A stretch of 64,000 nt of DNA, taken from a virus (lineage: Duplodnaviria > Caudoviricetes). A program made the position numbers and the translations under genes. Under the pieces are notes generated by a model, which saw nothing but the letters and a program-made list of their open reading frames with translations, had not been told where the DNA came from and did no database searches. The stretch covers positions 64,001 through 128,000 of the IMG/VR virus record IMGVR_UViG_2788499951_000002; one strand, written 5' to 3'. Positions within the stretch are counted from its first letter, which is position 1; the number at the start of each line of letters is the position of its first letter. Positions 1-64,000 of this stretch are shown here, in pieces.

Positions 1-213
1 ATCCTCGGGGAGGCTGACTTCGTTGGGACCGGTACCGCTGATACTGTCTACCAGCAGATCTTCGACGACACGGAGAAGCTCAGGAAGTACAAGTCGGTGT
101 ATGACTTCACCCCGTATGAGGTCACAGTCGAGCCACCGGAAGGAGAAGAAGGGGAGGCGGAGGTCATCACGGTGACACCTCCTGAGAAATTCGGAATTCT
201 CATGGGAGCATGA
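1..213 (+). CDS. 3' end of a gene entering the window (possibly tail-fibre associated)
   Basis: Open frame 1 from position 1 (ILGEADFVGTGTADTVYQQIFD...KFGILMGA) to TGA at 211-213. Confidence 0.5.
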   Translation: MLGEADFVGTGTADTVYQQIFDDTEKLRKYKSVYDFTPYEVTVEPPEGEEGEAEVITVTPPEKFGILMGA

Positions 214-351
214 ACCGATAAAGTTCATAACTGAATAAATATAATTGATGATGCACAGGGTGCGGGGTTTCCTCCTTTTCCTCGCACTTTTCATTACGCC
301 GAGAACCATGTCCTTTTCCTGCATGGCTCTCGGCTTTTTTGTGCCTGTCTA

Positions 352-513
352 TCAGATAATCGCACTCCCGATCCCGAGGATTACCCCACCCACGAAGACA
401 ATCACCCCGATCACCAAGATCATCACCTGCCGATCCAACTCAGTGGATTCTTCCTCATCGAGTTGCTCATCTGTCTTCCGGATGAAGTATCCATCATCAT
501 GTTCGTCGTTCAT
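352..513 (-). CDS. small membrane protein (53 aa)
   Basis: MNDEHDDGYF...VMILVIGVIVFVGGVILGIGSAII; acidic N-terminus, C-terminal TM helix; abuts the stop of the upstream ORF. Confidence 0.55.
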   Translation of the reverse strand: MNDEHDDGYFIRKTDEQLDEEESTELDRQVMILVIGVIVFVGGVILGIGSAII

Positions 514-672
514 CTAACGTCCCTCCCGTGTGTCGAATGTTCTCTCTACCCTATCACCCATATCCCCGACTGTCCAGTCCGACATCCCGAAGTCATCTGG
601 GATCGACCAGTCTTGAGGCACGGCATAGAACAAGGCTATCAGGATCATGAATGTGATTAGTGCACCACGCAT
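514..672 (-). CDS. small protein with N-terminal hydrophobic/signal segment (52 aa)
   Basis: MRGALITFMILIALFYAVPQDW...; GAAGAGG upstream. Confidence 0.5.
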   Translation of the reverse strand: MRGALITFMILIALFYAVPQDWSIPDDFGMSDWTVGDMGDRVERTFDTREGR

Positions 673-739
673 ATTGTGGCCCTCTTCAGTTTTCGATGCC
701 CCATAATAACAAATGCCACCCGAAGGTGGCAAATGTGTG

Positions 740-1126
740 TCATTGCAGTGTCTTCCTGAGACGCTCTGTGAGGGCCGCTCTGCTGATCCCTTGTGATGCA
801 TCGTCTGAGTCTTCACCGTCCTGTGAGGAGGCAGGTTGGGTGGTCTTTGTCCCGCTCCGCATCATCTTCTCCCTGTCCAGCTTCAGCTTGTCCCGTTTGG
901 CCATGGCATCCTTCGCCTGTGCGAGGAAATCACGAGCCAGCTCCAGATACTTCAGCCGGTTCTTCGGTTCAATCAGATCGATGTCATCCATCTGCATCTT
1001 ATAGGTGTCGAGTGCGAACTTGATCACCAGATCGAGATCACGTTCTTCTGCGCTCTCTGGGATCTCTATTGATTCAAGGCGCTCTGCCTCTTCAAACCCG
1101 AACTCTTCATCAAGTGGGTGTGCCAT
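740..1126 (-). CDS. hypothetical helical protein
   Basis: 128 aa ORF with GAGG RBS; coiled-coil-like. Confidence 0.7.
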   Translation of the reverse strand: MAHPLDEEFGFEEAERLESIEIPESAEERDLDLVIKFALDTYKMQMDDIDLIEPKNRLKYLELARDFLAQAKDAMAKRDKLKLDREKMMRSGTKTTQPASSQDGEDSDDASQGISRAALTERLRKTLQ

Positions 1127-1141
1127 GTTACTTACCTCTCG

Positions 1142-1648
1142 TTATTTGGTTGAGTTGCTATACTCGATGTATTGTTTCATTACTGTGTCATAATCAACCG
1201 AACTATGATGCGGCCAATGAGTGACATATGCACTGACGGCTTCTTCCAGATTACATGGTTCATCCATCAGGCGGTCACAGTAATAAATGTAAGTCATCAT
1301 AATCTGGAATGCCACATTATAAGACATCGCAATAAACAAATCATCCGGATGTGTGTTCTTGATATCGATGAGGCAAATATCATTGATGTTTTCGATCCAC
1401 CACTTATTGGGACGAACAACATTGAAGAGTACACTATCAAACATCGCGCGATTCATTCGGCTCAGTCCGTGGTACTCAATTCCCTGTGTGTCGACATCAA
1501 TGTAGCCAACCAGATCGGTCTGCATCAGGAAGGTGATCTCGATCAGTGAGACCTCAGCCTTCCGGATGGGGTGGGTGCGATTGATGGACTCGAGGGTGCT
1601 CTCAACGAGCTTTCTGGTCTGTTTTTCGTAGGTCGGTTTGGTACTCAT
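1142..1648 (-). CDS. hypothetical protein, possibly degenerate lysozyme/transglycosylase-like fold
   Basis: AAGGAG RBS before MSTKPTYE; C-terminal pattern YNVAFQIMMTYIYY...LEEAVSAYVTHW recalls phage lysozyme-like proteins. Confidence 0.55.
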   Translation of the reverse strand: MSTKPTYEKQTRKLVESTLESINRTHPIRKAEVSLIEITFLMQTDLVGYIDVDTQGIEYHGLSRMNRAMFDSVLFNVVRPNKWWIENINDICLIDIKNTHPDDLFIAMSYNVAFQIMMTYIYYCDRLMDEPCNLEEAVSAYVTHWPHHSSVDYDTVMKQYIEYSNSTK

Positions 1649-1931
1649 GCAGTCGTTCTCCTTTGTCTGTGTGCCAGTATTTATGCGGGTTCCTTGAGGA
1701 AACGGCCAAGATATATCTATCACCGAGATATAGGCTGAGTACTACCAACAAGACCTTCCCGTGCGAGACGGTCATACGGTGGATCCTGTATGAGGATGAT
1801 CAGGATGATGGATGTCATGAGAAGGGATTGACACATGGGATCGGGGGTGCTAAATAGGGATGTACCGATGCAGAGAAAGACCAATGCCTAGTTCCATATC
1901 GTAATCGGTACCACAACCAAAGGATCTCATC

Positions 1932-2690
1932 ATGTCCAAGAAACAGAAACTGCAAGTCGTGGGTTCAGCTGACGAACATAAAGCAATGGCGGGTAAGAAC
2001 TTCTCCGTGCATCACTTGGTATCATTCAAGGCGATGACCGAACGCCAGCAAGAGTTCATCAATGCGTTCTATGAGAGTGAAACCCCGATTATTGTTCAGT
2101 ATGGTTCCGCCGGTTCAGGTAAGACGGCCACCGCACTATATGCAGCACTCCATCATGTGTTCGATAAATCCACCGTATATGACAAAGTCGTCATTATCCG
2201 TTCAGCTGTTCAGGCACGTGAGATCGGTTTCCTCAAGGGTGATGAAGATGAGAAGGATGCAGTATATGAAGCTCCTTATGATGCACTCCTGAATGAACTG
2301 ACAACATTCAAATCAACCGCATATGCAAACCTGAAGGCACAGCATATTGTCGAGTTCCACAATACGTCTTTCCTGCGGGGCAAGACTTTCAACAACGCTA
2401 TCATGATTCTCGATGAGTTCGAGAACTGTACCTACCACGAACTGGCCACTGTCATTACCCGCATGGGCTACAACACCCGTCTTGTGATGTGTGGGGACCA
2501 TAAGCAGGTCGACTTGCACAAGCGGTCCGACAAGACTGGCTTCTTCAAGCTCCTTCGTATCCTGCGTCGTATGGATCCTGATCGTGCCAAGCTGATCAAG
2601 TACGTACCTGAGGACTGTGTACGATCAGGCATCGCCAAGGACTTCCTGCTTGCTGAGGAAGAAGACGCACTCGAGCATGGCGACGACTAA
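1932..2690 (+). CDS. phoH: PhoH-like ATPase
   Basis: GSAGSGKT Walker A, IIRSAV, IGFLKG, FLRGKTF, ILDEFEN, GDHKQVD, VRSG. Confidence 0.95.
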   Translation: MSKKQKLQVVGSADEHKAMAGKNFSVHHLVSFKAMTERQQEFINAFYESETPIIVQYGSAGSGKTATALYAALHHVFDKSTVYDKVVIIRSAVQAREIGFLKGDEDEKDAVYEAPYDALLNELTTFKSTAYANLKAQHIVEFHNTSFLRGKTFNNAIMILDEFENCTYHELATVITRMGYNTRLVMCGDHKQVDLHKRSDKTGFFKLLRILRRMDPDRAKLIKYVPEDCVRSGIAKDFLLAEEEDALEHGDD

Positions 2691-2706
2691 CGAAACGAAT
2701 GAGGCA

Positions 2707-2739
2707 AGGGGGAGATGTGAATCTCCCCCTTGTTTTGTT
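2707..2739 (+). terminator. intrinsic terminator
   Basis: AGGGGGAGAT-GTGA-ATCTCCCCCT followed by T-rich tract. Confidence 0.7.
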
Positions 2740-2793
2740 TAGGCACCCGTGGTATAAGTATCTGGGTACACCACTCACACAAGGAACCATCCA

Positions 2794-3414
2794 ATGAAAG
2801 CAATCCTTCTCAACGGACCACCTCGCTCCGGAAAGGATGAGATCTATCGAATCATCCAGTCCCTGTCTGACCACCGACACTCAATCGTGGAGGTACATCA
2901 TCATAAGTTCGCTGCTGCCCTCTCTGAGTCCGTAGCACGGCTGTTCGGGTATGATCCTCTGGAATGGGCATCCGTCTATGCATCGAAGAAGGACGAGCCT
3001 CTCCGTCGCCTCCGTGGGATGTCTCCCCGTGGTGCACTGATCTGGATGGCAGAGACCGTCGTCAAGCCCAAGTTCGGTGACGACTTCTTCGGTGTCTCTC
3101 TGGCGGCCAAGATCGAATCTGAACTTGACTCTGGGATGATGCCCAACGGTGATGGGGATCTGATTGTCATCAGTGACTGTGGTTTCATCGACGAGGTTCA
3201 GCCTATCGTGACAAGTATCGGTGTGGATAACTGTTTCTTGGTTCATACCGAACGGGAAGGCCGGAACTTCAAGGATGACAGTCGCGGATACCTCGGCAGT
3301 TCAGATCTGTGCATTCCCGAGAGTCAGTGCTTCCGTATCGTCAATGACGGTGGTATCTCTGATCTCGAATGCTCGGTGGCAACCATTCTGACTGAGATAG
3401 GGTACTCGGAATGA
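2794..3414 (+). CDS. deoxynucleoside monophosphate kinase
   Basis: NGPPRSGKD P-loop, FA..L, PR..LI, ISDCGFIDE, DSR. Confidence 0.8.
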   Translation: MKAILLNGPPRSGKDEIYRIIQSLSDHRHSIVEVHHHKFAAALSESVARLFGYDPLEWASVYASKKDEPLRRLRGMSPRGALIWMAETVVKPKFGDDFFGVSLAAKIESELDSGMMPNGDGDLIVISDCGFIDEVQPIVTSIGVDNCFLVHTEREGRNFKDDSRGYLGSSDLCIPESQCFRIVNDGGISDLECSVATILTEIGYSE

Positions 3415-4046
3415 ACGGTGGAGGAAGTGAGTACGATCTGATCCCGATCAACTTCTGGACGGACTTCTTCACGATGAACGGGTTCGAACTCACTGTTCGC
3501 CCGATAGAGGGGAAACTCGAAGATCCGTCCAATGTCGATTGGTCTGAATTGGATCGATACTTCACCAGTTCAGGATCTGCAACCGGTGAATGTGTGATGG
3601 GCTACGTCGTGAGGGAGTTGGTCAAGGATGGCGTTGATCCATCACATATCATTGACGCGACCAAGATGTTTGAGTATCTGTTGGTGGGAAGCACATCGAT
3701 CATGGATGACAAAGTGGGACAGACCTACACGTTCAGTCTCCTCTCGTTCCCCGCACTCAAGGTCTTCATGTCGCATGGTGATGGTGAGCTGATGACCGGT
3801 GATGACACGATGGAGGTTCAGCCTCGATTCCCCATGGTGGATGAAGCCGGTCAGATGGGGGTGATTGATATCTCCAGCATGGGGGCATACCCTCAGGACA
3901 TTTTCCATCATGTCCCTATCCTGAAGCTCCACGGCCCGTTGGGAAACTCAATCTCTGAGTCGTGTGGCCTGTATGCACTGCCCCGAACGATCAGGGACAG
4001 GATCACTGAAGAAACCCGTGTTTTGATCGGTATCGAAAATTTGTGA
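3411..4046 (+). CDS. hypothetical protein (near match to C-terminal motif: GIENL*)
   Basis: 211 aa ORF overlapping the previous stop (ATGA). Confidence 0.7.
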   Translation: MNGGGSEYDLIPINFWTDFFTMNGFELTVRPIEGKLEDPSNVDWSELDRYFTSSGSATGECVMGYVVRELVKDGVDPSHIIDATKMFEYLLVGSTSIMDDKVGQTYTFSLLSFPALKVFMSHGDGELMTGDDTMEVQPRFPMVDEAGQMGVIDISSMGAYPQDIFHHVPILKLHGPLGNSISESCGLYALPRTIRDRITEETRVLIGIENL

Positions 4047-4075
4047 TTGACACATTCATCAATGAGCAGTAAGAT
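4047..4075 (+). promoter_or_regulatory. sigma70-like early promoter
   Basis: TTGACA-17-TAAGAT upstream of uvsX. Confidence 0.7.
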
Positions 4076-4102
4076 AGACCCCGTCATCAAAAAGGAGAAA
4101 GT

Positions 4103-6076
4103 ATGAGCAACAAGATCGCATCCCTGCGCAAGTCCCTCGAGAAGAAAGAGATCTCAACCAAACTGTCCCAGCCGGACGACTGGATCTCCTTTGGCTCTCA
4201 TGCGCTCAACTACATCGCCACCGGTTCTTTCTACCGTGGCATCCCCAACCGTCGTCTGGTTATGAACTTTGGTCAGTCTGGCTGTGTCGATGGTGAGACC
4301 GAGTATCTCTCCCCGACTGGCTGGAAGAAGATCTCCGACTATGTCGAAGGTGACAAGGTCGCTCAGTTCAATCTCGATGGTGAAGTCGCAGAGTTCGTCA
4401 CCCCCAAGGGCTTTGTGAAGACACCGACTGACGAGTTCTTCGTTCTCAGTTCAGACACTGGTATCGATCAGGTGCTGAGTCCGGAACACCGCGTCCTCTA
4501 CGAGGATGACAACGGTGAGTTTCAGACTGATTTGGCGGCAAGCTTTGTCACCAATCACAATGAGGGTAAGCTGAACGGTGCCCGTATCCCGTGGCAGGTG
4601 AGTCTGGGTGGCACTGGTACTGGTCTGACAACTGACGAGGTACTGCTCCATACCCTGATGGATGCTATGCCTACCGTCGAGACTGACGAGGTGGTCAGTG
4701 TTGGGTTCCTGTCCAAGGATACTGATCAGTATCATCGTGCTCTGGACTTCAGCATGATTGTCTCGGAGATTGGCTGTGACACATTCAGCCTGAATGTTGA
4801 TGGTGGCGTCCCCACCGTTTCATTCGTTCCCACGGTGAGTCGTGAGAAGTGGCGAGAGGTACGCTGGAACATTGCAGACTCGGAACTCCCGCACATCTGG
4901 GGTGTCCTGCAATCACCGAACAACGGAACCCTGCTTTACCCGAGTACGAACAAGTCAGATGTCGACTTCGTGCAGTATGTGATGAATGCCGACGGTGAGC
5001 GAACCTCTGTTCTGACCTTTACTGATGAGGATAATCCGGAACTGGTTTGGCATACACTGGTCGAAGAATCATCACGTATGACTCTCGACGAGGACGAGAT
5101 CGGCCTGATTGAGAAGGAAGACATCGGCCATGACGGCTTCAAGTACTGCTTCGCGGTACCAAGTGGTTATCTGGTCATGCGCCGTAACGGCTCTGTCTTC
5201 ATCACCGGTAACACGGGTAAGTCTCTGATCGCTGGTCATGCTGCGAAGAACATGCAGGACAACGGTCGACTGGTCATCTATATCGATACCGAGGATGCGA
5301 TTGATCCTGACTATCTGAAGCGCATCGGGGTTGATGTGGACGATGAAGACAAGTTCATGCCGATCCGACTGAGCACCATCGAGGATCTGAGTGATGTCAC
5401 CTCTGAAATCTTCAGAACCTTCGAGAAGACGGACAAGATCGGTATCATCGTTGACTCACTCGGTATGATCGATACTCGGGACCGCACTGAGGCATTCGAC
5501 AAGAAGGGTGAGATGAAGAACGACATGGGTGTTCTCGCCAAGAAGCTGAAGCAGTACCTGCGTTCAATCGCTGCCAAGGTCGGTGAGTATGACTGCATGT
5601 TCCTCGCGAACCAGCACGTATACGCCAACCAGAACGTACTGGATGGGCGCGGGACTCACGTTCCCAGTGGTGGCGAAGCCCAGATCTACATCCCGTCCAT
5701 CAGTCTCATGTTCAAGAAACTGAAACTGAAGGAAGATGGTGCCATCACCGGTATCAAACTGAAGGCCACGACAGAGAAGACCCGCTTCTTCCAGCTCGGA
5801 TATGCGGTTCAGCTCGAAGTTCCGTATGCCACCGGTATCGATCCGTATGACGGCGTTCTGGAGATCATCGAGTCGAACTCTGACTTCCTGTCCAAGTCTG
5901 GTGCGTGGTATAGCTATCAGGACGACGAGGGCAACACTGTCAAGTTCCAGAAGAGCAAGTCCGAGGAACATCTGGACTACCTCATGGGACGCATGGAACC
6001 GTCCGAGGAAGAGCTTCTGAGTCGACTGAGTGAGAGTGAGGGTGAAGAAGAATCCTCTGAGAATGAAGAAGACTGA
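4103..6076 (+). CDS. uvsX: RecA/UvsX recombinase with intein in the P-loop
   Basis: GQSG|intein|TGKS, YIDTEDA, IIVDSLG, ANQHVY, SGG, EKTRF. Confidence 0.92.
   Translation: MSNKIASLRKSLEKKEISTKLSQPDDWISFGSHALNYIATGSFYRGIPNRRLVMNFGQSGCVDGETEYLSPTGWKKISDYVEGDKVAQFNLDGEVAEFVTPKGFVKTPTDEFFVLSSDTGIDQVLSPEHRVLYEDDNGEFQTDLAASFVTNHNEGKLNGARIPWQVSLGGTGTGLTTDEVLLHTLMDAMPTVETDEVVSVGFLSKDTDQYHRALDFSMIVSEIGCDTFSLNVDGGVPTVSFVPTVSREKWREVRWNIADSELPHIWGVLQSPNNGTLLYPSTNKSDVDFVQYVMNADGERTSVLTFTDEDNPELVWHTLVEESSRMTLDEDEIGLIEKEDIGHDGFKYCFAVPSGYLVMRRNGSVFITGNTGKSLIAGHAAKNMQDNGRLVIYIDTEDAIDPDYLKRIGVDVDDEDKFMPIRLSTIEDLSDVTSEIFRTFEKTDKIGIIVDSLGMIDTRDRTEAFDKKGEMKNDMGVLAKKLKQYLRSIAAKVGEYDCMFLANQHVYANQNVLDGRGTHVPSGGEAQIYIPSISLMFKKLKLKEDGAITGIKLKATTEKTRFFQLGYAVQLEVPYATGIDPYDGVLEIIESNSDFLSKSGAWYSYQDDEGNTVKFQKSKSEEHLDYLMGRMEPSEEELLSRLSESEGEEESSENEED
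4283..5212 (+). mobile_element. intein (310 aa) in UvsX
   Basis: Starts CVDGETEYL, block B SPEHRV, ends RRNGSVFITGN followed by Thr; removal restores Walker A GQSGTGKS. Confidence 0.9.
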
Positions 6077-6097
6077 TCTGTGATGTGAAGTAAGTAT

Positions 6098-6131
6098 AGG
6101 GCTGGCTCCTCTGGGGTCAGCCCTTATTTTT
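6098..6131 (+). terminator. intrinsic terminator
   Basis: AGGGCTGGCTCC-TCT-GGGGTCAGCCCT followed by TATTTTT. Confidence 0.65.
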
Positions 6132-6233
6132 GGAGATGACCATGGACATTCTATGGCAAATTGCCCTTCTGATCGCAGTCTGTGTTTTCATACGTATGCT
6201 GGCAGCCGCCTTCTGGCATGATGATCAAGACTA

Positions 6234-6262
6234 TTGACATCCTCCCATGACTTTGAGATAAT
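6234..6262 (+). promoter_or_regulatory. sigma70-like promoter
   Basis: TTGACA-17-GATAAT. Confidence 0.65.
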
Positions 6263-6283
6263 CAACCATCAACTGAGGAGACC

Positions 6284-6733
6284 ATGATGGACGTTATTGA
6301 TATTCAGAACCGTCTTGCAACACTCGAGGCGGAGTTCAACACCCTGTTCAATGATACCCTTCCCCTTTTCGACCTGAGTGGCAACACACTCAAGGCATGT
6401 CTGATCAATCAGCTCCCGATGCAGGTCGAGTGGGAGATGATGGTTCGCAAACTCTCGTATCTGTTTGACGAATGTGAGATGGAGATGGAGACAGCATATT
6501 CCGCCTCGTTCAAGAATGAGATGTCGAACAAATATGTCAAGGTCTCGACTACTGAGGCCAAGGAGTTCGCAAAGGCCGACCCGACATATCAATCTTATCG
6601 CAGGGCATTGAACAAGGTCAGACAGGTACGCGATGAGGCTCGTGGATGTCTCGAGACTGTCATGTCCAGAAAGTACACCTGTAACAGTCTGACCAACGCA
6701 ATCGTCGCCGGTGTCGATTCAACTATCCTGTAA
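6284..6733 (+). CDS. uvsY: UvsY-like recombination mediator
   Basis: Helical 149 aa protein between uvsX and uvsW; STTEAKEFAKADP and C-terminal AG pattern. Confidence 0.7.
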   Translation: MMDVIDIQNRLATLEAEFNTLFNDTLPLFDLSGNTLKACLINQLPMQVEWEMMVRKLSYLFDECEMEMETAYSASFKNEMSNKYVKVSTTEAKEFAKADPTYQSYRRALNKVRQVRDEARGCLETVMSRKYTCNSLTNAIVAGVDSTIL

Positions 6734-6742
6734 GGAGACAAC

Positions 6743-7021
6743 ATGAACCCACTTCAGCGCATTTCCGAGATCCATGGTGATTTCGATCAATGTGACCATG
6801 AGTTGCTCCGTGCACTCAGCCAGAAGACAGACGCGGAGCTTGAGCAGTTCTTGACTGACATGATTCGTCAGTTGGATGGGATACGATCCCAGAAGAATCC
6901 AAACTGGATCAAGCAACAGGAAGAGATAGTGAAGGCCACCCAGTTGATGATGGAGTATCGTCAGCTAGAGAAGGTGATCAGAGAAGAACGAGACGACTTA
7001 GGAGGCACGACGTTGGTATGA
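6743..7021 (+). CDS. hypothetical protein
   Basis: 92 aa ORF, AAGGAG RBS. Confidence 0.7.
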   Translation: MNPLQRISEIHGDFDQCDHELLRALSQKTDAELEQFLTDMIRQLDGIRSQKNPNWIKQQEEIVKATQLMMEYRQLEKVIREERDDLGGTTLV

Positions 7022-8466
7022 AGAAAACAATCACACTACTGGATGAGGTGAACTGTCAGTTTGATGGATTCACACGATCCGAGATATCGAAGATTTCCGA
7101 GTGCGTCTCATACCTCCCTGAGGGGTATTTCCAGATGGCCGCATACAAGCTTGGGAATGTGGATGCATGCAAGGAACGCCTGATGACCCCAGAGGGAGTA
7201 ACGTTCATCTACCTCATCCCCGAGATCCTCGACTACATGGATCTGATTGGTTTCAATACTGATGCGGTCGAGTTGGTTGATGAGCGACCTCCCGTTCCCG
7301 ATCTGGATATCCCCCTTGTCGATGAGAACTTCCTTCTGGAGGAGACAGGGTTCCCGCTGCGCCCTCATCAACAGGAAGGCATCAACGCGGTCATTCAGGG
7401 CCGAAAAGGGATCCTTGAGTACGCAACATCAAGCGGTAAGACATTGTGCACTGTGGGCATCTCCAAGGCGTTTGACGGGATACTGAAGAGTCTGGTCATC
7501 GTCCCGTCCGAGGCATTGGTCCATCAGACATATGAAGATTACGCGAAGACGAATCTCAATGCGATTGCTCTGACCAAGAAGATCAAGCCCGCCAAGCGTG
7601 CTCAAGCCTTCAAGGATCATGACCATGTGATCATCACCTCGAAGCTGCTGGCCAACTGCCTCGAACATGTCGACGGTGAGCAGTATGTGGTGATGCTGGA
7701 TGAGTGCCATGTCAACGGTCCTATCCTTCTCGATGCACTTCGATTCGAACTGGGGAATTGTCCGATTCGTGTTGGTATGACTGCCACCATGCCGACTCAT
7801 GAACTGAAGAACGTGAAGACCAAGGCCACCATCGGGGGTGATGTCCTCTCTGAGGTGACTACCAAGTTCCTGAGCGATGAGAGCATGGTGTCTTCCTCCA
7901 ACATTGAAGTCATCACGATTGATCACCCCGAGATTGACGACGTTTCGAACGGTGGGGACATCGAGTGGACGTGGGATCTGGAAAGTCACTATACCGGATC
8001 CAATGTTGATCGAATCGATGCCATCGCCAGTCACATTGAGAGTCTCCCTAAGACCAACACCCTGATCCTCTGTCATGCTGCTGTTGGTAAGATGATGAGT
8101 GATCGTCTCGGGTCGGACCTCATCGTGGATGAGACACCCACCAGTGAGCGTAAGGAGATGTTCACCAAGTTCGACGATTCGGATTACACACTGGTTGCGT
8201 CCTTCGGTACATCCGGCACCGGTCTCTCGATCAATCGCATCTTCCGAGTGATCCTGATCGACGTTGGCAAGAATGAGACGTATATCAAGCAGTCAATCGG
8301 TCGTGGTCTTCGTCTCGATGGTGACAGGAACGAGGTAGAGATCATTGACATCTCATCCAATACCAAGTATGCTAAGAAGCACCGCAAAAGTCGAATCAAG
8401 GTTTATGAACGAGATGAGTACAACTATTTCAATTCAGAAACCACCATAACCGTAAAGGAGGCGTAA
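7018..8466 (+). CDS. uvsW: UvsW-like SF2 DNA helicase
   Basis: LRPHQ, ATSSGKT, DECH, GMTAT, GTG, QSIGRGLR. Confidence 0.9.
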   Translation: MKKTITLLDEVNCQFDGFTRSEISKISECVSYLPEGYFQMAAYKLGNVDACKERLMTPEGVTFIYLIPEILDYMDLIGFNTDAVELVDERPPVPDLDIPLVDENFLLEETGFPLRPHQQEGINAVIQGRKGILEYATSSGKTLCTVGISKAFDGILKSLVIVPSEALVHQTYEDYAKTNLNAIALTKKIKPAKRAQAFKDHDHVIITSKLLANCLEHVDGEQYVVMLDECHVNGPILLDALRFELGNCPIRVGMTATMPTHELKNVKTKATIGGDVLSEVTTKFLSDESMVSSSNIEVITIDHPEIDDVSNGGDIEWTWDLESHYTGSNVDRIDAIASHIESLPKTNTLILCHAAVGKMMSDRLGSDLIVDETPTSERKEMFTKFDDSDYTLVASFGTSGTGLSINRIFRVILIDVGKNETYIKQSIGRGLRLDGDRNEVEIIDISSNTKYAKKHRKSRIKVYERDEYNYFNSETTITVKEA

Positions 8467-8470
8467 GCCA

Positions 8471-8938
8471 TTGAATTATATCGGAATTGACAACGAAGAA
8501 CTCCCGTGCACTGACGAGATCACTATCACGAAACGTCTGTTCGAGTTCAATGTAGACAAGCGCGACTACTTTCTGAACTTCAAGACGAACTGGAACATCG
8601 TTGAGACCAAGGGGTATCGATTCTCAATCGCCGGAGGGGACTTCATTCTCCCCAGTGGGTTCTTCATCATGCTGACAGACGACGTCGGTGAGATCGATTG
8701 GATCCCTGTTGATGAGAGCTTCGCTCGTCCTCTCGAGTTCGCGGCTTTCAATTCTGACCTCAACATCTGGAAGGCTGAATTACCGGTTGTCACTGGCTAT
8801 GAGGATGTGTCAATCTTCTGGCCCATGGGGAAGAACATCATCCCAGTGCAATCCAACGGTGTGGTGCTGATGATCAGTGACAAGGATCACTATCAGAAGT
8901 TCAAGAACTTCACGGTCGACGCCTTCACTATCAACTAG
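8471..8938 (+). CDS. hypothetical protein
   Basis: 155 aa ORF, TTG start after AAGGAGG. Confidence 0.7.
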   Translation: MNYIGIDNEELPCTDEITITKRLFEFNVDKRDYFLNFKTNWNIVETKGYRFSIAGGDFILPSGFFIMLTDDVGEIDWIPVDESFARPLEFAAFNSDLNIWKAELPVVTGYEDVSIFWPMGKNIIPVQSNGVVLMISDKDHYQKFKNFTVDAFTIN

Positions 8939-8947
8939 GGAGAGCAT

Positions 8948-9475
8948 ATGTACTTTGACGAGCGAAACCAACGGATTCTTCTCCGCGATGGACGCTCGGT
9001 CATGACGGAAGACGAATTTGCCCGTAGGGTTCTCAAAGACGAGAGTCTTGCGGGTATCTCTGTTTTGTCATCCCGAGCAACCGAGGTGTTTGATGAACGA
9101 TATCGACACGGGGGAGACCCAATCACTGCCGACGTGGAAGAGGTCGACGTCACCCCGACGGATAGCCATGATCACTCTGATGAAGACCTCAATCGCATCC
9201 TGAGGATCATCGCTGATTCTGACAGGATGAAGGACCGACCCGACGAATACTGGGACAGGATCGCAGATGAGATCGACTTCTTCTCACGGAGCAAGAACAT
9301 CGTCTTCCTGCAGAAGTGCATCGATCTTGTTGACAAGTTCAGGGAAGAGAAAGTCGTGTGGGGAGTGGGGCGAGGATCGTCAGCAGCGAGTCTGGTCCTC
9401 TATGTGATCGAGATTCATGACATTGATCCGATCCGCTATGGCATCCCGTTCAGTGAACTTTCAAAGGAGATGTAG
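8948..9475 (+). CDS. family C DNA polymerase (DnaE-like) fragment 1
   Basis: VWGVGRGSSAASLVLYVIEIHDIDPIRYGIPF matches DnaE G.GRGS..GSLV.Y.L.IT..DP..Y.L.F. Confidence 0.85.
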   Translation: MYFDERNQRILLRDGRSVMTEDEFARRVLKDESLAGISVLSSRATEVFDERYRHGGDPITADVEEVDVTPTDSHDHSDEDLNRILRIIADSDRMKDRPDEYWDRIADEIDFFSRSKNIVFLQKCIDLVDKFREEKVVWGVGRGSSAASLVLYVIEIHDIDPIRYGIPFSELSKEM

Positions 9476-9476
9476 C

Positions 9477-10034
9477 ATGTCACCAAGGTCCAAGCGAAGT
9501 AACACCCGAATCCACACATCACGGCTGACAGAGGAAGGCCAGCGCATCATCGAGAAGTACGTCCCTCGTATGATGGACGCTATAGCGGTGGACGTCTCAG
9601 GTCCAGAGACTGTGAAGTCCATCCTTGAGATGACGATGGCATCACAGTGGGAAGTCCCAGATACTGCGAAAATATGGGCATTCCACACGGAAGGGACATT
9701 CGGGATCGAGTTCTTTCCGGCGGGTATCTCATTCCATGCCGACACTCCGGATCGTGTAACGACGTTGTCGGGGGAGATGAGACTCAACACTCCCTCACGT
9801 GCCTCGTATCCGTACTCCGCATTTGGTTTCACCCCTGATGAGATCCGAGAGATCACCGGTCTCATGGTGGAGATTGCATCCATCCTTCCGGTGAATCAAA
9901 CCACCTCCAAGAAGAAGCGAATGATCCAAGAGGACAGTACATATGAAGCTGGGCGGTTCTCCTTACCTCGCCAGCATCGAATCCTCATTGAGCATGAGGC
10001 TCTTTCTACATACAAGGCCATGGTGCAACTATGA
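9477..10034 (+). CDS. hypothetical, C-terminal motif family (AMVQL*)
   Basis: AAGGAG RBS; first of three similar-sized tandem ORFs. Confidence 0.7.
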   Translation: MSPRSKRSNTRIHTSRLTEEGQRIIEKYVPRMMDAIAVDVSGPETVKSILEMTMASQWEVPDTAKIWAFHTEGTFGIEFFPAGISFHADTPDRVTTLSGEMRLNTPSRASYPYSAFGFTPDEIREITGLMVEIASILPVNQTTSKKKRMIQEDSTYEAGRFSLPRQHRILIEHEALSTYKAMVQL

Positions 10035-10151
10035 ACCGAACCGTATATTTCTGCCCCAAGTGTCGAGATGACTGGGCTGGCAAGTACGACACAAACCACC
10101 GGTGCACCCACTGCGGTTCACCCATCCACACACGAACCGAGGGGAGGAAAG

Positions 10152-10697
10152 ATGAAACTGCCAGCCAAGTATAGGAGGCGTCGTTCGAGTGCCAGACTGT
10201 GTACCTACGACTTTCTGAATGAGACCAATCGAGACCATCTCGAACACATCATGAGTGCGGTCGAGACGCATCTTGAATCAGTCATGATCGATGTGTTCTC
10301 TGACCCTCAAAACACGGACGGGGTAGCATTTGAAACCCTAAGAGGGGCATATGGAACAACCGAGGTCGCCATCGGGCTTACTGCCTTTGGGGTGTCATTG
10401 ACGCCGACGAATAATATCCCCGAGCCGCACTGGGGTATTATCCCTTGGGTCAAATTGATGCCATATATCAATCGAGACATCGAAGAGATGGTAATGTCCA
10501 TCTCCCTGAACCTCGAAGAGGCCGTCAAGCGACCGACGCCCGTACGCATAGATGGCATCAGCGAAAGAGAAAAAATGTCGATTCATCTGGGATTCGCACC
10601 TCATAGACTGCATAGCCCCTCAGTCCCCTACTGTGCCAGAATCGTCATCCCGATAAATTCAATGTTCGAAGAAGCCAACGCGCTAGGAGATCTCTGA
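10152..10697 (+). CDS. hypothetical, C-terminal motif family (ALGDL*)
   Basis: GGAGG RBS; MKLPAKY..TYD paralogous to the next ORF. Confidence 0.75.
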   Translation: MKLPAKYRRRRSSARLCTYDFLNETNRDHLEHIMSAVETHLESVMIDVFSDPQNTDGVAFETLRGAYGTTEVAIGLTAFGVSLTPTNNIPEPHWGIIPWVKLMPYINRDIEEMVMSISLNLEEAVKRPTPVRIDGISEREKMSIHLGFAPHRLHSPSVPYCARIVIPINSMFEEANALGDL

Positions 10698-11305
10698 TGG
10701 AACTACCAGAGAAGTACAAGAAGTCTCGCCAGAAGATGACGTTTGTGACATATGACCTGATCCCTGATGAGGCACGGGAGATCCTCCATGGTCTCGTGAA
10801 TCGCATCGAGGAAAAGATTTACGAGACTCTCGATCATATCTCTTGGACGACAGAGCACGATCTGAGATCAATCTGGCCGGTTGATGCACCGTTCTTCGTA
10901 CTGAAATCCATGGCGAAACATGAGATTGAACAGACAGTGATGATCTCGGTGTTGGGTGTTCACATCGATAGTGTGTCCCGCTCCCCGAACCGTTCCGATC
11001 CGCTTCCGGTCATCCCGTGGGCATGGCTGGGATATGACGATATTTCCGAGATCCGCCGGATGTGTGTCACAGTTGACAGGGCAATCTCAGAGATGTACGC
11101 TTCGACTGGTGGATGGGCAGACAAGGATGAGAATGACAACACTGTCGCGTATAAGCTGGGGTTCTCCCCCATCAAGGGAGAAGGCGACATATCTCCCACC
11201 CGTGCAGCGTCAGTGAGACATCAGCGCCCGAACAACGTGACATTCCCCGTCGTATTCCGATTCAACTCATTCATGTCAGACCTTTCTGCAATGTGCTCAC
11301 TATAA
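10697..11305 (+). CDS. hypothetical, C-terminal motif family (AMCSL*)
   Basis: MELPEKY..TYD, IPW, LGF.P shared with the previous ORF. Confidence 0.75.
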   Translation: MELPEKYKKSRQKMTFVTYDLIPDEAREILHGLVNRIEEKIYETLDHISWTTEHDLRSIWPVDAPFFVLKSMAKHEIEQTVMISVLGVHIDSVSRSPNRSDPLPVIPWAWLGYDDISEIRRMCVTVDRAISEMYASTGGWADKDENDNTVAYKLGFSPIKGEGDISPTRAASVRHQRPNNVTFPVVFRFNSFMSDLSAMCSL

Positions 11306-11316
11306 AGGAGATCTAA

Positions 11317-11625
11317 ATGTCAGACCTTATCAATGCCCGAAAGATTCGCCCCCTTCATGCCGAGTTCCTGTGTGTTCGGACTCGAAAGCCGAAGGAATCA
11401 AACTCTTTGATCTACACTCCGGATGAAGACATGGACGACGCAGCGGGGACCACCTTCACTGTTCTTCGTGTCGGTCCAGAGTGCAGAGAACTGAAAGAAG
11501 GCGACACCGTCGTTATCAAGTTCCAGAGCATGACCCCGCCATTCTTGGCATCAGTCGATGGTGAGGAGAAGATGGTAGCTATCGGGCCGGAGAGTTCAGT
11601 TCTGGCCGTCCTGACAGGAGAATGA
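11317..11625 (+). CDS. groES: GroES/gp31-like co-chaperonin
   Basis: IRPLH..., VLRVGP..LKEGDTV, ESSVLAVL. Confidence 0.8.
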   Translation: MSDLINARKIRPLHAEFLCVRTRKPKESNSLIYTPDEDMDDAAGTTFTVLRVGPECRELKEGDTVVIKFQSMTPPFLASVDGEEKMVAIGPESSVLAVLTGE

Positions 11626-11963
11626 ACATGAAAGACGACTCACATCTGTTCCCTGCTAGTAAAGAAGAATCACCGATGTACCACACCCTGTTCGGGATAG
11701 TGACTTCCACACCGGACCCGTCCATGCAGTCCAAGCCGTTCGTTATGGCCATCAAGGAAGGATCATTCGACACCGTCACAGGAGAGGAGGGTGAAGTTGT
11801 CGAGTACTATGACATGATGGAACCTGACACAGACAAGCTGAAGGGGTGCCTGATCACCATCTATCAGGCGCGATACGGGAACATGTGTGGGACTTTTTCT
11901 GTCGAACCCCATGGACTTGTCCGTGTTGCTGATGATATGATCGATGCATACAACGAACTGTGA
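11622..11963 (+). CDS. hypothetical protein (ends AYNEL*)
   Basis: 113 aa ORF, coupled to groES. Confidence 0.65.
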   Translation: MNMKDDSHLFPASKEESPMYHTLFGIVTSTPDPSMQSKPFVMAIKEGSFDTVTGEEGEVVEYYDMMEPDTDKLKGCLITIYQARYGNMCGTFSVEPHGLVRVADDMIDAYNEL

Positions 11964-11971
11964 GGTGTAAC

Positions 11972-12541
11972 ATGAAATATCAGAACAAACGTATCATCAC
12001 TGACGTCGATGGTGTCCTCCTCGCATACGAGAAGACATTCAGTGAACACATGGGGTGGGACTTTGATGAGAAGTCTGACTCTTATCGGTCATTCGAGTGT
12101 ATGAACAATGATCCGGCATTCTGTGTCGGATCTGCCATCCGTGACTTCAACTCGTCTCCGGAATTCTCCCGTATCCCTCCTCTGGATGGGGCGATTGAGA
12201 TGATCGAGGCTGCGTTATCCTCGGGGTACAAGATCGACGTCATTACCAGTTGCGGTGGGACAGAAGAGATCCATGCGGCTCGGATCAAGAACCTGAAGGA
12301 CGTGTTCGGTGACGTCTTCACCTCGATCACCTGTCTCCCCCTTGGGGCGAGTAAGCGGTCTTCACTCGAGCGGTACAAGAACCAAGGACACATCTGGCTG
12401 GATGACTCGATCAGCCACTATCGAGATGGGCTGACTGCTGGTCTGGGTTCTCGTCTGGTGACTACCCCGTTCAATCGCGGGCTGAAAGACAAGGTTCGTC
12501 GAATCGAGTCATGCGCAGATCTGATCCCGCATCTCGAGTGA
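11972..12541 (+). CDS. HAD-family 5'(3')-deoxyribonucleotidase-like phosphatase
   Basis: ITDVDGVL, ITS, K, WLDD, PFN. Confidence 0.8.
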   Translation: MKYQNKRIITDVDGVLLAYEKTFSEHMGWDFDEKSDSYRSFECMNNDPAFCVGSAIRDFNSSPEFSRIPPLDGAIEMIEAALSSGYKIDVITSCGGTEEIHAARIKNLKDVFGDVFTSITCLPLGASKRSSLERYKNQGHIWLDDSISHYRDGLTAGLGSRLVTTPFNRGLKDKVRRIESCADLIPHLE

Positions 12542-12667
12542 ATTGGTTGCATAACACGCAACACTGATATTCCAAAACGGTATCAAAAAATTTTGGACTT
12601 CTTGAATCCTTGACATAAATAGAAGTCCAAAACGGGGGAGGCCGAATCATTCCTCCCCACCATATAC

Positions 12668-12743
12668 GGCCCTGAGACCAACTGGGATTGGTACCTGTCT
12701 GTCGAACAGGACGCTGCGAGATCGAAACTCGTCTGGGCCGCCA
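12668..12743 (+). tRNA. tRNA-Asp(GTC)
   Basis: Anticodon arm CCTGT-CTGTCGA-ACAGG; encoded CCA; atypical T-loop ATCGAAA. Confidence 0.8.
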
Positions 12744-12745
12744 AT

Positions 12746-12832
12746 GGAGAATTGGCTGAGTGGCCGAAAGCGCTGGTCTTGAAAACCAGAGGACGTGAAA
12801 GCGTCCCGTGGGTTCGAATCCCACATTCTCCT
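12746..12832 (+). tRNA. tRNA-Ser(TGA)
   Basis: CTGGT-CTTGAAA-ACCAG, long variable arm, GGTTCGAATCC; no encoded CCA. Confidence 0.9.
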
Positions 12833-12836
12833 CAGG

Positions 12837-12926
12837 GGAAGATTGCCAGAGCGGTCGAATGGGATCGGTTGCTAACCGATTAGAGGTTAGTCCCTCTCAA
12901 GAGTTCGAATCTCTTATCTTCCCCCA
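12837..12926 (+). tRNA. tRNA-Ser(GCT)
   Basis: ATCGG-TTGCTAA-CCGAT, long variable arm, GTTCGAATC, CCA. Confidence 0.9.
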
Positions 12927-12933
12927 ACTTCAT

Positions 12934-13008
12934 TCCGAGGTAGCTCAATGGTAGAGCAGACGGCTGTTACCCGTCAGGTTGTAGGATCGTGCCCTACCCT
13001 CGGAGCCA
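12934..13008 (+). tRNA. tRNA-Asn(GTT)
   Basis: GACGG-CTGTTAC-CCGTC; TAGCTCAATGGTAGAGC D-arm; CCA. Confidence 0.88.
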
Positions 13009-13094
13009 AACAAAAAGGTGTTGACTTCTGGAACCGGATAGTCGATACTGCAGTTGTTCCACATCAAACATTCTCCCGAACGCAGAGGTTCAAC

Positions 13095-13616
13095 ATGAAC
13101 TATCTTCAGAATCACATCTACTGCCATGATTCGAACTGGGGTGGTGGTTATGACTGCCGACATGTTGTCACAATCAGCTCTTACGAAGATCATGACGTTG
13201 AAGACTGGGAGAATCTCTTCCTGACTGAAACGGTTGATGTGTTCCGAGCTGAAGAGTACAACCGGATGCGTGAGTTCGATCAGGATACTCCTGAGGAGCG
13301 GTTGAAGCGATACTACACCACTCCCGTCCGTCGCCTCAACCCCGAGGTGCTTGAGTGGCTGGAGGAGAATGTGAAAGACCGTCCAGCTCGTCAGGCTGAA
13401 CACTCCGGTGAAAGTCCGAAAGGATGGTGCATTCCCTCTCTTGAAACCAGAGCGATGTGCACAACCGGTATGAGCTTCTACTTCCATACTCGTGGCAGTG
13501 CGATGAACTTCATCCGCCGCTTCAGTAAGTGGAAGAAGCCGGTACACTACTGCCAGTACTTCACAGATGTGCGCAAGACGTTGGATCTGGAGACAGGCAA
13601 GTACGTGAAAGAATGA
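13095..13616 (+). CDS. hypothetical protein inserted in the tRNA cluster
   Basis: GAGG RBS, MNYLQNHIY...; own promoter TTGACT-17-GATACT at ~13021. Confidence 0.75.
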   Translation: MNYLQNHIYCHDSNWGGGYDCRHVVTISSYEDHDVEDWENLFLTETVDVFRAEEYNRMREFDQDTPEERLKRYYTTPVRRLNPEVLEWLEENVKDRPARQAEHSGESPKGWCIPSLETRAMCTTGMSFYFHTRGSAMNFIRRFSKWKKPVHYCQYFTDVRKTLDLETGKYVKE

Positions 13617-13623
13617 TAGAAAT

Positions 13624-13698
13624 GCCTCGTTAGTTCAATGGTAGAATACTGCGCTTCCAACGCAGTGATAGGGATTCGAATTCTCCTACGAGGCTCCA
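13624..13698 (+). tRNA. tRNA-Gly(TCC)
   Basis: CTGCG-CTTCCAA-CGCAG; TTCGAAT; CCA. Confidence 0.85.
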
Positions 13699-13703
13699 AA
13701 CTT

Positions 13704-13779
13704 GGAACTTTAGCTCAGACGGTAGAGCGGTGGTTTGAAAATCCACAGGTCGCTGATTCGATTTCAGCAGGTTCCACCA
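13704..13779 (+). tRNA. tRNA-Phe(GAA)
   Basis: Anticodon loop TTGAAAA; TTCGATT T-loop; CCA. Confidence 0.85.
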
Positions 13780-13782
13780 AAT

Positions 13783-13859
13783 AGCGGGGTAGCTCAGCGG
13801 TCAGAGCAGATGGCTCATAACCATCAGGTCGAGTGTTCGAATCACTCCCTCCGCTACCA
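13783..13859 (+). tRNA. tRNA-Met/Ile2(CAT)
   Basis: GATGG-CTCATAA-CCATC; GTTCGAATC; CCA. Confidence 0.88.
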
Positions 13860-13861
13860 TA

Positions 13862-14345
13862 CCGATGTCCACATGGGGCAATAAGAGCCGAAGTGTCGAC
13901 ATTGAAGTACGTGCATTCATAGATGGGTTATGCACGCTAAACAAACAACCCATCACGACGCCGCCCTAGAGCTTCCTCTCCCATACATTGTTGGTGATGA
14001 AACTAGGTAAGAAGATGTAGCCGTTTAGGCACTTGCCACCACCGATGTGCCAATTGCTGTGTGCATGTTGGTCTTTGTCGCTCGCTGAATCAAGTAGGTT
14101 GGTGAGGTGGCTTCTAAAGAGGCCGGAGGACGCTCCGGAAGTCGTGGACTGTCAGATCTGACGCCCTCCCCCGCACACTTACGGTGCGGCCATTGTTGGG
14201 TATTGACCGGCATATTCTGCGCAGTTGGAAGGGTATATCCGTCCCCAGATGTGAATCCGTTTGCATCAGAATCGGTATACTGGTCCACCCGTGGCCGAAT
14301 CAGTACACACGGGGAGTGACATGGTCATGAACATGTTGCGCAAAT
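13862..14345 (+). ncRNA. putative large structured ncRNA of unknown family
   Basis: No credible ORF; H-type pseudoknot, several hairpins and long-range helices; follows tRNAs and precedes a terminator. Confidence 0.6.
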
Positions 14346-14347
14346 CA

Positions 14348-14372
14348 GCCCTCGCATATGAGGGCTTTTTTG
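14348..14372 (+). terminator. intrinsic terminator
   Basis: AGCCCTC-GCATAT-GAGGGCT-TTTTT. Confidence 0.85.
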
Positions 14373-14382
14373 TGTCTGAATG

Positions 14383-14411
14383 TTGACCCCGTCCTTGGAT
14401 TGTCGTATAGT
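14383..14411 (+). promoter_or_regulatory. sigma70-like promoter
   Basis: TTGACC-17-TATAGT. Confidence 0.7.
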
Positions 14412-14434
14412 ACCCAGTAACAAAGGAGGCCACC

Positions 14435-14734
14435 ATGAGTGACATGATTACCGAAACCGTTTCATCCTGTGCATATCGGGAGTTCCAGAACCGCTATGAC
14501 GTCTTCGTCGAGAAGGGAGAGATCCAGCCACTGTTTCATGATCTCCCTGTTGACAAATACTCCCAGTCACTGTATGCTGGTGACCAGATCGAGGACATCC
14601 TTGATGCCATCTATCTTCAAGGTGTGACTGATCTTGGCAAACTGATGGCTGTATCTCGGGGCTTCATCAACCCCATGCTCATCATCAATGAACTGAACCA
14701 CTTCACCTCGTGGTCAAACGGAGAAACCCAATGA
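14435..14734 (+). CDS. hypothetical protein
   Basis: 99 aa, AAGGAGG RBS. Confidence 0.7.
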   Translation: MSDMITETVSSCAYREFQNRYDVFVEKGEIQPLFHDLPVDKYSQSLYAGDQIEDILDAIYLQGVTDLGKLMAVSRGFINPMLIINELNHFTSWSNGETQ

Positions 14735-15312
14735 TCGATTCAACTGCCATGCACTCCATCGTCACCGAGATTCTCTCTGTCTCTCGAGCCATCAATCAGA
14801 ACCGCAACATCGAGGGTGTCAATCTTGCGCTGATGTCCGAGGTTGGTGAACTGGCTGAGGAGATCCGCATCAAAGAATACCCCTTCCACAAGAAGGCAGG
14901 GAAGGATGGCATCATCGGGGAGGCGGCTGATGTTGTCATCGCGACCACTGACATGATCTACATCTCCGGACAGTCGGAACTCGTCGACAATGAGGCATAC
15001 TTCTTCTCGTATGACGCCGATGACGAGAAGTATTCAGGTTACGTTCTGGGGTGGACAGGAGAGGCGATATTCGGTGATGACGACATCACCACTGCGCAGA
15101 CTCTGGCAGACATGGCGACCGGCTCAGGGGCCATGTTCGCCATCCCCTTTGCACCTGATGAGAACAAGAAACTGGCACTCGTCGGTGACGCAGCCGCTGC
15201 GATCCTGAATGCTGTCATGATGCTCTCTCGCAAGGAAGGATTCGATTTTGATGAATTCGCTGAGATCATCACCGACAAGCTGGAAAAATGGAAGACCAAT
15301 TACTCAAACTGA
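14731..15312 (+). CDS. MazG-like NTP pyrophosphohydrolase
   Basis: LMSEVGELAEE...GEAADV...KLEKW. Confidence 0.75.
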   Translation: MIDSTAMHSIVTEILSVSRAINQNRNIEGVNLALMSEVGELAEEIRIKEYPFHKKAGKDGIIGEAADVVIATTDMIYISGQSELVDNEAYFFSYDADDEKYSGYVLGWTGEAIFGDDDITTAQTLADMATGSGAMFAIPFAPDENKKLALVGDAAAAILNAVMMLSRKEGFDFDEFAEIITDKLEKWKTNYSN

Positions 15313-15315
15313 GTG

Positions 15316-15344
15316 TTGACAGCAAGATCGACCTGATGTAACAT
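15316..15344 (+). promoter_or_regulatory. sigma70-like promoter
   Basis: TTGACA-17-TAACAT. Confidence 0.6.
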
Positions 15345-15395
15345 TCATCATGTTGAAGCAAGTACCAAACCAGACCAAACGAAAAGGAACACATC

Positions 15396-15812
15396 ATGTC
15401 CAAGACCAAACAAGGCCAGTCTCAGTCCGCACAGTATGCCACCTACAAGAACTCTGGTCGTTATGCGAAGAATCGCATTGCGAAGCTGGAGCGTCACCTC
15501 AAGAAGCATCCTGAGGATGGGGCGGCTGCCAAGGCTCTGGCGAATGCCAAGGGTTCCTCCCCGCGTCGCAAGACTCCGAACAACAAGGTCTGGAGTTCCA
15601 CCGCACGCCAGAAGGCCCAGCTGTACAAGATGGCTGGTTTGAACGGCAACATCGGTCTCGGTGGTAAGATGGAGGCAGACCACAAGGACAGTCTGATCGG
15701 CTATGGTCTCGAGATCGCCACCCATCGCGACACTTCCTACGGGAAGGAACAGAAAGCAGAGAAGGCGAAGAAGGCCAAGGCTGCAGCGAAAGGCTCCAAG
15801 AAGACCAAGTGA
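15396..15812 (+). CDS. basic hypothetical protein (possible nucleic-acid binding)
   Basis: K/A-rich 138 aa; YATYK..RYAKN..KLERHLKKHP. Confidence 0.75.
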   Translation: MSKTKQGQSQSAQYATYKNSGRYAKNRIAKLERHLKKHPEDGAAAKALANAKGSSPRRKTPNNKVWSSTARQKAQLYKMAGLNGNIGLGGKMEADHKDSLIGYGLEIATHRDTSYGKEQKAEKAKKAKAAAKGSKKTK

Positions 15813-15825
15813 GTCTATGACCTCG

Positions 15826-15850
15826 AAAGCCCCTCCCCGTGAGGGGCTTT
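15826..15850 (+). terminator. intrinsic terminator
   Basis: AAAGCCCCTC-CCCGT-GAGGGGCTTT. Confidence 0.7.
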
Positions 15851-15916
15851 CCTCGTTTCAGGGTAGACAAACCGAACTTAGTGTTGTATCATTCCCACAT
15901 CATCAAAGGAGACCCC

Positions 15917-16849
15917 ATGAAAAAGCTAAAGTCACTGCTCGTTGAGAAGTATCGTCCCACCACCATGGAAGAATATGTCTTTCCCGATGAGGAGACACAG
16001 CAACTGGCTCAGGGCTGGGTCGATAGCGGACAGATCCCCAACCTGATGCTCTCCGGCTCTGCAGGCGTCGGCAAGACGACATTGGTCCGTGTTCTCATCA
16101 ATGAACTTGGCATCCAGCCTTCCGATGTGAAGCAATTCAACGCGTCCGAGAAGGGTATCGACTATGTCCGTGATGTGATCCAACCGTGGACAATGAAGAC
16201 CTCATTCTCTGGGTTCAAGGTCGTGGTGATGGAAGAGGCAGATGCCCTGTCACCTCAGGCCCAGAAGGCACTCCGCGCGATCACCGAGGAGAACACAGAT
16301 TCGGTCCGTTGGGTGATCACCTGTAACTATCCGAAGAACGTCATTCCACCATTGCACTCGCGTTTCCAGCATATCCACATCGACAGTATGAACGAGCCAG
16401 ATGTGATCGATATGGTAGCGGGTATCATGGAGAAGGAAGGACTTGACGTGGAGCAGAATGACCACTTCTTCACACACATCGACGCATACAAGCCGGACAT
16501 CCGCAAGATCCTCAATTCAATCGATCAACACGCTCATGAAGGGTTTGTTGCCCCTCTCCGTGGTGTTAGTGAGTCATCCGACATCGACGAGTGGGAAACC
16601 CTCTGGTCCAGTGAGGGTGAACTGGATCTCGACAAGGCGATGGCCATTGCTGATTATGCCGACGGGAACAACTTCGACAATCTGTATCGCGTGATGTATG
16701 AGAACCATCACAAGTTCAGTGATGTTGGATCTGCGATGGTTCACCTGAGCACCTATCTGGATCGTGCTCAGACATCAGCAAACCAGCCCCTGCATCTCAA
16801 GGCGTTCCTCTATCACGTGTTCGTCGTTGAAGGGGGTGATGATGAGTGA
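15917..16849 (+). CDS. clamp loader large subunit (gp44/RFC-like)
   Basis: VEKYRP, GSAGVGKTT, NAS, EEAD, TCNY, PLHSRF. Confidence 0.92.
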   Translation: MKKLKSLLVEKYRPTTMEEYVFPDEETQQLAQGWVDSGQIPNLMLSGSAGVGKTTLVRVLINELGIQPSDVKQFNASEKGIDYVRDVIQPWTMKTSFSGFKVVVMEEADALSPQAQKALRAITEENTDSVRWVITCNYPKNVIPPLHSRFQHIHIDSMNEPDVIDMVAGIMEKEGLDVEQNDHFFTHIDAYKPDIRKILNSIDQHAHEGFVAPLRGVSESSDIDEWETLWSSEGELDLDKAMAIADYADGNNFDNLYRVMYENHHKFSDVGSAMVHLSTYLDRAQTSANQPLHLKAFLYHVFVVEGGDDE

Positions 16850-17261
16850 TCTTCATCGATTCTTTGATGCGATGAATGCAGGAGATTACGGGTATGTGGA
16901 TCGTATGGGGGACGATGAGGTCAAGAAGGTGTCCCCCTTCGTGATGCTGATGTGGATGCAGGGAGCCAAGACATGCACAGCCTACCACACCATCATGACG
17001 GACATGTTCTGCAACGGGGTAGTGTTCAGCCTCAACAAGCACCCCAGACTGCTCCTGAAGCTCTTTGTGGCGGCGAACTCGGACATGGGGGACACGCGGT
17101 ATGGGTTCGTCAAGCCACCCAAGAAGGAAGCCGAGAAGCACCTGAAGTTGATCGCTCATCACTATCAGGTCTCATTGAGAGAGGCGAAGGATTACGATAT
17201 GATCCTGACTGATGAAGACCGCAAGTACCTAGAATCCATGTACGGGGATATCGACATATGA
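16842..17261 (+). CDS. probable clamp loader small subunit (gp62-like)
   Basis: Follows gp44; SPFVMLMWM, HP.L, YQVSLREAKDY. Confidence 0.6.
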   Translation: MSDLHRFFDAMNAGDYGYVDRMGDDEVKKVSPFVMLMWMQGAKTCTAYHTIMTDMFCNGVVFSLNKHPRLLLKLFVAANSDMGDTRYGFVKPPKKEAEKHLKLIAHHYQVSLREAKDYDMILTDEDRKYLESMYGDIDI

Positions 17262-17947
17262 AGAATCTGAACGAGTTCAAGGAAATCAGTGAGATCTTCG
17301 AGGGTAAGGAACTCATCCATCACAGCGACACCGATTTCGAGTGCCCAGTGTGTGGCAAGCACTACAAGACTGAGAAGGGAGCCATCAAGCACCTAAGTTC
17401 TCGGTCTTGTGCGAAGAAACAGGATATCTTTGGTGGGTCCATGTATGAGAGCAACGCATTCATCATGTACACCAACATCGTCCATGACATGAAGCCGAAC
17501 GCCCGAGTCACGATCAAGACCTTCAGAAAGTCACCGATGTACGGACTTGTCATCGACTTCGTCCTCTCGACATCTCTGTTCGAGATCAAGGATCGCGGGC
17601 TATACTTCTCATACCTGCGGGACATTCGTGATCTGCATCCAAACAGCGCATTGAAGGCTGGCACCGAGGAAACAAACGCACGGGAGTTCCGGACGTTCCT
17701 GCAGGTCTACCCGAAGTATGTTGACAGTGCCAAGTTCTTCGGCCAGTATGGTGATGACCTGATCGAAGACGATGAGTTCTTGGTACGGTCTATCGAGAAG
17801 TCAGACATCACCCTGCGCTGGCTCATGGACTGCAGGAAGCACAACTTCGAGAAGATGCTGGATGAACTCCCGATTGGCCTGTCGATGCGAATTGACGCGG
17901 TCGTAACAGCAATGTCAGAGATGGAGAAAGCACATGCGAACCTCTGA
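17258..17947 (+). CDS. hypothetical protein with C2H2/C2HC zinc finger
   Basis: FECPVCGKHYKTEKGAIKHLSSRSC. Confidence 0.7.
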   Translation: MKNLNEFKEISEIFEGKELIHHSDTDFECPVCGKHYKTEKGAIKHLSSRSCAKKQDIFGGSMYESNAFIMYTNIVHDMKPNARVTIKTFRKSPMYGLVIDFVLSTSLFEIKDRGLYFSYLRDIRDLHPNSALKAGTEETNAREFRTFLQVYPKYVDSAKFFGQYGDDLIEDDEFLVRSIEKSDITLRWLMDCRKHNFEKMLDELPIGLSMRIDAVVTAMSEMEKAHANL

Positions 17948-19160
17948 ATCCCGTCTGGTGACACATCGCCAGCATCCGACTCTCCCGATTGAGATTCGGT
18001 CATACAACAAGCGAGCCTTCTTTCGCAAGGCTTGGAACGAAGAGACCATCAACTCACGTGGTCACGTGGTCACGCTCGATGGGACTCCTGTGTCCCGCCC
18101 GTTCACCAAGTTCCTGAATATCGGTGAGACGGACGAGTTCTCTCGGGAGAATGTTGAGCGTATGATCGAACTCCATCGAGATGAAGTCCTCTTCAATCCA
18201 AAGTTGAATGGGCACTTCGCTCAGCTCTTCGAATACGAGGGGCAGTGGATCAATACGACCAAGGGATCGTTCGAGCACGACTTCATCGAGCCAGACCGAG
18301 CACTCATTGAGCGTGCTGGATTGACGGATGATGCACTCGCACGAATGAATCCAAACTGGACGTTCCTCTTCGAGATCCTCGGTAACCATGATCGCCACAT
18401 GTTGCACGATATCGATGTGGAGTCATATGCCCACGAGGGGGAATCTGAAACCGCTGTCATCATTGGGGTGTTTGATCGTCAGACATGGTCAGAAGTGCCT
18501 GAGCGTGAAGTCTTTGAGGTTTTGCGCAAGACAGCTGACGTCTTGGATCTCCCGATCCCGCCGATGGTGGAGGGATTCACATATGGTGAAGTTGCATCGG
18601 CTCTGTTGGATCTGAATGAGGATAGGGCCACACCCTCCCAGATTCTGGATGCCCTGTATGATTCAGTGAATTGTGAGGGCATGGTGATCCAGATCCCGTC
18701 ACTGTGTTGGAGGGTGAAGCTGAAGACTCACTGGTTCATCCGGAATCGTTACATGCGCCAGATGACCAACACTCGGGTAGCTCAGATCATCAAGAAGCAG
18801 CGTGAAGACGAGAAGATCTATGCTCGCATCCCCGAGGAATTGCATGATGAGATGGACGAGATCATGTATGGGGTGAAGAATCAACATCGTATCTTCCTCG
18901 AGGAATTTCACCACCTGTCGACCTGCCTGCATGATGAGGGGTTTGTCACCAAGGACGAAATGATCGATGAGTATCGCCGGACCAGTGATGTGGAATCATC
19001 AGACGTCTGGATCACCACCAGCCGTACAATCGACCTGATCATGTTCAAGGCATTCTTCACTGGACATGACGCACTGTTCGATGCTACAGTCGACATGTAC
19101 ATGGCGGCAACGCCGGAACATTCACTGGTTCGAAACCACATGAGAGAGGATTTGTTATGA
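17934..19160 (+). CDS. RNA ligase (Rnl1-like)
   Basis: SRG..SRPFTKFLN, KLNG (motif I), TKGSF, FE, EGMV, KLKT. Confidence 0.8.
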   Translation: MRTSESRLVTHRQHPTLPIEIRSYNKRAFFRKAWNEETINSRGHVVTLDGTPVSRPFTKFLNIGETDEFSRENVERMIELHRDEVLFNPKLNGHFAQLFEYEGQWINTTKGSFEHDFIEPDRALIERAGLTDDALARMNPNWTFLFEILGNHDRHMLHDIDVESYAHEGESETAVIIGVFDRQTWSEVPEREVFEVLRKTADVLDLPIPPMVEGFTYGEVASALLDLNEDRATPSQILDALYDSVNCEGMVIQIPSLCWRVKLKTHWFIRNRYMRQMTNTRVAQIIKKQREDEKIYARIPEELHDEMDEIMYGVKNQHRIFLEEFHHLSTCLHDEGFVTKDEMIDEYRRTSDVESSDVWITTSRTIDLIMFKAFFTGHDALFDATVDMYMAATPEHSLVRNHMREDLL

Positions 19161-20353
19161 TTATCATCCTTCGGGGAGTGTCTGGGGCGGGGAAGGATTC
19201 CACCATTGCCGCACTCCCCTCACTGAAGCATATGGTGATCTCGAGTGATGACTATCGGGAACGATGGTTTGGGACTCGAGATCTCCCACCCAATGCGACC
19301 TCAATGATCTGGGGCAAGATGAAGGCTGAACTCGAAGAACGATGTTTGCGGGGACAGAACACGATCATCAACGCGACCAACTGCAGCCTGAAGAGCATCA
19401 ATGGCTGGACCAAGATTGGTCTCAAGTATGGCCATGCATGTCATGTGATCAGTATCGATGTACCGCTTCACGTTCTCAACGAGCGACTGGAGGAGCGACG
19501 TGCCAATGGTGTCTTCGCTAAGGCTCCTTTCTCGTTCGTCGAGAATATGCATCGCAAGTTCATTGAGGCGAACACTGCGATCCAGAAGACCTTCGGTGAT
19601 CGCCATCATATGGTGAATGACTGCATCGATGCTGCATTGGTCATCTCCGACCTCATCGCGAACCATAACGTGATCACCGTGCAAAAGAAGTTCGAGGATA
19701 AAATCTTCGTCATCGGTGATATCCATGGTGAGGTTGAAAAGCTGGATGAGTTGCTATCTCGCTACCTTCCGTGGGATGCCATGTTCTACACGCTGGGCGA
19801 TGTGATCGACCGTGGTCCGTCTTCCGTTGGTGTTCTGAGGAGACTGTCATCCGAATTCCGGTGGCGTGGTGCGATTCGTGGTAACCATGAATCTGCATTC
19901 ATCTCTGAGCGGCTTCAGGGTACGCCCTGCCGGTCCAAGGCACGTCAGAACACTCACCTTGAGTTCGACGCATTGAAGCCAAAAGAGCAGGAAAAGCTGA
20001 CCATGTTGATGGCGACGTTCACTCCGTTCCTGCGTCTGGAAGGGGAGGATAAGCGGATCCTGTTGACTCATGCAGGGTCATCATTGACTCGCCAGTCCGA
20101 CCTGTTCCGTCTGTCAGCATTCCCTGTATCAGGGGATCACATGCTGCGTATTGATGACTGGGAGCCGGAAGGTGCCTCCGACTCAATCACGCATCAGGTC
20201 CATGGTCATTCGTCTTGGACATACACTGGTGACTTCTCCGGTCCGGTCGTGAATATCGACTCTGGGTGCGGGAAGACCGAAGAGGACGAGAGTGGGTCAC
20301 CTCGAACCCTGACGGCTTATAACCCCTTCACAGGTGAGACAATCACCGTATGA
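19157..20353 (+). CDS. polynucleotide kinase fused to calcineurin-like phosphoesterase
   Basis: GVSGAGKDS, ISSDDYR, NATN; GDIHG, GDVIDRG, GNHE, HAG, HGH, NIDSG. Confidence 0.88.
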   Translation: MIIILRGVSGAGKDSTIAALPSLKHMVISSDDYRERWFGTRDLPPNATSMIWGKMKAELEERCLRGQNTIINATNCSLKSINGWTKIGLKYGHACHVISIDVPLHVLNERLEERRANGVFAKAPFSFVENMHRKFIEANTAIQKTFGDRHHMVNDCIDAALVISDLIANHNVITVQKKFEDKIFVIGDIHGEVEKLDELLSRYLPWDAMFYTLGDVIDRGPSSVGVLRRLSSEFRWRGAIRGNHESAFISERLQGTPCRSKARQNTHLEFDALKPKEQEKLTMLMATFTPFLRLEGEDKRILLTHAGSSLTRQSDLFRLSAFPVSGDHMLRIDDWEPEGASDSITHQVHGHSSWTYTGDFSGPVVNIDSGCGKTEEDESGSPRTLTAYNPFTGETITV

Positions 20354-20368
20354 ACTGATACACTACTT

Positions 20369-20393
20369 GCCTCTCCTCGTGAGAGGCTTTTTT
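20369..20393 (+). terminator. intrinsic terminator
   Basis: GCCTCTC-CTCGT-GAGAGGC-TTTTTT. Confidence 0.8.
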
Positions 20394-20411
20394 GGTTAAA
20401 GGAGACCATTG

Positions 20412-21014
20412 ATGACTGAGATTCGGAGAACGTTCGACGTCGACATTGACGTCAAATCCAACATGGATAAGTCAGACTTCGGGACGAGAGGTATGGTGTA
20501 CAACGAGGACACTGCAAAGATCATCCCCCACCCCTCTGCATTCTTTCTTGAGTTCGTCCCAGTGGACCCACTCACGGGTAATGCTGCAATCGATCATAAG
20601 TATGCAGAGGCACAGGGGTTCATGAAGGTCGACCTTCTGTCCAACACCACCTATGACAGTTTCAGGTCAAAGAAGGAGGTGCTGATGTCCTTGGAGAAGG
20701 AACCGGATTGGTCGATGTTGGAAGACAGGGAATTCGTTGAGACGCTCCCTCATCTGGGAAAGCACTTTGAGATCGTGCAGAGACTCGAACCGCGTTCGAT
20801 TGAAGACATAGCAGACGTTCTAGCACTCATCAGGCCGGGCAAAACACACCTGATCGATGCATATCAACGCAATAAGGCTGATGTTCGTGTCAACTTGTAC
20901 AAAAGACCGAATGATGGGCAGATGTACTTCAAGAAGTCACACGCCATCAGCTACGCTGCGATGATCGTGTGCACTATGAATCGGAAGTCTGGGAGAAATA
21001 TAATCCTTTGGTGA
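20412..21014 (+). CDS. family C DNA polymerase (DnaE-like) fragment 2, catalytic palm/fingers
   Basis: DVDID, HPS, GFMKVDLL, LALIRPG, YFKKSHAISYA. Confidence 0.85.
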   Translation: MTEIRRTFDVDIDVKSNMDKSDFGTRGMVYNEDTAKIIPHPSAFFLEFVPVDPLTGNAAIDHKYAEAQGFMKVDLLSNTTYDSFRSKKEVLMSLEKEPDWSMLEDREFVETLPHLGKHFEIVQRLEPRSIEDIADVLALIRPGKTHLIDAYQRNKADVRVNLYKRPNDGQMYFKKSHAISYAAMIVCTMNRKSGRNIILW

Positions 21015-21318
21015 TTCGACTGCGTTGGTGTCGTATCACGGTCGTCTCGATGTTGACAGAGGAATCAATGATACTGCGGCGCGGGATGAGAATGACATCG
21101 ATGTCAAAATCCGGATAGTAGAGTGCCTTGAAGATGGAGAACCGCATGCCCTGTGTTGACATTCGCCAACTGGTGACCACCAGAATCAGATCAGGGCATG
21201 TGTTGTTGGTAAGATCATAGAATGTGACGTGTTTCTTGTTGGAGTAATCGATGACACCGTGATAGACTCCGTCTGTCGTGGTGATTGAGTCTAAAAGACT
21301 CTCGCTATTTGAATTCAT
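20974..21318 (-). CDS. hypothetical protein, probably late-expressed
   Basis: 114 aa ORF; TATAAATA on the - strand upstream. Confidence 0.6.
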   Translation of the reverse strand: MNSNSESLLDSITTTDGVYHGVIDYSNKKHVTFYDLTNNTCPDLILVVTSWRMSTQGMRFSIFKALYYPDFDIDVILIPRRSIIDSSVNIETTVIRHQRSRITKGLYFSQTSDS

Positions 21319-21330
21319 GAGGGAACCTTA

Positions 21331-21687
21331 ATGTTGTCATATTGGAGGGAACTAACCAAACCTGATCGTATTTATAAGCTAGTCACGAGCGGGTTCATAG
21401 TGACGCGAGTGGCTGGTGTCTACAACCTACAGGGTGTAGAACAGTGCACAAACCTCGCCCCGACGTTTGTCCTTGGGAGGATTTTACGGAGCGCGGACAG
21501 TGACTTGCGAATGATCACAGGGATTTGTTACACTGATCCATATGGAGATGTTCGCCTCGGTGAACTCGCCAACCAAGAGCTGATAGATGCCGCGCTGAAC
21601 TTCATGTCGAACATGGATGACGCGGAGAGAGACTTGTTCATAACCCCGATGAGGTTCCATGAAATCCAAGCAATTATCCGACTTTGA
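21331..21687 (+). CDS. hypothetical, C-terminal motif family (AIIRL*)
   Basis: 118 aa; GAGG RBS. Confidence 0.6.
   Translation: MLSYWRELTKPDRIYKLVTSGFIVTRVAGVYNLQGVEQCTNLAPTFVLGRILRSADSDLRMITGICYTDPYGDVRLGELANQELIDAALNFMSNMDDAERDLFITPMRFHEIQAIIRL
21369..21376 (-). promoter_or_regulatory. T4-type late promoter TATAAATA
   Basis: Exact TATAAATA on the - strand ~50 nt upstream of 21318. Confidence 0.55.
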
Positions 21688-22147
21688 AGAAATCATCTCA
21701 GAGACCCGTATTGAACTCATTGAGACTATTGTCCTGAAGGATAATGGTACCCCTATAGACGTGTTAGCATCCAAACACTTTCAGATCCTTCCGGTGCCAG
21801 TCTCGGTTGTCCGACGATTTCGGGCAGTGGATCAAACCAAGCGAATCATGGATATGATTCGCTCACTGTTGGAAGGAACACAGGGGGAAGACGCCCAGAC
21901 GCGAAAGAGAATGCTCATAATCGGCTACGGAACCACCGAGAATACCCGAGATGTCCTACTGGTCACCAAGGATACAGAGACAGGTGAGTATTGGATGAAT
22001 CGTGTCCCAGCAGACCAATTCACCCTGTTCGAGCATGCAATTTCGTTAGACGACCGAATCCTCGCCGGTGTCATCATGAAGTGCTCAGATGAGGACTCTG
22101 AGTTTTCCGAGGTCATACAGGAGACTATTGCACTGTGGAGACTGTGA
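21659..22147 (+). CDS. hypothetical, C-terminal motif family (ALWRL*)
   Basis: 162 aa; GAGG RBS. Confidence 0.65.
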   Translation: MKSKQLSDFEEIISETRIELIETIVLKDNGTPIDVLASKHFQILPVPVSVVRRFRAVDQTKRIMDMIRSLLEGTQGEDAQTRKRMLIIGYGTTENTRDVLLVTKDTETGEYWMNRVPADQFTLFEHAISLDDRILAGVIMKCSDEDSEFSEVIQETIALWRL

Positions 22148-22148
22148 C

Positions 22149-23108
22149 ATGAGTGTCGATACCGACTTTGAACAACTGAAGATGGACATCATCAGTGCAT
22201 GCTCACTCGGGGCATCCGAGGCGACCGGCTTTCACTCGATGTATTGTCCAGTATGTGGGAAGACATCCAGAAAGACAGCAGGGTTTCGATTTGATCAGGA
22301 CTCTATCGGGTTCAACTGCTTCAGGGCATCATGTGACAGTTCTACCGTCATGGAGAAGGGTTCACCGATCTCTCGCAAGTTTCGGTCACTGATGAACACC
22401 GTGGGTGTGACAATCCCTGTCACCCTAATGACAGCCAAGTCGAAGATCCAACGCCTCATGGAGGAAGAGCTGGATGCTAGGCTGTATGAGAAGAACTTCT
22501 ATACCGAGATGAAGCTTCCGGATGACTGGGTGCCTCTCGACCCTGACAATCCGAAACATGACTGGTGGGTTGACTATCTGGCCAATCGTGCTTGCTCTCA
22601 TCATGGTGTGTTCTACATCAATGAGGGATACCATAAGGACCAGATCGGTATCGGGATGTGGTACTTCGAGAAGCTGATTGGTGCCCAGATACATGAACCA
22701 GACGGGAAGGTGAAGTACATCACCGTCACACCGAACGAATCCCCGATCATGGTCAGGGATAAGTACCTCGATGATCCTGTCATCTTGGTTGAGGGTGTGC
22801 TGGACTCATTGTGCTTCCCGAACACAGTCGCCACATTGAGAAGCAGAATCTCCCCGAAGCAGGCTTTCTTCCTGAAGGGAAGAAACGTTATCATGCTTCC
22901 TGACCGGTCCGGCAACGAGTTCATCGACCAGATGAAGGACTATGGCTGGTCCATCTGCATCCCACCGTGGGACGAGAAGGATCTGAACGCAGCGGTGATT
23001 CGTTATGGTGTCCCGACTGTTGCACGGATGATCAAAGACAACATCATCACCGACCCAGTTCAGGCTCGGGTACGGTACAATCTATGGATCGAAAAGGAGT
23101 CCAAATGA
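22149..23108 (+). CDS. DNA primase (gp61-like)
   Basis: CPVC...FNCFRASC zinc ribbon; TOPRIM VEGVLD, PDRSG, KDLN. Confidence 0.85.
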   Translation: MSVDTDFEQLKMDIISACSLGASEATGFHSMYCPVCGKTSRKTAGFRFDQDSIGFNCFRASCDSSTVMEKGSPISRKFRSLMNTVGVTIPVTLMTAKSKIQRLMEEELDARLYEKNFYTEMKLPDDWVPLDPDNPKHDWWVDYLANRACSHHGVFYINEGYHKDQIGIGMWYFEKLIGAQIHEPDGKVKYITVTPNESPIMVRDKYLDDPVILVEGVLDSLCFPNTVATLRSRISPKQAFFLKGRNVIMLPDRSGNEFIDQMKDYGWSICIPPWDEKDLNAAVIRYGVPTVARMIKDNIITDPVQARVRYNLWIEKESK

Positions 23109-24499
23109 GCGAAGAGAATCAAACAAACAAAGAACGCATTCTGGTTGAGTATCTGCTGGGTGATCGAGAGTCATTCATCACGGCGTATGGGGTTCTGAAA
23201 GACTCCTACTTCGAACCCCCTTTGAATCGTGTGGTGAAGTTCACCCTCGACTTCTTCAATGAGTACCGAAACCTTCCAAACCTCGACATCATCGAGGCTG
23301 AGACGGGGGTGGCTCTGAAGGGGAGAGCAGTCAACAAGGATGAACGCCAGTGGGTCATCGATGAGGTGGAACACCACTGTGCATCATCCGCCATGATCGA
23401 TGCGGTGATCAAGGCATCCGAGCTGGTAGCGGACGGCAAGAATGAGATGATTCAGGACATCATTCGGGAAGCCCTGTCGGTCAAGATTGACAAGACACTC
23501 GGCACCGATCTCTTCGAGGATCCTGAGATTCGAATCGAACTGGCAGACGCAGATAAGGACCGCCGTCGGATCGGTATCGATGCAGTTGACGATATGATCG
23601 ATGGTGTCATCCGTGGTGGCCTCTACCTGTACGCAGCGGCTACCAGTGTCGGCAAGTCCGTCATGTTGGCGAACACTGCCACTTGTCTGTCCAAGCAGAA
23701 ACTGGACAGTCTGATCGTATCTGTTGAGATGGACGAAGCCAGCTACTCACGACGCATGGACTCAATCGTCACCGGTCTCCCGATCAAAGGGGCAGAGACT
23801 GAAGATATCGTCGCATCATTGGCTCAACACAAGGATGGGTATGGACGCATTACGACCAAGCGTGTCGGTGGTCGATTCAGTGTCAATGACCTGCGTATCC
23901 TACTTCAAGAATACAACACCCGCTACGGTAAGTATCCTGACGTACTGCTGCTGGATTACCTTGATATCTTTGCCAACGGTGCGAACACTACTGGGATGTC
24001 AAAGTTCGACTGGGATGAATACAAGACTCATGCGATTCGTGACCTGATGCAGGAATTCAACATGTACGGCTTCACCGCTGCCCAGCTCAACCGTGACGGC
24101 TATGGCCTTGAGGATGTTGGCCCTCAGCACATTCAGGGTGGTATCTCGAAGACACAGGGTGTCGACGCGGCCATCGCAATGACAATGTCTGAGGAAGACA
24201 TCGAGAATGATCAGATCCAGTTGAGGGGGATCAAGGTCCGTGACGCGGCCAAGACTGCTGGAGCCAAGACGGTCTATCGTTGTCCTCGAACTCTCCGGAT
24301 CACGGACAACCCGAGTGCAGCAGGATCCAGCTATGCACCAAAGTCGACTGCGAGTCCTCTGAAGTCCAAAGTTGCCCCCAAGAAGGAGAAGACAATCCCA
24401 GACCGGAGCAAGTCGTCCACCGATACACCACCCAAGGCGGAAGAGGCGGCATTGAAAGGAAAGAACAAGCTCAGGGCTGCACTGAAAATGAATCGATGA
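23105..24499 (+). CDS. replicative helicase (gp41/DnaB-like)
   Basis: AATSVGKS, SVEM, LDYLD, AAQLNRDG, KVRD. Confidence 0.9.
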   Translation: MSEENQTNKERILVEYLLGDRESFITAYGVLKDSYFEPPLNRVVKFTLDFFNEYRNLPNLDIIEAETGVALKGRAVNKDERQWVIDEVEHHCASSAMIDAVIKASELVADGKNEMIQDIIREALSVKIDKTLGTDLFEDPEIRIELADADKDRRRIGIDAVDDMIDGVIRGGLYLYAAATSVGKSVMLANTATCLSKQKLDSLIVSVEMDEASYSRRMDSIVTGLPIKGAETEDIVASLAQHKDGYGRITTKRVGGRFSVNDLRILLQEYNTRYGKYPDVLLLDYLDIFANGANTTGMSKFDWDEYKTHAIRDLMQEFNMYGFTAAQLNRDGYGLEDVGPQHIQGGISKTQGVDAAIAMTMSEEDIENDQIQLRGIKVRDAAKTAGAKTVYRCPRTLRITDNPSAAGSSYAPKSTASPLKSKVAPKKEKTIPDRSKSSTDTPPKAEEAALKGKNKLRAALKMNR

Positions 24500-24505
24500 C
24501 CGAGA

Positions 24506-24545
24506 CCCCGTGCTCATTGACGAATCGAGAGCACGGGGCTATGAT
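24506..24545 (+). promoter_or_regulatory. hairpin with nested sigma70 promoter
   Basis: CCCCGTGCTC...GAGCACGGGG stem; TTGACG in the loop, 17 nt, TATGAT. Confidence 0.6.
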
Positions 24546-24571
24546 ACCAAACACACCAAAGGAGACATTCA

Positions 24572-25348
24572 ATGTACATCAGCACAGCTCAACCGCCACG
24601 TGTGTATACCATGATTCTTCTCGATCAGAATCGGTCATATGCGCACATCTCCCCCAAGACGTCCAAACCGGTCACGATTGCCGAGTCACTTCCACCGTCA
24701 TCACGGAACATTGACCGGAAGGTATTTCGGGAGTTCCTTCATCAGTTCGATGACATTCCCCATGCATTCGCCGTCGGGGCAAACACATGGAGTGATCTGG
24801 GGCAGAAGATTCGAGATCGCATCCTTGAGAATCACACCGTGTTTGTCTCTTCCGCGTCCGAGATCCTGAAGGTGACCAAGACCACAACAGAACAAGTCTG
24901 CCGGATGTCAGGGGAAGCCCGATTCATCAAGTGTGGCACATTGTCGAATGTCGTCACGTCTTTCTGCCATGAGAACGGGAGTCGTCTGACGCCCATGGGG
25001 ATCGTGGTGCTCGGTGGGAAGAGCGTCTACATGTCGTTCGCCGGTCAGTATACAGACGTGTTCGTGTGCAGGGGACAAACGTCCGAGGTGGGGACTTTCC
25101 TGCAGTTCCCTCCTTTCCGTTCCGTTTTTCTTCGCCCTGTTCCTTGGCCCTCTCAGGATGATTTTGAAGACGCGTACTACCCGAAGAAACAAGATCCTGA
25201 TGAAAACGATCAACTCACATTCATGACTGAATATCACTCGAATGTAAGTATCAGGAAAACGTCGACGTTCGATATCGTGGGGCATCCAGTGAAAACGATG
25301 CTTTACACAGTCACACACTATCAGAGAGGAGAAGAGAATGAGCAATAA
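24572..25348 (+). CDS. divergent dihydrofolate reductase
   Basis: DRKVFR, VGANTWSDL, VFVSS, VVLGGKSVY; upstream of thyA. Confidence 0.6.
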   Translation: MYISTAQPPRVYTMILLDQNRSYAHISPKTSKPVTIAESLPPSSRNIDRKVFREFLHQFDDIPHAFAVGANTWSDLGQKIRDRILENHTVFVSSASEILKVTKTTTEQVCRMSGEARFIKCGTLSNVVTSFCHENGSRLTPMGIVVLGGKSVYMSFAGQYTDVFVCRGQTSEVGTFLQFPPFRSVFLRPVPWPSQDDFEDAYYPKKQDPDENDQLTFMTEYHSNVSIRKTSTFDIVGHPVKTMLYTVTHYQRGEENEQ

Positions 25349-25580
25349 CGTACCAGAATGGTTGATCGAAGAAACCAAGGCGGAGATGGCAGCATCTTTC
25401 GTCCTCACCGAGGGGATCACCGATGAAGATTTCCGCATTGAATGGGAGGTCAAGAATCGCCCTGATGGTTCAGTTGGTCTTTACATGCGAGGGGTTGTGG
25501 GAGAGACTGTCATCTCTCAAGTCAGATCCCTGCAACCCATCATCGAACGAACCGAAGAGGAGAATCAACTGAATGGCTGA
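25338..25580 (+). CDS. hypothetical protein
   Basis: 80 aa, GAGGAG RBS. Confidence 0.65.
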   Translation: MSNNVPEWLIEETKAEMAASFVLTEGITDEDFRIEWEVKNRPDGSVGLYMRGVVGETVISQVRSLQPIIERTEEENQLNG

Positions 25581-26478
25581 ATACGACCTGCAGTACCGCC
25601 GGAACCTGATCGAGATCCTGAACTCAGGACAGGACTGTCCAGACCGAACTGGGACAGGTGTCCGCAAGATATTTGACGCCAACATGAACACCGATGCATC
25701 ACCGACTGAGGGAGACAGACTCCGACTCCCCGCATTGACTCTCCGGAAGGTGTTTCCCCGTAGTGCATGGTACGAACTTCTGTGGATGTTGCGTGGTTCA
25801 ACTGATGCCACAGAGCTACAGAACAAAAGGATCAAGATCTGGGACGGTAACACCTCCCGCGAGTATCTCGATTCAATTGGTCTGAATGATGTCGAGACCG
25901 GCCATGGCGGGAAGATCTATGGCTATCAGTTCCGCAACTTCAACGGGTCTGTCGATCAGGTCAAGAATGTGATTGAATCGATCAAGACCAATCCGAATGG
26001 TCGACGTCACTACATCAGTCTCTGGAATCCGTCAGAGCTGGGTGAGAGTGCCTTACCGCCTTGCCACGTTTCGTATCAATTCGTGGTGATGGGGGACACC
26101 CTGAACCTGAAGTACTACATGCGGTCAAACGACTTCATGCTGGGTCAGCCGATGAACCAGATGTTTGCGACGTTCTTCTTGCAGCTGATGGCATCGATCA
26201 CAGGGTATCAGGCAGGTCGTGTGGCGGTCTCTATCGCAGACTGTCACCTCTATCACAATCACCTCGATGCGGCTCGTGTGGTGGCTGAGAGACCACCTAT
26301 TGAGCATGTTACCAGCTATTCTCCTCCGTTCTCGAAGGAGATGTACGATGAGATGGGCCTTGATGCAATGCTGGACTCCCTGTTCTTTGATTGCTCATGG
26401 GAGAATGTGATTGCACCATCTCTCGACTATCAATCACATGACAAGATCGACCCTTCACTGCTGAAGATGGCAGTCTGA
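25573..26478 (+). CDS. thyA: thymidylate synthase
   Basis: DRTGTG, ELLW, YGYQFR, ALPPCH, RSND, HLYHNH. Confidence 0.95.
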   Translation: MAEYDLQYRRNLIEILNSGQDCPDRTGTGVRKIFDANMNTDASPTEGDRLRLPALTLRKVFPRSAWYELLWMLRGSTDATELQNKRIKIWDGNTSREYLDSIGLNDVETGHGGKIYGYQFRNFNGSVDQVKNVIESIKTNPNGRRHYISLWNPSELGESALPPCHVSYQFVVMGDTLNLKYYMRSNDFMLGQPMNQMFATFFLQLMASITGYQAGRVAVSIADCHLYHNHLDAARVVAERPPIEHVTSYSPPFSKEMYDEMGLDAMLDSLFFDCSWENVIAPSLDYQSHDKIDPSLLKMAV

Positions 26479-26482
26479 TAGA

Positions 26483-26507
26483 AGCCCCTCCATGTGAGGG
26501 GCTTTTT
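26483..26507 (+). terminator. intrinsic terminator
   Basis: AGCCCCTC-CATGT-GAGGGGCT-TTTT. Confidence 0.8.
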
Positions 26508-26512
26508 CGTTG

Positions 26513-26540
26513 TTGACATCCAGTCCGGATCAGGTATGAT
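26513..26540 (+). promoter_or_regulatory. sigma70-like promoter
   Basis: TTGACA-16-TATGAT. Confidence 0.65.
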
Positions 26541-26590
26541 GAACTCTCAGCTGAATGACAAACTGACCCAGTAAGAACAAGGAGTAAACG

Positions 26591-29164
26591 ATGAAGATCC
26601 ATCAGACCGACACCATGGTCATCAGCAATGGTAAGGAACGCTCATCCATGAGCATGGTGAGCAATGCTCAGGCGTTCCGTGTTCTGAGTGACAGCCTGTA
26701 TGAGCACAAGATCGCCAGTATTGTCCGTGAGCTGTCCTCTAACGCGAACGACTCTCATCTCGCAGCCGGTAAGAAGGACACTCCGTTCCGCTACCATCTT
26801 CCGAATTCACTGACCAGCACGTTTGGTGTTGAGGACTTCGGTGTCGGTCTTGATGACGAAGGCGTCCGCACGGTCATGTACAGTTACTTCCAGTCCACCA
26901 AGGACAACAGTAACCTCGAGACCGGTTGTCTTGGCCTCGGGTCCAAGTCTCCTCTGGCATACACTGATGCGTTCTTCATCACTGCTCGCAAGGATGGGGT
27001 TGAGCGTGTCTATACCTCGTACTGGGGAGAAGGCGGCATTCCTGAACTGAACATGGTCCATCAGACACCTACCACCGAGTGTGACGGTGTCAAGATCGAA
27101 CTACCTGTTCAAGAGGGTGATCGCCGTGAGTTCATTCGCTGTGCATCCTTCATGGCGAATCTGTTCTCTGTGACTCCTGAGTTCGTCGGTGGTGTCCCAA
27201 ATGACGGCACTATGAATCTCATGAAAGACTTCAGTGCGAAGGTCGAGCAGGGCGGGATGTTTGACTTCAATGCACGGTCCGACGCTATCCCTGTCCTCTA
27301 TCGCGGTAGCTCCATGTGGGTCGTCATGGGGTCAGTGATCTACCCTACTGTTGTCGACGACATCATGGAATCTCTGGATAAGTCGACTCGTGCGATTGTG
27401 CACAACCGCCTCGGTGGTCGCAACACCATCGTCGTGCCGGTTGGGATGGGAGAGGTTGATTTCTCTGCATCACGGGAGAAGCTGTCGCTGACTCCTCGTA
27501 CGATGGAACGTGTGGCTCAGGCCGTCGAGGCGTTCGCCAAGGAGACTATCTCCCAGACGCAGGAGCTTGTCGATCCGGAGATATCCCCCATCGGGAATGC
27601 GTTTCGTGTGGCAAAATTCATCTGTGCTTCAACGGGTCATCAGCTTTCGTCGACTGTCCCAACTGCATGGATGAAAAAGACGTTCATCCCAACTGATGAT
27701 GGCGAGAAAACCGTTCATGCCATTCTGTATGATAAGATCGGACACACCCACAATGAACTTCTGGGTCGTCTGGGTATGACTCGCTTCACCCCCGTCCGTC
27801 GTGGTACATGGCGAGATGGTGCATGGGTCATGACGTCAGACGAGATGGGATCCTACATCGACCATCGTCTGTCTGGTCTCGTGGATGAAGATGGGGAACC
27901 AGTCCGCAAGAAGGTTCGTACTGCGTCTCGGGAACTGACACCTGCCGGTCTGTTCAGCTCGGCATCAATCGGATCCATCCGTGTTGGTCCTCTCGCTGAC
28001 AAACTGTTCGACGTCAACAAGAAGATCGCAGTGTTCTATGCGTCTGGTGCAACAACGAATCATCGGAAGTACATTCGCTCTCATGTCATGGGAGTGAACG
28101 GGGACGGTCCTCTCCACATGGCTGCATTGTTCATCTCTCGGCCTAACCTGTCGAGCCGTGTGATCGAATTGATCAAGTCTTTCTTCGGGGAGGAACAGTT
28201 TGAGTTCTATGATGTCTCTGTGATTCATGCCGAGGAAAAGGAACTCCGCAGGAAGAAGCGTGAGCATGTCGTCAGTCTGACGGGAGGGAAAGGTGAGTCA
28301 TCATCCGATACCGTGCGTGGTAGTAACACCAAGGTTCGTGGTAACATTGCGGAGTTCAACATGGTGTTCTCATCTCGCACTGTCGGCATCGGGAACTTTT
28401 CGACCTCAACCGTGATCGATACTGCGGAAGAGACGGTATTCTACATCGATCCCGAGAATCCGATGATCAAGGGGTCGAACATTGCAGACACTATGGCGGT
28501 GTACCGGTACAACGGTGCCAAGTCACTGGACGCTGTGCGAACGAAACTCATGGGTTCGATTCGAAAAACGTTCGACATAACTCCCAACGCCCTGAGAAAA
28601 GACCCGAGCCTGAAATTCTCAGGGAAGCTGATCATGGTCAACAACACCAACCGCAAACGCATCATTGGATCGAATGCCATCGATATCACAGGTCTTCTTG
28701 CGACGCGAGAATCAGAAGAACAGGTGATGTCCCTGAAGGGTATGAAGGGTCCATCCTATATCCCATCAGCCAAGGACATTCTAGGGGCACATGCGCCGAA
28801 ACATCGCTCAATCGGTGATGAAGCTCTGGTGACCCTCATGAACTGCATCAGGGACAGGATCACCGACTGCATATGGGAACTGGCGAATGTCAAATTCATC
28901 AGCGAGAATGAGTCTATCCCGTGGTATCGCAGAGACGGTGTGAAGTCTCCAGAGTTCCACAATGTCCATCTTCACTATGAGGATGGCATCGACGATGCAG
29001 AATGGCACAACCGGTTGGCGTCCATGATCTTCGAACGGTACCCAATGGCATATGAGATCATCCTGTCGGGGAGTGAAATCGGTGAAGAAACCATCAAGGA
29101 CTATGTCGAAATGGTTGACGCCTACGAACGCATGAGCGATAATGAATCCAACAAAGGAGAGTAA
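26591..29164 (+). CDS. rIIA: rIIA protein (GHKL ATPase N-terminus)
   Basis: LSDSLY..IVRELSSNANDSH, DFGVGL, STK, GLGSKSPLAYTD, SREKLS. Confidence 0.9.
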   Translation: MKIHQTDTMVISNGKERSSMSMVSNAQAFRVLSDSLYEHKIASIVRELSSNANDSHLAAGKKDTPFRYHLPNSLTSTFGVEDFGVGLDDEGVRTVMYSYFQSTKDNSNLETGCLGLGSKSPLAYTDAFFITARKDGVERVYTSYWGEGGIPELNMVHQTPTTECDGVKIELPVQEGDRREFIRCASFMANLFSVTPEFVGGVPNDGTMNLMKDFSAKVEQGGMFDFNARSDAIPVLYRGSSMWVVMGSVIYPTVVDDIMESLDKSTRAIVHNRLGGRNTIVVPVGMGEVDFSASREKLSLTPRTMERVAQAVEAFAKETISQTQELVDPEISPIGNAFRVAKFICASTGHQLSSTVPTAWMKKTFIPTDDGEKTVHAILYDKIGHTHNELLGRLGMTRFTPVRRGTWRDGAWVMTSDEMGSYIDHRLSGLVDEDGEPVRKKVRTASRELTPAGLFSSASIGSIRVGPLADKLFDVNKKIAVFYASGATTNHRKYIRSHVMGVNGDGPLHMAALFISRPNLSSRVIELIKSFFGEEQFEFYDVSVIHAEEKELRRKKREHVVSLTGGKGESSSDTVRGSNTKVRGNIAEFNMVFSSRTVGIGNFSTSTVIDTAEETVFYIDPENPMIKGSNIADTMAVYRYNGAKSLDAVRTKLMGSIRKTFDITPNALRKDPSLKFSGKLIMVNNTNRKRIIGSNAIDITGLLATRESEEQVMSLKGMKGPSYIPSAKDILGAHAPKHRSIGDEALVTLMNCIRDRITDCIWELANVKFISENESIPWYRRDGVKSPEFHNVHLHYEDGIDDAEWHNRLASMIFERYPMAYEIILSGSEIGEETIKDYVEMVDAYERMSDNESNKGE

Positions 29165-29165
29165 C

Positions 29166-30374
29166 ATGAACAAGACAGAAGCAGATTATGCAGCCCAGAT
29201 CCTGACGACTCCCAATGAGTTCTTCGCGTATGCGATGTCGAAGCTCGCAGAAGGGATTCCGAAGGCCGTCATCGCTCGAATCCTCATGGTCTCGCCCCGT
29301 ACCGTGGGTCGAATGGTTGAGCGAGTCGAATCAATCGTTGGTACCGGCGCACTGGTAAGTGTCGAGGACTTCAAGAAAGCCCATACGGCCATGAAGTCGA
29401 AGTTCGATAGCGGATGGACTCCGTGGAATCTCCTCAGTGAGAAGATCGGTCGCGAGGGATACAAAGTCAAATGGACCAAGTCCGATCCGTCAGAGACTGT
29501 TGAGGAGCCGCTCTGGACCAAGGCCGAGCCGTTATCGGAAGAAGAGTCTCTTCCGGTTGAAAAGGTGACCGAGGATACCACCGAAGAGGACGCCACGTAC
29601 ACATTCGTACTGACGTCTCGCTCACTGGTCATCACTCGTCATCCCGATGGCACTGAACGCCCTGAGAGCATCACGATTCTTCCAAGTGATAAGGCGTTCC
29701 AAGACGCATGTGCGGAACTGATGATCATCGCCACCATGGGTGAGGATCCTGAAGCCGAGCAGCGAGAACTGAAGGCACTGTTCAAGAAGCACTCCAAGGT
29801 GGAACGCCTCAAGGAGATCAATCTGGGTAAGGTCCATGTCGACTTCGAAAAAGGCGTGGTCATGGTCAAGCTGTCTGATGGCAGCACAGTACCGGCATCC
29901 GGTGGGGTTGTGACTCGCATCCTCGAAGAGGAAGGGGACCGACTGGTCAAGTTCCTCGACAATCTGTACGAGAATCCGTCATACACCGCCATCACTGGCC
30001 TGTTCGACTTCCTCGAGGCAACAGACATCCAGATCGACGATGAAGGGTATGTGATTGCGATGAAGGTCATCACCCATGACTATCTCGACAAGCACACACG
30101 GACGATGGACAACTCCGTAGGGACGACAGTGAAGATGGATCGCCGTCTGGTCGATGACAATCCGGATTCACTGTGCAGTTCCGGCCTACATGCATGCAGT
30201 GAGTCATACATCGAAGGGTTCCGCAGTGGTAATGATCGACTCGTCAAGGTCCGGATTCACCCCAAGGACTTCGTCTCTGTCCCGAAGGCTTACACCCGAA
30301 CCGTCGAGGGCGGAAGTGTGGCATCAAAGGCCCGCGTGTGTGAGTATGTGGTGATCGAAGAAGTCAAAGATTGA
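29166..30374 (+). CDS. rIIB: rIIB protein
   Basis: N-terminal HTH; ENPS, LFDFL, DNSVG, VDDNP..CSSGLH, VSVP, KARVCEYVV. Confidence 0.9.
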   Translation: MNKTEADYAAQILTTPNEFFAYAMSKLAEGIPKAVIARILMVSPRTVGRMVERVESIVGTGALVSVEDFKKAHTAMKSKFDSGWTPWNLLSEKIGREGYKVKWTKSDPSETVEEPLWTKAEPLSEEESLPVEKVTEDTTEEDATYTFVLTSRSLVITRHPDGTERPESITILPSDKAFQDACAELMIIATMGEDPEAEQRELKALFKKHSKVERLKEINLGKVHVDFEKGVVMVKLSDGSTVPASGGVVTRILEEEGDRLVKFLDNLYENPSYTAITGLFDFLEATDIQIDDEGYVIAMKVITHDYLDKHTRTMDNSVGTTVKMDRRLVDDNPDSLCSSGLHACSESYIEGFRSGNDRLVKVRIHPKDFVSVPKAYTRTVEGGSVASKARVCEYVVIEEVKD

Positions 30375-30388
30375 TGTCAATTTGGCAG

Positions 30389-30448
30389 TTGACATGTGCA
30401 CAATATGTGGTATGATGTGTGCCTATGGGGGACTAAATAGTCCCCCAT
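30389..30448 (+). promoter_or_regulatory. early promoter plus hairpin containing a late-promoter-like TAAATA
   Basis: TTGACA-16-TATGAT, then ATGGGGGACTAAATAGTCCCCCAT. Confidence 0.6.
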
Positions 30449-30489
30449 TTTGAGAAAGACATAGCAAAGTTATCCCAACAGGAGAAGTC

Positions 30490-33400
30490 ATGACAGCACC
30501 GATCAAAGTCACCAAGCGTAGCGGCAAGACAGCAGAACTCGACATCGAGCGTATCCACAAGGTAGTCGAATGGGCATGTGAGGGGATCACCGGTGTTTCC
30601 ATCTCCGACATCGTCCTCTCAGCCAAACTGAAGTTTTACAACCGTATTCCCACCCGTGAGATTCATTCATCCCTGATCGACACTGCAGAAGAACTCACCA
30701 CTGTCGACACACCCAACTATGACAAGGTCGCCGCCCGCCTCTATGGCTTCGATCTCCGCAAGCGAGTGTATGGCTCATTTGAGGCACCTGAACGTTACAG
30801 CAAGCTGTTCACTTCTCTGATCAAGAAGGGTCTCTATACCAAAGAGTTCGGTGACATCCCGAAGGCATTCATCGACCGCCTGTGGGACAAACATGTCAAA
30901 CAGGATAACGAGTATGAGATCCCGTGTTATGGTCTCAAGCAGCTCGAGAAGAAGTACTGTGTGACCAGCCGCACCACAGGAAAGGTACACGAGACGCCCT
31001 CAATGGTGTACTTCCGTGCAGCACTGGTTGGGGCCATGCAGCGACATGTGAAGATGGATTACATGTCTGAGGAGTATCTGAATGCCGTCGAGACGACTTT
31101 CAAAGTTTACCTCGACCAGTTCGCAAACGACGCAGAGAACAGTCTTCCGTCCCCGATCATGAACGGTGTCGGTACTCCTCTCCGTCAGTACTCCAGCTGT
31201 ACTGGTATCGATGTGGGTGACTCCATCCCCTCGATCAATGCGGGGTCTGCGTCCATCGTGACATACGTGACCCAGCGTGCAGGAATCGGTGCAAACGTGG
31301 GGCGGATTCGTGCAATCGGTGAGGACGTTCGTGGTGGGGAGGTTCGCCACACTGGTCTGGTGCCGTTCATCAAGAAGCTTCAGGGTGATGTTCACTGTGT
31401 CTCTCAGGGCGGATACCGCAAGTCAGCCGCAACGATGTTCTTCCCAATCTGGCACTTCGAGTTCCCCGAACTGGTCGTGCTGAAGGACAACACGCTGGTT
31501 GAAGAGACCACGGCTCGCCATCTGGACTATGGCATCACGATCAACGGGTACTTCTATGAGAAGCTCCTGAGAGGAGAGGACATCACACTGATCTCTCCGC
31601 ATCATGAGAATCATCGTCTGTATGAGGCATTCGCACTCGGTAAAGACGAGTTCGCCGAAGTGTACGAAGAGATGATTGCCAATCCGAAGTACCGCACCCG
31701 TCGCTACAGTGCTGCTGAGATCTTCACCCAGATGTTCCTGATGCAGCGCAAGGAAACCGGTCGGATCTACTTCGTAAACATTGACCATGCGAATGCTCAT
31801 GGTGCGTTCGATCCGACAAAGGCTCCGGTTCACTTCAGTAACCTCTGTGTGGCCCCTGAGACGCTGATCCTGACTGACCAAGGGTATCAGGTCATCTCGG
31901 AGCTGGAAGGGCAGGAAGTGGCCGTATGGAACGGTGAGGAGTTCTCCAAGACCACGGTTCAGAAGACCGGTAAGAACCAGAAGCTGATCACGGTCAAGAC
32001 TGACAGCGGACAGGAGCTGACGTGTACCGAGTACCACAAGTTCTACCTGAAGGATGGACGTAAGAAGAAGCCGAAGGAAGTTCGAGCTGCTGAACTGAAG
32101 GAAGGTGATATCCTCATCCCATTCGAACTGCCCCTCATCGAGGGATATGAGATGATAGAGACACCGTTCGAGAAAGGAAGATCACTGACTGACATCCCGA
32201 CCGTTCGAGCCAGCAAAGAAGATCGCATCGATTGGTTGAATGGTGCATTCGTCGAAGCTGGTGAGATCGTAGAAGGTGATGCCCATTACGCGATGCCCCG
32301 TGAGATCGCGACAGAAGTACAGCTGATGATCCAGACGCTTGGTATTCATAGTCGTCTGACCGAATCCGGCCTGATGGTCGAGGGAAGAGAGTTTAAAGAA
32401 CTCGTTGATCTCGGCGCGAATCCGAAAACTGGATTGATCACCAAGGCTCTGACTCCGGTCAAAGTCACCGAGGTGGTCGACAACGGTCGGACTGATGACA
32501 CTTACTGCTTCACCGAAGAGAAGCGCCACATGGGTATGTTCAACGGGCTGCTGACTGGTCAGTGTTTGGAGATCCTGCTTCCGGCATCCCCGATGCAGTT
32601 CTTCAATGATCCGTCTGGTGAGATCTTCCTGTGTACTCTGGCCAACATCAACATGGGCACTGTGAAGATTGAGGATCTCCAGCGGGTGTGTTACAACACC
32701 GTCCGCTATCTGGATGACCTGCTGGACTATCAGGACTATCCGACTGAATCTGCACGATTCTGGGCGACCAAGCGACGTGCACTCGGCATTGGTATCAACA
32801 ACTATGCGTACTGGCTGGCTCGTCAGAGTCTCAAGTACGGGGAGAAAGAAGCCCTCGAGAAGACCCATGAGTACATGGAGGCGATGCAGTACTGGTTGAT
32901 TGATGCATCTGCAGAGATCGCCAAGGAGAAAGGACGTTGTGAGCTGTTCGATGATACCAAGTATTCACAGGGCATCCTCCCCTGCGACGCTGGGGCATAC
33001 AAGGAAGATGTTGATACCCTTGGTGACTTCGAACTGAAGATGGACTGGGAAGCACTTCGTGAGAAGGTCAAGGAGCACGGTATGCGCAACTCTACCCTGA
33101 GTGCCATTCCGCCGTCCGAGACTTCCTCTCAGGTGATCAAACATGGTGCCACGAACAGTGTAGAACAGGCCCGAGCATTGATCACCCGTCGCTCCAACAA
33201 GGATATCTCCGGCAAGACGATGGTGCCTGAACTGACGCGACTCAAGAACAAGTATGACCTGCTGTGGGACCATGCATCCCCCGAGGGTTATCTGTTCACC
33301 ATCGCGGTGATCCAGAAGTGGGTCGATCAGTCAATCAGTGCCAACTTCTCTTACAATCCGCGACTCTGGGAGAATGGTGACATCCCGATGAGTCAGATGG

Positions 33401-33546
33401 TTCGAGATCTCCTGATGGCGTACAAGTATGGCCTAAAGACCGGCTACTACCACAACACCAACAAGGAATCCGGCATCTCCGAGGACGAGGCTCAGGAGAA
33501 TCCGGATGACGCAATGGGCTGCGAAGGTGGCGGCTGTGACGTGTAA
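30490..33546 (+). CDS. nrdA: class Ia ribonucleotide reductase alpha subunit with intein
   Basis: ATP cone VTKRSG, PSPIM, SSC, SQGG.R, SNL|C...Q|CLEI, CTLA, PSETSS, LKTGYY, C-terminal CEGGGC. Confidence 0.95.
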   Translation: MTAPIKVTKRSGKTAELDIERIHKVVEWACEGITGVSISDIVLSAKLKFYNRIPTREIHSSLIDTAEELTTVDTPNYDKVAARLYGFDLRKRVYGSFEAPERYSKLFTSLIKKGLYTKEFGDIPKAFIDRLWDKHVKQDNEYEIPCYGLKQLEKKYCVTSRTTGKVHETPSMVYFRAALVGAMQRHVKMDYMSEEYLNAVETTFKVYLDQFANDAENSLPSPIMNGVGTPLRQYSSCTGIDVGDSIPSINAGSASIVTYVTQRAGIGANVGRIRAIGEDVRGGEVRHTGLVPFIKKLQGDVHCVSQGGYRKSAATMFFPIWHFEFPELVVLKDNTLVEETTARHLDYGITINGYFYEKLLRGEDITLISPHHENHRLYEAFALGKDEFAEVYEEMIANPKYRTRRYSAAEIFTQMFLMQRKETGRIYFVNIDHANAHGAFDPTKAPVHFSNLCVAPETLILTDQGYQVISELEGQEVAVWNGEEFSKTTVQKTGKNQKLITVKTDSGQELTCTEYHKFYLKDGRKKKPKEVRAAELKEGDILIPFELPLIEGYEMIETPFEKGRSLTDIPTVRASKEDRIDWLNGAFVEAGEIVEGDAHYAMPREIATEVQLMIQTLGIHSRLTESGLMVEGREFKELVDLGANPKTGLITKALTPVKVTEVVDNGRTDDTYCFTEEKRHMGMFNGLLTGQCLEILLPASPMQFFNDPSGEIFLCTLANINMGTVKIEDLQRVCYNTVRYLDDLLDYQDYPTESARFWATKRRALGIGINNYAYWLARQSLKYGEKEALEKTHEYMEAMQYWLIDASAEIAKEKGRCELFDDTKYSQGILPCDAGAYKEDVDTLGDFELKMDWEALREKVKEHGMRNSTLSAIPPSETSSQVIKHGATNSVEQARALITRRSNKDISGKTMVPELTRLKNKYDLLWDHASPEGYLFTIAVIQKWVDQSISANFSYNPRLWENGDIPMSQMVRDLLMAYKYGLKTGYYHNTNKESGISEDEAQENPDDAMGCEGGGCDV
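31846..32562 (+). mobile_element. intein (239 aa) in NrdA, ending in Gln
   Basis: CVAPETLILT...CTEYHKF...HMGMFNGLLTGQ followed by the Cys of NLCxEI. Confidence 0.9.
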
Positions 33547-33634
33547 TAACTAGACCAGCATTGACAACGACGTAAGTTTTGGGAGGGGCCATCGGTCCCT
33601 CCTTTCTTCTGTAACGACCAAGGAAACGATTTAA

Positions 33635-34711
33635 ATGAAACTCAAAACATTCCCTACCCAGACCAAATCACACACAGAAAAAGAGATGTTCTTCGATGAC
33701 GGCGTGGATGTTGCACGCTATGATGTTGTGAAGTATCCGGTATTCTCCCGCCTCTCCAAGGAGCAGTTCGGCTTCACATGGGGGCCGGAAGAGATCTCAC
33801 TGGCAGCGGATGTTGTCAACTTCCGAAAGTTCGATGCGGCAAAGGAACACATCTTCACTGCAAACCTCAAGCGCCAAATCCTGCTGGATTCCATCCAAGG
33901 TCGTGGCCCTCTGGAAGCCCTGCTCCCGATCTGCTCACTCCCTGAGCTTGAGAACTGGTTCATTCGCTGGTCTGCTTCCGAGGTTGTTCACAGTGAGACC
34001 TATGTGTACATGATCCGTGCATTGTACACAAACCCGAGTTACGTTTTCGACAACCTGAGGTCCATCCCCGAGATTGAGGAGTGTGCAGCCTCCATCACCC
34101 CGTACTACGACAATCTGATTCACTTCGATGGTGAATATGGCAGCAAGGCTCACCGCAAGGCATTGTGGATGTGTCTGAATGCCATCAACGCACTCGAGGC
34201 GGTTCGATTCTATGTCTCATTCGCATGCACCTATGCGTTCGGGAAGGCGGGTCTTCTGACTGGTTGTGCGGACGAGATCCGCCTGATCAATCAGGATGAA
34301 GATCTTCACCGTAAGGGCACCACCGAGATGATCAAGCATCTCCTCAAGGAGAACCCGATCTACACCGAGATCCGTGATGAGTGTGAAGAAGAAGTCACCC
34401 AGATGTTCGTTGATGTGATTGAACAGGAATGTGCATGGGCTGACTATCTGTTCAAGGAAGGCTCCATGCTGGGCTTGACAGCTCCGCTACTGAAGGAGTA
34501 TGTTCGCTGGGTAGGAACCAAGCGTATGCGTGGTGTTGGTCTGAAGTCCCCGTACAAGATCAGCCAGCACAATCCTCTGCCTTGGGTTGATGAGTACGTC
34601 AACGAGGCGAACTCCCAGAAGTCCCCTCAGGAAGAAGGACTGACTTCATACGAGAAAGGCCGTGTCGTGCAGGACTTCGACACCAGCAACTTTGCAGATT
34701 TTTCACTCTAA
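33635..34711 (+). CDS. nrdB: ribonucleotide reductase beta subunit
   Basis: W.PEE, LKRQILLDSIQGR, EVVHSETY, LEAVRFYVSFAC, DEDLH, PQE. Confidence 0.95.
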   Translation: MKLKTFPTQTKSHTEKEMFFDDGVDVARYDVVKYPVFSRLSKEQFGFTWGPEEISLAADVVNFRKFDAAKEHIFTANLKRQILLDSIQGRGPLEALLPICSLPELENWFIRWSASEVVHSETYVYMIRALYTNPSYVFDNLRSIPEIEECAASITPYYDNLIHFDGEYGSKAHRKALWMCLNAINALEAVRFYVSFACTYAFGKAGLLTGCADEIRLINQDEDLHRKGTTEMIKHLLKENPIYTEIRDECEEEVTQMFVDVIEQECAWADYLFKEGSMLGLTAPLLKEYVRWVGTKRMRGVGLKSPYKISQHNPLPWVDEYVNEANSQKSPQEEGLTSYEKGRVVQDFDTSNFADFSL

Positions 34712-34721
34712 GGAGAAGCAT

Positions 34722-35033
34722 ATGAAATTCGTGATCTATGGTCGTACTGTCCCCAACTGCATCTACTGTGACAAGGCGAAAGAAACTCTCGATTCGATCC
34801 AGTATGCAGAATACACATTCATCGACGTGACTGCTGATCCTCGACTGTTGGACTGGTTCAAGGAAGTCGATACTCGTCATACAACATTCCCTCAGGTCTA
34901 TGTCGAAGATGAGAAGACCGGCACCCTCCGATATGTGGGTGGGTACACCGAGCTGAGTGGTTTCCTCGAAGAGAACCGAGCGGCTATGGCGGAAGCGGCC
35001 ATGTCAGCCATCCCAGACGGGTTCACCCTGTAA
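34722..35033 (+). CDS. glutaredoxin
   Basis: CIYC, TFPQV, VGGYTEL. Confidence 0.9.
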   Translation: MKFVIYGRTVPNCIYCDKAKETLDSIQYAEYTFIDVTADPRLLDWFKEVDTRHTTFPQVYVEDEKTGTLRYVGGYTELSGFLEENRAAMAEAAMSAIPDGFTL

Positions 35034-35040
35034 GACATTC

Positions 35041-35080
35041 AATCCCTCGACTTGACGGTCGGGGGATTTTTGTTTATAGT
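35041..35080 (+). promoter_or_regulatory. terminator hairpin with nested sigma70 promoter
   Basis: AATCCCTCGAC-TTGACG-GTCGGGGGATT-TTT; TTGACG-17-TATAGT. Confidence 0.65.
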
Positions 35081-35107
35081 GTGCGAAACAAACTGATAGG
35101 AGACATC

Positions 35108-36358
35108 ATGACAAAGTCAAAATCCCCCATCGCCGTTCGGGACTTGCTGTCCCCAGTGGCACACAAGAAACTGCGAGCAACGATGAGTTCTGCAGACCGC
35201 AAGGAGTTGGAAGGATTCTTTCATCGCGCACAGTTGATGAAAGGCCGTATGGTGGGATTCTCACTCGTACCTCTCATGCTGCCGAGACGGCACCTGCAGA
35301 CAGTCGCTCCCATCAGTGGGGAGGTTGAGGACAGGATCACGACCGGTCACTACAGCATCGATACACACATTCGCTCGACTGACATCGCGTCCGGCGTCAT
35401 CCCCTCGGTCAAAACGCTCCTTGGTCCACTCAAGGATGAGGTCTTGATGCCCGAGGACGGATTCATTGATACCTCCAATCTGAGCGGTGTGGGTCAGGGT
35501 GATCCGATGGTGTGCATCAGTGAGAAGTCATTCATGAATGCGGTAAGTTGGATGACAGAGCACTACTCCCTAGTCGATTCGATTGAGGACTGCCGGTTGG
35601 TCATGATCGATGACATTTCGTCTATGGGCCTCACCAGCCGTCCGTATGAATTCTTGGCGATGATGGGGTTCTTTCCGATTGGAGGAGTCACATCCCAATA
35701 CTACCTGTTTGACGGCGTGGAATACCATAACTCGTGCGTCCGGAACGGTAATGTCCCAATGACGTCATCGAAAGACCCTTACGCGTTTCTGGATGCAGAT
35801 GATCCTTGGAACCAGCTCAAATCCGCGAAGATGTTTGGACATCTCAACTGCTGGAACGGGGTACTCACTCTCGACCTTCCAGTGTTCTTCTTGGTCCCCA
35901 AAGATCTGTATGACTGGGATGAGGATGAACTGACTGGACAGATCATGGAATCGATGCTGAATGTCCCTGCTCGGGCTGCGGTGGATAGAATTGCTTCCAA
36001 GACTGCCTATGAGTTGACTCACAATATCAAGTCCATCCTCGATAAGAAGAATGAGCCTGTACTGAACGCATTAGCACGGGAGATTCGTGACCTCGATATG
36101 AAATTGAGTGCGTTGAAGTTCACTCTGGAGCGAGTTCAGGAATCCATCAATGATGAACTGAGTGAATTGACAGACGTCGACGTCAAAGTTGCACAGGCGG
36201 ATGCACTGCTCGCGGTGGAGGAGGAATCCTTAGACTTCATGACGCCGTTTCATACTCGTTACCTTCTGGCAAAGGCGGCATCGCTGGAGGCTCCGAACTA
36301 TGAGCACTCACTGATCAAACTCAACTACACCATCAATGGGAATTCCTCAAATGACTAA
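35108..36358 (+). CDS. hypothetical protein with C-terminal coiled coil
   Basis: ~416 aa ORF, AGGAG RBS. Confidence 0.7.
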   Translation: MTKSKSPIAVRDLLSPVAHKKLRATMSSADRKELEGFFHRAQLMKGRMVGFSLVPLMLPRRHLQTVAPISGEVEDRITTGHYSIDTHIRSTDIASGVIPSVKTLLGPLKDEVLMPEDGFIDTSNLSGVGQGDPMVCISEKSFMNAVSWMTEHYSLVDSIEDCRLVMIDDISSMGLTSRPYEFLAMMGFFPIGGVTSQYYLFDGVEYHNSCVRNGNVPMTSSKDPYAFLDADDPWNQLKSAKMFGHLNCWNGVLTLDLPVFFLVPKDLYDWDEDELTGQIMESMLNVPARAAVDRIASKTAYELTHNIKSILDKKNEPVLNALAREIRDLDMKLSALKFTLERVQESINDELSELTDVDVKVAQADALLAVEEESLDFMTPFHTRYLLAKAASLEAPNYEHSLIKLNYTINGNSSND

Positions 36359-36578
36359 CGGAAGATATGTGCGTTCGGTGATTCTCTTCATCGTGGACGA
36401 AATTCTCAAGGCACCTGAGATGTCGGTGTATTCGAAGAAGAAGCGCATCCACGACGCACTGATGAGCCATGATGTCATTGAGCGGAATGACGACGGAACT
36501 CCTATCGTTGAACTTGGTGATGTTGAATTAACGAAAGAATGGGTAGAGAGCATCATTGCGTTGAGCACACTGGAATAA
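36351..36578 (+). CDS. hypothetical protein (ends ALSTLE*)
   Basis: Short ORF overlapping the previous stop. Confidence 0.5.
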   Translation: MTNGRYVRSVILFIVDEILKAPEMSVYSKKKRIHDALMSHDVIERNDDGTPIVELGDVELTKEWVESIIALSTLE

Positions 36579-36609
36579 GTAGTACCCAGACTAGGAGGAG
36601 ACGCGTCCG

Positions 36610-37254
36610 ATGACAGCAAAGAAACAACACCAAGAGGCGCTAGGTAAGGGATACCTAGTAATCCCGAAAGACCCAAAGGCAGCGAGAGTCTTGGATGACA
36701 GACGCCGCTATGTGAGAGGAGGAGCATTGATCTTCTATGGCGACATGGAGAAGATCAGGCAGCTGTGTGAGATCAGATATGATTCATGGGTGGCCCCCTC
36801 CAATATGCCCCAGACGAAGGACGGCATAGATGGGGAGACCATTCACATCGATTCTGGTTTGAGTCGTGCAATCTCAACGACCGTCCGCCTTAGCACCTAC
36901 GAACTCTACATCGAGTCCAAGACTGAGCAACACGTCGTCCTGACGCATGCTCCCGTTCTCGGGTTCGTTGAGGTGTCGAAGAAAGTGACTGATTTCCTGA
37001 AGGAGAAGACAATCACCACCGATTGTGACTTCGGCCAGACACTAGTTGAGTGGTGGGAGTTCTGGAAGTCTCCGGTTTGTATGGCCCGTGACAGGACATA
37101 CATCGGGAAGACTTCAATTGAAAAGCAGGCGAGATACAAGCGACATGAGGTAGACTGGTTCAATATCGACAATCCACTTGAATTCAATTCTGCGATCTGT
37201 CGGCTTTGGACTGAGCCTCGTCTGGACGATGGAACATCTCAGAGAGCAGCATGA
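36610..37254 (+). CDS. hypothetical protein
   Basis: 214 aa, AGGAGG RBS. Confidence 0.7.
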   Translation: MTAKKQHQEALGKGYLVIPKDPKAARVLDDRRRYVRGGALIFYGDMEKIRQLCEIRYDSWVAPSNMPQTKDGIDGETIHIDSGLSRAISTTVRLSTYELYIESKTEQHVVLTHAPVLGFVEVSKKVTDFLKEKTITTDCDFGQTLVEWWEFWKSPVCMARDRTYIGKTSIEKQARYKRHEVDWFNIDNPLEFNSAICRLWTEPRLDDGTSQRAA

Positions 37255-37256
37255 CG

Positions 37257-37293
37257 AACGGGGGTTGACATCAGTCAGCCCCCGTTTTATATT
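37257..37293 (+). promoter_or_regulatory. terminator hairpin with nested sigma70 promoter
   Basis: AACGGGGGTTGAC-ATCA-GTCAGCCCCCGTT-TT; TTGACA-17-TATATT. Confidence 0.65.
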
Positions 37294-37316
37294 GTTCATA
37301 CAGAAAGGAGAAACAC

Positions 37317-37532
37317 ATGGCATACTATAGCTGGAAAGAACTCAGAGACGTGTTAATGTCTTGTGGTAAATTGGATCAATTTGGTGAACCAATCGACAAA
37401 GATGCCCACGGAGACTTACTCGAGTGCGATTATGATGGAAACATCCATGAGATCGCAGCGGATACCATCCGTGGACTCGTCGAAGAGAACAAGGAACTCA
37501 AGGCCAAACTCACTCAGGAACAATCAAAATGA
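37317..37532 (+). CDS. hypothetical protein
   Basis: 71 aa, AAGGAG RBS. Confidence 0.65.
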   Translation: MAYYSWKELRDVLMSCGKLDQFGEPIDKDAHGDLLECDYDGNIHEIAADTIRGLVEENKELKAKLTQEQSK

Positions 37533-38056
37533 CAACCTGTATCGTTGATTTCGACACGAAGACTATATACACCGATGACCTTCAGACTCGGTACCATAAG
37601 GAGGTAACGACCTCCTCATTTGGATTCAAGAAGGTGAGTCGTGATGTCGGCCTTGGGTTCGCCCCCACCGAGAAGATCCGAATGACAGCCAATGGGTGCA
37701 CTGTCGTCGCTGCTGGGTGCGCCACCACTCTCGACGAGTTCGCCCGAGGGTATCCCAACAAGATACCCAAAGCACCCAAATCAAACACCACCATCCTCGT
37801 CTGTCAGGTTGTTGGTGACACGTTCAGAGTGATTTCATACCAAAGTCGCGTCGGAGTATTCCGCAACCGCTGGGAGATCGACGTGATCAGCCCCCTGAAA
37901 CGCCATATCGCAATTGGCTCTGGATCTGAGTATGCTGCTGGTGCACTGGCTGCTGGTGCAACTCCTGAGAACGCCATCATCGCAGCCAGTAAGCTTGATC
38001 ACTATACCAGTGCGAACGTGACAGGTTACAAAGTCGTTGATCCACGGACAGTGTGA
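37529..38056 (+). CDS. HslV/proteasome-beta-like Ntn threonine peptidase
   Basis: N-terminal MTT, EKI, AAG, AIGSGSEYAAGAL..A..AI..A.KLD.YT. Confidence 0.8.
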   Translation: MTTCIVDFDTKTIYTDDLQTRYHKEVTTSSFGFKKVSRDVGLGFAPTEKIRMTANGCTVVAAGCATTLDEFARGYPNKIPKAPKSNTTILVCQVVGDTFRVISYQSRVGVFRNRWEIDVISPLKRHIAIGSGSEYAAGALAAGATPENAIIAASKLDHYTSANVTGYKVVDPRTV

Positions 38057-38235
38057 TGTGGAAGAGAATCAAGGCATTCCTGAAACGCCGTAAGGACAGG
38101 AACCAGAAGGCCCGATTTCGCGGTAAGGTCGGGCCTTCTGGTGATGTGACGTTCAATGGTGGTGGTCTCAATATCACCAAGTCTGACATAGAAGAAATCA
38201 AGAGACTCAGGAGGGAGTCCATCGATGAAAGATAA
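38056..38235 (+). CDS. small basic hypothetical protein
   Basis: Coupled ORF MWKRIKAFLKRR... Confidence 0.5.
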   Translation: MWKRIKAFLKRRKDRNQKARFRGKVGPSGDVTFNGGGLNITKSDIEEIKRLRRESIDER

Positions 38236-38641
38236 GATGAAATTGGCGTACATGAAGACGGCAGAGGTGTTCGCAGAATGCTCTCCTGCGGTTCGTCTTC
38301 AAGTGGGCGCAGTACTGGTCAAGAACAATCGAATCATCTCATGTGGATATAATGCACTCCCAGCTCATCTGGATGGTTCATGTGAAATCGAGAATGAGGA
38401 TGGGTCACTGACGACCCGACATGAGGTGATCCATGCCGAGGACAACACCCTGCGAGGATTGATTCAATCCAATGAATCATCACAGGGTTCAATCATCTTT
38501 ATCACCCATGCCCCATGTGAGAATTGTGCCAGTCTGATTGTCCAAAGTGGCATCATCAAGGTTTTCTACCGCCATATCTACCGATGTGACCGAGGGCTTG
38601 AATACCTCAGACAGTATGGCATCGAAGTCGAAAAAATCTGA
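38225..38641 (+). CDS. dCMP deaminase
   Basis: VGAVLV, GYN, HAEDN, PCENC. Confidence 0.92.
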   Translation: MKDKMKLAYMKTAEVFAECSPAVRLQVGAVLVKNNRIISCGYNALPAHLDGSCEIENEDGSLTTRHEVIHAEDNTLRGLIQSNESSQGSIIFITHAPCENCASLIVQSGIIKVFYRHIYRCDRGLEYLRQYGIEVEKI

Positions 38642-38707
38642 AGAAAGTGGTTGCAAGTTTGGTAAGTCGGCGGTAGAATGATCACATCAACTCAAAGAGG
38701 AGACGCA

Positions 38708-39430
38708 ATGAACATCAAACGACTACAGGGCATCCTGTCCACACTGGATGCTGTCGGGATCGGATCTCTGATCTTCGCCCCAGAGGGGGACGGGTGCCGC
38801 ATCCGTGGCATCGACAAGGATCATCAGGTTCTGATCTTCCACTATCTGGATGAACCTCTCGTCGAGAAACCGATGGCTATCCAGACTGTCAAAGGTCTGC
38901 TGACTCGTCTGAATCTCTTCGATATCGACAAGGCGTCTGTCAATATCGAGTATAATGACAAGATGGCCACCTCGCTGCAGATCAAGATGGGCCGCAAGAA
39001 AGCGGGATTCACATTCGTCCGTCCGGAGTCACTGCCGGTCCCTCAGGTGATCCCGATGTCGGAAGAGACGATTGATCCGATTCTTCTCTCCGAGGAGTAC
39101 GTAGAGCACCTGTCGTCTGTCATCTCTGCCATGGCATATACGGGTGACAAGAAGGAACGTTACCTCAGTATCGAGGTCAACGATGATCGAGAATGCACTC
39201 TGAGTGTGTTTGACGGTGAGGATGATTCCTATGTGGATGAGATCCTCAATGCGGGGTCTCATGAACCGATTCGTTGCAGCTGGGATGTCCCAGCCTTCAA
39301 TCTGGTCATGAAGAACTCCATGAAGATGGATGAAGAGAAGATCGCCCGACTGACTATCTCTGAGTATGGAGTGGCCACTTTCTCTCTGGGTGACATGGTC
39401 GCGATGGTCTCACCTCTCTCAACATCGTAA
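38708..39430 (+). CDS. probable sliding clamp (gp45-like)
   Basis: ~240 aa acidic two-repeat alpha/beta pattern next to SSB; clamp loader present in the window. Confidence 0.5.
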   Translation: MNIKRLQGILSTLDAVGIGSLIFAPEGDGCRIRGIDKDHQVLIFHYLDEPLVEKPMAIQTVKGLLTRLNLFDIDKASVNIEYNDKMATSLQIKMGRKKAGFTFVRPESLPVPQVIPMSEETIDPILLSEEYVEHLSSVISAMAYTGDKKERYLSIEVNDDRECTLSVFDGEDDSYVDEILNAGSHEPIRCSWDVPAFNLVMKNSMKMDEEKIARLTISEYGVATFSLGDMVAMVSPLSTS

Positions 39431-39553
39431 GAAACTTTCGAAAGAAAGTGTTGTAAATAGGCCACCATCATTGTAGAATGCTCTGGTGGTCAACGAAGCA
39501 AAAACCACACTGAAATCAGTAACTACCAATCGAAACTCGAGGATTAAACGATT

Positions 39554-40597
39554 ATGAACAAACTGGCTGCCATGCGTAACAACGTGAAGAAGAACCTGCG
39601 CGAAGACATCGAAGCTGCAAACAAGAAAGGCAAGCGCAAGGATCCGAACGCTCTGAACTACTACGATCTGAAGGACGGTGAGAAAATGACCGTGCTGTTC
39701 GTAGCCTCTGAGCAAACCGGTGATATCTGGTTCCGTCACGGTCTTCATGGTAAGGGTCTGCGCGGTATTGATCGCGTTCGCTGCCCGCGTATCGAGTCAG
39801 GCGGTACCGACAACTGCCCGATCTGTGAATACGGCTTCGCTCTGAATGCGGAGTACAAGGAAGGTGGCTCCAAGGATCCGGTCCTGCGTGAGCGTTATCG
39901 TACCTTCCTCGGTAAGGACCAGACTGCGATGCAGTGTGTGGTCATGGAATCCCCGATGGAGATCAGCCAGTCTCCGGACGGCAATCAGGTGAAGATGTTC
40001 ATCGCCCCCAAGGGTATTGTTGATCAGATCACCAACCAGATCGTCGAGGGTCAGCTGGATGAGGATGACATCGTCACCACTCCCTTCACCATCAAGAAGA
40101 CCAACAACGGCGGCGGTTTCCCGAAGTATGACGACAGCTTCTTCGCCCGCAAGCCCATCGCCGATGCTGATCTGGAAGCGTTCGACGACAAAGTCATCGA
40201 GACTTGGGACTTCCGTGCTGAAGGCACTCCGGAGATCCCGAAGCAGCTGGACGAAGAAGGTCTGAAGGAATGGTTGGAAAAGGCGATTCGTATCTATGAC
40301 GAATCTCTGGCCGCAGATGCACAGAAAGGCGGCAACGGTGGTGGTAACGGTGGTGGTCAGTCCGCCCCCGACACCAATAACCTGAAGTCCAAGGTCGGTG
40401 GTGGTCTGGCAGCTCGCAAGGCCGCGATGGACAACAACGCCAAGACCCAAGTCGCTGATAACCAGAAGCCTGATCTGGATCACTCTCTGGACGATCAGGT
40501 TCCTGACTTCAGCAAGGAAGAGGCCAAAGAGGAGCCGAAGAAAGAGGAATCCGGTTCCGGTGGCATCCGTTCCCGCCTCAGCTCCCTCCGTCGTTAA
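39554..40597 (+). CDS. single-stranded DNA binding protein (gp32-like)
   Basis: H..C..CPICE, YDDSFF, low-complexity charged tail. Confidence 0.8.
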   Translation: MNKLAAMRNNVKKNLREDIEAANKKGKRKDPNALNYYDLKDGEKMTVLFVASEQTGDIWFRHGLHGKGLRGIDRVRCPRIESGGTDNCPICEYGFALNAEYKEGGSKDPVLRERYRTFLGKDQTAMQCVVMESPMEISQSPDGNQVKMFIAPKGIVDQITNQIVEGQLDEDDIVTTPFTIKKTNNGGGFPKYDDSFFARKPIADADLEAFDDKVIETWDFRAEGTPEIPKQLDEEGLKEWLEKAIRIYDESLAADAQKGGNGGGNGGGQSAPDTNNLKSKVGGGLAARKAAMDNNAKTQVADNQKPDLDHSLDDQVPDFSKEEAKEEPKKEESGSGGIRSRLSSLRR

Positions 40598-40664
40598 TCT
40601 CTGATATAGTTCAGAACAAGGGCCACTGCAATGGTGGCCCTTCCCACATAAAAAAGGAACCAAC

Positions 40665-41225
40665 ATGAACCAACAGACCACCCCAACAACTCGTGAGAGC
40701 GAGTTCACTACCTTCCGACATTATCGGTCCCCTCGGGCTGATATCGCATCACTGACAGTCTGCGTTCGACGCTTTGGTGAGAACCCCACTCACATGTCAG
40801 TCTCATGGTCCATCTGCTCACCGAAGGATCAGTTCTCTCGCAAGGTCGGTCGTGAACTTGCGTTGGATCGAATGAGCAAGGGTCAGTGCGTCATCCACAA
40901 GATCAATCCGAAACGGTCGATGGCACTCAACACCATCGATGCTCTTTACGACGGGGAGGTGTCAATTGTCGTCCGGAGTCAGAGTGCAGGTGTCGCCCAA
41001 GCCATGCAAGGTGTCCACACCCTGCTGGTCGAGGGGTTCCGTGAGCAGGCTATTCAGGCTCTGGAAAACGTGGCATTCATTGAAGCAGCCCTCCACCATG
41101 AAGATGGTGAACCCGTTCCATCTGGCTCGGATGCTTCGATTCTGGATAATGTTCTCGCTCGCGTGGTGGCAAATGAACTATCCCACCGAGGGATCGAAGC
41201 GGCCAAGCTGATTGGTGCAGTCTGA
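40665..41225 (+). CDS. hypothetical protein
   Basis: 186 aa; CSPKDQFSRKVGRELAL motif of small phage proteins. Confidence 0.7.
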   Translation: MNQQTTPTTRESEFTTFRHYRSPRADIASLTVCVRRFGENPTHMSVSWSICSPKDQFSRKVGRELALDRMSKGQCVIHKINPKRSMALNTIDALYDGEVSIVVRSQSAGVAQAMQGVHTLLVEGFREQAIQALENVAFIEAALHHEDGEPVPSGSDASILDNVLARVVANELSHRGIEAAKLIGAV

Positions 41226-41315
41226 TCCACATTGTGTGATAAATAAGCCTCTTCTCCGGAAGGGGCTTTCTTGTGTCTGAACTCCCATAAATAAATCAAA
41301 TGGGAGAACCATATC

Positions 41316-41762
41316 ATGGCCAGAAAATACCAACAGGGGATATACGAACCCGTCAATAAAGAGAAGTACACCGGCACCAAGAATCCGACATATCGATCCA
41401 GTTATGAGTTGGAAGTCTTCAAATTCTTTGATCGTAGTCCATATGTGATCAAGTGGAGTTCGGAGTTGGTGGTGGTACCTTATTTCGATCCAGTCAAACA
41501 AAAGAAGCGCAGATATATCACTGATGTGTATGTGGAGTATCGAGACAAACAAGGCAACAAACACATTGAGTTGATTGAGATCAAACCATCATCACAGTGT
41601 AAGCCACCTGTTAAAGGGAAGAGGCAGTCGAAACATACCTATGAGGAAGCAATGTTGACATATATGACCAACACTGCAAAATGGGAACACGCTGCCGAAT
41701 ATGCACGACAGCGTGGGTGGAAGTTCCGTATACTAACGGAGAATCAAATTTTCAGAGGATGA
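41316..41762 (+). CDS. head completion nuclease (T4 gp4-like)
   Basis: QG.Y.P.N.EKY.G, YRSSYE, WSSE, RY..D, EIKP, N.AKW, GWKF.ILTE; CATAAATA upstream. Confidence 0.88.
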   Translation: MARKYQQGIYEPVNKEKYTGTKNPTYRSSYELEVFKFFDRSPYVIKWSSELVVVPYFDPVKQKKRRYITDVYVEYRDKQGNKHIELIEIKPSSQCKPPVKGKRQSKHTYEEAMLTYMTNTAKWEHAAEYARQRGWKFRILTENQIFRG

Positions 41763-42317
41763 TCACTGAAGTGAAATGAAGTCATCGATAATGAAGTAAT
41801 CAACATTCTCGAATGTCAATGAGGCTGTGATAGTTGATTCCATATCATCACCAACATCCAGCTCGGAGAATGACAGTTCGGTAATCACACAGTTGACCAA
41901 CATGTAACTATCGGTGACTTCCCTCTGAGAATTGAATCGATCAATCCTCACCGAGAACATGTACTCAGAATCATACCCATCGATCTCACTCTGGGACATG
42001 TCTACCTTCTTCAACTGGCGGAAGATCTGCGTATGTAGCAGTCGTGAAGTCAGTCCCTCCGAATCATCCTTGAACGTCATCGTGATGGGCGCAAAGCGGG
42101 CCTGTGCGGTTGACTGATATCTGGCTCCTCTCTTGCTCACGTCGGTCGTCTCAAACGTCACAGTGGGCCTCTCTGTTCGAATGAGCTGCTTCGCCAAGAA
42201 GTTACTGACGTTATCAGGGAACCTCAGGAACGTCGCATAGAACTCATCAGACTGACGAGTCGTGTTTGCTCGATTGAGCATGACTGCCGTGGTGAGTGGT
42301 TTAATCGGGGATGTCAT
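41763..42317 (-). CDS. tail tube-like / baseplate tube initiator protein
   Basis: RPTVTF, PITMTFKDD, C.I.ELSFSELD, ITASLTFE (gp19/gp54 pattern). Confidence 0.65.
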   Translation of the reverse strand: MTSPIKPLTTAVMLNRANTTRQSDEFYATFLRFPDNVSNFLAKQLIRTERPTVTFETTDVSKRGARYQSTAQARFAPITMTFKDDSEGLTSRLLHTQIFRQLKKVDMSQSEIDGYDSEYMFSVRIDRFNSQREVTDSYMLVNCVITELSFSELDVGDDMESTITASLTFENVDYFIIDDFISLQ

Positions 42318-43032
42318 CGAAGTTCGCTCCTTCTGGGATGATGATTTCTTCTAACATGTCAAGTGATTCTGTGCTGTCATCGAAGATCCTCATTCGGATC
42401 CTTTCAATTATACCGGAAGAGAGATCAACCGGATAACTGAGACGAACGGGGAGTGAGAAGTTCAATGTCTGTTCAACAACTCTTTGATCCGTCCCAAGGG
42501 GATATGACACTTCATTGTTGATTCCCTCCAGTGTGATATCCGAGATGTAATCCTGATTGAATACGCTGTTATCAGTCTGGATTGATACTCGGGGATTGAA
42601 CACCAGTAGGATTTGCTCAAGGATTGAAAACAACTCGGTGTTTGAGCTGGCATATATGGACACTGAGACATTCATGATGAATGCCGGACCCATCGCTCTG
42701 CTATATGAGGCATGTGTTCCATCTGCTGTCTTATATGACACTTCGTCCACGTGATAGACATTCCGCTTCGCCTCCTGATCAATCTCAAGTGAATCGAGAT
42801 TGAATGCCATCATCGGAACTCTTCGGTTACTCAGGAAGTCTCTGTCGTTCAGTAGTTGTGCCACTACACGAGACATGCTACCGTATACCACGGGGACTCT
42901 GCGGGTCTTGACCGTTTCATCGCCATCCCGCTTCACTCCATCCCTCACCTGAAATCCCGAAAGGACTCTGGCGAACTGGGACAGGAATCGTTCGAACTGT
43001 GCACCATAGCGGTACGGATATAGGTTGCTCAT
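42301..43032 (-). CDS. tail terminator / sheath stabiliser (gp15-like)
   Basis: Q..RF..QF, VPVVYG, PMMAF, LEQILLVFNP, TLNF. Confidence 0.75.
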   Translation of the reverse strand: MSNLYPYRYGAQFERFLSQFARVLSGFQVRDGVKRDGDETVKTRRVPVVYGSMSRVVAQLLNDRDFLSNRRVPMMAFNLDSLEIDQEAKRNVYHVDEVSYKTADGTHASYSRAMGPAFIMNVSVSIYASSNTELFSILEQILLVFNPRVSIQTDNSVFNQDYISDITLEGINNEVSYPLGTDQRVVEQTLNFSLPVRLSYPVDLSSGIIERIRMRIFDDSTESLDMLEEIIIPEGANFDDIPD

Positions 43033-43101
43033 TGATTGAATCCTCTCTGTTTGTTCACTATTTACCTCGGGCACTAAATACAGTCAAACCAAGGAGCCAT
43101 C

Positions 43102-43845
43102 ATGAAATCATTCGAAGACCTCATCGAGGAGGCAAGATCATTCGGTATGTCTTCTCATCTGGACGTCACCGAACTCCGCATCATGTACTATGGGCGTCTG
43201 GATATGTATGTCGCCTTCACTGATGACGGAGAACTCTCATTCTCCCCTGATGACGGAGAACTGGATCGCCCCGATGGTCTGATCGCATACGATGTCAGAG
43301 ATGTTGTGGGGAAGAAAGTCAGATCTGGCATGTTCTATGCCAACGTTGTCCGACTGTCACCGAACGCAGGAAAGCAGGTCAAGGACGTCAAGCATTACTC
43401 CAGCGATGACCTGAGGAGAGACATTGGGGAGATCCGAAAGATCGACACCATCGAGCCTGAGATGGTTGACATGATCATCGAATCCATCATGTCGGACTCT
43501 TCCATGACATCTCCCTTTGCCATCTTCTGGCGTATCACCGAGTATCTGGCCAAGCTGGTAAGTCTACCGGCCTACAGTTCTGTCTGGGCATCGATCCTGT
43601 CTGACCTTGGCTATGCCTCATTCTCTGATCCATCTCGGACAGGGATGATCAACGGGAAGAAGGTACCTGTCACCCTCTATATCCAGCAGGACGACATCGA
43701 ACCGGTTGATATTCTCCCTATCCAAGGAGAAAGATCAGATCCAAGAAAGCGAATCAGAGACAAGGTAGAGCGAGACAGGCGACTGATGAGAAACGCCAGA
43801 AACAGGATCGCAAAGAAGATCCCGTTAATCCGTAGGAGCCTATAA
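43102..43845 (+). CDS. hypothetical, probably virion protein
   Basis: MKSFEDLIEEA start typical of T4-like head-associated proteins; CTAAATA upstream. Confidence 0.65.
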   Translation: MKSFEDLIEEARSFGMSSHLDVTELRIMYYGRLDMYVAFTDDGELSFSPDDGELDRPDGLIAYDVRDVVGKKVRSGMFYANVVRLSPNAGKQVKDVKHYSSDDLRRDIGEIRKIDTIEPEMVDMIIESIMSDSSMTSPFAIFWRITEYLAKLVSLPAYSSVWASILSDLGYASFSDPSRTGMINGKKVPVTLYIQQDDIEPVDILPIQGERSDPRKRIRDKVERDRRLMRNARNRIAKKIPLIRRSL

Positions 43846-44558
43846 TGAAGCAGAGAAACAAGATTGGATTGTACGGGCCGAAGACTCGTTCATTCCAGAG
43901 GAAGGTCACCAAGGAGATGTTTGGATTGTCATTCAAGACTGCCAACGTCTATGCATATCTGGGTGACCGCAGTAACGAGAACCCTGACATCGATGACATC
44001 GGGTCCACCGTGTTCTATGAAGTCCCTGACCGTGCATACGCAGACACACCCGTCAATATCAACATCGGGATGGATTCTCTCCCAGAGAGTGCACTTGACT
44101 TCTCGAGGTTCGGTCTGATCAATCCGATGCAGGGAGAACAGACATTCCGTGTCCACATGGATGACTTCAAATGCCTCGGGAGAGACATGGTGGTTGGGGA
44201 TGTCTTCGAGATTCCTTTCTTTGAGCGAGACTGCAAGAAATCATTCTGGGAAGTGACAGACGTCGATGACAAACCTTCATACGAGAAGTTTTACTTTGTC
44301 ATCCATGCTGTTCCCCTCGGTGATGCACGCACAACTCGTGAGATCCCGATCAACCGTTCCAACAGTGACACACTGAGTGACATCATGGTCATGGCAGACG
44401 AAGATCAGGAAGCAGCAGTGCCTTTCGCAGGACTGGATGAATCCATCATCGATGATGAGTTTGTTCCCCCTGAGGAGCCTGTTGACTCCCGCAACGAATG
44501 GCAGTCCTCTTTCTTGGACAATCCTGATATGCCCTTCACTTTCGACAAAGAGGACTAA
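43845..44558 (+). CDS. neck / head closure protein (gp14-like)
   Basis: FYE.PDRAY, DFSRFGL, LGR...GDVFEIP; adjacent to gp13-like gene. Confidence 0.65.
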   Translation: MKQRNKIGLYGPKTRSFQRKVTKEMFGLSFKTANVYAYLGDRSNENPDIDDIGSTVFYEVPDRAYADTPVNINIGMDSLPESALDFSRFGLINPMQGEQTFRVHMDDFKCLGRDMVVGDVFEIPFFERDCKKSFWEVTDVDDKPSYEKFYFVIHAVPLGDARTTREIPINRSNSDTLSDIMVMADEDQEAAVPFAGLDESIIDDEFVPPEEPVDSRNEWQSSFLDNPDMPFTFDKED

Positions 44559-44561
44559 CCA

Positions 44562-45290
44562 ATGCAATTCGAGCAATTCAAAGAAGAAATCGTCACCATG
44601 CTGGGTGACAACATGGTGGAGGTCGAGCTGTCAGACAATGACATTCATCTTGCCTTCCAGAGAGCAAAACGAACCTACAAGCAGAAGGGTCCGGACAACA
44701 GCAGAAAGGTGTTTTACTGTCTCTCTGCCAGCAAGGAGACCACGACGTTCATGATCCCTCGGGAGATTGACACGATTATCAAGATCATCCGTCCATCCAT
44801 CAACACATTCGGTCTGGGCGGGTATGGATTCAATGATGGACTCGGTGAGCGATACGGCGCTGGGTTCTATGATCTGTTCGCAGACGGGGACATGTTGTCA
44901 TATGAACTCCTCCTCGGGAAGATGGAATCATGGCGCAGGCTGATGAACTTCGACGTCAGCTTCCAGCACGACAAACACCGGTCGACACTGAAGGTTAACC
45001 AGAAACCCTATGTGGACGAGAAGTGGTTCATCGAGTGCTATGCATCTCTGACGGATGATGAGTACCGCGAGATGATCTGGATCCAAGACTGGGCACTGGC
45101 AGAGGCCAAGATCATCCTTGGTACTGCATACCGGAAGTTCAGTGGCATCCCAGACCCCACAGGAAGCTCTGTGAGCCTCGGTGGTGACCAACTGATAGCT
45201 GAGGCCCAACAGGAGAAAGAACGCCTCCTAGAGGACATCCTGAACGGCGTGAGTGGTGATGTGGATTACTACGGTGTGTACATCGGCTGA
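44562..45290 (+). CDS. neck / head-tail adaptor (gp13-like)
   Basis: LG...VEVEL, WIQDWALAEAK..LG..Y.KFSG..P..V.LGG..L..EA..E. Confidence 0.85.
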   Translation: MQFEQFKEEIVTMLGDNMVEVELSDNDIHLAFQRAKRTYKQKGPDNSRKVFYCLSASKETTTFMIPREIDTIIKIIRPSINTFGLGGYGFNDGLGERYGAGFYDLFADGDMLSYELLLGKMESWRRLMNFDVSFQHDKHRSTLKVNQKPYVDEKWFIECYASLTDDEYREMIWIQDWALAEAKIILGTAYRKFSGIPDPTGSSVSLGGDQLIAEAQQEKERLLEDILNGVSGDVDYYGVYIG

Positions 45291-45308
45291 TAGTTCATCA
45301 GCACAAAG

Positions 45309-45335
45309 AAAGGGGAGCCATATGGCTCCCCTTTT
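45309..45335. terminator. bidirectional terminator between convergent gene blocks
   Basis: AAAGGGGAGCC-ATAT-GGCTCCCCTTTT. Confidence 0.85.
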
Positions 45336-45775
45336 CATTTCTCTTCCTCGGCAAACCGGTCAAGTTCACATGTCAATCGAAAGAACAGTGAGACATGAAC
45401 AACGGCTATCCCCCAGATCAACAATCCAATCTGAAGGTTGACCGCAAATGGACTCCCGAGTGCAAGGATTACCAAGATCATACCGATCCAGTTGGCATAG
45501 TACTGAACTGACGTCCAGAACAGGTGACGCTCGCTGGTATCGAAGGGCTGGTGATCCTCACTCACGACATAGGCCGCACCTATGTGATTGAGAGCCAAAG
45601 CAATCAGGCTGGAGAATCCAATGAAGAACAACACGTCATATATCAGGGGACTCTCGGTCAGGACCATGGCCACAACATCAAGGAAGGTGCCTGCAGTCAG
45701 GTAACTCCCCATATCCTCCCCATGGATCTTACGAGAGACCCCCTCAAGTGGTTTCAAGAGGGGGAAGGTGTTCAT
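45335..45775 (-). CDS. multi-pass membrane protein
   Basis: ~4 hydrophobic segments. Confidence 0.7.
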   Translation of the reverse strand: MNTFPLLKPLEGVSRKIHGEDMGSYLTAGTFLDVVAMVLTESPLIYDVLFFIGFSSLIALALNHIGAAYVVSEDHQPFDTSERHLFWTSVQYYANWIGMILVILALGSPFAVNLQIGLLIWGIAVVHVSLFFRLTCELDRFAEEEK

Positions 45776-46218
45776 AGGCGGAAGGTGTTTCCTTTGTGGG
45801 AACAAACAGAGTTGATGAGAGACCGTCCGATAACGGCTTCAGCCACCCCACCGACAAGTGAACTCAGGATAAACATGAATCCGATATCTGGGACGAACAT
45901 GCTTATGATACCGACTGCAACATTCAATGCTCCAATCGCGACCAGCACCATACCGATGATGATCCAGATGTCCCACTTCGATCCACCCTGCGGAACCTTG
46001 AGTGCTCTGGCGAATGCACCCGCCCCGTACTGACGCTCAAACACTGGGATGGCGAGGGCAGCAACACAGGCGAACACCATCCCGATCAACATGGGGATGG
46101 TGGATGCGTCAATCCCCATCATGATGACCATCGGGAGAAGGAGGACCATGGGCATGAACCCGATGATATGGGGCGGGATCAGAGGCATACGGCGGGCAAT
46201 ATTGTCAATGATAGACAT
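45772..46218 (-). CDS. multi-pass membrane protein
   Basis: MSIIDNIARR...; ~4 TM; AAGGA RBS. Confidence 0.7.
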   Translation of the reverse strand: MSIIDNIARRMPLIPPHIIGFMPMVLLLPMVIMMGIDASTIPMLIGMVFACVAALAIPVFERQYGAGAFARALKVPQGGSKWDIWIIIGMVLVAIGALNVAVGIISMFVPDIGFMFILSSLVGGVAEAVIGRSLINSVCSHKGNTFRL

Positions 46219-46219
46219 T

Positions 46220-46678
46220 TCAGTTTCCTTTTTTGAGAGTTTTGATTCGATTGCTGATTTTTGTCCATGCTTCAATGGCAGGGACGACATGAGAAGTATT
46301 CTTGATCGCGACCAGAAGGATAGCAACTGCGAACAACGCATTCCCACCTGTGGTCAGGATCCCTAGTGTGATCCATCCGAGCAGGAAAGTAAAGACCATG
46401 CTGATCATAACCTTTGCCGTCAAGATACGACGGAGTTCTGTCAGGGAATCAAGGTCGTTCCAGTTTCGCTCCATACCTGAAGTGACTTCCCGCTTGAATT
46501 CCGGCACGTCACGATGTGCATTGATCGCCTCGGCTAGAACGACAATGAGGAAGAGGAACAACGCGATGGGATGAGAACCCGCGAGAAGCCCCAACATGAC
46601 CCATCCCAGAAAGTACGGAAAGGGCTTTTCCTCTTCGAGTGAGTTGAGCCAGTCTAGTGCGCTTACTACAGTTTTCAT
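46220..46678 (-). CDS. multi-pass membrane protein
   Basis: ~4 TM; AAGGAG RBS. Confidence 0.7.
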   Translation of the reverse strand: MKTVVSALDWLNSLEEEKPFPYFLGWVMLGLLAGSHPIALFLFLIVVLAEAINAHRDVPEFKREVTSGMERNWNDLDSLTELRRILTAKVMISMVFTFLLGWITLGILTTGGNALFAVAILLVAIKNTSHVVPAIEAWTKISNRIKTLKKGN

Positions 46679-46694
46679 GCTATTCTCCTTTTGG

Positions 46695-47216
46695 TTATAA
46701 GTCGTCGATGGCGATTCGAAGTGTCAGTTCTTCCCATAAGCGCCGACGATCATCTTCACCGAAGAAGATGACGAGTGGGTCTCTGTCAGTCACACGCAGC
46801 TCCTTGATGATGTCACATCCGGTTTCAGGAAGAATCCCCATGTCCAAACAGAAAATAATCCTCTCGTTTTTCTCCCGTTCATACACCTCGATTACCACCA
46901 TTAGGCTCGGGATCGGGAGGTTCATCTCCAGCGTTGAGTCTATGAACACACAGATCGGTACGGCGTCTTCTAGGTGCCCCCAGAACACCTCCGCCCCATC
47001 CAGTATGTGCTCGGATATGATGTCCAATGTATCCGAACGCCCCTCCATTCCGGCGCGGTTCTTCCCCGCACTACTCACCCACGCATCGAGGCGACGAGTG
47101 AATGCATCTCTCACGGGTTGGGAGTCTCTGAAGCTCTTGTACGTCCCCCCAAACTTCTTACCCAACCAATCGTTGACTCCCATTTGGAGTGAATACTGCG
47201 GTGTGATAAGTTCCAT
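46695..47216 (-). CDS. C-terminal motif family, soluble (AIDDL*)
   Basis: Start MELITPQ after GAGG. Confidence 0.75.
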   Translation of the reverse strand: MELITPQYSLQMGVNDWLGKKFGGTYKSFRDSQPVRDAFTRRLDAWVSSAGKNRAGMEGRSDTLDIISEHILDGAEVFWGHLEDAVPICVFIDSTLEMNLPIPSLMVVIEVYEREKNERIIFCLDMGILPETGCDIIKELRVTDRDPLVIFFGEDDRRRLWEELTLRIAIDDL

Positions 47217-47223
47217 GGTGGCC

Positions 47224-47793
47224 TCACAGAGTGTCAAGTGCGATATGTTGAAGGAGGTTGTTGTGGATCTGTCGGGCATCATTCTCCCCGAGGAGAAACA
47301 GGATCCCAGACTCGAAGTCTTTCGTGGTGAACCGGTCAATGACACGCCTGACGTGTCCTATCGTATTGAATTCAACGTCGACAATGTTTTGACCGACACA
47401 GGTCATCTCTCCGGCACGGGTGATTCTGGGGTAGAGCAGGATCATATCAGGGGTGTCAAAGCGACCATGGCAGCTATCATGAAACGCGTCAATCACAATC
47501 GCATACGGGAGAACCTCATCATGGTGTGGGCTAGTCGGTGGATGGGATCCGATGTATGGGGTTTCATCGATAACAGCATCAAACACCTCGAACACCGAAC
47601 CAGTGACGTGTGGTGGGTTGATAGTCGTTTGAAACTCACTGTTCTCCCATTCGGAGAACATGTCGCTGATTTGGATGCGATGTGAATGTCGGGCGAACGT
47701 CTCATTATAGATGTCAGGTCGTTCTCTCACTGCTCTAGTCAGTGCGTCCGCAGTGAGTGGTTCCAAACACGGTGTCTCAAAGTAACGATTCAT
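47224..47793 (-). CDS. C-terminal motif family, soluble (ALDTL*)
   Basis: 189 aa, coupled. Confidence 0.75.
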   Translation of the reverse strand: MNRYFETPCLEPLTADALTRAVRERPDIYNETFARHSHRIQISDMFSEWENSEFQTTINPPHVTGSVFEVFDAVIDETPYIGSHPPTSPHHDEVLPYAIVIDAFHDSCHGRFDTPDMILLYPRITRAGEMTCVGQNIVDVEFNTIGHVRRVIDRFTTKDFESGILFLLGENDARQIHNNLLQHIALDTL

Positions 47794-48362
47794 AATTGCT
47801 CCAACGCGTGTTGTGTTTTGAGGTTGTCCATGAGTCTGACTCTATCATCATCTCCCAGCCAGATCAACATCGGGTTATCAACCGACCAACGCTCGATGTT
47901 GATCTGACTCAGTCGCTCCCTGTCTACCATGAACGACCTAGCTACGATCTGACCATCATTGGTCACCCCGAGGAGGACCGCGTCATGGCTGAGTTCAGAT
48001 ATTGACTCAGTGACATAAGGAGGGACTGCCATCCGGTCACTGATTATGAACATCGGGGCAAATTCACGCCCGTCACGAGTGACGACTGCATTATGAGTGT
48101 GCTCGGTGGTGAACTCGAGTAACTCTGGAACTCCGTCAGGCGCTGAGCGTTCCTTTCCGTTGGATTGCAACCATGGCATTGCATGGCGCTCGATCTGTTG
48201 CCGAACCACACTGTCATGGGAGACCCATGGGTATAGTCGATATGCACCCTGTATCGCGGTGACAATGGCGTCAATGAACATGTCAAACTTGACCTGATCA
48301 AATTCATCTTCCCCCATGAAGGGAATGCATGGTGATGACAGCATGTTATCGGTATTGAACAT
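47790..48362 (-). CDS. C-terminal motif family, soluble (ALEQL*)
   Basis: 190 aa. Confidence 0.75.
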   Translation of the reverse strand: MFNTDNMLSSPCIPFMGEDEFDQVKFDMFIDAIVTAIQGAYRLYPWVSHDSVVRQQIERHAMPWLQSNGKERSAPDGVPELLEFTTEHTHNAVVTRDGREFAPMFIISDRMAVPPYVTESISELSHDAVLLGVTNDGQIVARSFMVDRERLSQINIERWSVDNPMLIWLGDDDRVRLMDNLKTQHALEQL

Positions 48363-48371
48363 CTCAGACTC

Positions 48372-48941
48372 CTACAGTCGACTCAAGGCACGAATTTCAG
48401 CGAACATGTCATGAACCATATCAGATGTCTCTTCGTCTGTAAACAGAAAGAGAGCAATCCCGTCGTCACCAATGTCAATCTGCCCATTGATTAGCTTCTC
48501 GTGGAACTCCGAGTTGATGTGGACACTCTGTGACACCGCCACGTTAGCGAGCGCACAGTTTTCTGTGCCGTTCCCACGGAACGATGCGGTCAAGACACAC
48601 AGCTCCCAGTGCCCAACCCCCAGTGACTCCAGTTCGAACGAGCCAGCTGTACAGTCACAGAACACCCCGATGTTGCGGAAGGCGTTTTCGGGTGCAAGAT
48701 TGAGGTCATGACCCGACAGATGTGACCTCCATCCGCCCACAGGATCGGCAGCCATATTGATGAACTCTTCGAGGTCCATACCCTTCACAGTCGAAAATCC
48801 CCTGATGGGTCTGTCTTCGAACTGATACTTCAGAATCGGTGACATATACATGGCGACTGAGCTGGTCCAGTCGAGTGCCGACCATTGGCCTGCGATGACA
48901 GGAGAGGTATCGATGGCTCGTTGAACACTCGTATTAATCAT
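48372..48941 (-). CDS. C-terminal motif family, soluble (ALSRL*); paralog of 49568-50143
   Basis: FSTV.GM, RNIGVFCD, WE.CV, LFTD.E.SDMV. Confidence 0.8.
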   Translation of the reverse strand: MINTSVQRAIDTSPVIAGQWSALDWTSSVAMYMSPILKYQFEDRPIRGFSTVKGMDLEEFINMAADPVGGWRSHLSGHDLNLAPENAFRNIGVFCDCTAGSFELESLGVGHWELCVLTASFRGNGTENCALANVAVSQSVHINSEFHEKLINGQIDIGDDGIALFLFTDEETSDMVHDMFAEIRALSRL

Positions 48942-49558
48942 AGTGACTCCATGGCTTGTGTCAGATTGATGAAATGGATGATGTTGTCTGATTCCTCCTT
49001 AGAGAGAAACCGTATCAGCATCTCCGGATTGTTGAAATCGAAATCAGGAAGGAACTGAAGCATCTCATCTTTCGCATACGAAGATCCATATGTGACGGTC
49101 AGACCGATCCTGACTCCACCTTCGAACGTCGAGACATCCATACCCTCTCCCCACGGGGCGGAGTCGGCGTCTACCGGTGAATCAATCGCAATGATGAGGT
49201 TCAGGTAGTAGAGTACCGTCCCCTCTGCCGTATATCCCTCATCCTCATCAAACCCCAGATCGGTGATGACAGCGATGACACGAGCGTCGTCGAGTGCTTT
49301 TGTCAGTTCATGCATCGCGAATTCGCCACTGTTGGTGCTGAATATCGCGATGTCTTCCTCTGACATCGCATCCAAACCGCATGGCTTGGAATGCTCGAAC
49401 CCCGAATTCTTCCACTCGGTGAAGTGCTCTTGAAACGTATTTCGCACGGCGTGAAGACGGGAATCATCACGTCCACACCAGACCGTCATTGCATATGACG
49501 ATTGGACGGAGAATATCTCATGGTGGGACAGTAACTTGAGGCGTTCCTCATTGAACAT
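48938..49558 (-). CDS. C-terminal motif family, soluble (AMESL*); paralog of 50140-50769
   Basis: MF.E.RL, WK.SGF, D.GFD, PDFD.NNP..LIRFLS.EESD. Confidence 0.8.
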   Translation of the reverse strand: MFNEERLKLLSHHEIFSVQSSYAMTVWCGRDDSRLHAVRNTFQEHFTEWKNSGFEHSKPCGLDAMSEEDIAIFSTNSGEFAMHELTKALDDARVIAVITDLGFDEDEGYTAEGTVLYYLNLIIAIDSPVDADSAPWGEGMDVSTFEGGVRIGLTVTYGSSYAKDEMLQFLPDFDFNNPEMLIRFLSKEESDNIIHFINLTQAMESL

Positions 49559-49567
49559 CTCAGACTC

Positions 49568-50143
49568 CTACAGTTCGTTGATTGCTCTGATGTCAGAGAA
49601 GTGTTTACCCACCATATCAGATGCCTCTTTGTCTGTAAACAGGTAGAGTGCGATATGGTCCTCTCCGAGATCGATTCCACCTCCTCGCAGCGACTTCAAG
49701 AAGTCTACATTCGCGTATGTGGTTTGACTGATGAATACCTCGTTGATCACCATGGAGCCGGTTTTCTTGTTTCGTGTGGTCGCTGCGCTTATGACACAGA
49801 CTTCCCAAGTTTCATCGTTGACCATTGTGTAATTGAAATTAGACCGTGTGAAGTCACAGAACACGCCGATATTGCGGATGGTATCCGAGGGCATCGCGTT
49901 TATTAAGGATTCAGCGATTCTGACATTGGGACTACGCGTTGGGTCAATGCTCGCATTGAGGAAATCAGACAGAGACATCCCCTGAACGGTTGAGAATGTC
50001 CGCAGAATGCCATCACTGGTGTGGCGGCGCAGCGCAGATTCCATGTGAGTCTTTACCGAATCAGTCCAATTGTAGATCAGATGCTTCTCATTGAGCATAT
50101 TGAGAGAATCAATCAACGCTTGGGTGGCTGGGTTTGCTTTCAT
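49568..50143 (-). CDS. C-terminal motif family, soluble (AINEL*)
   Basis: Paralog of 48372-48941. Confidence 0.8.
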   Translation of the reverse strand: MKANPATQALIDSLNMLNEKHLIYNWTDSVKTHMESALRRHTSDGILRTFSTVQGMSLSDFLNASIDPTRSPNVRIAESLINAMPSDTIRNIGVFCDFTRSNFNYTMVNDETWEVCVISAATTRNKKTGSMVINEVFISQTTYANVDFLKSLRGGGIDLGEDHIALYLFTDKEASDMVGKHFSDIRAINEL

Positions 50144-50769
50144 AAGTCATCCATCGCAGTGGTGAGGATCAGGTATTCGATCAGGTGATCCGATTCCTCC
50201 CTAGAGAGAAACCGAATCAGAGGTATGGGGTTATTATGATCGAAATCTGGGAACAAGTCAACCATTTCCGACCAGCTCAACATGACGTCCCCATATGCAC
50301 TGGAGAGCTGTGATCTTATCCTATACCCATCATCATCGAACTCGTTTGATTGATCATAAAGTATCGACGGGACAACCTCATCATCAGAGTAATCCCCATG
50401 TGCGATCATCGCATTCAGGGGGTATCGACCGTTCTCCCCAGCGATGTCAAATCCGAAGTCACTGAGAAGGGCAATGATTCTCATCTTACTCAGTTGTGGT
50501 GGAGTGAACCCATACACGATATTCGCGATGCTCGTCGGTTGATTTGAATCCCCTGTTGTAAAGGTGTCATTCTTGATCAGACGGTCGAACCCACTGGGGA
50601 GGTCACATGAGAATCCAGACGCCTTCCAGTGTGCATAACGCTTATCGAATTCATCCACAAGGCATTGCGGGGGTTCAAGCAAGATCCCCCACGTGGTGAT
50701 ACCACTGCAGAGAAGGTGTTTGAAAATCTCATCTGCTGCTATCTCATTGAGTCGGCGTTCATCGAACAT
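50140..50769 (-). CDS. C-terminal motif family, soluble (AMDDL*)
   Basis: Paralog of 48938-49558. Confidence 0.8.
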   Translation of the reverse strand: MFDERRLNEIAADEIFKHLLCSGITTWGILLEPPQCLVDEFDKRYAHWKASGFSCDLPSGFDRLIKNDTFTTGDSNQPTSIANIVYGFTPPQLSKMRIIALLSDFGFDIAGENGRYPLNAMIAHGDYSDDEVVPSILYDQSNEFDDDGYRIRSQLSSAYGDVMLSWSEMVDLFPDFDHNNPIPLIRFLSREESDHLIEYLILTTAMDDL

Positions 50770-50770
50770 G

Positions 50771-51349
50771 TCAGAGTTCCCTCATGGCCACTGTCAGATC
50801 GTGGATTTCTGTCATCTGATTCTTCAGTTGGATGCCCTTGTCTTCAGGAATGAAGAACCAGACCGGTATATTCTCACCTTTGTTCAATTCAGCAGCCGAG
50901 GTGATGTGTTGAATGAGTTCCTCATGCAACCTGATACCTCGGAGGACATTCAGCTCATCAACCGCATATGTGAATTCCCCGTCACTGTCGACCGACTGCC
51001 AGATCACAGACAGTTCAGGGATATCATCATATCCTTCATCGGTCAATACGGCAAATACCCTCGACTTCTCATAGTCGAACCCACATGGGTAATATGATGT
51101 CTTCATCCAGCCGACATGACCCAAGATATCGTTGACACGCCTCGGGGACTCGTTTTCAAGTGAACACTCCCCCAGCAAGAAATCCGCCATGAGGTGGTCC
51201 TCACGGGTGTGTTTTTTCTCTGAAAAAACGGCAGATGCATGATCCTCGATCACATCGTACATCAGACTCACCGGAACGTAGACGGATGCCCTCCTTTCTG
51301 CCATGTAGATGAGTTCATAGACCTTCTGTATTATGACATCGTCCTGCAT
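50771..51349 (-). CDS. C-terminal motif family, soluble (AMREL*)
   Basis: Start MQDDVII in TGATG overlap. Confidence 0.75.
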   Translation of the reverse strand: MQDDVIIQKVYELIYMAERRASVYVPVSLMYDVIEDHASAVFSEKKHTREDHLMADFLLGECSLENESPRRVNDILGHVGWMKTSYYPCGFDYEKSRVFAVLTDEGYDDIPELSVIWQSVDSDGEFTYAVDELNVLRGIRLHEELIQHITSAAELNKGENIPVWFFIPEDKGIQLKNQMTEIHDLTVAMREL

Positions 51350-51894
51350 CACAATTCCTCCACGGCTAGACTCATGTGAATCGCATCTTTGACTGTGCGA
51401 TCCATGGCGGTTGATACAGAGAACCACTCGACGAATCGCTCTGGTGGTGTCGTTAGAACGCAAGGTTCACTCGGACGGTCTTTTGAATCCATCGAAGCGA
51501 TCATCTCGTGTAGCTTCCCACTGGTAACGAAACGAGTCAGTGTGAGTTCACCTTCATCCCGCCCAGTGAACACCAGAATGCTTTCGTTGGACCCTTGTCC
51601 GCCGTATTCACTCATGATCCCGACCAACACATATTCTGTCATGAGGCGATCACGGACCCCAATCATGTGGAGAAAATGAAGCAGGTCTTCTACCACACCA
51701 GCCAGATCGGCATCGATGAAACGGTCACCCGTCCCAACCTCAAGTGAGCCATTCTTCCCCTCAGAGATATCCCGCCGCATCACCTCGCGTTCATCCCATG
51801 TGATTCGGCTTAGAGCCATCTCGCTGATCGGTGAAGTGTGCCTCAGTATCTCGATGAAGTTGGTCATGGACTGATCACAGACTAGGCGCGTCAT
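51349..51894 (-). CDS. C-terminal motif family, soluble (AVEEL*); paralog of 51891-52469
   Basis: VG.GD.F, GI.SEYG..G.NE, EWFS.S. Confidence 0.78.
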   Translation of the reverse strand: MTRLVCDQSMTNFIEILRHTSPISEMALSRITWDEREVMRRDISEGKNGSLEVGTGDRFIDADLAGVVEDLLHFLHMIGVRDRLMTEYVLVGIMSEYGGQGSNESILVFTGRDEGELTLTRFVTSGKLHEMIASMDSKDRPSEPCVLTTPPERFVEWFSVSTAMDRTVKDAIHMSLAVEEL

Positions 51895-52469
51895 AATCCC
51901 TCCAATGCGATATACATGTGTACGTATTCGCTGAATTCCTGACCGGCGTCTTTAGAAATGGAGAACCATTCCGCATGTCGACGCTCGTTTATCGGTATGT
52001 CGGCCCACACTCTGCCAACTTGCGCAGTTCGGGGCTTGTCGTCCATCACCTCTATGATTGAATGAAGATGAGTATCCATAGTGAAGAGGTAAGATTCATC
52101 ACCAGTTTTGGTCGTGTCTCGCCAAATTATGACCGTCTCATTCAGCCCATACGGGCCGTACTCACTGATGATCCCGAACGGGAGTGCCTTGGCTGTGTCG
52201 ATACCCTCCTCGCGTTGGTATTCTTCACGGAGTCGATATACTAACGACGGGCGCACCTTGTGGTGCGTCTCAAGGAACTTGTCACCCGAACCAACCTTGA
52301 TTCCTTCCGGCGTATACAATTCATCAAGGGACACTGCGATCTCCTCGAACTGGCGAGTGATGATGATCTTTCGCATCGAATGCCAAGAGATAGAAGTCTC
52401 TACCTCTACATGCACCAGAAGCCTTTCGACGTCATCTCGAATGCCCGACGTACTGTCAAAAACTCTCAT
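51891..52469 (-). CDS. C-terminal motif family, soluble (ALEGL*)
   Basis: Start MRVFDST after GAGG. Confidence 0.78.
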   Translation of the reverse strand: MRVFDSTSGIRDDVERLLVHVEVETSISWHSMRKIIITRQFEEIAVSLDELYTPEGIKVGSGDKFLETHHKVRPSLVYRLREEYQREEGIDTAKALPFGIISEYGPYGLNETVIIWRDTTKTGDESYLFTMDTHLHSIIEVMDDKPRTAQVGRVWADIPINERRHAEWFSISKDAGQEFSEYVHMYIALEGL

Positions 52470-52473
52470 TCGT

Positions 52474-52881
52474 TCATCCTCTGTCTCGGTAGAATTCATG
52501 GGTACCGACAGCACCGACCATCTCGATCTTGCTGTAGTCCCACTGAGGTGTGACATAGTCTGCGTGATAGTAAAGCACATTCCCCATCAGAGGTCCAGCG
52601 TCAGTTGAGAGAACCGCATAGGCGGCTGCTTCTGCTTCACGTCGGGCCTTCTCGTTCGGCATGTCGAGACGCCCTGTGGCGATCTCAGTATTGCGGTACG
52701 AGAACTGGAAAGGCTGCTCAACCACGAGGCATGGGGTGTCTGGCCATCTCGGATCCAAGGTGCGATTATAGATGACTGCAGCCACTGCCACCATTCCAGA
52801 GAATCCCTCACCCCTTGCTTCGAAGTAGAGGGCTTCTGTCATGCATTCAAGTTGTGCCGCCATTACGAGTTCTGCAAACAT
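52474..52881 (-). CDS. cell wall hydrolase (SleB/Hydrolase_2 family)
   Basis: C..EALYFEARGE..G..AVA.VI.NR..P.WP...C.VV.QP.QFS, YYHADYV.P.W, G.H.FY. Confidence 0.92.
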   Translation of the reverse strand: MFAELVMAAQLECMTEALYFEARGEGFSGMVAVAAVIYNRTLDPRWPDTPCLVVEQPFQFSYRNTEIATGRLDMPNEKARREAEAAAYAVLSTDAGPLMGNVLYYHADYVTPQWDYSKIEMVGAVGTHEFYRDRG

Positions 52882-52907
52882 GGTGCTCTCTCCTGTTGTT
52901 TGATTGA

Positions 52908-52936
52908 ATCATACGTCAGACAGAGCACCATGTCAA
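52908..52936 (-). promoter_or_regulatory. sigma70-like early promoter inside the array
   Basis: TTGACA-17-TATGAT on the - strand. Confidence 0.8.
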
Positions 52937-52939
52937 CAC

Positions 52940-53422
52940 TCAAATTGACTCCATCGCGAGAGACATCTCCACATCGGGATGGTCGACGAATGACGCTGTG
53001 AGAAGTTTCACCGCCTCCTGTGTCTCAAGCCTGACGTAGTGTTTTCCCGCCTCACTGGACCCCTCTACGGTGAACCTGTCGGAAGAACCACGAACCCCAT
53101 GGGAGAAGAAAACGTTGCGGATGATAACCGAGTCCCCATCTGGTAGATGGCTCGGTGGTGGAACAGCACTCATTGTGACGGTTAACGTCTCTTCCATTGG
53201 ATCCCCGAATATCGCCTCAAGCGAAACACCCCAGTCATCCAGCAGTGCATACACACATGTTGAGCTTCCAATGGCATTCATGTATATGGTTCGGTCACCA
53301 TGTGGAGTTCCGTCGAGGATATATCGAAGCAGCCGCTCAATTGGAGGTGCGAGGACGATGTCACCCATCAAGATGGGCTTGTCTTCTGCCAGTAGTCTCA
53401 TGAAACGATCATAGTTCGACAT
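52940..53422 (-). CDS. C-terminal motif family, soluble (AMESI*)
   Basis: 160 aa. Confidence 0.75.
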   Translation of the reverse strand: MSNYDRFMRLLAEDKPILMGDIVLAPPIERLLRYILDGTPHGDRTIYMNAIGSSTCVYALLDDWGVSLEAIFGDPMEETLTVTMSAVPPPSHLPDGDSVIIRNVFFSHGVRGSSDRFTVEGSSEAGKHYVRLETQEAVKLLTASFVDHPDVEMSLAMESI

Positions 53423-54012
53423 TACAGTTGCTCCAGTGCGATTGAGTCGTTGATTATGTTGACAAACTGCATCGGGGCGACGGTAGTGCCGGTGACAACC
53501 CTGACATCGACATGGGTCGCCGCCTTAGGGTTACGGGAGAATGAATGCCCACCTCCCAACCTGCTCGCACCACGGGCGAGGATTCTCTGATTGCCCACGA
53601 CAGCGTTGAATAATACCTCGATTGAGTGGGGCAGTAGCTCGGATGTATCTGGATCGTGACAATGAACCGTCAGACACTTGATATGAACTCGTCCGGTGCG
53701 ACTAGGGACATACACCATCCGTGCCTTGACCGATGTCATGACAGCCATACCATTGACCTGAGACATCATGGGTGTCTCGGGTATCACGATCACGTCCATA
53801 TGGAGGTTGGCCCCGTAAGAAGCCCGAGGGATAACACTGTATCCTTCAGGGTTCTCAACGAACCCCCGCCATACTGAGAGGCCATCGGAGAGAAGCTTCA
53901 TCCCTTCGTGCCATTCCGAACGATACGGATCGTTCCACGTCGGTTTGTTTGATTCAAACGTATCCATTTCAACAATCCCATTGTTGGGGATCGGCGTGAT
54001 GATTGACGCCAT
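53422..54012 (-). CDS. C-terminal motif family, soluble (ALEQL*)
   Basis: 196 aa. Confidence 0.75.
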   Translation of the reverse strand: MASIITPIPNNGIVEMDTFESNKPTWNDPYRSEWHEGMKLLSDGLSVWRGFVENPEGYSVIPRASYGANLHMDVIVIPETPMMSQVNGMAVMTSVKARMVYVPSRTGRVHIKCLTVHCHDPDTSELLPHSIEVLFNAVVGNQRILARGASRLGGGHSFSRNPKAATHVDVRVVTGTTVAPMQFVNIINDSIALEQL

Positions 54013-54019
54013 GGTAACC

Positions 54020-54835
54020 TCACATTTTGTCGAGAGCGTGTTGGAATTTCAGATCTTCGAACTCCTGAGAGTCTTTGACCCAATCATAGCACAACATGTA
54101 GACATACCAAAGAACAAATTCGTTCATTTCGATCTGGCCGGAGAAATACTGACCATTCATCCCAACTCCGTCCATGTCGGCCAGTGACCGAGTGAAGAAC
54201 TCGTATGAGACATGATCAACATCGAGGAACATGAAGCGACTTTCGATCTCAATGAGGTGAGTGCTGCCGAACGGTACTTGATAGGTCATCTTGGTCGGCA
54301 TCAGCTGTTTCTTACCATTGACGTCCAATAAGCCGACCTCGTGAACCGTCGTGTTGTTCCTCAGCACGCTGGGGTCATCAAGAATACGCTTCACCCCAAC
54401 GCTGGTGTCGGATGTCACCCCATTCGGATCACTGGCGAGCAGTGAGACGGGTATCAAGAACAGGTGAATCATGACAGGGAGAAAACTATCATCCCTTGTC
54501 AACTCACCAGCCATGAGGAATGATGCCACAACGATGATCGCACCGACTGAAAGCGCCGCTGTTCCAATCTGGGTTGCTTTCATTCTGGGTATACATTCGA
54601 GACGATGACCCTTCACGGTGCAGGTGATAATGGTGATCATCAATGTAATCATAGCGATAGCACCGAGGGCTAATAACCGCACCCGCTCCGGTGTGGAGAA
54701 TCCGTCTATCACGATCAACAACGGAAGGAATGTGATTATGAGCAGTGTGGGAATCACTGCTGCCAACTTTCTTCTCCACCGGCGATGCAGCTGAATCGTG
54801 ATATGGTCTTCATCCGTCAGGTCGCGAAGGATCAT
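54020..54835 (-). CDS. C-terminal motif family, membrane (4 TM; ALDKM*)
   Basis: N-terminal hydrophobic helices, soluble C-domain. Confidence 0.75.
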   Translation of the reverse strand: MILRDLTDEDHITIQLHRRWRRKLAAVIPTLLIITFLPLLIVIDGFSTPERVRLLALGAIAMITLMITIITCTVKGHRLECIPRMKATQIGTAALSVGAIIVVASFLMAGELTRDDSFLPVMIHLFLIPVSLLASDPNGVTSDTSVGVKRILDDPSVLRNNTTVHEVGLLDVNGKKQLMPTKMTYQVPFGSTHLIEIESRFMFLDVDHVSYEFFTRSLADMDGVGMNGQYFSGQIEMNEFVLWYVYMLCYDWVKDSQEFEDLKFQHALDKM

Positions 54836-54844
54836 GTTGTCTCC

Positions 54845-55675
54845 TCAGATTTTTTCGATTGCGATGCGTTCTTGAGACACCATACCAGTGATGAGGGCAT
54901 GAATCAATTCGACGGAAGGCGCAGCACTCGATCCCCAGATGGACGCGGTTCTGAGATCCGCTGCATCGAATGCAGTTCGGGTCGAAATATCAGCGAGGAC
55001 ACTCGACTTGACCACATCTTCATCTGGCAGTTCAAATCGCAGACCACCCACATGGACAACCCCATGGAATTGATGGTCATTGATGATATTCGTCTTGGGA
55101 TTTCGTGCGACCATCTGGACCTTTGCTGTTGTTACAGCACCGTAATCCTCGATTTGAGTGGCGACCAGTCGTTCGATGTCACAATTGAATGATAGTTGGA
55201 GTGACCCACACTCAATGGTTGCGCTCGAGATCAGATGGACTGGCTTGTCTCCCACCCGAATGTCGGTTGTCTCAAGATGAGTCACTTCGAACTTCTTTGA
55301 GTCCCGCGTCAGGTACAGACGATATGCGATGACTTCAAGTCTGGACAGCGAGGTGTACTCCATCAGAGTCCTCATAAGCACCAATCCCATGAAGATGATA
55401 CCGAGGGACGCCAGACTTAACCCCACCACCGCGACTCCCAGAGGGCGATCATCTGATTCCATAAGTATCCCAGCATTGATTCCGTGCGTGATTGCCATCA
55501 CGGAGCCAAACAAGGAGGCCAGAATCAGCAGAACGAACGGGAGGCGTTTCTGGTAGATTCGCGCACGCTTTGCATCTTTCCACCGTCGGCGAGCAACCAG
55601 TGTCGGGGACATCCGGATGAAGTGGGCATGGAATCCGAGAAGGACGTTGTAAACAACATGGATGATGTAGTTCAT
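54845..55675 (-). CDS. C-terminal motif family, membrane (2 TM; AIEKI*); paralog of 55685-56500
   Basis: IH..I..MVS.E.IA tail shared. Confidence 0.78.
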   Translation of the reverse strand: MNYIIHVVYNVLLGFHAHFIRMSPTLVARRRWKDAKRARIYQKRLPFVLLILASLFGSVMAITHGINAGILMESDDRPLGVAVVGLSLASLGIIFMGLVLMRTLMEYTSLSRLEVIAYRLYLTRDSKKFEVTHLETTDIRVGDKPVHLISSATIECGSLQLSFNCDIERLVATQIEDYGAVTTAKVQMVARNPKTNIINDHQFHGVVHVGGLRFELPDEDVVKSSVLADISTRTAFDAADLRTASIWGSSAAPSVELIHALITGMVSQERIAIEKI

Positions 55676-55684
55676 TTCAAGACC

Positions 55685-56500
55685 TCAGAGCTGTGAGAGG
55701 GCGATGTGTTCCTCTGACACCATGTCAGAGATCATTGAGTGAATCGCGATGCAACGTGACGTACTGGTGTGTTTGAACCAAGCTTCCATCTGGTTTCCCA
55801 TGGGGAAGGCTTCACCATAGAGAGACGCGTTGATGCGGACGGATTGCCAGTCACTCCGAAGCACACCACCGTATGACTGGCCGTTGTAGACGATATCACC
55901 ACCCACCGATTTCGGCAAGTATTTGATGATGAGCTTGAAGTCAATCGGACCTGAGTTCGGGTGGCTACCATCTATCTGATCAATGATGATCTTGTCCACA
56001 TCGAGAAGGAAAGATACAGTCCGGATGCCGTCGTCGAGATCAACCCGAGAGATGATGGTGCGTATCTCATTGTTGACCTTTACCTTGGCCGTCCTGATGT
56101 TGGTGATCATGATTTCTCTCTTCTTGCGGGATCTCCACATGGAGTAGATGAGTGCCGCTGCCGAGTCGGTCCGGTTGCTCGGAAGTGCATGTTTGAATCC
56201 AAACAGTACGACCCCGATCCCAATCCCACCTATGAGGGAACCAAGTATGGCCAACTCAGGCACCACCGACCCACCGGCGTTACTCGGCCAATGTCCCCAT
56301 CCTACCCAAGTCCCCAGACCGATCAGGACGGATCCGAGGACTAGCATCGGGATCATCGGGAATGCCTTCAGTGTCTGCATGCGGTGTTGCCAGTGCCAAT
56401 CACTACTCAGTCCGAGTGGTGATCGCTTGAATCGCATTGCGCGGATGGACATACCAACACCCAGACAGAACATCTTGAGGGAGTTCATAAAAGATCTCAT
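55685..56500 (-). CDS. C-terminal motif family, membrane (2 TM; ALSQL*)
   Basis: 271 aa. Confidence 0.78.
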   Translation of the reverse strand: MRSFMNSLKMFCLGVGMSIRAMRFKRSPLGLSSDWHWQHRMQTLKAFPMIPMLVLGSVLIGLGTWVGWGHWPSNAGGSVVPELAILGSLIGGIGIGVVLFGFKHALPSNRTDSAAALIYSMWRSRKKREIMITNIRTAKVKVNNEIRTIISRVDLDDGIRTVSFLLDVDKIIIDQIDGSHPNSGPIDFKLIIKYLPKSVGGDIVYNGQSYGGVLRSDWQSVRINASLYGEAFPMGNQMEAWFKHTSTSRCIAIHSMISDMVSEEHIALSQL

Positions 56501-57357
56501 AAGTGCTCCAGTGCTATTTCATCAGAGAAGTCGATCTTGGATGCAAGCACCCACGTGATGAGAATATAGCCGATGTTGAGTGTGTTTTCAATCGACATTT
56601 TGTCCGTCTTGGATCTGGCACCCCATCCCCCCATGGATGACGTCGATACTCGTTCTTCCATGCTGACCTCGGTGGACAATGAGTACCGTGGCTTCACTTT
56701 TTCCGAACCGACCGACATCGACATGACTGACTGACGGACCCCCTTATCGCCGATTCCGATGAATGCCGGTGTGCTACCCGTGTCAATGAGTTCAAGTAGG
56801 CTGATCGGGTTCTTACCCCCACGTGATCTCGACATGCGAAGTGTCCATCTCCCGTCGAGCGTAATAGTCCCATCGACGGGAATGTGCATTACTTCGGGGT
56901 CTTCGCCGGTGCGATTGATTGTGAGGGTCTTGAACGTCACCCCGTCAACATCAATACGTGACTTGACTTCCTCTGCAGAGGTGGTCATTAGCCAGCGCAG
57001 CATCGAACGAATGCGCTCATCCGTTGCTTGGATCTGCTTGTTGGACTCTTGTTTTGGACGGAACTCACCAAGTGTGATACACAGCGCCAATGCATAAATG
57101 AGGGATGCAACCACAATGGTAACTCCGATGAACGCACAGACAACCTGCAGTCCGCTTCCGTCCGGTACATACATGATCATCCCAGTTATGGCGAGACCGC
57201 ATATGATCAACATTATCACCGAGTAGATACAGAACACCACATTATGACCATAGTACAACCCAACTTCGACCAGTTCCTCGAAGTCGGAGTCTCGGAGGTA
57301 CGGGATCTTGAGTTGTTCGATATTCCGCATGACTCGCCATGTTGTGAATATGTTCAT
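56497..57357 (-). CDS. C-terminal motif family, membrane (2 TM; ALEHL*)
   Basis: 286 aa. Confidence 0.75.
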   Translation of the reverse strand: MNIFTTWRVMRNIEQLKIPYLRDSDFEELVEVGLYYGHNVVFCIYSVIMLIICGLAITGMIMYVPDGSGLQVVCAFIGVTIVVASLIYALALCITLGEFRPKQESNKQIQATDERIRSMLRWLMTTSAEEVKSRIDVDGVTFKTLTINRTGEDPEVMHIPVDGTITLDGRWTLRMSRSRGGKNPISLLELIDTGSTPAFIGIGDKGVRQSVMSMSVGSEKVKPRYSLSTEVSMEERVSTSSMGGWGARSKTDKMSIENTLNIGYILITWVLASKIDFSDEIALEHL

Positions 57358-57364
57358 TGCTGCC

Positions 57365-58669
57365 TCACTTGATGATGTTGTTTGATTTAAGGGATTCTAG
57401 GTACAGACTAGCATCGTCCTTCCCGTAGAGCAATGCCTCATTCAAGAAGCACCCACGTCCACCGATGAACTCGGTAGAGGAGAAGTCGAACTCAGGGAAG
57501 ACACGTTCACTATAACGGCGGATGTCCTCACCGCTCAGATCCCCTACCTCAACGATTCGATCAATACGCCCCTTACGGGTGACAGCCGGATCAATCATCT
57601 CGAGATGGTTCGTAGTGAAGAACAGGATACAGTTGTCCAGAGGTACCACACCGTCCAGCACGTTCAGAACCCCACTGATAGTGAGTGGTGAGAAGTTCAT
57701 CAATGAGTCTCCCCCACTGCTGTTGACCTCTTCGCCACCCCCAGCGTTTCGATCATGAAACGCCTTGGACGAGTCAAAGTCCTCAATCACAACAACTGAG
57801 TTGGTCGGGACACTGTCCAGTGCTGCCTCGAATGTCTTGTCGGACAGGGTAGCCAGTGAGACAGTGCACAGGTTCATATTATAGTGAGAAGCGAGTGCAC
57901 GGATCAACGATGTTTTACCGGTTCCGGGCTGCCCATGCAAGATGAAGGCCAGTTTGTATGCCAGACTGTTGTCATAGTACCACCCACGCTGGTTCTTGAA
58001 GTGATCGATACATGAGGTGATCTCCTCGCGCATGGCGACCGGCATTGCAACAGACTCGAGGGGACGACGGGTGATGCGCTTGCTGCGCTCCCAATCCCCA
58101 TGCATGTCCATCTTGTAGACCGAGATCTTGTCATTGTCGTCGTCTTTCGGGGTGATTGAATCGAACAGCTCGGTGAAGATCGCATGGCGGCGTCCGAGCA
58201 TCGTCACGGTGATCTCTTCTTTCTGGCGCTCGGATCCGGATGAGTCCAACTTGTCCATGCGGATCCAGACCGGACGACCTCCCCAGAATGCAATATGATT
58301 ACCATACCCGAGGGAAACGGTAACGTGCTCCACGAACCGAGACAGATCACGGTCATAGGTTCGGGACGGGTTCACCGACTTTGAACGAGACAACCACTTC
58401 ACGGTGTGTTCCTCTGCCCACTCGAGGAATCGATTGTAGTTCTCCTGCTGTTCGAACCCTGCGTTGTTCAGAGTCAGAGTGGTGGTGGTCATGTGCTTGA
58501 TCTTTGCAAGCACTTTGGCTGGGATAGAGCGAGCTGCATACCCCACCCACGTAATAGCACCACCCCCGAGGATCCCCGCTAGGAATTCATTCCCATGAGT
58601 GGCTTCGTTGATGAATGCAGACCAAGCGGCTATTGCATCGCTGGCGTGTGTGATGAGTGATTCAATCAT
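57365..58669 (-). CDS. BCS1-like membrane-anchored AAA+ ATPase
   Basis: N-terminal TM (NEFLAGILGGG), G.H..F.G.P.W, RPLESV, WY....AYK, HGQPGTGKTS, IEDFD, SGVLNVLDG, TTNH...DPA..R.GRID. Confidence 0.88.
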   Translation of the reverse strand: MIESLITHASDAIAAWSAFINEATHGNEFLAGILGGGAITWVGYAARSIPAKVLAKIKHMTTTTLTLNNAGFEQQENYNRFLEWAEEHTVKWLSRSKSVNPSRTYDRDLSRFVEHVTVSLGYGNHIAFWGGRPVWIRMDKLDSSGSERQKEEITVTMLGRRHAIFTELFDSITPKDDDNDKISVYKMDMHGDWERSKRITRRPLESVAMPVAMREEITSCIDHFKNQRGWYYDNSLAYKLAFILHGQPGTGKTSLIRALASHYNMNLCTVSLATLSDKTFEAALDSVPTNSVVVIEDFDSSKAFHDRNAGGGEEVNSSGGDSLMNFSPLTISGVLNVLDGVVPLDNCILFFTTNHLEMIDPAVTRKGRIDRIVEVGDLSGEDIRRYSERVFPEFDFSSTEFIGGRGCFLNEALLYGKDDASLYLESLKSNNIIK

Positions 58670-58677
58670 GTTGTCTC

Positions 58678-59346
58678 CTAGAGGTCATGGAGGGCTGTGT
58701 TCATTCGGACATCATCAAGCCTATCAGATGTCAGGAAGAAATCAAGCAGCATTTCTATATGGGGTTGGTAGAATCGGCGATATATCACCGGATTGGTATA
58801 ATGTGGCAAGCTGTGTCCGAACCGGCACTCCCCACGGATCCCGAAGTAAACACGGGCACGATGTTCATGAACGGATGATATGCCGACATATGCAACAAGA
58901 GCCGCAATGGTCTGCATTCTACCGGTGGGGCCGACAATGGTGCATCGAATCGTCGCGAATCCATCAACTGGATGTATCGTGATATTGTTCTCGTGGAAGA
59001 TGTCATCGGGGTAGATCTTCGCCGTCAAGAAAGTCAGGATGCCCTCTTTGAGAGATCTGACCCCACGGTCGATGTCAGCCAACTCACTGACCTCACCTGA
59101 GAACAATCCCAGATTCGCAGATGACCAGAAGGTCAGGGCGGGGATCGCCGACATGAAAGACCCGAGCGCCAGTGGGATCCAGAACTCATATTCGTTCATC
59201 AATGCCCATATGAACCCACCCAGAGAGACAAAGACGATCAGTAGCCACACCACAGTATAAGCGATGTGTTTGACAAACATCCTCATCAGCCCTGCGTCTC
59301 TCATGACACCAAGATTCTTCAACGCCCATACGATTCCTCTGTTCAT
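58678..59346 (-). CDS. C-terminal motif family, membrane (2 TM; ALHDL*)
   Basis: Start MNRGIVW after AGGAG. Confidence 0.75.
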   Translation of the reverse strand: MNRGIVWALKNLGVMRDAGLMRMFVKHIAYTVVWLLIVFVSLGGFIWALMNEYEFWIPLALGSFMSAIPALTFWSSANLGLFSGEVSELADIDRGVRSLKEGILTFLTAKIYPDDIFHENNITIHPVDGFATIRCTIVGPTGRMQTIAALVAYVGISSVHEHRARVYFGIRGECRFGHSLPHYTNPVIYRRFYQPHIEMLLDFFLTSDRLDDVRMNTALHDL

Positions 59347-59347
59347 T

Positions 59348-60031
59348 TCATAACTCCTGCAGTGCAGCGACTTCCCGCATGTGTGGGTATTCCTCGGTGA
59401 CACGGCGTCCGAATGCATCCAGTTCCATCGCCAGAATCTCAACCTCGACCCTTGGGCAGATACCCCCACTAGCGGGTGGGTATATCCTTAGGCTCTTCAC
59501 CGTGTCAGACGTTCTGCTGATGAAGAGGTTATTCAGGAAAGCCAGCCAGCGCCGTGACCCTGTTTGCTCCTGCCATACCACATCCGACCGTTCTGTGTTT
59601 GTGCAGGAAATCCTGACCGTATCAGCATGGTGCATATCATGCATGGTGTCACATGTGAAGTCAACACCGCGTGTCATGTACCCACCGAAGTCAGAAACCG
59701 ACTGTAGGACACCATCTGAGGACCACTCAAGCAGTGCGCCACACGGTTGAAGCTCTCGGGGATGAAGCATCGAGAGATCACCCGTGAGATTGGGGATGTC
59801 ATTGAATGATGAGTTCAACAGTTCCCGTGTTCTCAGACGAGATAGATGAGCATGGATCAGGGACGCAATACAGACTCCCAGCGGGAACAGAGGAGGCAGG
59901 ACGATATATCCCCACCCACCGAGCCCGAGTATGGAAACAGCTGCAGAGATGCCGATTGCCCCGAATATACAGTTCGGAAGACGCTCTCTGACCTCTCGTT
60001 TCATCTGAATCACATACGGATGTGTCATCAA
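59348..60031 (-). CDS. C-terminal motif family, membrane (2 TM; ALQEL*)
   Basis: 227 aa. Confidence 0.75.
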   Translation of the reverse strand: MMTHPYVIQMKREVRERLPNCIFGAIGISAAVSILGLGGWGYIVLPPLFPLGVCIASLIHAHLSRLRTRELLNSSFNDIPNLTGDLSMLHPRELQPCGALLEWSSDGVLQSVSDFGGYMTRGVDFTCDTMHDMHHADTVRISCTNTERSDVVWQEQTGSRRWLAFLNNLFISRTSDTVKSLRIYPPASGGICPRVEVEILAMELDAFGRRVTEEYPHMREVAALQEL

Positions 60032-60252
60032 TCACTCTCCTTGTCTCTTCGAACCAGAATGATGTCGAATTCAAGCGACCACACCTTCAGGACGAAAGCC
60101 ATACCAGAGAAGAACCCTGCAACAAACAGGGCAATGACCCATCCTGATAACATGAACATGATCAGGAATACGAGTGCGATGATGAGTCGATATGAAGCAG
60201 CAGACGGCTTGATGTGGTACGGGACATTAGGCTTCGGTAATTGCATTGTCAC
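60028..60252 (-). CDS. small 2-TM membrane protein
   Basis: 74 aa hydrophobic. Confidence 0.65.
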   Translation of the reverse strand: MTMQLPKPNVPYHIKPSAASYRLIIALVFLIMFMLSGWVIALFVAGFFSGMAFVLKVWSLEFDIILVRRDKESD

Positions 60253-60306
60253 ACTCCTGAGATTGGAGGGCCACCCGAGAAAGAGTGGCCCTGATGAGAT
60301 GATAGA

Positions 60307-61686
60307 TTACCCGAGGAGGATCAGTTCGTCAACCTTCTCAGAAGAGTCGGCCTCGAACTTGTCTGTACGCACCTCGATGATGCGAGGGAGGTAGAACTTA
60401 CCGGCAGCCGTCAGACGGTGGAATCGAACCGCCACGATGGTCCCGACCAGTGCACCTTGAGAGTGAAGCTCAAACATCTTGGCACGCTGTTCTTCATTCA
60501 GGCCAGAACCGATTGAGCCACTGTACTTGCCGTCGGATGTTTCGATGGTCAGGGAACCAATGTCCTTGTCCGAACCCTTCATCAGGCGTGCATCAGTGAT
60601 CACCAGATCGCAGTCAGTCTGGATCTTCACCTTGATCCAATCCTTGGACTTCTTGGTCACATAGAGGGAATCGAGGTTCTTGATGACCACACCCTCTTCT
60701 CCTTCTTGGCGCATGATGCTGAAGTACTCATCAACCTCTTCCTTCGACTCGGCGATGATCCCATCAACAGGAATGATCGCACACTTCTCGAAGAAACCGG
60801 CATACACGAGGCGCTTCTTCAGCGGTGTTGAGTCGACCCCGATGCGGAGTTGATTGGCACTGCTGAGGCAGTCGAAGACGTAGAATCGCATGCGTGATTC
60901 TTCCTCCTCAGTCAGGTTCCCTTTGAGTGCCTTACTGGCCAGACCATTGGTTGTCTCACGGGGCAGACGCTTACCATGCTCGTCAAGGAAGATGATCTCA
61001 CCGTCGAGGGTGAAGCCGTCATACAGCTCACTTGCATAGTAAGAACGGAACTCCTCAAGGGACGGGATCAGGTTACCGGTCTGCTTCAGTTCTGCACCTG
61101 AGGAACTACGGACCTTGACACCGCCGTCTCGGGTACATTCGATCACACCACGATACCCATCCATCTTCATCTCGACACGAGCCGGATACTTGATGGAGTC
61201 GATGTTGGTTGCATCGTATGCCTTCATGACCTTGAATGTCGGGATCAGATCCTTCCATACCTTGTTGATGGTCGAGGCGGTTGCACCGATGAGGAGGTCA
61301 CGTGCGATTGCACGTTCAAGGAACGCATATTCCTCAGATGTCGCATGAGTCTTCACTGCCAGACCCAGAGCCGCAATCGAGGATTTGACCATACCATAGT
61401 CAGCCTTCTGCATGCCCAGAGAGATGATGGTACCGGCGATGGCATCAGAGGCATCCCCAATTTCATCGAACGGGTTGGTATTGGTGATACGCTCTACCAC
61501 CTCATCATCGAGGACAGACGGGTGCGGGATAGTGCGGATATGGAGATTCACGAACGGGTCATGAATCACAGAGAGGAACGTCTTGAGTTGGTCATTGGCT
61601 GAATACTCGTTCAGAACTACAATCTTGGCCTTCGGACCATTGGCATTACGAACATCGTTGAGGATGGAGAGGATGGTGGTTGACAT
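60307..61686 (-). CDS. ATP-dependent DNA ligase
   Basis: EMKMDGYR, LDGEI, FYVFD, EGVVIK, WIKVK, GSGL, YLPR...R.DK. Confidence 0.93.
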   Translation of the reverse strand: MSTTILSILNDVRNANGPKAKIVVLNEYSANDQLKTFLSVIHDPFVNLHIRTIPHPSVLDDEVVERITNTNPFDEIGDASDAIAGTIISLGMQKADYGMVKSSIAALGLAVKTHATSEEYAFLERAIARDLLIGATASTINKVWKDLIPTFKVMKAYDATNIDSIKYPARVEMKMDGYRGVIECTRDGGVKVRSSSGAELKQTGNLIPSLEEFRSYYASELYDGFTLDGEIIFLDEHGKRLPRETTNGLASKALKGNLTEEEESRMRFYVFDCLSSANQLRIGVDSTPLKKRLVYAGFFEKCAIIPVDGIIAESKEEVDEYFSIMRQEGEEGVVIKNLDSLYVTKKSKDWIKVKIQTDCDLVITDARLMKGSDKDIGSLTIETSDGKYSGSIGSGLNEEQRAKMFELHSQGALVGTIVAVRFHRLTAAGKFYLPRIIEVRTDKFEADSSEKVDELILLG

Positions 61687-61727
61687 GAAAAAGGCTCCGT
61701 TGTGCCATGTGGTTGGTTACGGAGCCT

Positions 61728-61756
61728 ATAGTAGGGGTTATGGAATCGATTGTCAA
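61728..61756 (-). promoter_or_regulatory. sigma70-like promoter for ligase and the downstream array
   Basis: TTGACA-17-TACTAT on the - strand. Confidence 0.6.
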
Positions 61757-61908
61757 ATATCTTCTTCGACAATGATCTCACCTTCCTCATGGAGACTCTC
61801 AAGCATCAGCTCTAGGTCGATCATGAGGGATTCTTTGCTGCGGACATCTTTGAATCGAATGCGAACCTCAAACTCGTCATATTCGATATTGCTTACATTA
61901 CGTGGCAT
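61753..61908 (-). CDS. small acidic hypothetical protein (51 aa)
   Basis: AAGGAG RBS; MPRNVSNIEYDEFEVRI... Confidence 0.55.
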   Translation of the reverse strand: MPRNVSNIEYDEFEVRIRFKDVRSKESLMIDLELMLESLHEEGEIIVEEDI

Positions 61909-61941
61909 AGTGACACTCCTTGTGTTTCACGCCACTATTTA

Positions 61942-62865
61942 CTACCCGATTTGGAACAGCTCCTTGGCCGTCTGTCGTTTCATCGAGGTCGTGTCCCAGC
62001 CCATCGCGGACATATAACTGTCGATCTTCTTCTTCGCAGCCTGCCACATCGCCTTATCATCAACTGCAATCGTGTCCATGAATGCCGGTAGGTTGTTGAT
62101 ATCAATGGGGAATGCCATGTACTTACCTTTCGGGTGTCTGATATTGAACACACCGATCTTGTCCCCTGCTCGGATCTTCTTGTCCATGGGTCCACACATT
62201 GAGTTGTAGAGCATGGCCGCCTTCACCTGATACGGGATGTTCTTCACCTTCCCCATCGCAAGTGCATCCTCGTACTTCTTCAGACCCTTGCAGGAGATCG
62301 GACGTGCGGTGTCTCGGATGTCGTACTCGAGATATCGCTTCCTCATCTTCTGAGTCTCCTGACGAAGTGTCTCTCGGTCGGCACCATTCAGTGCGGACTT
62401 GACCAGTTCTAGCAGGAGTTCTTTCACCGCCTTGGGGACGTCTGACTTCTTGAGTTCGACACCGGTGATCTTCAACTTGTCACACGGATCGCCTTCATTG
62501 TTGATCACATGCATGACATAGCGTTTCTTGGACAAGAACAATGATCTGTCAGACACAACCTCTCGGTCAGTCTGGATGATCTGATCACGTTCTTTCGGTG
62601 CATTGAATGCGAACCGTACGTATTCAGGGAACAGTGCATTGACTTCCTGACCGATGGCATCAGCAACATCCACGACCAAGTCCTTGTCCTCGAATTCATC
62701 AGGGAAGACACGGGCGAGATTGACAAATGCAGAATCTGTGTCCCCGCCTGTTAAGTTTTGTAACCATTTCTTCTCATACCGCCATACCCCATCATCGCCC
62801 TTGGTCCAGTTCCACACACTGTTCGGGCGTTCTGGGTCATCGAAATCTGGATATCGTTCACTCAT
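61942..62865 (-). CDS. family B DNA polymerase, C-terminal subunit (split gene)
   Basis: GDTDS (motif C), DRE, KKRY, LKITGVELKKSD.P, GDKI; own RBS GAGGAG; motifs A/B absent. Confidence 0.88.
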   Translation of the reverse strand: MSERYPDFDDPERPNSVWNWTKGDDGVWRYEKKWLQNLTGGDTDSAFVNLARVFPDEFEDKDLVVDVADAIGQEVNALFPEYVRFAFNAPKERDQIIQTDREVVSDRSLFLSKKRYVMHVINNEGDPCDKLKITGVELKKSDVPKAVKELLLELVKSALNGADRETLRQETQKMRKRYLEYDIRDTARPISCKGLKKYEDALAMGKVKNIPYQVKAAMLYNSMCGPMDKKIRAGDKIGVFNIRHPKGKYMAFPIDINNLPAFMDTIAVDDKAMWQAAKKKIDSYMSAMGWDTTSMKRQTAKELFQIG

Positions 62866-62877
62866 GTTTGTTTTCTC

Positions 62878-63592
62878 CTCTTAGGACTGACCATTTATCA
62901 TCGTACCACACATGAGAAAGGATCCCAACCTCTCGATTGGGATCCTCTGTTGGTGTTACTTCTTTCTGCCATGGAGTGGGTTGAATCCTAGCTCCCTGAG
63001 TTGTCTGAATCGAGCGGCAGCGGCGTCCAGAAGGGTATCACAACGCTCATGTCGCGCAGCGGTCGAAGAACCATTGGCATACGTCTTGGCGATCCACTTA
63101 CCACTTCGCTTGCAGTATGACACACCACTCAGCCCAATCGCATTATCAGACCTCAGCCGGACGTTCTTCTGATTATCGGCATAGCTGGCGAGCTGGAGAT
63201 TGTCCCACCGGTTATTGGTGGGATCCTGATCAATGTGGTCGATCAACTCGGGCGGCCACTCACCGGTCATCAGAACCCATGCGAGACGGTGAGCCAGCAC
63301 CTTGCTTTTGACCATCGGAAGGCGGACCTCGATCCGATAGTAATCACGGTTCTTCACCTTGCGCTTACCACCCGCCACCGTCCCTGCATATCGCCGGTTG
63401 AACTGGTTTGCGCCATTGACTGTCCAGTGCTCACTGACTGTCTTTCGTTTCTTCCAGATGAGATCACCAGTCTCAGGGTTATAGTCCAGCAACTCTCTGA
63501 CCTGTTCGACAGGTATTTCGATTCGTTCTTTAGCCATGATGTGTCTCCTTTTGTTGGCTGTTGGTTCACTTTCCTCTCTTAGGACTAACCAT
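62878..63592. repeat. 17-bp direct repeats flanking the HNH gene (62878-62894 and 63576-63592)
   Basis: CTCTTAGGACT(G/A)ACCAT, 16/17 identical. Confidence 0.75.
62956..63537 (-). CDS. HNH homing endonuclease (with AP2-like C-terminus)
   Basis: LDYNPETG.L.WK, AHRLAW...GEWP..IDHIDQD..NNRWDNL, N..G..GV..KW.A. Confidence 0.9.
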   Translation of the reverse strand: MAKERIEIPVEQVRELLDYNPETGDLIWKKRKTVSEHWTVNGANQFNRRYAGTVAGGKRKVKNRDYYRIEVRLPMVKSKVLAHRLAWVLMTGEWPPELIDHIDQDPTNNRWDNLQLASYADNQKNVRLRSDNAIGLSGVSYCKRSGKWIAKTYANGSSTAARHERCDTLLDAAAARFRQLRELGFNPLHGRKK

Positions 63593-63667
63593 CCTACCCG
63601 CCGGTCGGACCGATTTCAAGGAGCTGTTCTTCCTTGACGCGCTTGGCCTCTTCCAGTGTCTTCACAT

Positions 63668-63841
63668 TCATTCTCCTCTTATGCGTTTCTTGGCTTCTTG
63701 GGCACGTTTCACGTGGTATGCCCATCTCTCTTTGATGCCTTTCTTGGTGAGTCTTCCGACACCGGCTCCTCCGACGGTTATCTGTCTCGGGACTCTGAGC
63801 TTTCGTTTAAAATAGTCGTTCAAACGTTTTACGTAGTTCAT
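63668..63841 (-). CDS. small basic hypothetical protein (57 aa)
   Basis: MNYVKRLNDYFKRKLRVPR... Confidence 0.45.
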   Translation of the reverse strand: MNYVKRLNDYFKRKLRVPRQITVGGAGVGRLTKKGIKERWAYHVKRAQEAKKRIRGE

Positions 63842-63998
63842 TCCGTACCTTCTCCCCTCGTTGTCGTTTGATTCGTTGCCAACTGTCCTTGATCAGTTGC
63901 TTCTCCGGTGTAGTGAGAACTCCTTCATGGTCCATCACTTCAACATCCCCTCCGACGCGAACAATGACATTGGTGCGGGTGTCGAGGATATGAGGTTC
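63807..63998 (-). CDS. 3' end of a gene entering from the right edge
   Basis: Open frame EPHILDTRTNVIVRV...KTFERLF* to TAA at 63807. Confidence 0.5.
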   Translation of the reverse strand, partial: EPHILDTRTNVIVRVGGDVEVMDHEGVLTTPEKQLIKDSWQRIKRQRGEKVRNELRKTFERLF

Positions 63999-64000
63999 GT

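Follow-up and report, generated by a model that had tools for sequence, protein, structure and literature searches.

An apparently non-coding stretch at the end of a phage tRNA operon, read as a candidate trailer RNA

The locus and its transcriptional setting

The locus is located in a viral record of 157,856 bp with direct terminal repeats, of which bases 64001-128000 were analyzed. This whole stretch of 64,000 nt is termed the window, and positions are those of the window unless stated otherwise. Near-identical copies are present in Tara Oceans and other marine assemblies, indicating that the source is an uncultured marine phage. The neighbourhood encodes a helicase, a clamp-loader ATPase, a MazG-like protein, a T4-type RNA ligase and a kinase/phosphatase, all of which are on the plus strand, and the clamp loader shares only ~37% identity with its best cultured matches. 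Seven tRNA genes and ORF173, again on the plus strand, all lie upstream of the stretch described here. Genes for tRNA-Asp, Ser, Ser and Asn were found by ARAGORN at 12668-13008. ORF173 follows at 13095..13616, and tRNA-Gly(TCC), tRNA-Phe(GAA) and tRNA-Met(CAT) were found by both ARAGORN and Rfam at 13624..13859, with tRNA-Met placed by ARAGORN at 13783-13859. These last three are kept in the Tara copies and absent from the close relative L002, which is described below.

Nowhere in the 157,856-bp genome is there a longer run free of ORFs ≥90 aa than at 13617-14434, which bears out the ORF-poor gap proposed in an initial sequence-only reading. The part located 3' of tRNA-Met (13860-14434, 575 nt) holds no credible gene. 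The same reading had placed the gap between tRNA-CAT and a strong terminator, and both flanks were recovered. The stretch begins 1 nt past tRNA-Met on the tRNA strand and is followed by the intrinsic terminator of the operon at 14347..14372 (8-bp stem with 5 GC pairs, run of six T, folding z -5.2), with no terminator between the two. This terminator is identical in L002 and is the only convincing one on the plus strand of the unit. From ~13000 to 14346, neither a plus-strand terminator nor an internal sigma-70-like promoter was observed. Ahead of ORF173, a consensus scan gave a candidate sigma-70-like promoter, TTGACT-17-GATACT (13021..13049, 9/12 match), which could drive ORF173, the tRNAs and the stretch beyond them. 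Downstream of the terminator, a promoter-like site precedes the ribosome-binding site of the next gene; this site, TTGACC-17-TATAGT (14383..14411, 10/12 match), is a promoter candidate for ORF99 (ATG at 14435) and represents the far edge of the unit.

Several further features of the cluster can be observed. Ahead of tRNA-Asp, the region 12590-12662 contains a hairpin with TTGACATAAATAG in its loop, after which a 7-bp G/C-rich minihelix (12635-41/12652-58) ends in ACCA and resembles an acceptor-stem mimic. The minihelix loop has the 10-mer GGCCGAATCA in common with 14293-14302 of the stretch beyond tRNA-Met, and L002 carries one substitution and a 1-nt insertion in the hairpin/minihelix region. 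The tRNA-Asn gene (12934-13008) displays a non-canonical T-loop, GGATCGTGCCC, while L002 has the canonical GGTTCGAATCC. Furthermore, at 17934-20353, 3.5 kb downstream of the tRNA cluster, a T4 Rnl1-type RNA ligase adjoins a kinase/metallophosphatase resembling polynucleotide kinase-phosphatase, the classic tRNA-repair pair.

ORF173 encodes a conserved phage protein within the tRNA cluster, with 44 metagenome homologues and a coding-like codon score of 0.27. One close cluster of these homologues has 98% identity, and the rest are at or below 53%. Neither Pfam nor PHROG has a match for the family, which is characterized by a conserved N-terminal NH.WC..SNW and by conserved Cys/His positions. In the loci concerned (window 13095-13616, L019 3001-3507, L020 1164-1664), at least three widely differing phages (158 kb, 302 kb and 109 kb) carry a family member within a tRNA array, the tRNAs starting 7-25 nt past its stop codon. 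This arrangement hints that the family has a tRNA-related function or is a mobile gene of tRNA clusters. In distant loci either the next ORF or tRNA genes come after the ORF173 homologue, at spacings from a 2-nt overlap to a 203-nt gap, and no counterpart of the stretch was found after the homologue in the distant relatives examined (metagenome, IMG/VR and Pseudoalteromonas phage XG4 loci). Searching with the stretch by blastn gave nothing beyond the lineage in 50,697 phage records, and nothing in the phage's own genome or in 28 loci with ORF173 homologues. Scanning the IMG/VR and JGI metagenome contigs for exact patterns gave nothing, and IMG/VR scans with three flanking proteins gave no close relative. 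Across all searches, homologues of the stretch were limited to the near-identical Tara/Logan copies and L002.

Coding potential and known RNA families

Codon-usage log-odds were trained on the long ORFs of the phage; coding windows average 0.34 on this scale, and the small flanking genes score 0.27-0.34. Within the stretch no ORF scores above 0.06, and all six frames carry 3-7 stops. The candidates for a small protein gene are a plus-strand ORF of 70 aa (14107-14319), a minus-strand ORF of 87 aa (14025-14288) and a 21-aa ORF starting at ATG 14321. A borderline codon score (0.04) was obtained for the 87-aa ORF, and GGGGAG stands 4 nt ahead of ATG 14321; on the other side, these scores are far under the coding mean, the 87-aa ORF has no Shine-Dalgarno sequence, and the 3 substitutions within it all fall at codon position 1. 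The 21-aa ORF was rejected, since its stop codon is located past the U-tract of the terminator, so that the terminated transcript would have no stop codon. A word-indexed search of 5.8 billion proteins yielded zero homologues of the 70-aa ORF, and the 87-aa ORF, searched in full with HMMER against 1.84 billion representatives, had a single marginal match (E 6.5e-4, a 1040-aa protein). Neither PHROG (none at E <0.05) nor Pfam gave a match to the stretch, tblastx against the loci of relatives found nothing, and on five independent contigs no gene was called in the gap. The codon scores, the PHROG comparison, the homologue searches with the 70-aa and 87-aa ORFs and tblastx were thus all negative for a pseudogene or protein-coding reading, and the stretch appears to be non-coding.

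With regard to known RNAs, Rfam 15 at the gathering score detected tRNAs only in the whole window. At E values up to 10, region 13600-14500 gave chance-level matches, with none to the tmRNA clan, GOLLD, ROOL, introns or RNase P. The only resemblance, to isrD, reached 16.5 bits against a gathering score of 37 and falls on the terminator hairpin. No confident known family was thus recovered by the Rfam check proposed in the sequence-only reading, and the novelty suggested there is not removed. Decayed tRNA genes in the stretch were also rejected: no sub-threshold tRNA match was found, and similarities to tRNA 3' halves are at chance level.

The loose likeness to tmRNA (SsrA) suggested in that reading did not hold up. 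A 5' GGGGC...TCGAC loosely resembling the tmRNA 5' end is indeed present, followed by a pseudoknot and adjoined by tRNA genes, but no model match or tag frame accompanies it. In tmRNA mode, ARAGORN made no call at its default threshold or at 90%. Lowering the threshold to 80% gave a permuted tmRNA on the minus strand (13934-14405), but this call is noise: 51 such calls occur in this genome, compared with ~60 per random genome. The acceptor stem of the call has G-C at position 3, no G3-U70, a G-A mismatch and no CCA. Six-frame translation revealed no plus-strand tag reading frame with an Ala-Ala-type or hydrophobic Ala-rich end. The stretch therefore differs from tmRNA in the tRNA-like domain, the G3-U70 pair, the CCA end, the tag frame and the model match, all of which it lacks.

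Structure and divergence from a close relative

L002, a 5.8-kb Logan contig, is collinear with the window at ~97-98% identity. It is without window 13610-13904, corresponding to tRNA-Gly, Phe and Met and a 42-nt hairpin that holds the 'GGGGC..TCGAC' motif, and retains only the four upstream tRNAs. This natural indel (window 13601-13913 compared with L002 2853-2861) comprises 304 nt between 9-nt direct repeats AAGTACGTG; alignment with L002 places the left copy at 13601..13609, the boundary of the indel (also in the repeat list), and the right copy at 13905..13913. The last two residues of ORF173 are swapped by the indel (KE vs HS). The L002 counterpart of 13905-13922 represents the last codons of ORF173 and its stop (..KYVHS*), and protein P0001 likewise ends in KYVHS. 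In L002 the ORF173 stop codon is located inside the pseudoknot described below, so the stretch would there be the 3' UTR of ORF173. Frameshifting or readthrough at this stop was considered and rejected, there being no slippery heptamer 5-9 nt upstream of the first pseudoknot stem; reading through the stop would extend the protein by just 5 codons. In this region chance alone yields many exact direct repeats of 8-10 nt, and in two distant phages the ORF173 homologue is followed by tRNA genes (10-25 nt); for these reasons we lean towards microhomology-mediated deletion in L002 rather than insertion of a cassette in the window lineage. Whichever direction applies, the tmRNA-like 5' part appears not to be obligatory in what is kept. 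The variant demonstrates that the pseudoknot and the core can persist in a genome devoid of the three tRNAs and the 5' hairpin.

The perfect H-type pseudoknot noticed in the sequence-only reading was found exactly where it had been placed, at 13910..13954. Its first stem (S1) has 7 bp (13910-16/13930-36) and its second (S2) 8 bp (13922-29/13947-54), all Watson-Crick, and the loops measure 5 nt (L1), 0 nt (L2) and 10 nt (L3, A-rich). The predicted fold is of the H type, with interleaved helices and groove-spanning loops. With similar loop limits, perfect interleaved helices of 7+7 bp occur 3 times on the plus strand and once on the minus strand of the whole genome, compared with ~1.6 per strand in Markov-simulated genomes. 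The chance expectation is ~0.005 per 480 nt, a value to be read with the fact that the helices were picked after the stretch had already been chosen. The other helices listed in that reading are present as well. When its three distinct versions were aligned, 61/62 of the pairs proposed for the stretch proved to be standard, and a single hairpin, GTATACTGGT, had been placed one base off, being actually located at 14275-14284.

Three nucleotides past tRNA-Met, the stable 42-nt hairpin (13863..13904, absent in L002) has a folding energy of -17.2 kcal/mol (z -3.98, 0/200 shuffles as stable). A C-rich, G-poor run (13937..13989) contains 22 C and 5 G in 53 nt, with negative GC skew. It overlaps the 3' part of the pseudoknot (L3 and the 3' arm of S2, 13937-13954) and continues beyond it. 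Its composition is like that of a Rho-utilisation site, which we only infer. The remaining core (13955..14345) displayed hairpins of ordinary strength, two proposed long-range helices (14035-46/14098-111 and 14166-71/14311-16) and no coding signal in codon scores and protein searches. A perfect 12-nt palindrome, GTCAGATCTGAC, is also observed at 14151-14162, the centre of which changes from A to C in L002.

The claim that the stretch is highly structured did not survive the comparison of folding energies. The z of -2.3 for region 13860-14375 can be traced to its two ends, where the 5' hairpin at 13863-13904 (z -4.0) and the terminator are located. For the core (13905-14345) z is -0.82, and 20/100 shuffles fold as well as it does; its minus strand has z -1.37. 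Six sub-elements ranged from z +0.1 to -1.9. When the core is compared with 788 equally long windows of the phage genome, most of which is coding, its GC-adjusted z comes to -0.74, and 24% of the windows fold better. The folding energy of the core is thus not clearly under the shuffled or genomic background. Only the pseudoknot, the hairpin 13863-13904 and the terminator stand out statistically, and the many listed hairpins are what any 440 nt at 53% GC offers.

Between the window and L002, region 13923-14345 displays 6 substitutions in 423 nt (1.4%; 98.6% identity), and 14157-14392 has zero differences. For nine flanking genes, mean pS is 0.097 and mean pN 0.0105, with pS of 0.16 and 0.11 in the two adjacent genes. 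Of the four-fold sites within the closest 300 nt of the two flanking genes, 5/89 differ (Fisher p 0.03 vs the stretch), and over these genes as a whole 10/110 do (Fisher p 0.0003). Divergence of the stretch is therefore 4- to 7-fold below that of flanking four-fold sites, which hints at constraint. It could also be that a recently exchanged patch, rather than selection, is responsible, since the window and L002 diverge in a mosaic fashion: pS of single genes spans 0.008-0.17, and at 14735-15812 four-fold differences number 0/158. Over 6 kb (window 10750-16850), such strongly mosaic divergence implies frequent recombination in this phage population.

The three distinct sequences differ at 8 variable sites, seven in L002 and one in the Tara copy L014. 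Three of the eight fall in helices proposed a priori in the sequence-only reading (S1, S2 and 14275-84/14299-308), and all three keep a standard pair through wobble; by our own estimate the chance probability of three of three is roughly 0.03-0.12. Two of these are the L002 substitutions in the pseudoknot, both C-to-U opposite G, with pairing kept. No compensatory double change was seen, on a sample of three distinct sequences with only 8 variable sites. For comparison, the four shared tRNAs differ from L002 at 10/329 sites and include one true compensatory change, in tRNA-Asp (12668-12743), where G2-C71 becomes A2-U71; a U-U mismatch at 6-67 is also repaired there.

A lineage-specific trailer and its alternatives

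We read the stretch as the lineage-specific, non-coding trailer of the ORF173/tRNA transcription unit, and suggest, with about even confidence, that it is an end-protected stable RNA similar in position to species I and II RNAs of phage T4. Since neither a terminator nor an internal sigma-70-like promoter is present in ~13000-14346, the trailer would be transcribed together with ORF173 and the tRNAs by read-through from one or more upstream promoters, ending at 14347-14372. In genomes with tRNA-Gly, Phe and Met, 3' processing of tRNA-Met would then free a separate RNA of ~510 nt, starting 3 nt before the stable hairpin. This hairpin (13863-13904) and the pseudoknot (13910-13954) would close the RNA at the 5' end, and the hairpin of the terminator would close it at the 3' end. 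Bacterial RNAs with ends closed in this manner are long-lived, and for this reason the trailer is read as probably end-protected and stable.

The trailer reading is consistent with the lack of a coding frame, of PHROG or Pfam matches and of homologues for the two longest ORFs (the marginal match aside). It also agrees with the end structures being the only significantly stable elements, with the rarity of the pseudoknot by chance, with retention of the core in L002 and with the three pair-preserving substitutions. Against it stand the mosaic divergence, by which an exchanged patch could explain the few differences; the lack of a compensatory change where tRNA-Asp has one at the same divergence; and the missing counterpart in the distant relatives examined. 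Moreover, a terminator alone has no need of ~430 nt of spacer.

Species I and II RNAs of T4 measure ~120-140 nt. The trailer, at ~440-510 nt, is larger, and the likeness is one of position. As with T4 species I/II (rnaC/rnaD), it is non-coding and lies distally in a phage tRNA cluster with an ORF inside it. The T4 operon is transcribed as one precursor carrying eight tRNAs and the species I/II RNAs, which terminates after species I (PMC2330249), and the trailer is placed likewise. The function of the T4 RNAs has been described as unknown. In L002, where the trailer would extend from the ORF173 stop to the terminator, it is comparable, by prediction, with long bacterial 3' UTRs, and with RNAs derived from such UTRs, whose end is set by an intrinsic terminator. 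GOLLD and ROOL are found near tRNA genes in phages and prophages and contain pseudoknots; ROOL averages 581 nt and occurs in at least three phyla (PMC5737381). The trailer resembles them in size class, in its location near tRNA genes and in having a pseudoknot, but it matches neither covariance model at E up to 10, is confined to a single phage lineage and gave no sign of a globally stabilised or conserved fold.

Among the alternatives, the one that survives best is that the stretch is a functionless spacer, left by the decay of a lost gene or by earlier rearrangements in a tRNA region prone to recombination, and retained solely for its terminator. Its lineage-specific distribution and ordinary folding energy are as such a spacer would have them, the 304-nt indel between 9-nt repeats demonstrates that the region is unstable, and patchy divergence means that few differences are no proof of selection. 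The spacer would nevertheless have to account for divergence 4- to 7-fold under that of flanking four-fold sites, for the lack of any frame with detectable protein similarity, and for a pseudoknot and 5' hairpin that are improbable by chance. Phage genomes, furthermore, rarely keep 0.4 kb of junk. We consider a functionless spacer possible, though on the whole unlikely.

A large, ornate RNA of a new class similar to GOLLD and ROOL, in which the whole ~480 nt is held in a selected fold of many helices and pseudoknots, was the proposal of the sequence-only reading. All of the listed helices exist, the pseudoknot is perfect and rare, the tRNA-adjoining position is that reported for GOLLD (PMC5737381), and divergence from L002 is low. 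The novelty part of the proposal stands, in that the stretch is non-coding and without an Rfam match, but its thermodynamics do not mark out a large structured RNA: the core folds no better than shuffles, and strand asymmetry is absent. In addition, no covariation was seen among the three distinct sequences, the 5' 45 nt are dispensable in L002, relatives are confined to one lineage and the GOLLD and ROOL models are silent. A globally selected fold is consequently not the reading taken here, and we regard it as distinctly unlikely.

An element that works as DNA, for example an origin of replication or a target of recombination or homing, would suit the position of the stretch at 77.9-78.4 kb of 157.9 kb, in the middle of a replication module with helicase, clamp-loader and polymerase genes, as well as the indel at its edge. 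Iterons and an AT-rich segment are absent, however, with GC at 0.48-0.57, and cumulative GC skew does not turn there. An origin was rejected, neither iterons nor a skew switch being present, and a DNA-level element of any of these kinds is very improbable. Still less credit is given to a small protein gene, for which the coding evidence is described above. The weakest reading, a tmRNA in the form of a one-piece, permuted or 'headless' tag template, is already refuted as far as sequence analysis goes, its GGGGC part being absent from L002 as well.

Returning to the trailer, it may be put forward as a candidate non-coding RNA from one phage lineage that rides the tRNA operon, a modest candidate rather than a new class of ornate RNA, for which the present finding gives no support. 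The low divergence and the pair-preserving substitutions suggest that it may be under some selection. A stronger version, doubtful at present, would describe an undescribed, lineage-specific stable RNA of ~0.5 kb in a marine myovirus-like phage, released by tRNA processing, containing hairpin and A-rich-loop pseudoknot modules, acting in trans (e.g. on host RNA decay or translation) and kept by purifying selection even where the adjacent tRNAs are gone. Phage tRNA clusters repeatedly hold unexplained non-coding RNAs, and each well-delimited case with a natural deletion variant, such as L002, helps to define the parts that are needed. If the RNA is expressed and stable, it would offer a compact system in which to ask what such trailers do.

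Follow-up and report, generated by a model that had tools for sequence, protein, structure and literature searches.

Why do so many otherwise dissimilar proteins of a single phage end in nearly the same five residues? The question arises in a window of 64,000 nucleotides, the whole stretch of DNA analyzed here. It is part of a viral contig of 157,856 bp, bearing terminal repeats, which represents the genome of a marine T4-like phage that is uncultured. In this window, an initial annotation had listed 18 genes, in a run of 20, whose products end in A-[LMIV]-x-x-[LIM]-stop. All 18 ends were recovered where they had been placed, on the minus strand, and a separate gene call of the same phage agrees that the 20 genes are consecutive. 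Genome-wide, about 1 in 7 genes carries this tag, an end of the form Ala-hydrophobic-x-x-Leu-stop. The answer that we favor, with a confidence that is about evenly balanced, is that the tail serves as a recognition element, read by a single shared partner.

The tagged array and its surroundings

Positions refer to the window, and the genes of the array all lie on the minus strand. The first ten tagged genes are tandem members of a single diverged family with products of about 190 aa, family A: g01 (46695–47216; 173 aa; AIDDL), g02 (47224–47793; 189 aa; ALDTL), g03 (47790–48362; 190 aa; ALEQL), g04 (48372–48941; 189 aa; ALSRL), g05 (48938–49558; 206 aa; AMESL), g06 (49568–50143; 191 aa; AINEL), g07 (50140–50769; 209 aa; AMDDL), g08 (50771–51349; 192 aa; AMREL), g09 (51349–51894; 181 aa; AVEEL), and g10 (51891–52469; 192 aa; ALEGL). 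The closest pairs are g04 and g06 (37%), g05 and g07 (31%), and g09 and g10. Beyond them lie g11 (52940–53422; 160 aa; AMESI), which is unlike family A, and g12 (53422–54012; 196 aa; ALEQL), whose body is beta-rich in a weak Atlas model. The remaining members have hydrophobic segments: four in g13 (54020–54835; 271 aa; ALDKM), two each in the paralogues g14 (54845–55675; 276 aa; AIEKI) and g15 (55685–56500; 271 aa; ALSQL), two in g16 (56497–57357; 286 aa; ALEHL), one in g17 (58678–59346; 222 aa; ALHDL), and two in g18 (59348–60028; 226 aa; ALQEL). The starts of g01, g08, g10, g17, and g18 were corrected, and these genes are shorter than the longest ORFs. Further tagged genes lie on the plus strand: three at 9477–11305 (AMVQL, ALGDL, AMCSL), inserted among conserved replication genes, and two at 21331–22147 (AIIRL, ALWRL).

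The two untagged genes of the run had been taken for enzymes, and profile searches bear this out. The first (52474–52881; 135 aa) is a cell-wall hydrolase of the Hydrolase_2/SleB type, with a full-length match to PF07486 (profile positions 1–100 of 100; 72.7 bits; E 4e-20) and a PHROG endolysin assignment. The second (57365–58669; 434 aa) is a BCS1-like AAA+ ATPase with a BCS1_N domain followed by an AAA domain (PF08740, 51 bits; PF00004, 60 bits; both above cut-off; phrog_7485, E 2e-109), and it is flanked by six tagged membrane proteins. As had been proposed, the tag is restricted to unrecognizable accessory genes and is found on no core gene or enzyme.

Early expression had been suggested from sigma-70-type promoters. 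One of them (TTGACA-17-TATGAT; 52908–52936, minus strand) is indeed near-consensus, agreeing at 11 of 12 positions as a consensus match only, but such sites are overall no more frequent than in shuffled sequences (27 vs 19.4, sd 4.6). This match, together with the orientation that the array shares with replication genes, suggests that the array is co-transcribed with them. Downstream, the leftward gene block is closed by a two-way terminator-like hairpin (45308–45335).

Enrichment and protein-level selection

Enrichment of the ending over chance, for which the initial annotation had proposed a check, was assessed genome-wide and in 79 other T4-like viral contigs. In the whole genome, 34 of 223 ORFs end in the pattern where 0.63 would be expected (binomial P 2e-47), since the internal frequency of the pattern is 0.0028 per position. 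A first count gave 29 of 218 from an unbiased greedy gene set, and five ORFs lost by the filter to longer opposite-strand ORFs were then restored. When the pattern is counted by its offset from the C-terminus, there are 34 occurrences at offset 0 and between 0 and 2 at every other offset, while residues 2–6 of the genome's ORFs give no match at all. Ala at -5 is present in 34 of the 43 ORFs that end in [LMIV]xx[LIM], against 7% before internal matches. All tails end in x-x-[LIM], and 62% have an acidic residue at -3. In the other T4-like contigs, the tag rate is 1 in 1441 ORFs.

The tag is kept by selection at the protein level, as had been claimed from its codons. In effect, each position of the motif uses varied codons, and all three stops are present. 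Of the 28 Leu residues at -1, 14 are encoded by TTA or CTA, codons that account for 2% and 4% of all Leu codons in the genome. These rare codons occur where the stop and the following ATG overlap, and Leu is thus retained despite the codon cost. In an alignment of 13 family A sequences, Ala -5 is the sole invariant column. Between strains, tails change letters and stay within their class (AIDDL to AVEDI, ALEQL to ALEHL, AVEDI to ALEDI). For instance, the orthologues of g01 and g03 (66% and 76% identity) end in AVEDI and ALEHL, a variant of g15 ends in ALSRL, and in one orthologue of just 64% identity the last 12 residues are unchanged. The pN/pS of tagged genes is 0.2–0.46, with one at 1.28, whereas that of the hydrolase is 0.10 and that of the ATPase 0.05. 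Within the tagged genes, the last 26 codons have a value of 0.17 against 0.35 for the bodies, and non-synonymous changes in the tail are in deficit (P 5e-4). The tail is under stronger constraint than the body.

Whole tagged genes are also gained and lost between strains. At 52882–52929, other strains have an insert of 566–586 nt with an extra tagged gene. This strain-specific gene of 165 aa, which ends in ALETL and was seen in three runs (X9, X4, and X5) from three studies, has no homologue in the present genome.

The overlaps between neighboring genes raise the possibility that the motif is imposed by nucleotides, namely that the Shine-Dalgarno sequence and start of the next gene, lying in the last codons (xTG GAG nnn TTA TGA), dictate hydrophobic-E-x-L. 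About 14 genes do have a last Leu codon ending in A before TGA, which creates an ATGA overlap, and codons -4/-3 are often xTG GAG, which places GGAG five bases before the next ATG. Nevertheless, in around half of the tagged genes the ribosome-binding site lies beyond the stop and the motif is still present, an NNA last codon permits 13 other residues, untagged genes with 4-nt overlaps have other ends, and Ala -5 is left unexplained. The non-overlapping tagged genes largely refute this explanation, and we regard it as extremely improbable.

Bodies of the tagged proteins

The bodies had been described as very divergent, but they are more closely related than this implies: g01–g10 form a single tandem paralogue family, so that the bodies are not all unrelated. 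The tagged proteins outside family A are unlike it at the profile level. Paralogue pairs in family A have E values of 1e-41 to 1e-5, with collinear similarity outside the tail. The two-gene unit g05-g04 was duplicated together to give g07-g06. As 10 of the 18 genes in the array are products of tandem duplication, part of the sharing of the end is inherited, and this descent was counted against the recognition reading. A family A profile retrieved its own members and the orthologues of these in other strains, and no other tagged protein, and an hhalign comparison of g04/g06 with g05/g07 gave a probability of 0.2%; the sensitivity of both searches is limited. Taken over the genome, tagged bodies span 57–286 aa with 0–4 hydrophobic segments, and the tag occurs on at least 15 protein groups without detectable mutual likeness. 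None of the 34 tagged proteins belongs to a Pfam or PHROG family or has a relative outside the phage population, the nearest phages included, and g04 has no relative among 1.84 billion representatives.

Shape of the tail

The tail is a helix low in Gly and Pro that extends the body without interruption. Gly and Pro together make up 2.8% of positions -1 to -20, against 10% in untagged C-termini, and from -21 to -40 they amount to 10%, equal to the background. Two properties given in the initial annotation did not hold: the helix is not distinctively amphipathic, as its hydrophobic moment is no stronger than that of untagged C-termini and low Gly+Pro alone sets it apart, and the tail is not free, as it continues from a hydrophobic strand with no Gly/Pro/Ser-rich linker. 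Both the absence of a linker and the strand before the helix, as in a structural helix, were counted against the recognition reading. So was the fact that the sequences before the final five residues are only weakly alike (held-out position-specific scoring, P 0.002).

The missing linker and the strand before the helix would fit a purely structural tail. The tagged proteins would then be remote paralogues, or would share a strand-helix closing element whose last turn packs on its own body, with no common partner; the end would be exact because head-to-tail gene packing makes extensions and truncations selected against. Such packing, which could by itself fix exact termination, was also counted against the recognition reading. 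Besides the missing linker and the preceding strand, collinear body motifs in g01–g10 (cross-pair z of 3.9–5.9, at matching positions), the 4-nt start/stop overlaps of family A, the detectable paralogue pairs in other tagged groups, and the uniform sizes within groups all speak for it. By contrast, conservation is highest over the final five residues, where a fold is usually constrained the least, and the 30 residues upstream are barely alike between groups. Moreover, the tag occurs on 57-aa proteins and on 286-aa membrane proteins without profile-detected similarity, as well as on the unrelated strain-specific gene, and Ala -5 is fixed genome-wide here and absent genome-wide in the related contig G001. 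A purely structural tail is the chief alternative explanation, possible but doubtful.

The tails might instead bind each other, with strand-helix modules forming a mixed oligomer that recruits soluble members to tagged membrane proteins and needs no separate reader. One operon holds both soluble and membrane-anchored forms, the g05-g04 unit was duplicated whole, and the hydrophobic positions of the tail (-1, -4, -7/-8, -10, and -14) are compatible with a packing face. However, a hydrophobic moment not above that of untagged ends and a single conserved turn do not fit well with such an oligomer, which we consider decidedly unlikely.

Candidate partners and related phages

If the tail is a recognition element, the selected part would be the last helical turn with its free carboxyl end, and the tail would couple many variable bodies to one partner as adaptors, cargo, or substrates. 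The array belongs to a repertoire of some 35–40 lineage-specific, fast-evolving accessory genes. Three variants have roughly equal odds: adaptors by which targets reach a hub, a signal for sorting or loading, or one for turnover. Binding of a partner to the tail, and the partner's identity, are what we infer here. Two putative readers are encoded by the phage itself, the BCS1-like ATPase and a 370-aa ClpP-family protease (genome positions 138251–139363, beyond the window), and a host protein may equally be the reader. Like the tag, the ATPase and the protease have no homologue in the nearest relatives. In effect, neither has one in Slickus01, the nearest cultured relative, where homologues exist for 0 of 34 tagged genes against 68 of 189 untagged ones (Fisher P 2e-6). 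The phage also encodes a T4-type prohead protease. No phage unfoldase bearing a ClpP-docking loop was identified. It has been speculated that BCS1 homologues of phages move folded proteins (PMC7824862).

Near the BCS1-like ATPases of seven other phages or contigs (31–40% identical), no shared tails were found; the link to the ATPase is thus at best lineage-specific. In G001, 12 accessory genes at matching syntenic places all end in Leu, with -4 mostly hydrophobic and no Ala at -5 in any of them; these ends are a genome-wide variant of the tag and were counted in favor of the recognition reading. There is no ATPase or ClpP-like match in the 65% of the G001 genome that is available. The absence of tails near other BCS1-like ATPases and the G001 arrays lacking such matches were both counted against the recognition reading.

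In its most specific form, the recognition reading would make A-hydrophobic-x-x-Leu-COOH the address label of a phage protein-handling machine. The ATPase would be anchored by the neighboring tagged membrane proteins, the reader of the tag would be the ATPase, the ClpP-family protease, or both, and about 35 exchangeable modules would serve as target-delivering adaptors or as cargo that is moved or loaded. This full scheme is unlikely. If the tail is a recognition element at all, about 13% of the coding capacity of the phage goes to interchangeable proteins for one partner; finding the reader would then reveal the role of the whole orphan gene set and give a handle on dozens of genes at once. 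Other phages could be screened in a simple, genome-wide manner for motifs enriched at the ends of accessory genes, and the G001 variant suggests that the phenomenon extends beyond one genome.

Comparison with known systems

Pfam, PHROGs, PDB sequences, and the searched literature yielded no described system of this kind. To our knowledge, the layout is familiar from poxvirus host-range families and T4 internal proteins, and not as a phage C-terminal tag.

The clamp-binding epitopes of T4 gp43, gp55, and gp33 are short hydrophobic/acidic motifs at the extreme C-terminus that dock unrelated proteins on a hub (PMC2988020). In the T4 record, gp43 ends in SLDFLFG and gp55 in SLDFLYEAND; this small-L-acid-x-L resembles the A-L-E-x-L found here, in the same virus superfamily. 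However, the T4 epitope is on three core proteins, the DNA polymerase and late transcription factors, with aromatics and, in gp55, a flexible linker, whereas the present tag is on at least 34 accessory proteins without either. The aromatic pair of S-L-D-F-L-F/Y occurs in 0 of 34 tails, and this phage's polymerase piece and its ligase have another end motif (KELFQIG and DELILLG). Homologues of gp55 and gp33 were looked for in the phage and not found, and no sliding clamp gene was identified.

The ssrA tag (…YALAA) is similar in that a free C-terminus containing Ala-Leu is read, and the phage has a ClpP-family protease; nevertheless, a ClpX degron of this type ends in L-A-A-COOH, while in the tails x-x-Leu comes last, with acidic residues at positions -2 and -3. 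Linker-attached short linear motifs, such as the SSB tail or encapsulin cargo peptides, have a flexible Gly/Ser/Pro-rich linker that is absent here. In encapsulin cargo loading and bacterial microcompartment encapsulation, the shell protein reads a short peptide or amphipathic helix placed at the end of cargo proteins unrelated to one another. Those peptides differ from the phage tag in their flexible linkers and consensus, and we know of no such compartment for this phage.

The internal proteins of T4 are a hypervariable, dispensable set that has in common only a short terminal sequence, read by the prohead core. This sequence is N-terminal, is present on few proteins, and is cleaved by gp21 after L/I-x-E. 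The likeness lies in a variable protein set of a T4-type phage with a common short terminal sequence; the tagged set, in contrast, includes membrane proteins and follows a sigma-70-type promoter match. Internal proteins with this capsid targeting sequence were reportedly described by Mullaney and Black in 1996 and by Repoila et al. in 1994. The present tag is strictly C-terminal, and its positions -5 to -3 read A-hydrophobic-E instead of L/I-x-E.

Finally, the poxvirus ankyrin/PRANC (F-box-like) families are large, fast-evolving, and tandemly duplicated, and combine a variable target-binding body with a conserved helical element, placed at the very C-terminus, through which they dock on a degradation hub. 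They belong to the eukaryotic ubiquitin system and have a 40-residue domain and recognizable repeats, and their likeness to the phage tag is one of logic only.

The array and its phage

The array belongs to an uncultured marine phage whose 157,856-bp viral contig, referred to here as the genome, has direct terminal repeats and carries T4-type head genes (Gp23 major capsid protein, Gp20 portal and S77 prohead protease). The window covers bases 64001-128000 of this genome. Among cultured phages, Slickus01 and Slicko01 of Alishewanella are closest, their major capsid protein being 64.5% identical, and marine metagenomes from nine studies contain the same phage. Four paralogous genes (window 62956-63537; genome 5910-6692, 144785-145420 and 156824-157606; E down to 1e-49) are scattered over the genome, one of them in the terminal repeat region.

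The array itself consists of 20 consecutive genes on the minus strand (window 46695-60031), of which 18 (g01 to g18) encode proteins ending in A-[LMIV]-x-x-[LIM]-stop. This end is called the tag below, and its residues are counted backward from the stop, with -1 as the last. All 18 ends listed in the initial annotation are present in the sequence exactly as given, and the two exceptions are recognisable enzymes, as had been proposed: a hydrolase of the Hydrolase_2/SleB type (window 52474..52881) and a BCS1-like ATPase with BCS1_N and AAA matches (57365..58669). The same 20 genes are found in a second assembly of the phage with an independent gene call, where the starts of g01, g08, g10, g17 and g18 are shorter. 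Eight short contigs from an RNA-library run, X20, map to the array; since DNA carry-over is possible, they are no proof of expression.

Enrichment of the tag

The tag is a real feature, highly non-random and subject to selection. Genome-wide, an unbiased greedy gene set of 218 ORFs includes 29 with the tag, a count that becomes 34 of 223 after the restoration of five ORFs that the filter had dropped in favour of longer ORFs on the opposite strand. Internal positions match the pattern at a rate of 0.28%, from which 0.63 tagged ends are expected (P 2e-47), and only one of 1441 ORFs is tagged in 79 other T4-like viral contigs; the motif is thus far above chance in this genome. All 34 matches lie at offset 0 from the C-terminus, with 0-2 at every other offset, and Ala precedes [LMIV]xx[LIM] in 34 of the 43 ORFs with such an end, compared with 7% of internal matches.

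Outside the array, tagged genes are found at window 9477-11305 and 21331-22147, and at genome 129155-134548 and 140239-140832. A GroES-like gene (phrog_3188; window 11317-11625, plus strand) has tagged or near-tagged genes on either side, and likewise in G001, a related viral contig. Small tagged genes also form a series of 4-nt overlaps with the minus-strand gene for a 438-aa protein (L009:7014-8330, genome 133014-134330). This protein has a dATP/dGTP diphosphohydrolase N-terminal domain (PF18909, E 3e-19), a hint that nucleotide-pool or DNA-modification chemistry may be involved. A looser form of the tail is seen in a three-gene array next to the terminase region (piece L007, genome 55614-57098, minus strand), which encodes acidic proteins of 154-168 aa ending in ALDLL, ITDSL and ILDTL.

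Conservation at the protein level

Codons vary at every position of the motif, which bears out the earlier claim of conservation at the protein level. Translational coupling nevertheless overlaps part of the motif. About 14 tagged genes have A as the third base of their last codon, followed by TGA, which produces an ATGA overlap, and xTG GAG in the tail codons provides a GGAG for the next gene. Coupling does not account for the motif, however, and a cause at the nucleotide level is very unlikely, as the ribosome-binding site is 3′ of the stop in about half of the tagged genes, coupling leaves the Ala at -5 unexplained, and an NNA codon is compatible with residues other than Leu. Moreover, of all Leu codons in the genome, 2% are TTA and 4% are CTA, yet these two make up half of those at -1; thus, Leu at -1 is kept at a codon cost.

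Variation between strains is consistent with this picture. In close-strain contigs from run X9, orthologues are 64-100% identical. The tagged genes, whose pN/pS is 0.2-0.46 with one at 1.28, change faster than the two enzymes, at 0.05 and 0.10. The last 26 codons of the tagged genes have a pN/pS of 0.17 against 0.35 for the rest, a twofold tighter constraint, and changes of tail letters between strains remain in class. One gene that ends in TMEGM here ends in AMEGM in the other strain. In that strain, g11 and the hydrolase gene are also separated by an extra 566 nt, an insert that is present in two other studies as well and encodes a 165-aa protein ending in ALETL with no homologue in this genome. 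In the N-terminal part of g01 (window 46986-47163), a strain variant has 200 diverged letters instead, with the tail motif kept. In g16 (window 56560 region), the strains differ by 1 nt in an A-run, which shifts the frame of the variant and leaves the downstream tail codons intact; rather than a loss of the tag, this is probably an assembly error.

Shape of the tail

Two positions that were not used in selection also set tagged ends apart from untagged ones: -3 is acidic in 62% against 15%, and -10 is hydrophobic in 74% against 35%. Between -1 and -20, Gly and Pro are nearly absent; position -21 is turn-like, and residues -22 to -26 form a hydrophobic run that precedes the tail helix. Scored with subfamilies held out and the last five residues masked, the 30 residues before the tail come out only slightly above untagged ends (P 0.002). 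The tail had been described as a free amphipathic helix. The helix holds, but its hydrophobic moment is ordinary, and it is not free, being continuous with the body with no linker-like segment. In essence, then, what is conserved is the last helical turn of a helix that continues from the body.

We favour, at about an even chance, a reading of the tag as a putative recognition element that would bind a common partner. Second in rank, and rather less likely, is a purely structural helix, and tail-to-tail assembly is a slim possibility.

Bodies and relatives of the tagged proteins

The bodies were initially regarded as very divergent, which is correct only in part. There are clear paralogue pairs in the genome (g04/g06, g05/g07, g09/g10, g14/g15 and g01/g03), and weaker collinear motifs, namely W-x-x-S-G-F near residue 50 and R-h-h-A-h-h-T-D-x-G-F-D near residue 95, unite g01-g10 as a single family, family A, whose proteins have about 190 aa. 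Ala -5 is the sole invariant column in its 13-sequence alignment. By contrast, the family A profile matches no other tagged protein; among these others are g11, g12, the six around the ATPase, which have 1-4 hydrophobic segments, and those of 57-76 aa. Similarly, hhalign detected no similarity between two tagged subfamilies. AlphaFold2 models are of too low confidence to be used (pLDDT 35 for g04 with g06 and 54 for a 73-aa tagged protein). In the ESM Atlas, g04 gave no usable match and g12 a weak beta-rich likeness only (TM about 0.5) that does not cover the last 29 residues.

Pfam and PHROGs contain no match for the tagged proteins. Likewise, no relative was found in a word-indexed search of 5.8 billion proteins (g04 and the 13-sequence family A profile), an exhaustive HMMER search of 1.84 billion representatives (g04/g06) or a tblastn search of 50,697 phage records (five tagged proteins), and IMG/VR scans with g04/g06 gave no match. 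Slickus01 has homologues of 68 of the 189 untagged proteins and of none of the 34 tagged ones (P 2e-6), and its accessory genes have no shared end.

G001 (IMGVR_UViG_3300009194_000007), about as distant as Slickus01, is 65% complete, has a capsid protein 63% identical and shows synteny across the replication genes. Between these conserved genes it carries 12 accessory genes of 118-200 aa (L018:4412-12811), located where this phage has tagged genes and at two other sites. All 12 end in Leu (e.g., IKLLDL, NRLQEL and YRMKRL), from varied codons and mostly with a hydrophobic -4, without the Ala at -5. These ends represent a related phage's variant of the phenomenon; thus, such an end characterises accessory genes in part of the clade, in a form specific to each genome.

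Candidate partners and comparison with known systems

One candidate partner is the BCS1-like ATPase, which is within the array amid tagged membrane proteins, is strongly constrained and has no homologue in Slickus01. It was not found in the 65% of G001 that is covered, an IMG/VR scan with it gave no match, and no shared tails were seen near the BCS1-like ATPases of phiTE, KASIA, fENko-Kae01 and four metagenome contigs. Another is a 370-aa ClpP-family protease (PF00574, 49 bits) on the minus strand outside the window (L009:12251-13363, genome 138251-139363). It is encoded beside the T4-type S77 prohead protease as an extra protease and maps to the replication/early region, with a tagged gene two genes away. 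Neither Slickus01 nor G001 (65% complete) has a homologue of it. Pfam models and T4 queries found no clamp, gp55 or gp33.

Regarding known C-terminal signals, the sequences do not fit an ssrA-like tag, a beta-clamp motif (QLxLF) or a membrane-targeting helix. T4 offers a precedent for a C-terminal hub motif in its clamp-binding epitope (PMC2988020). In this phage, a DNA ligase (window 60307-61686) and a DNA polymerase piece (61942-62865), both on the minus strand, end in DELILLG and KELFQIG. Because these T4-like ends (ELILLG, ELFQIG) differ from the tag, the tag is probably not a clamp motif. Judging by their likeness to SLDFLFG, the clamp-binding end of T4 gp43, the ends of the ligase and the polymerase piece are probably the real clamp-binding motif of this phage, distinct from the tag.
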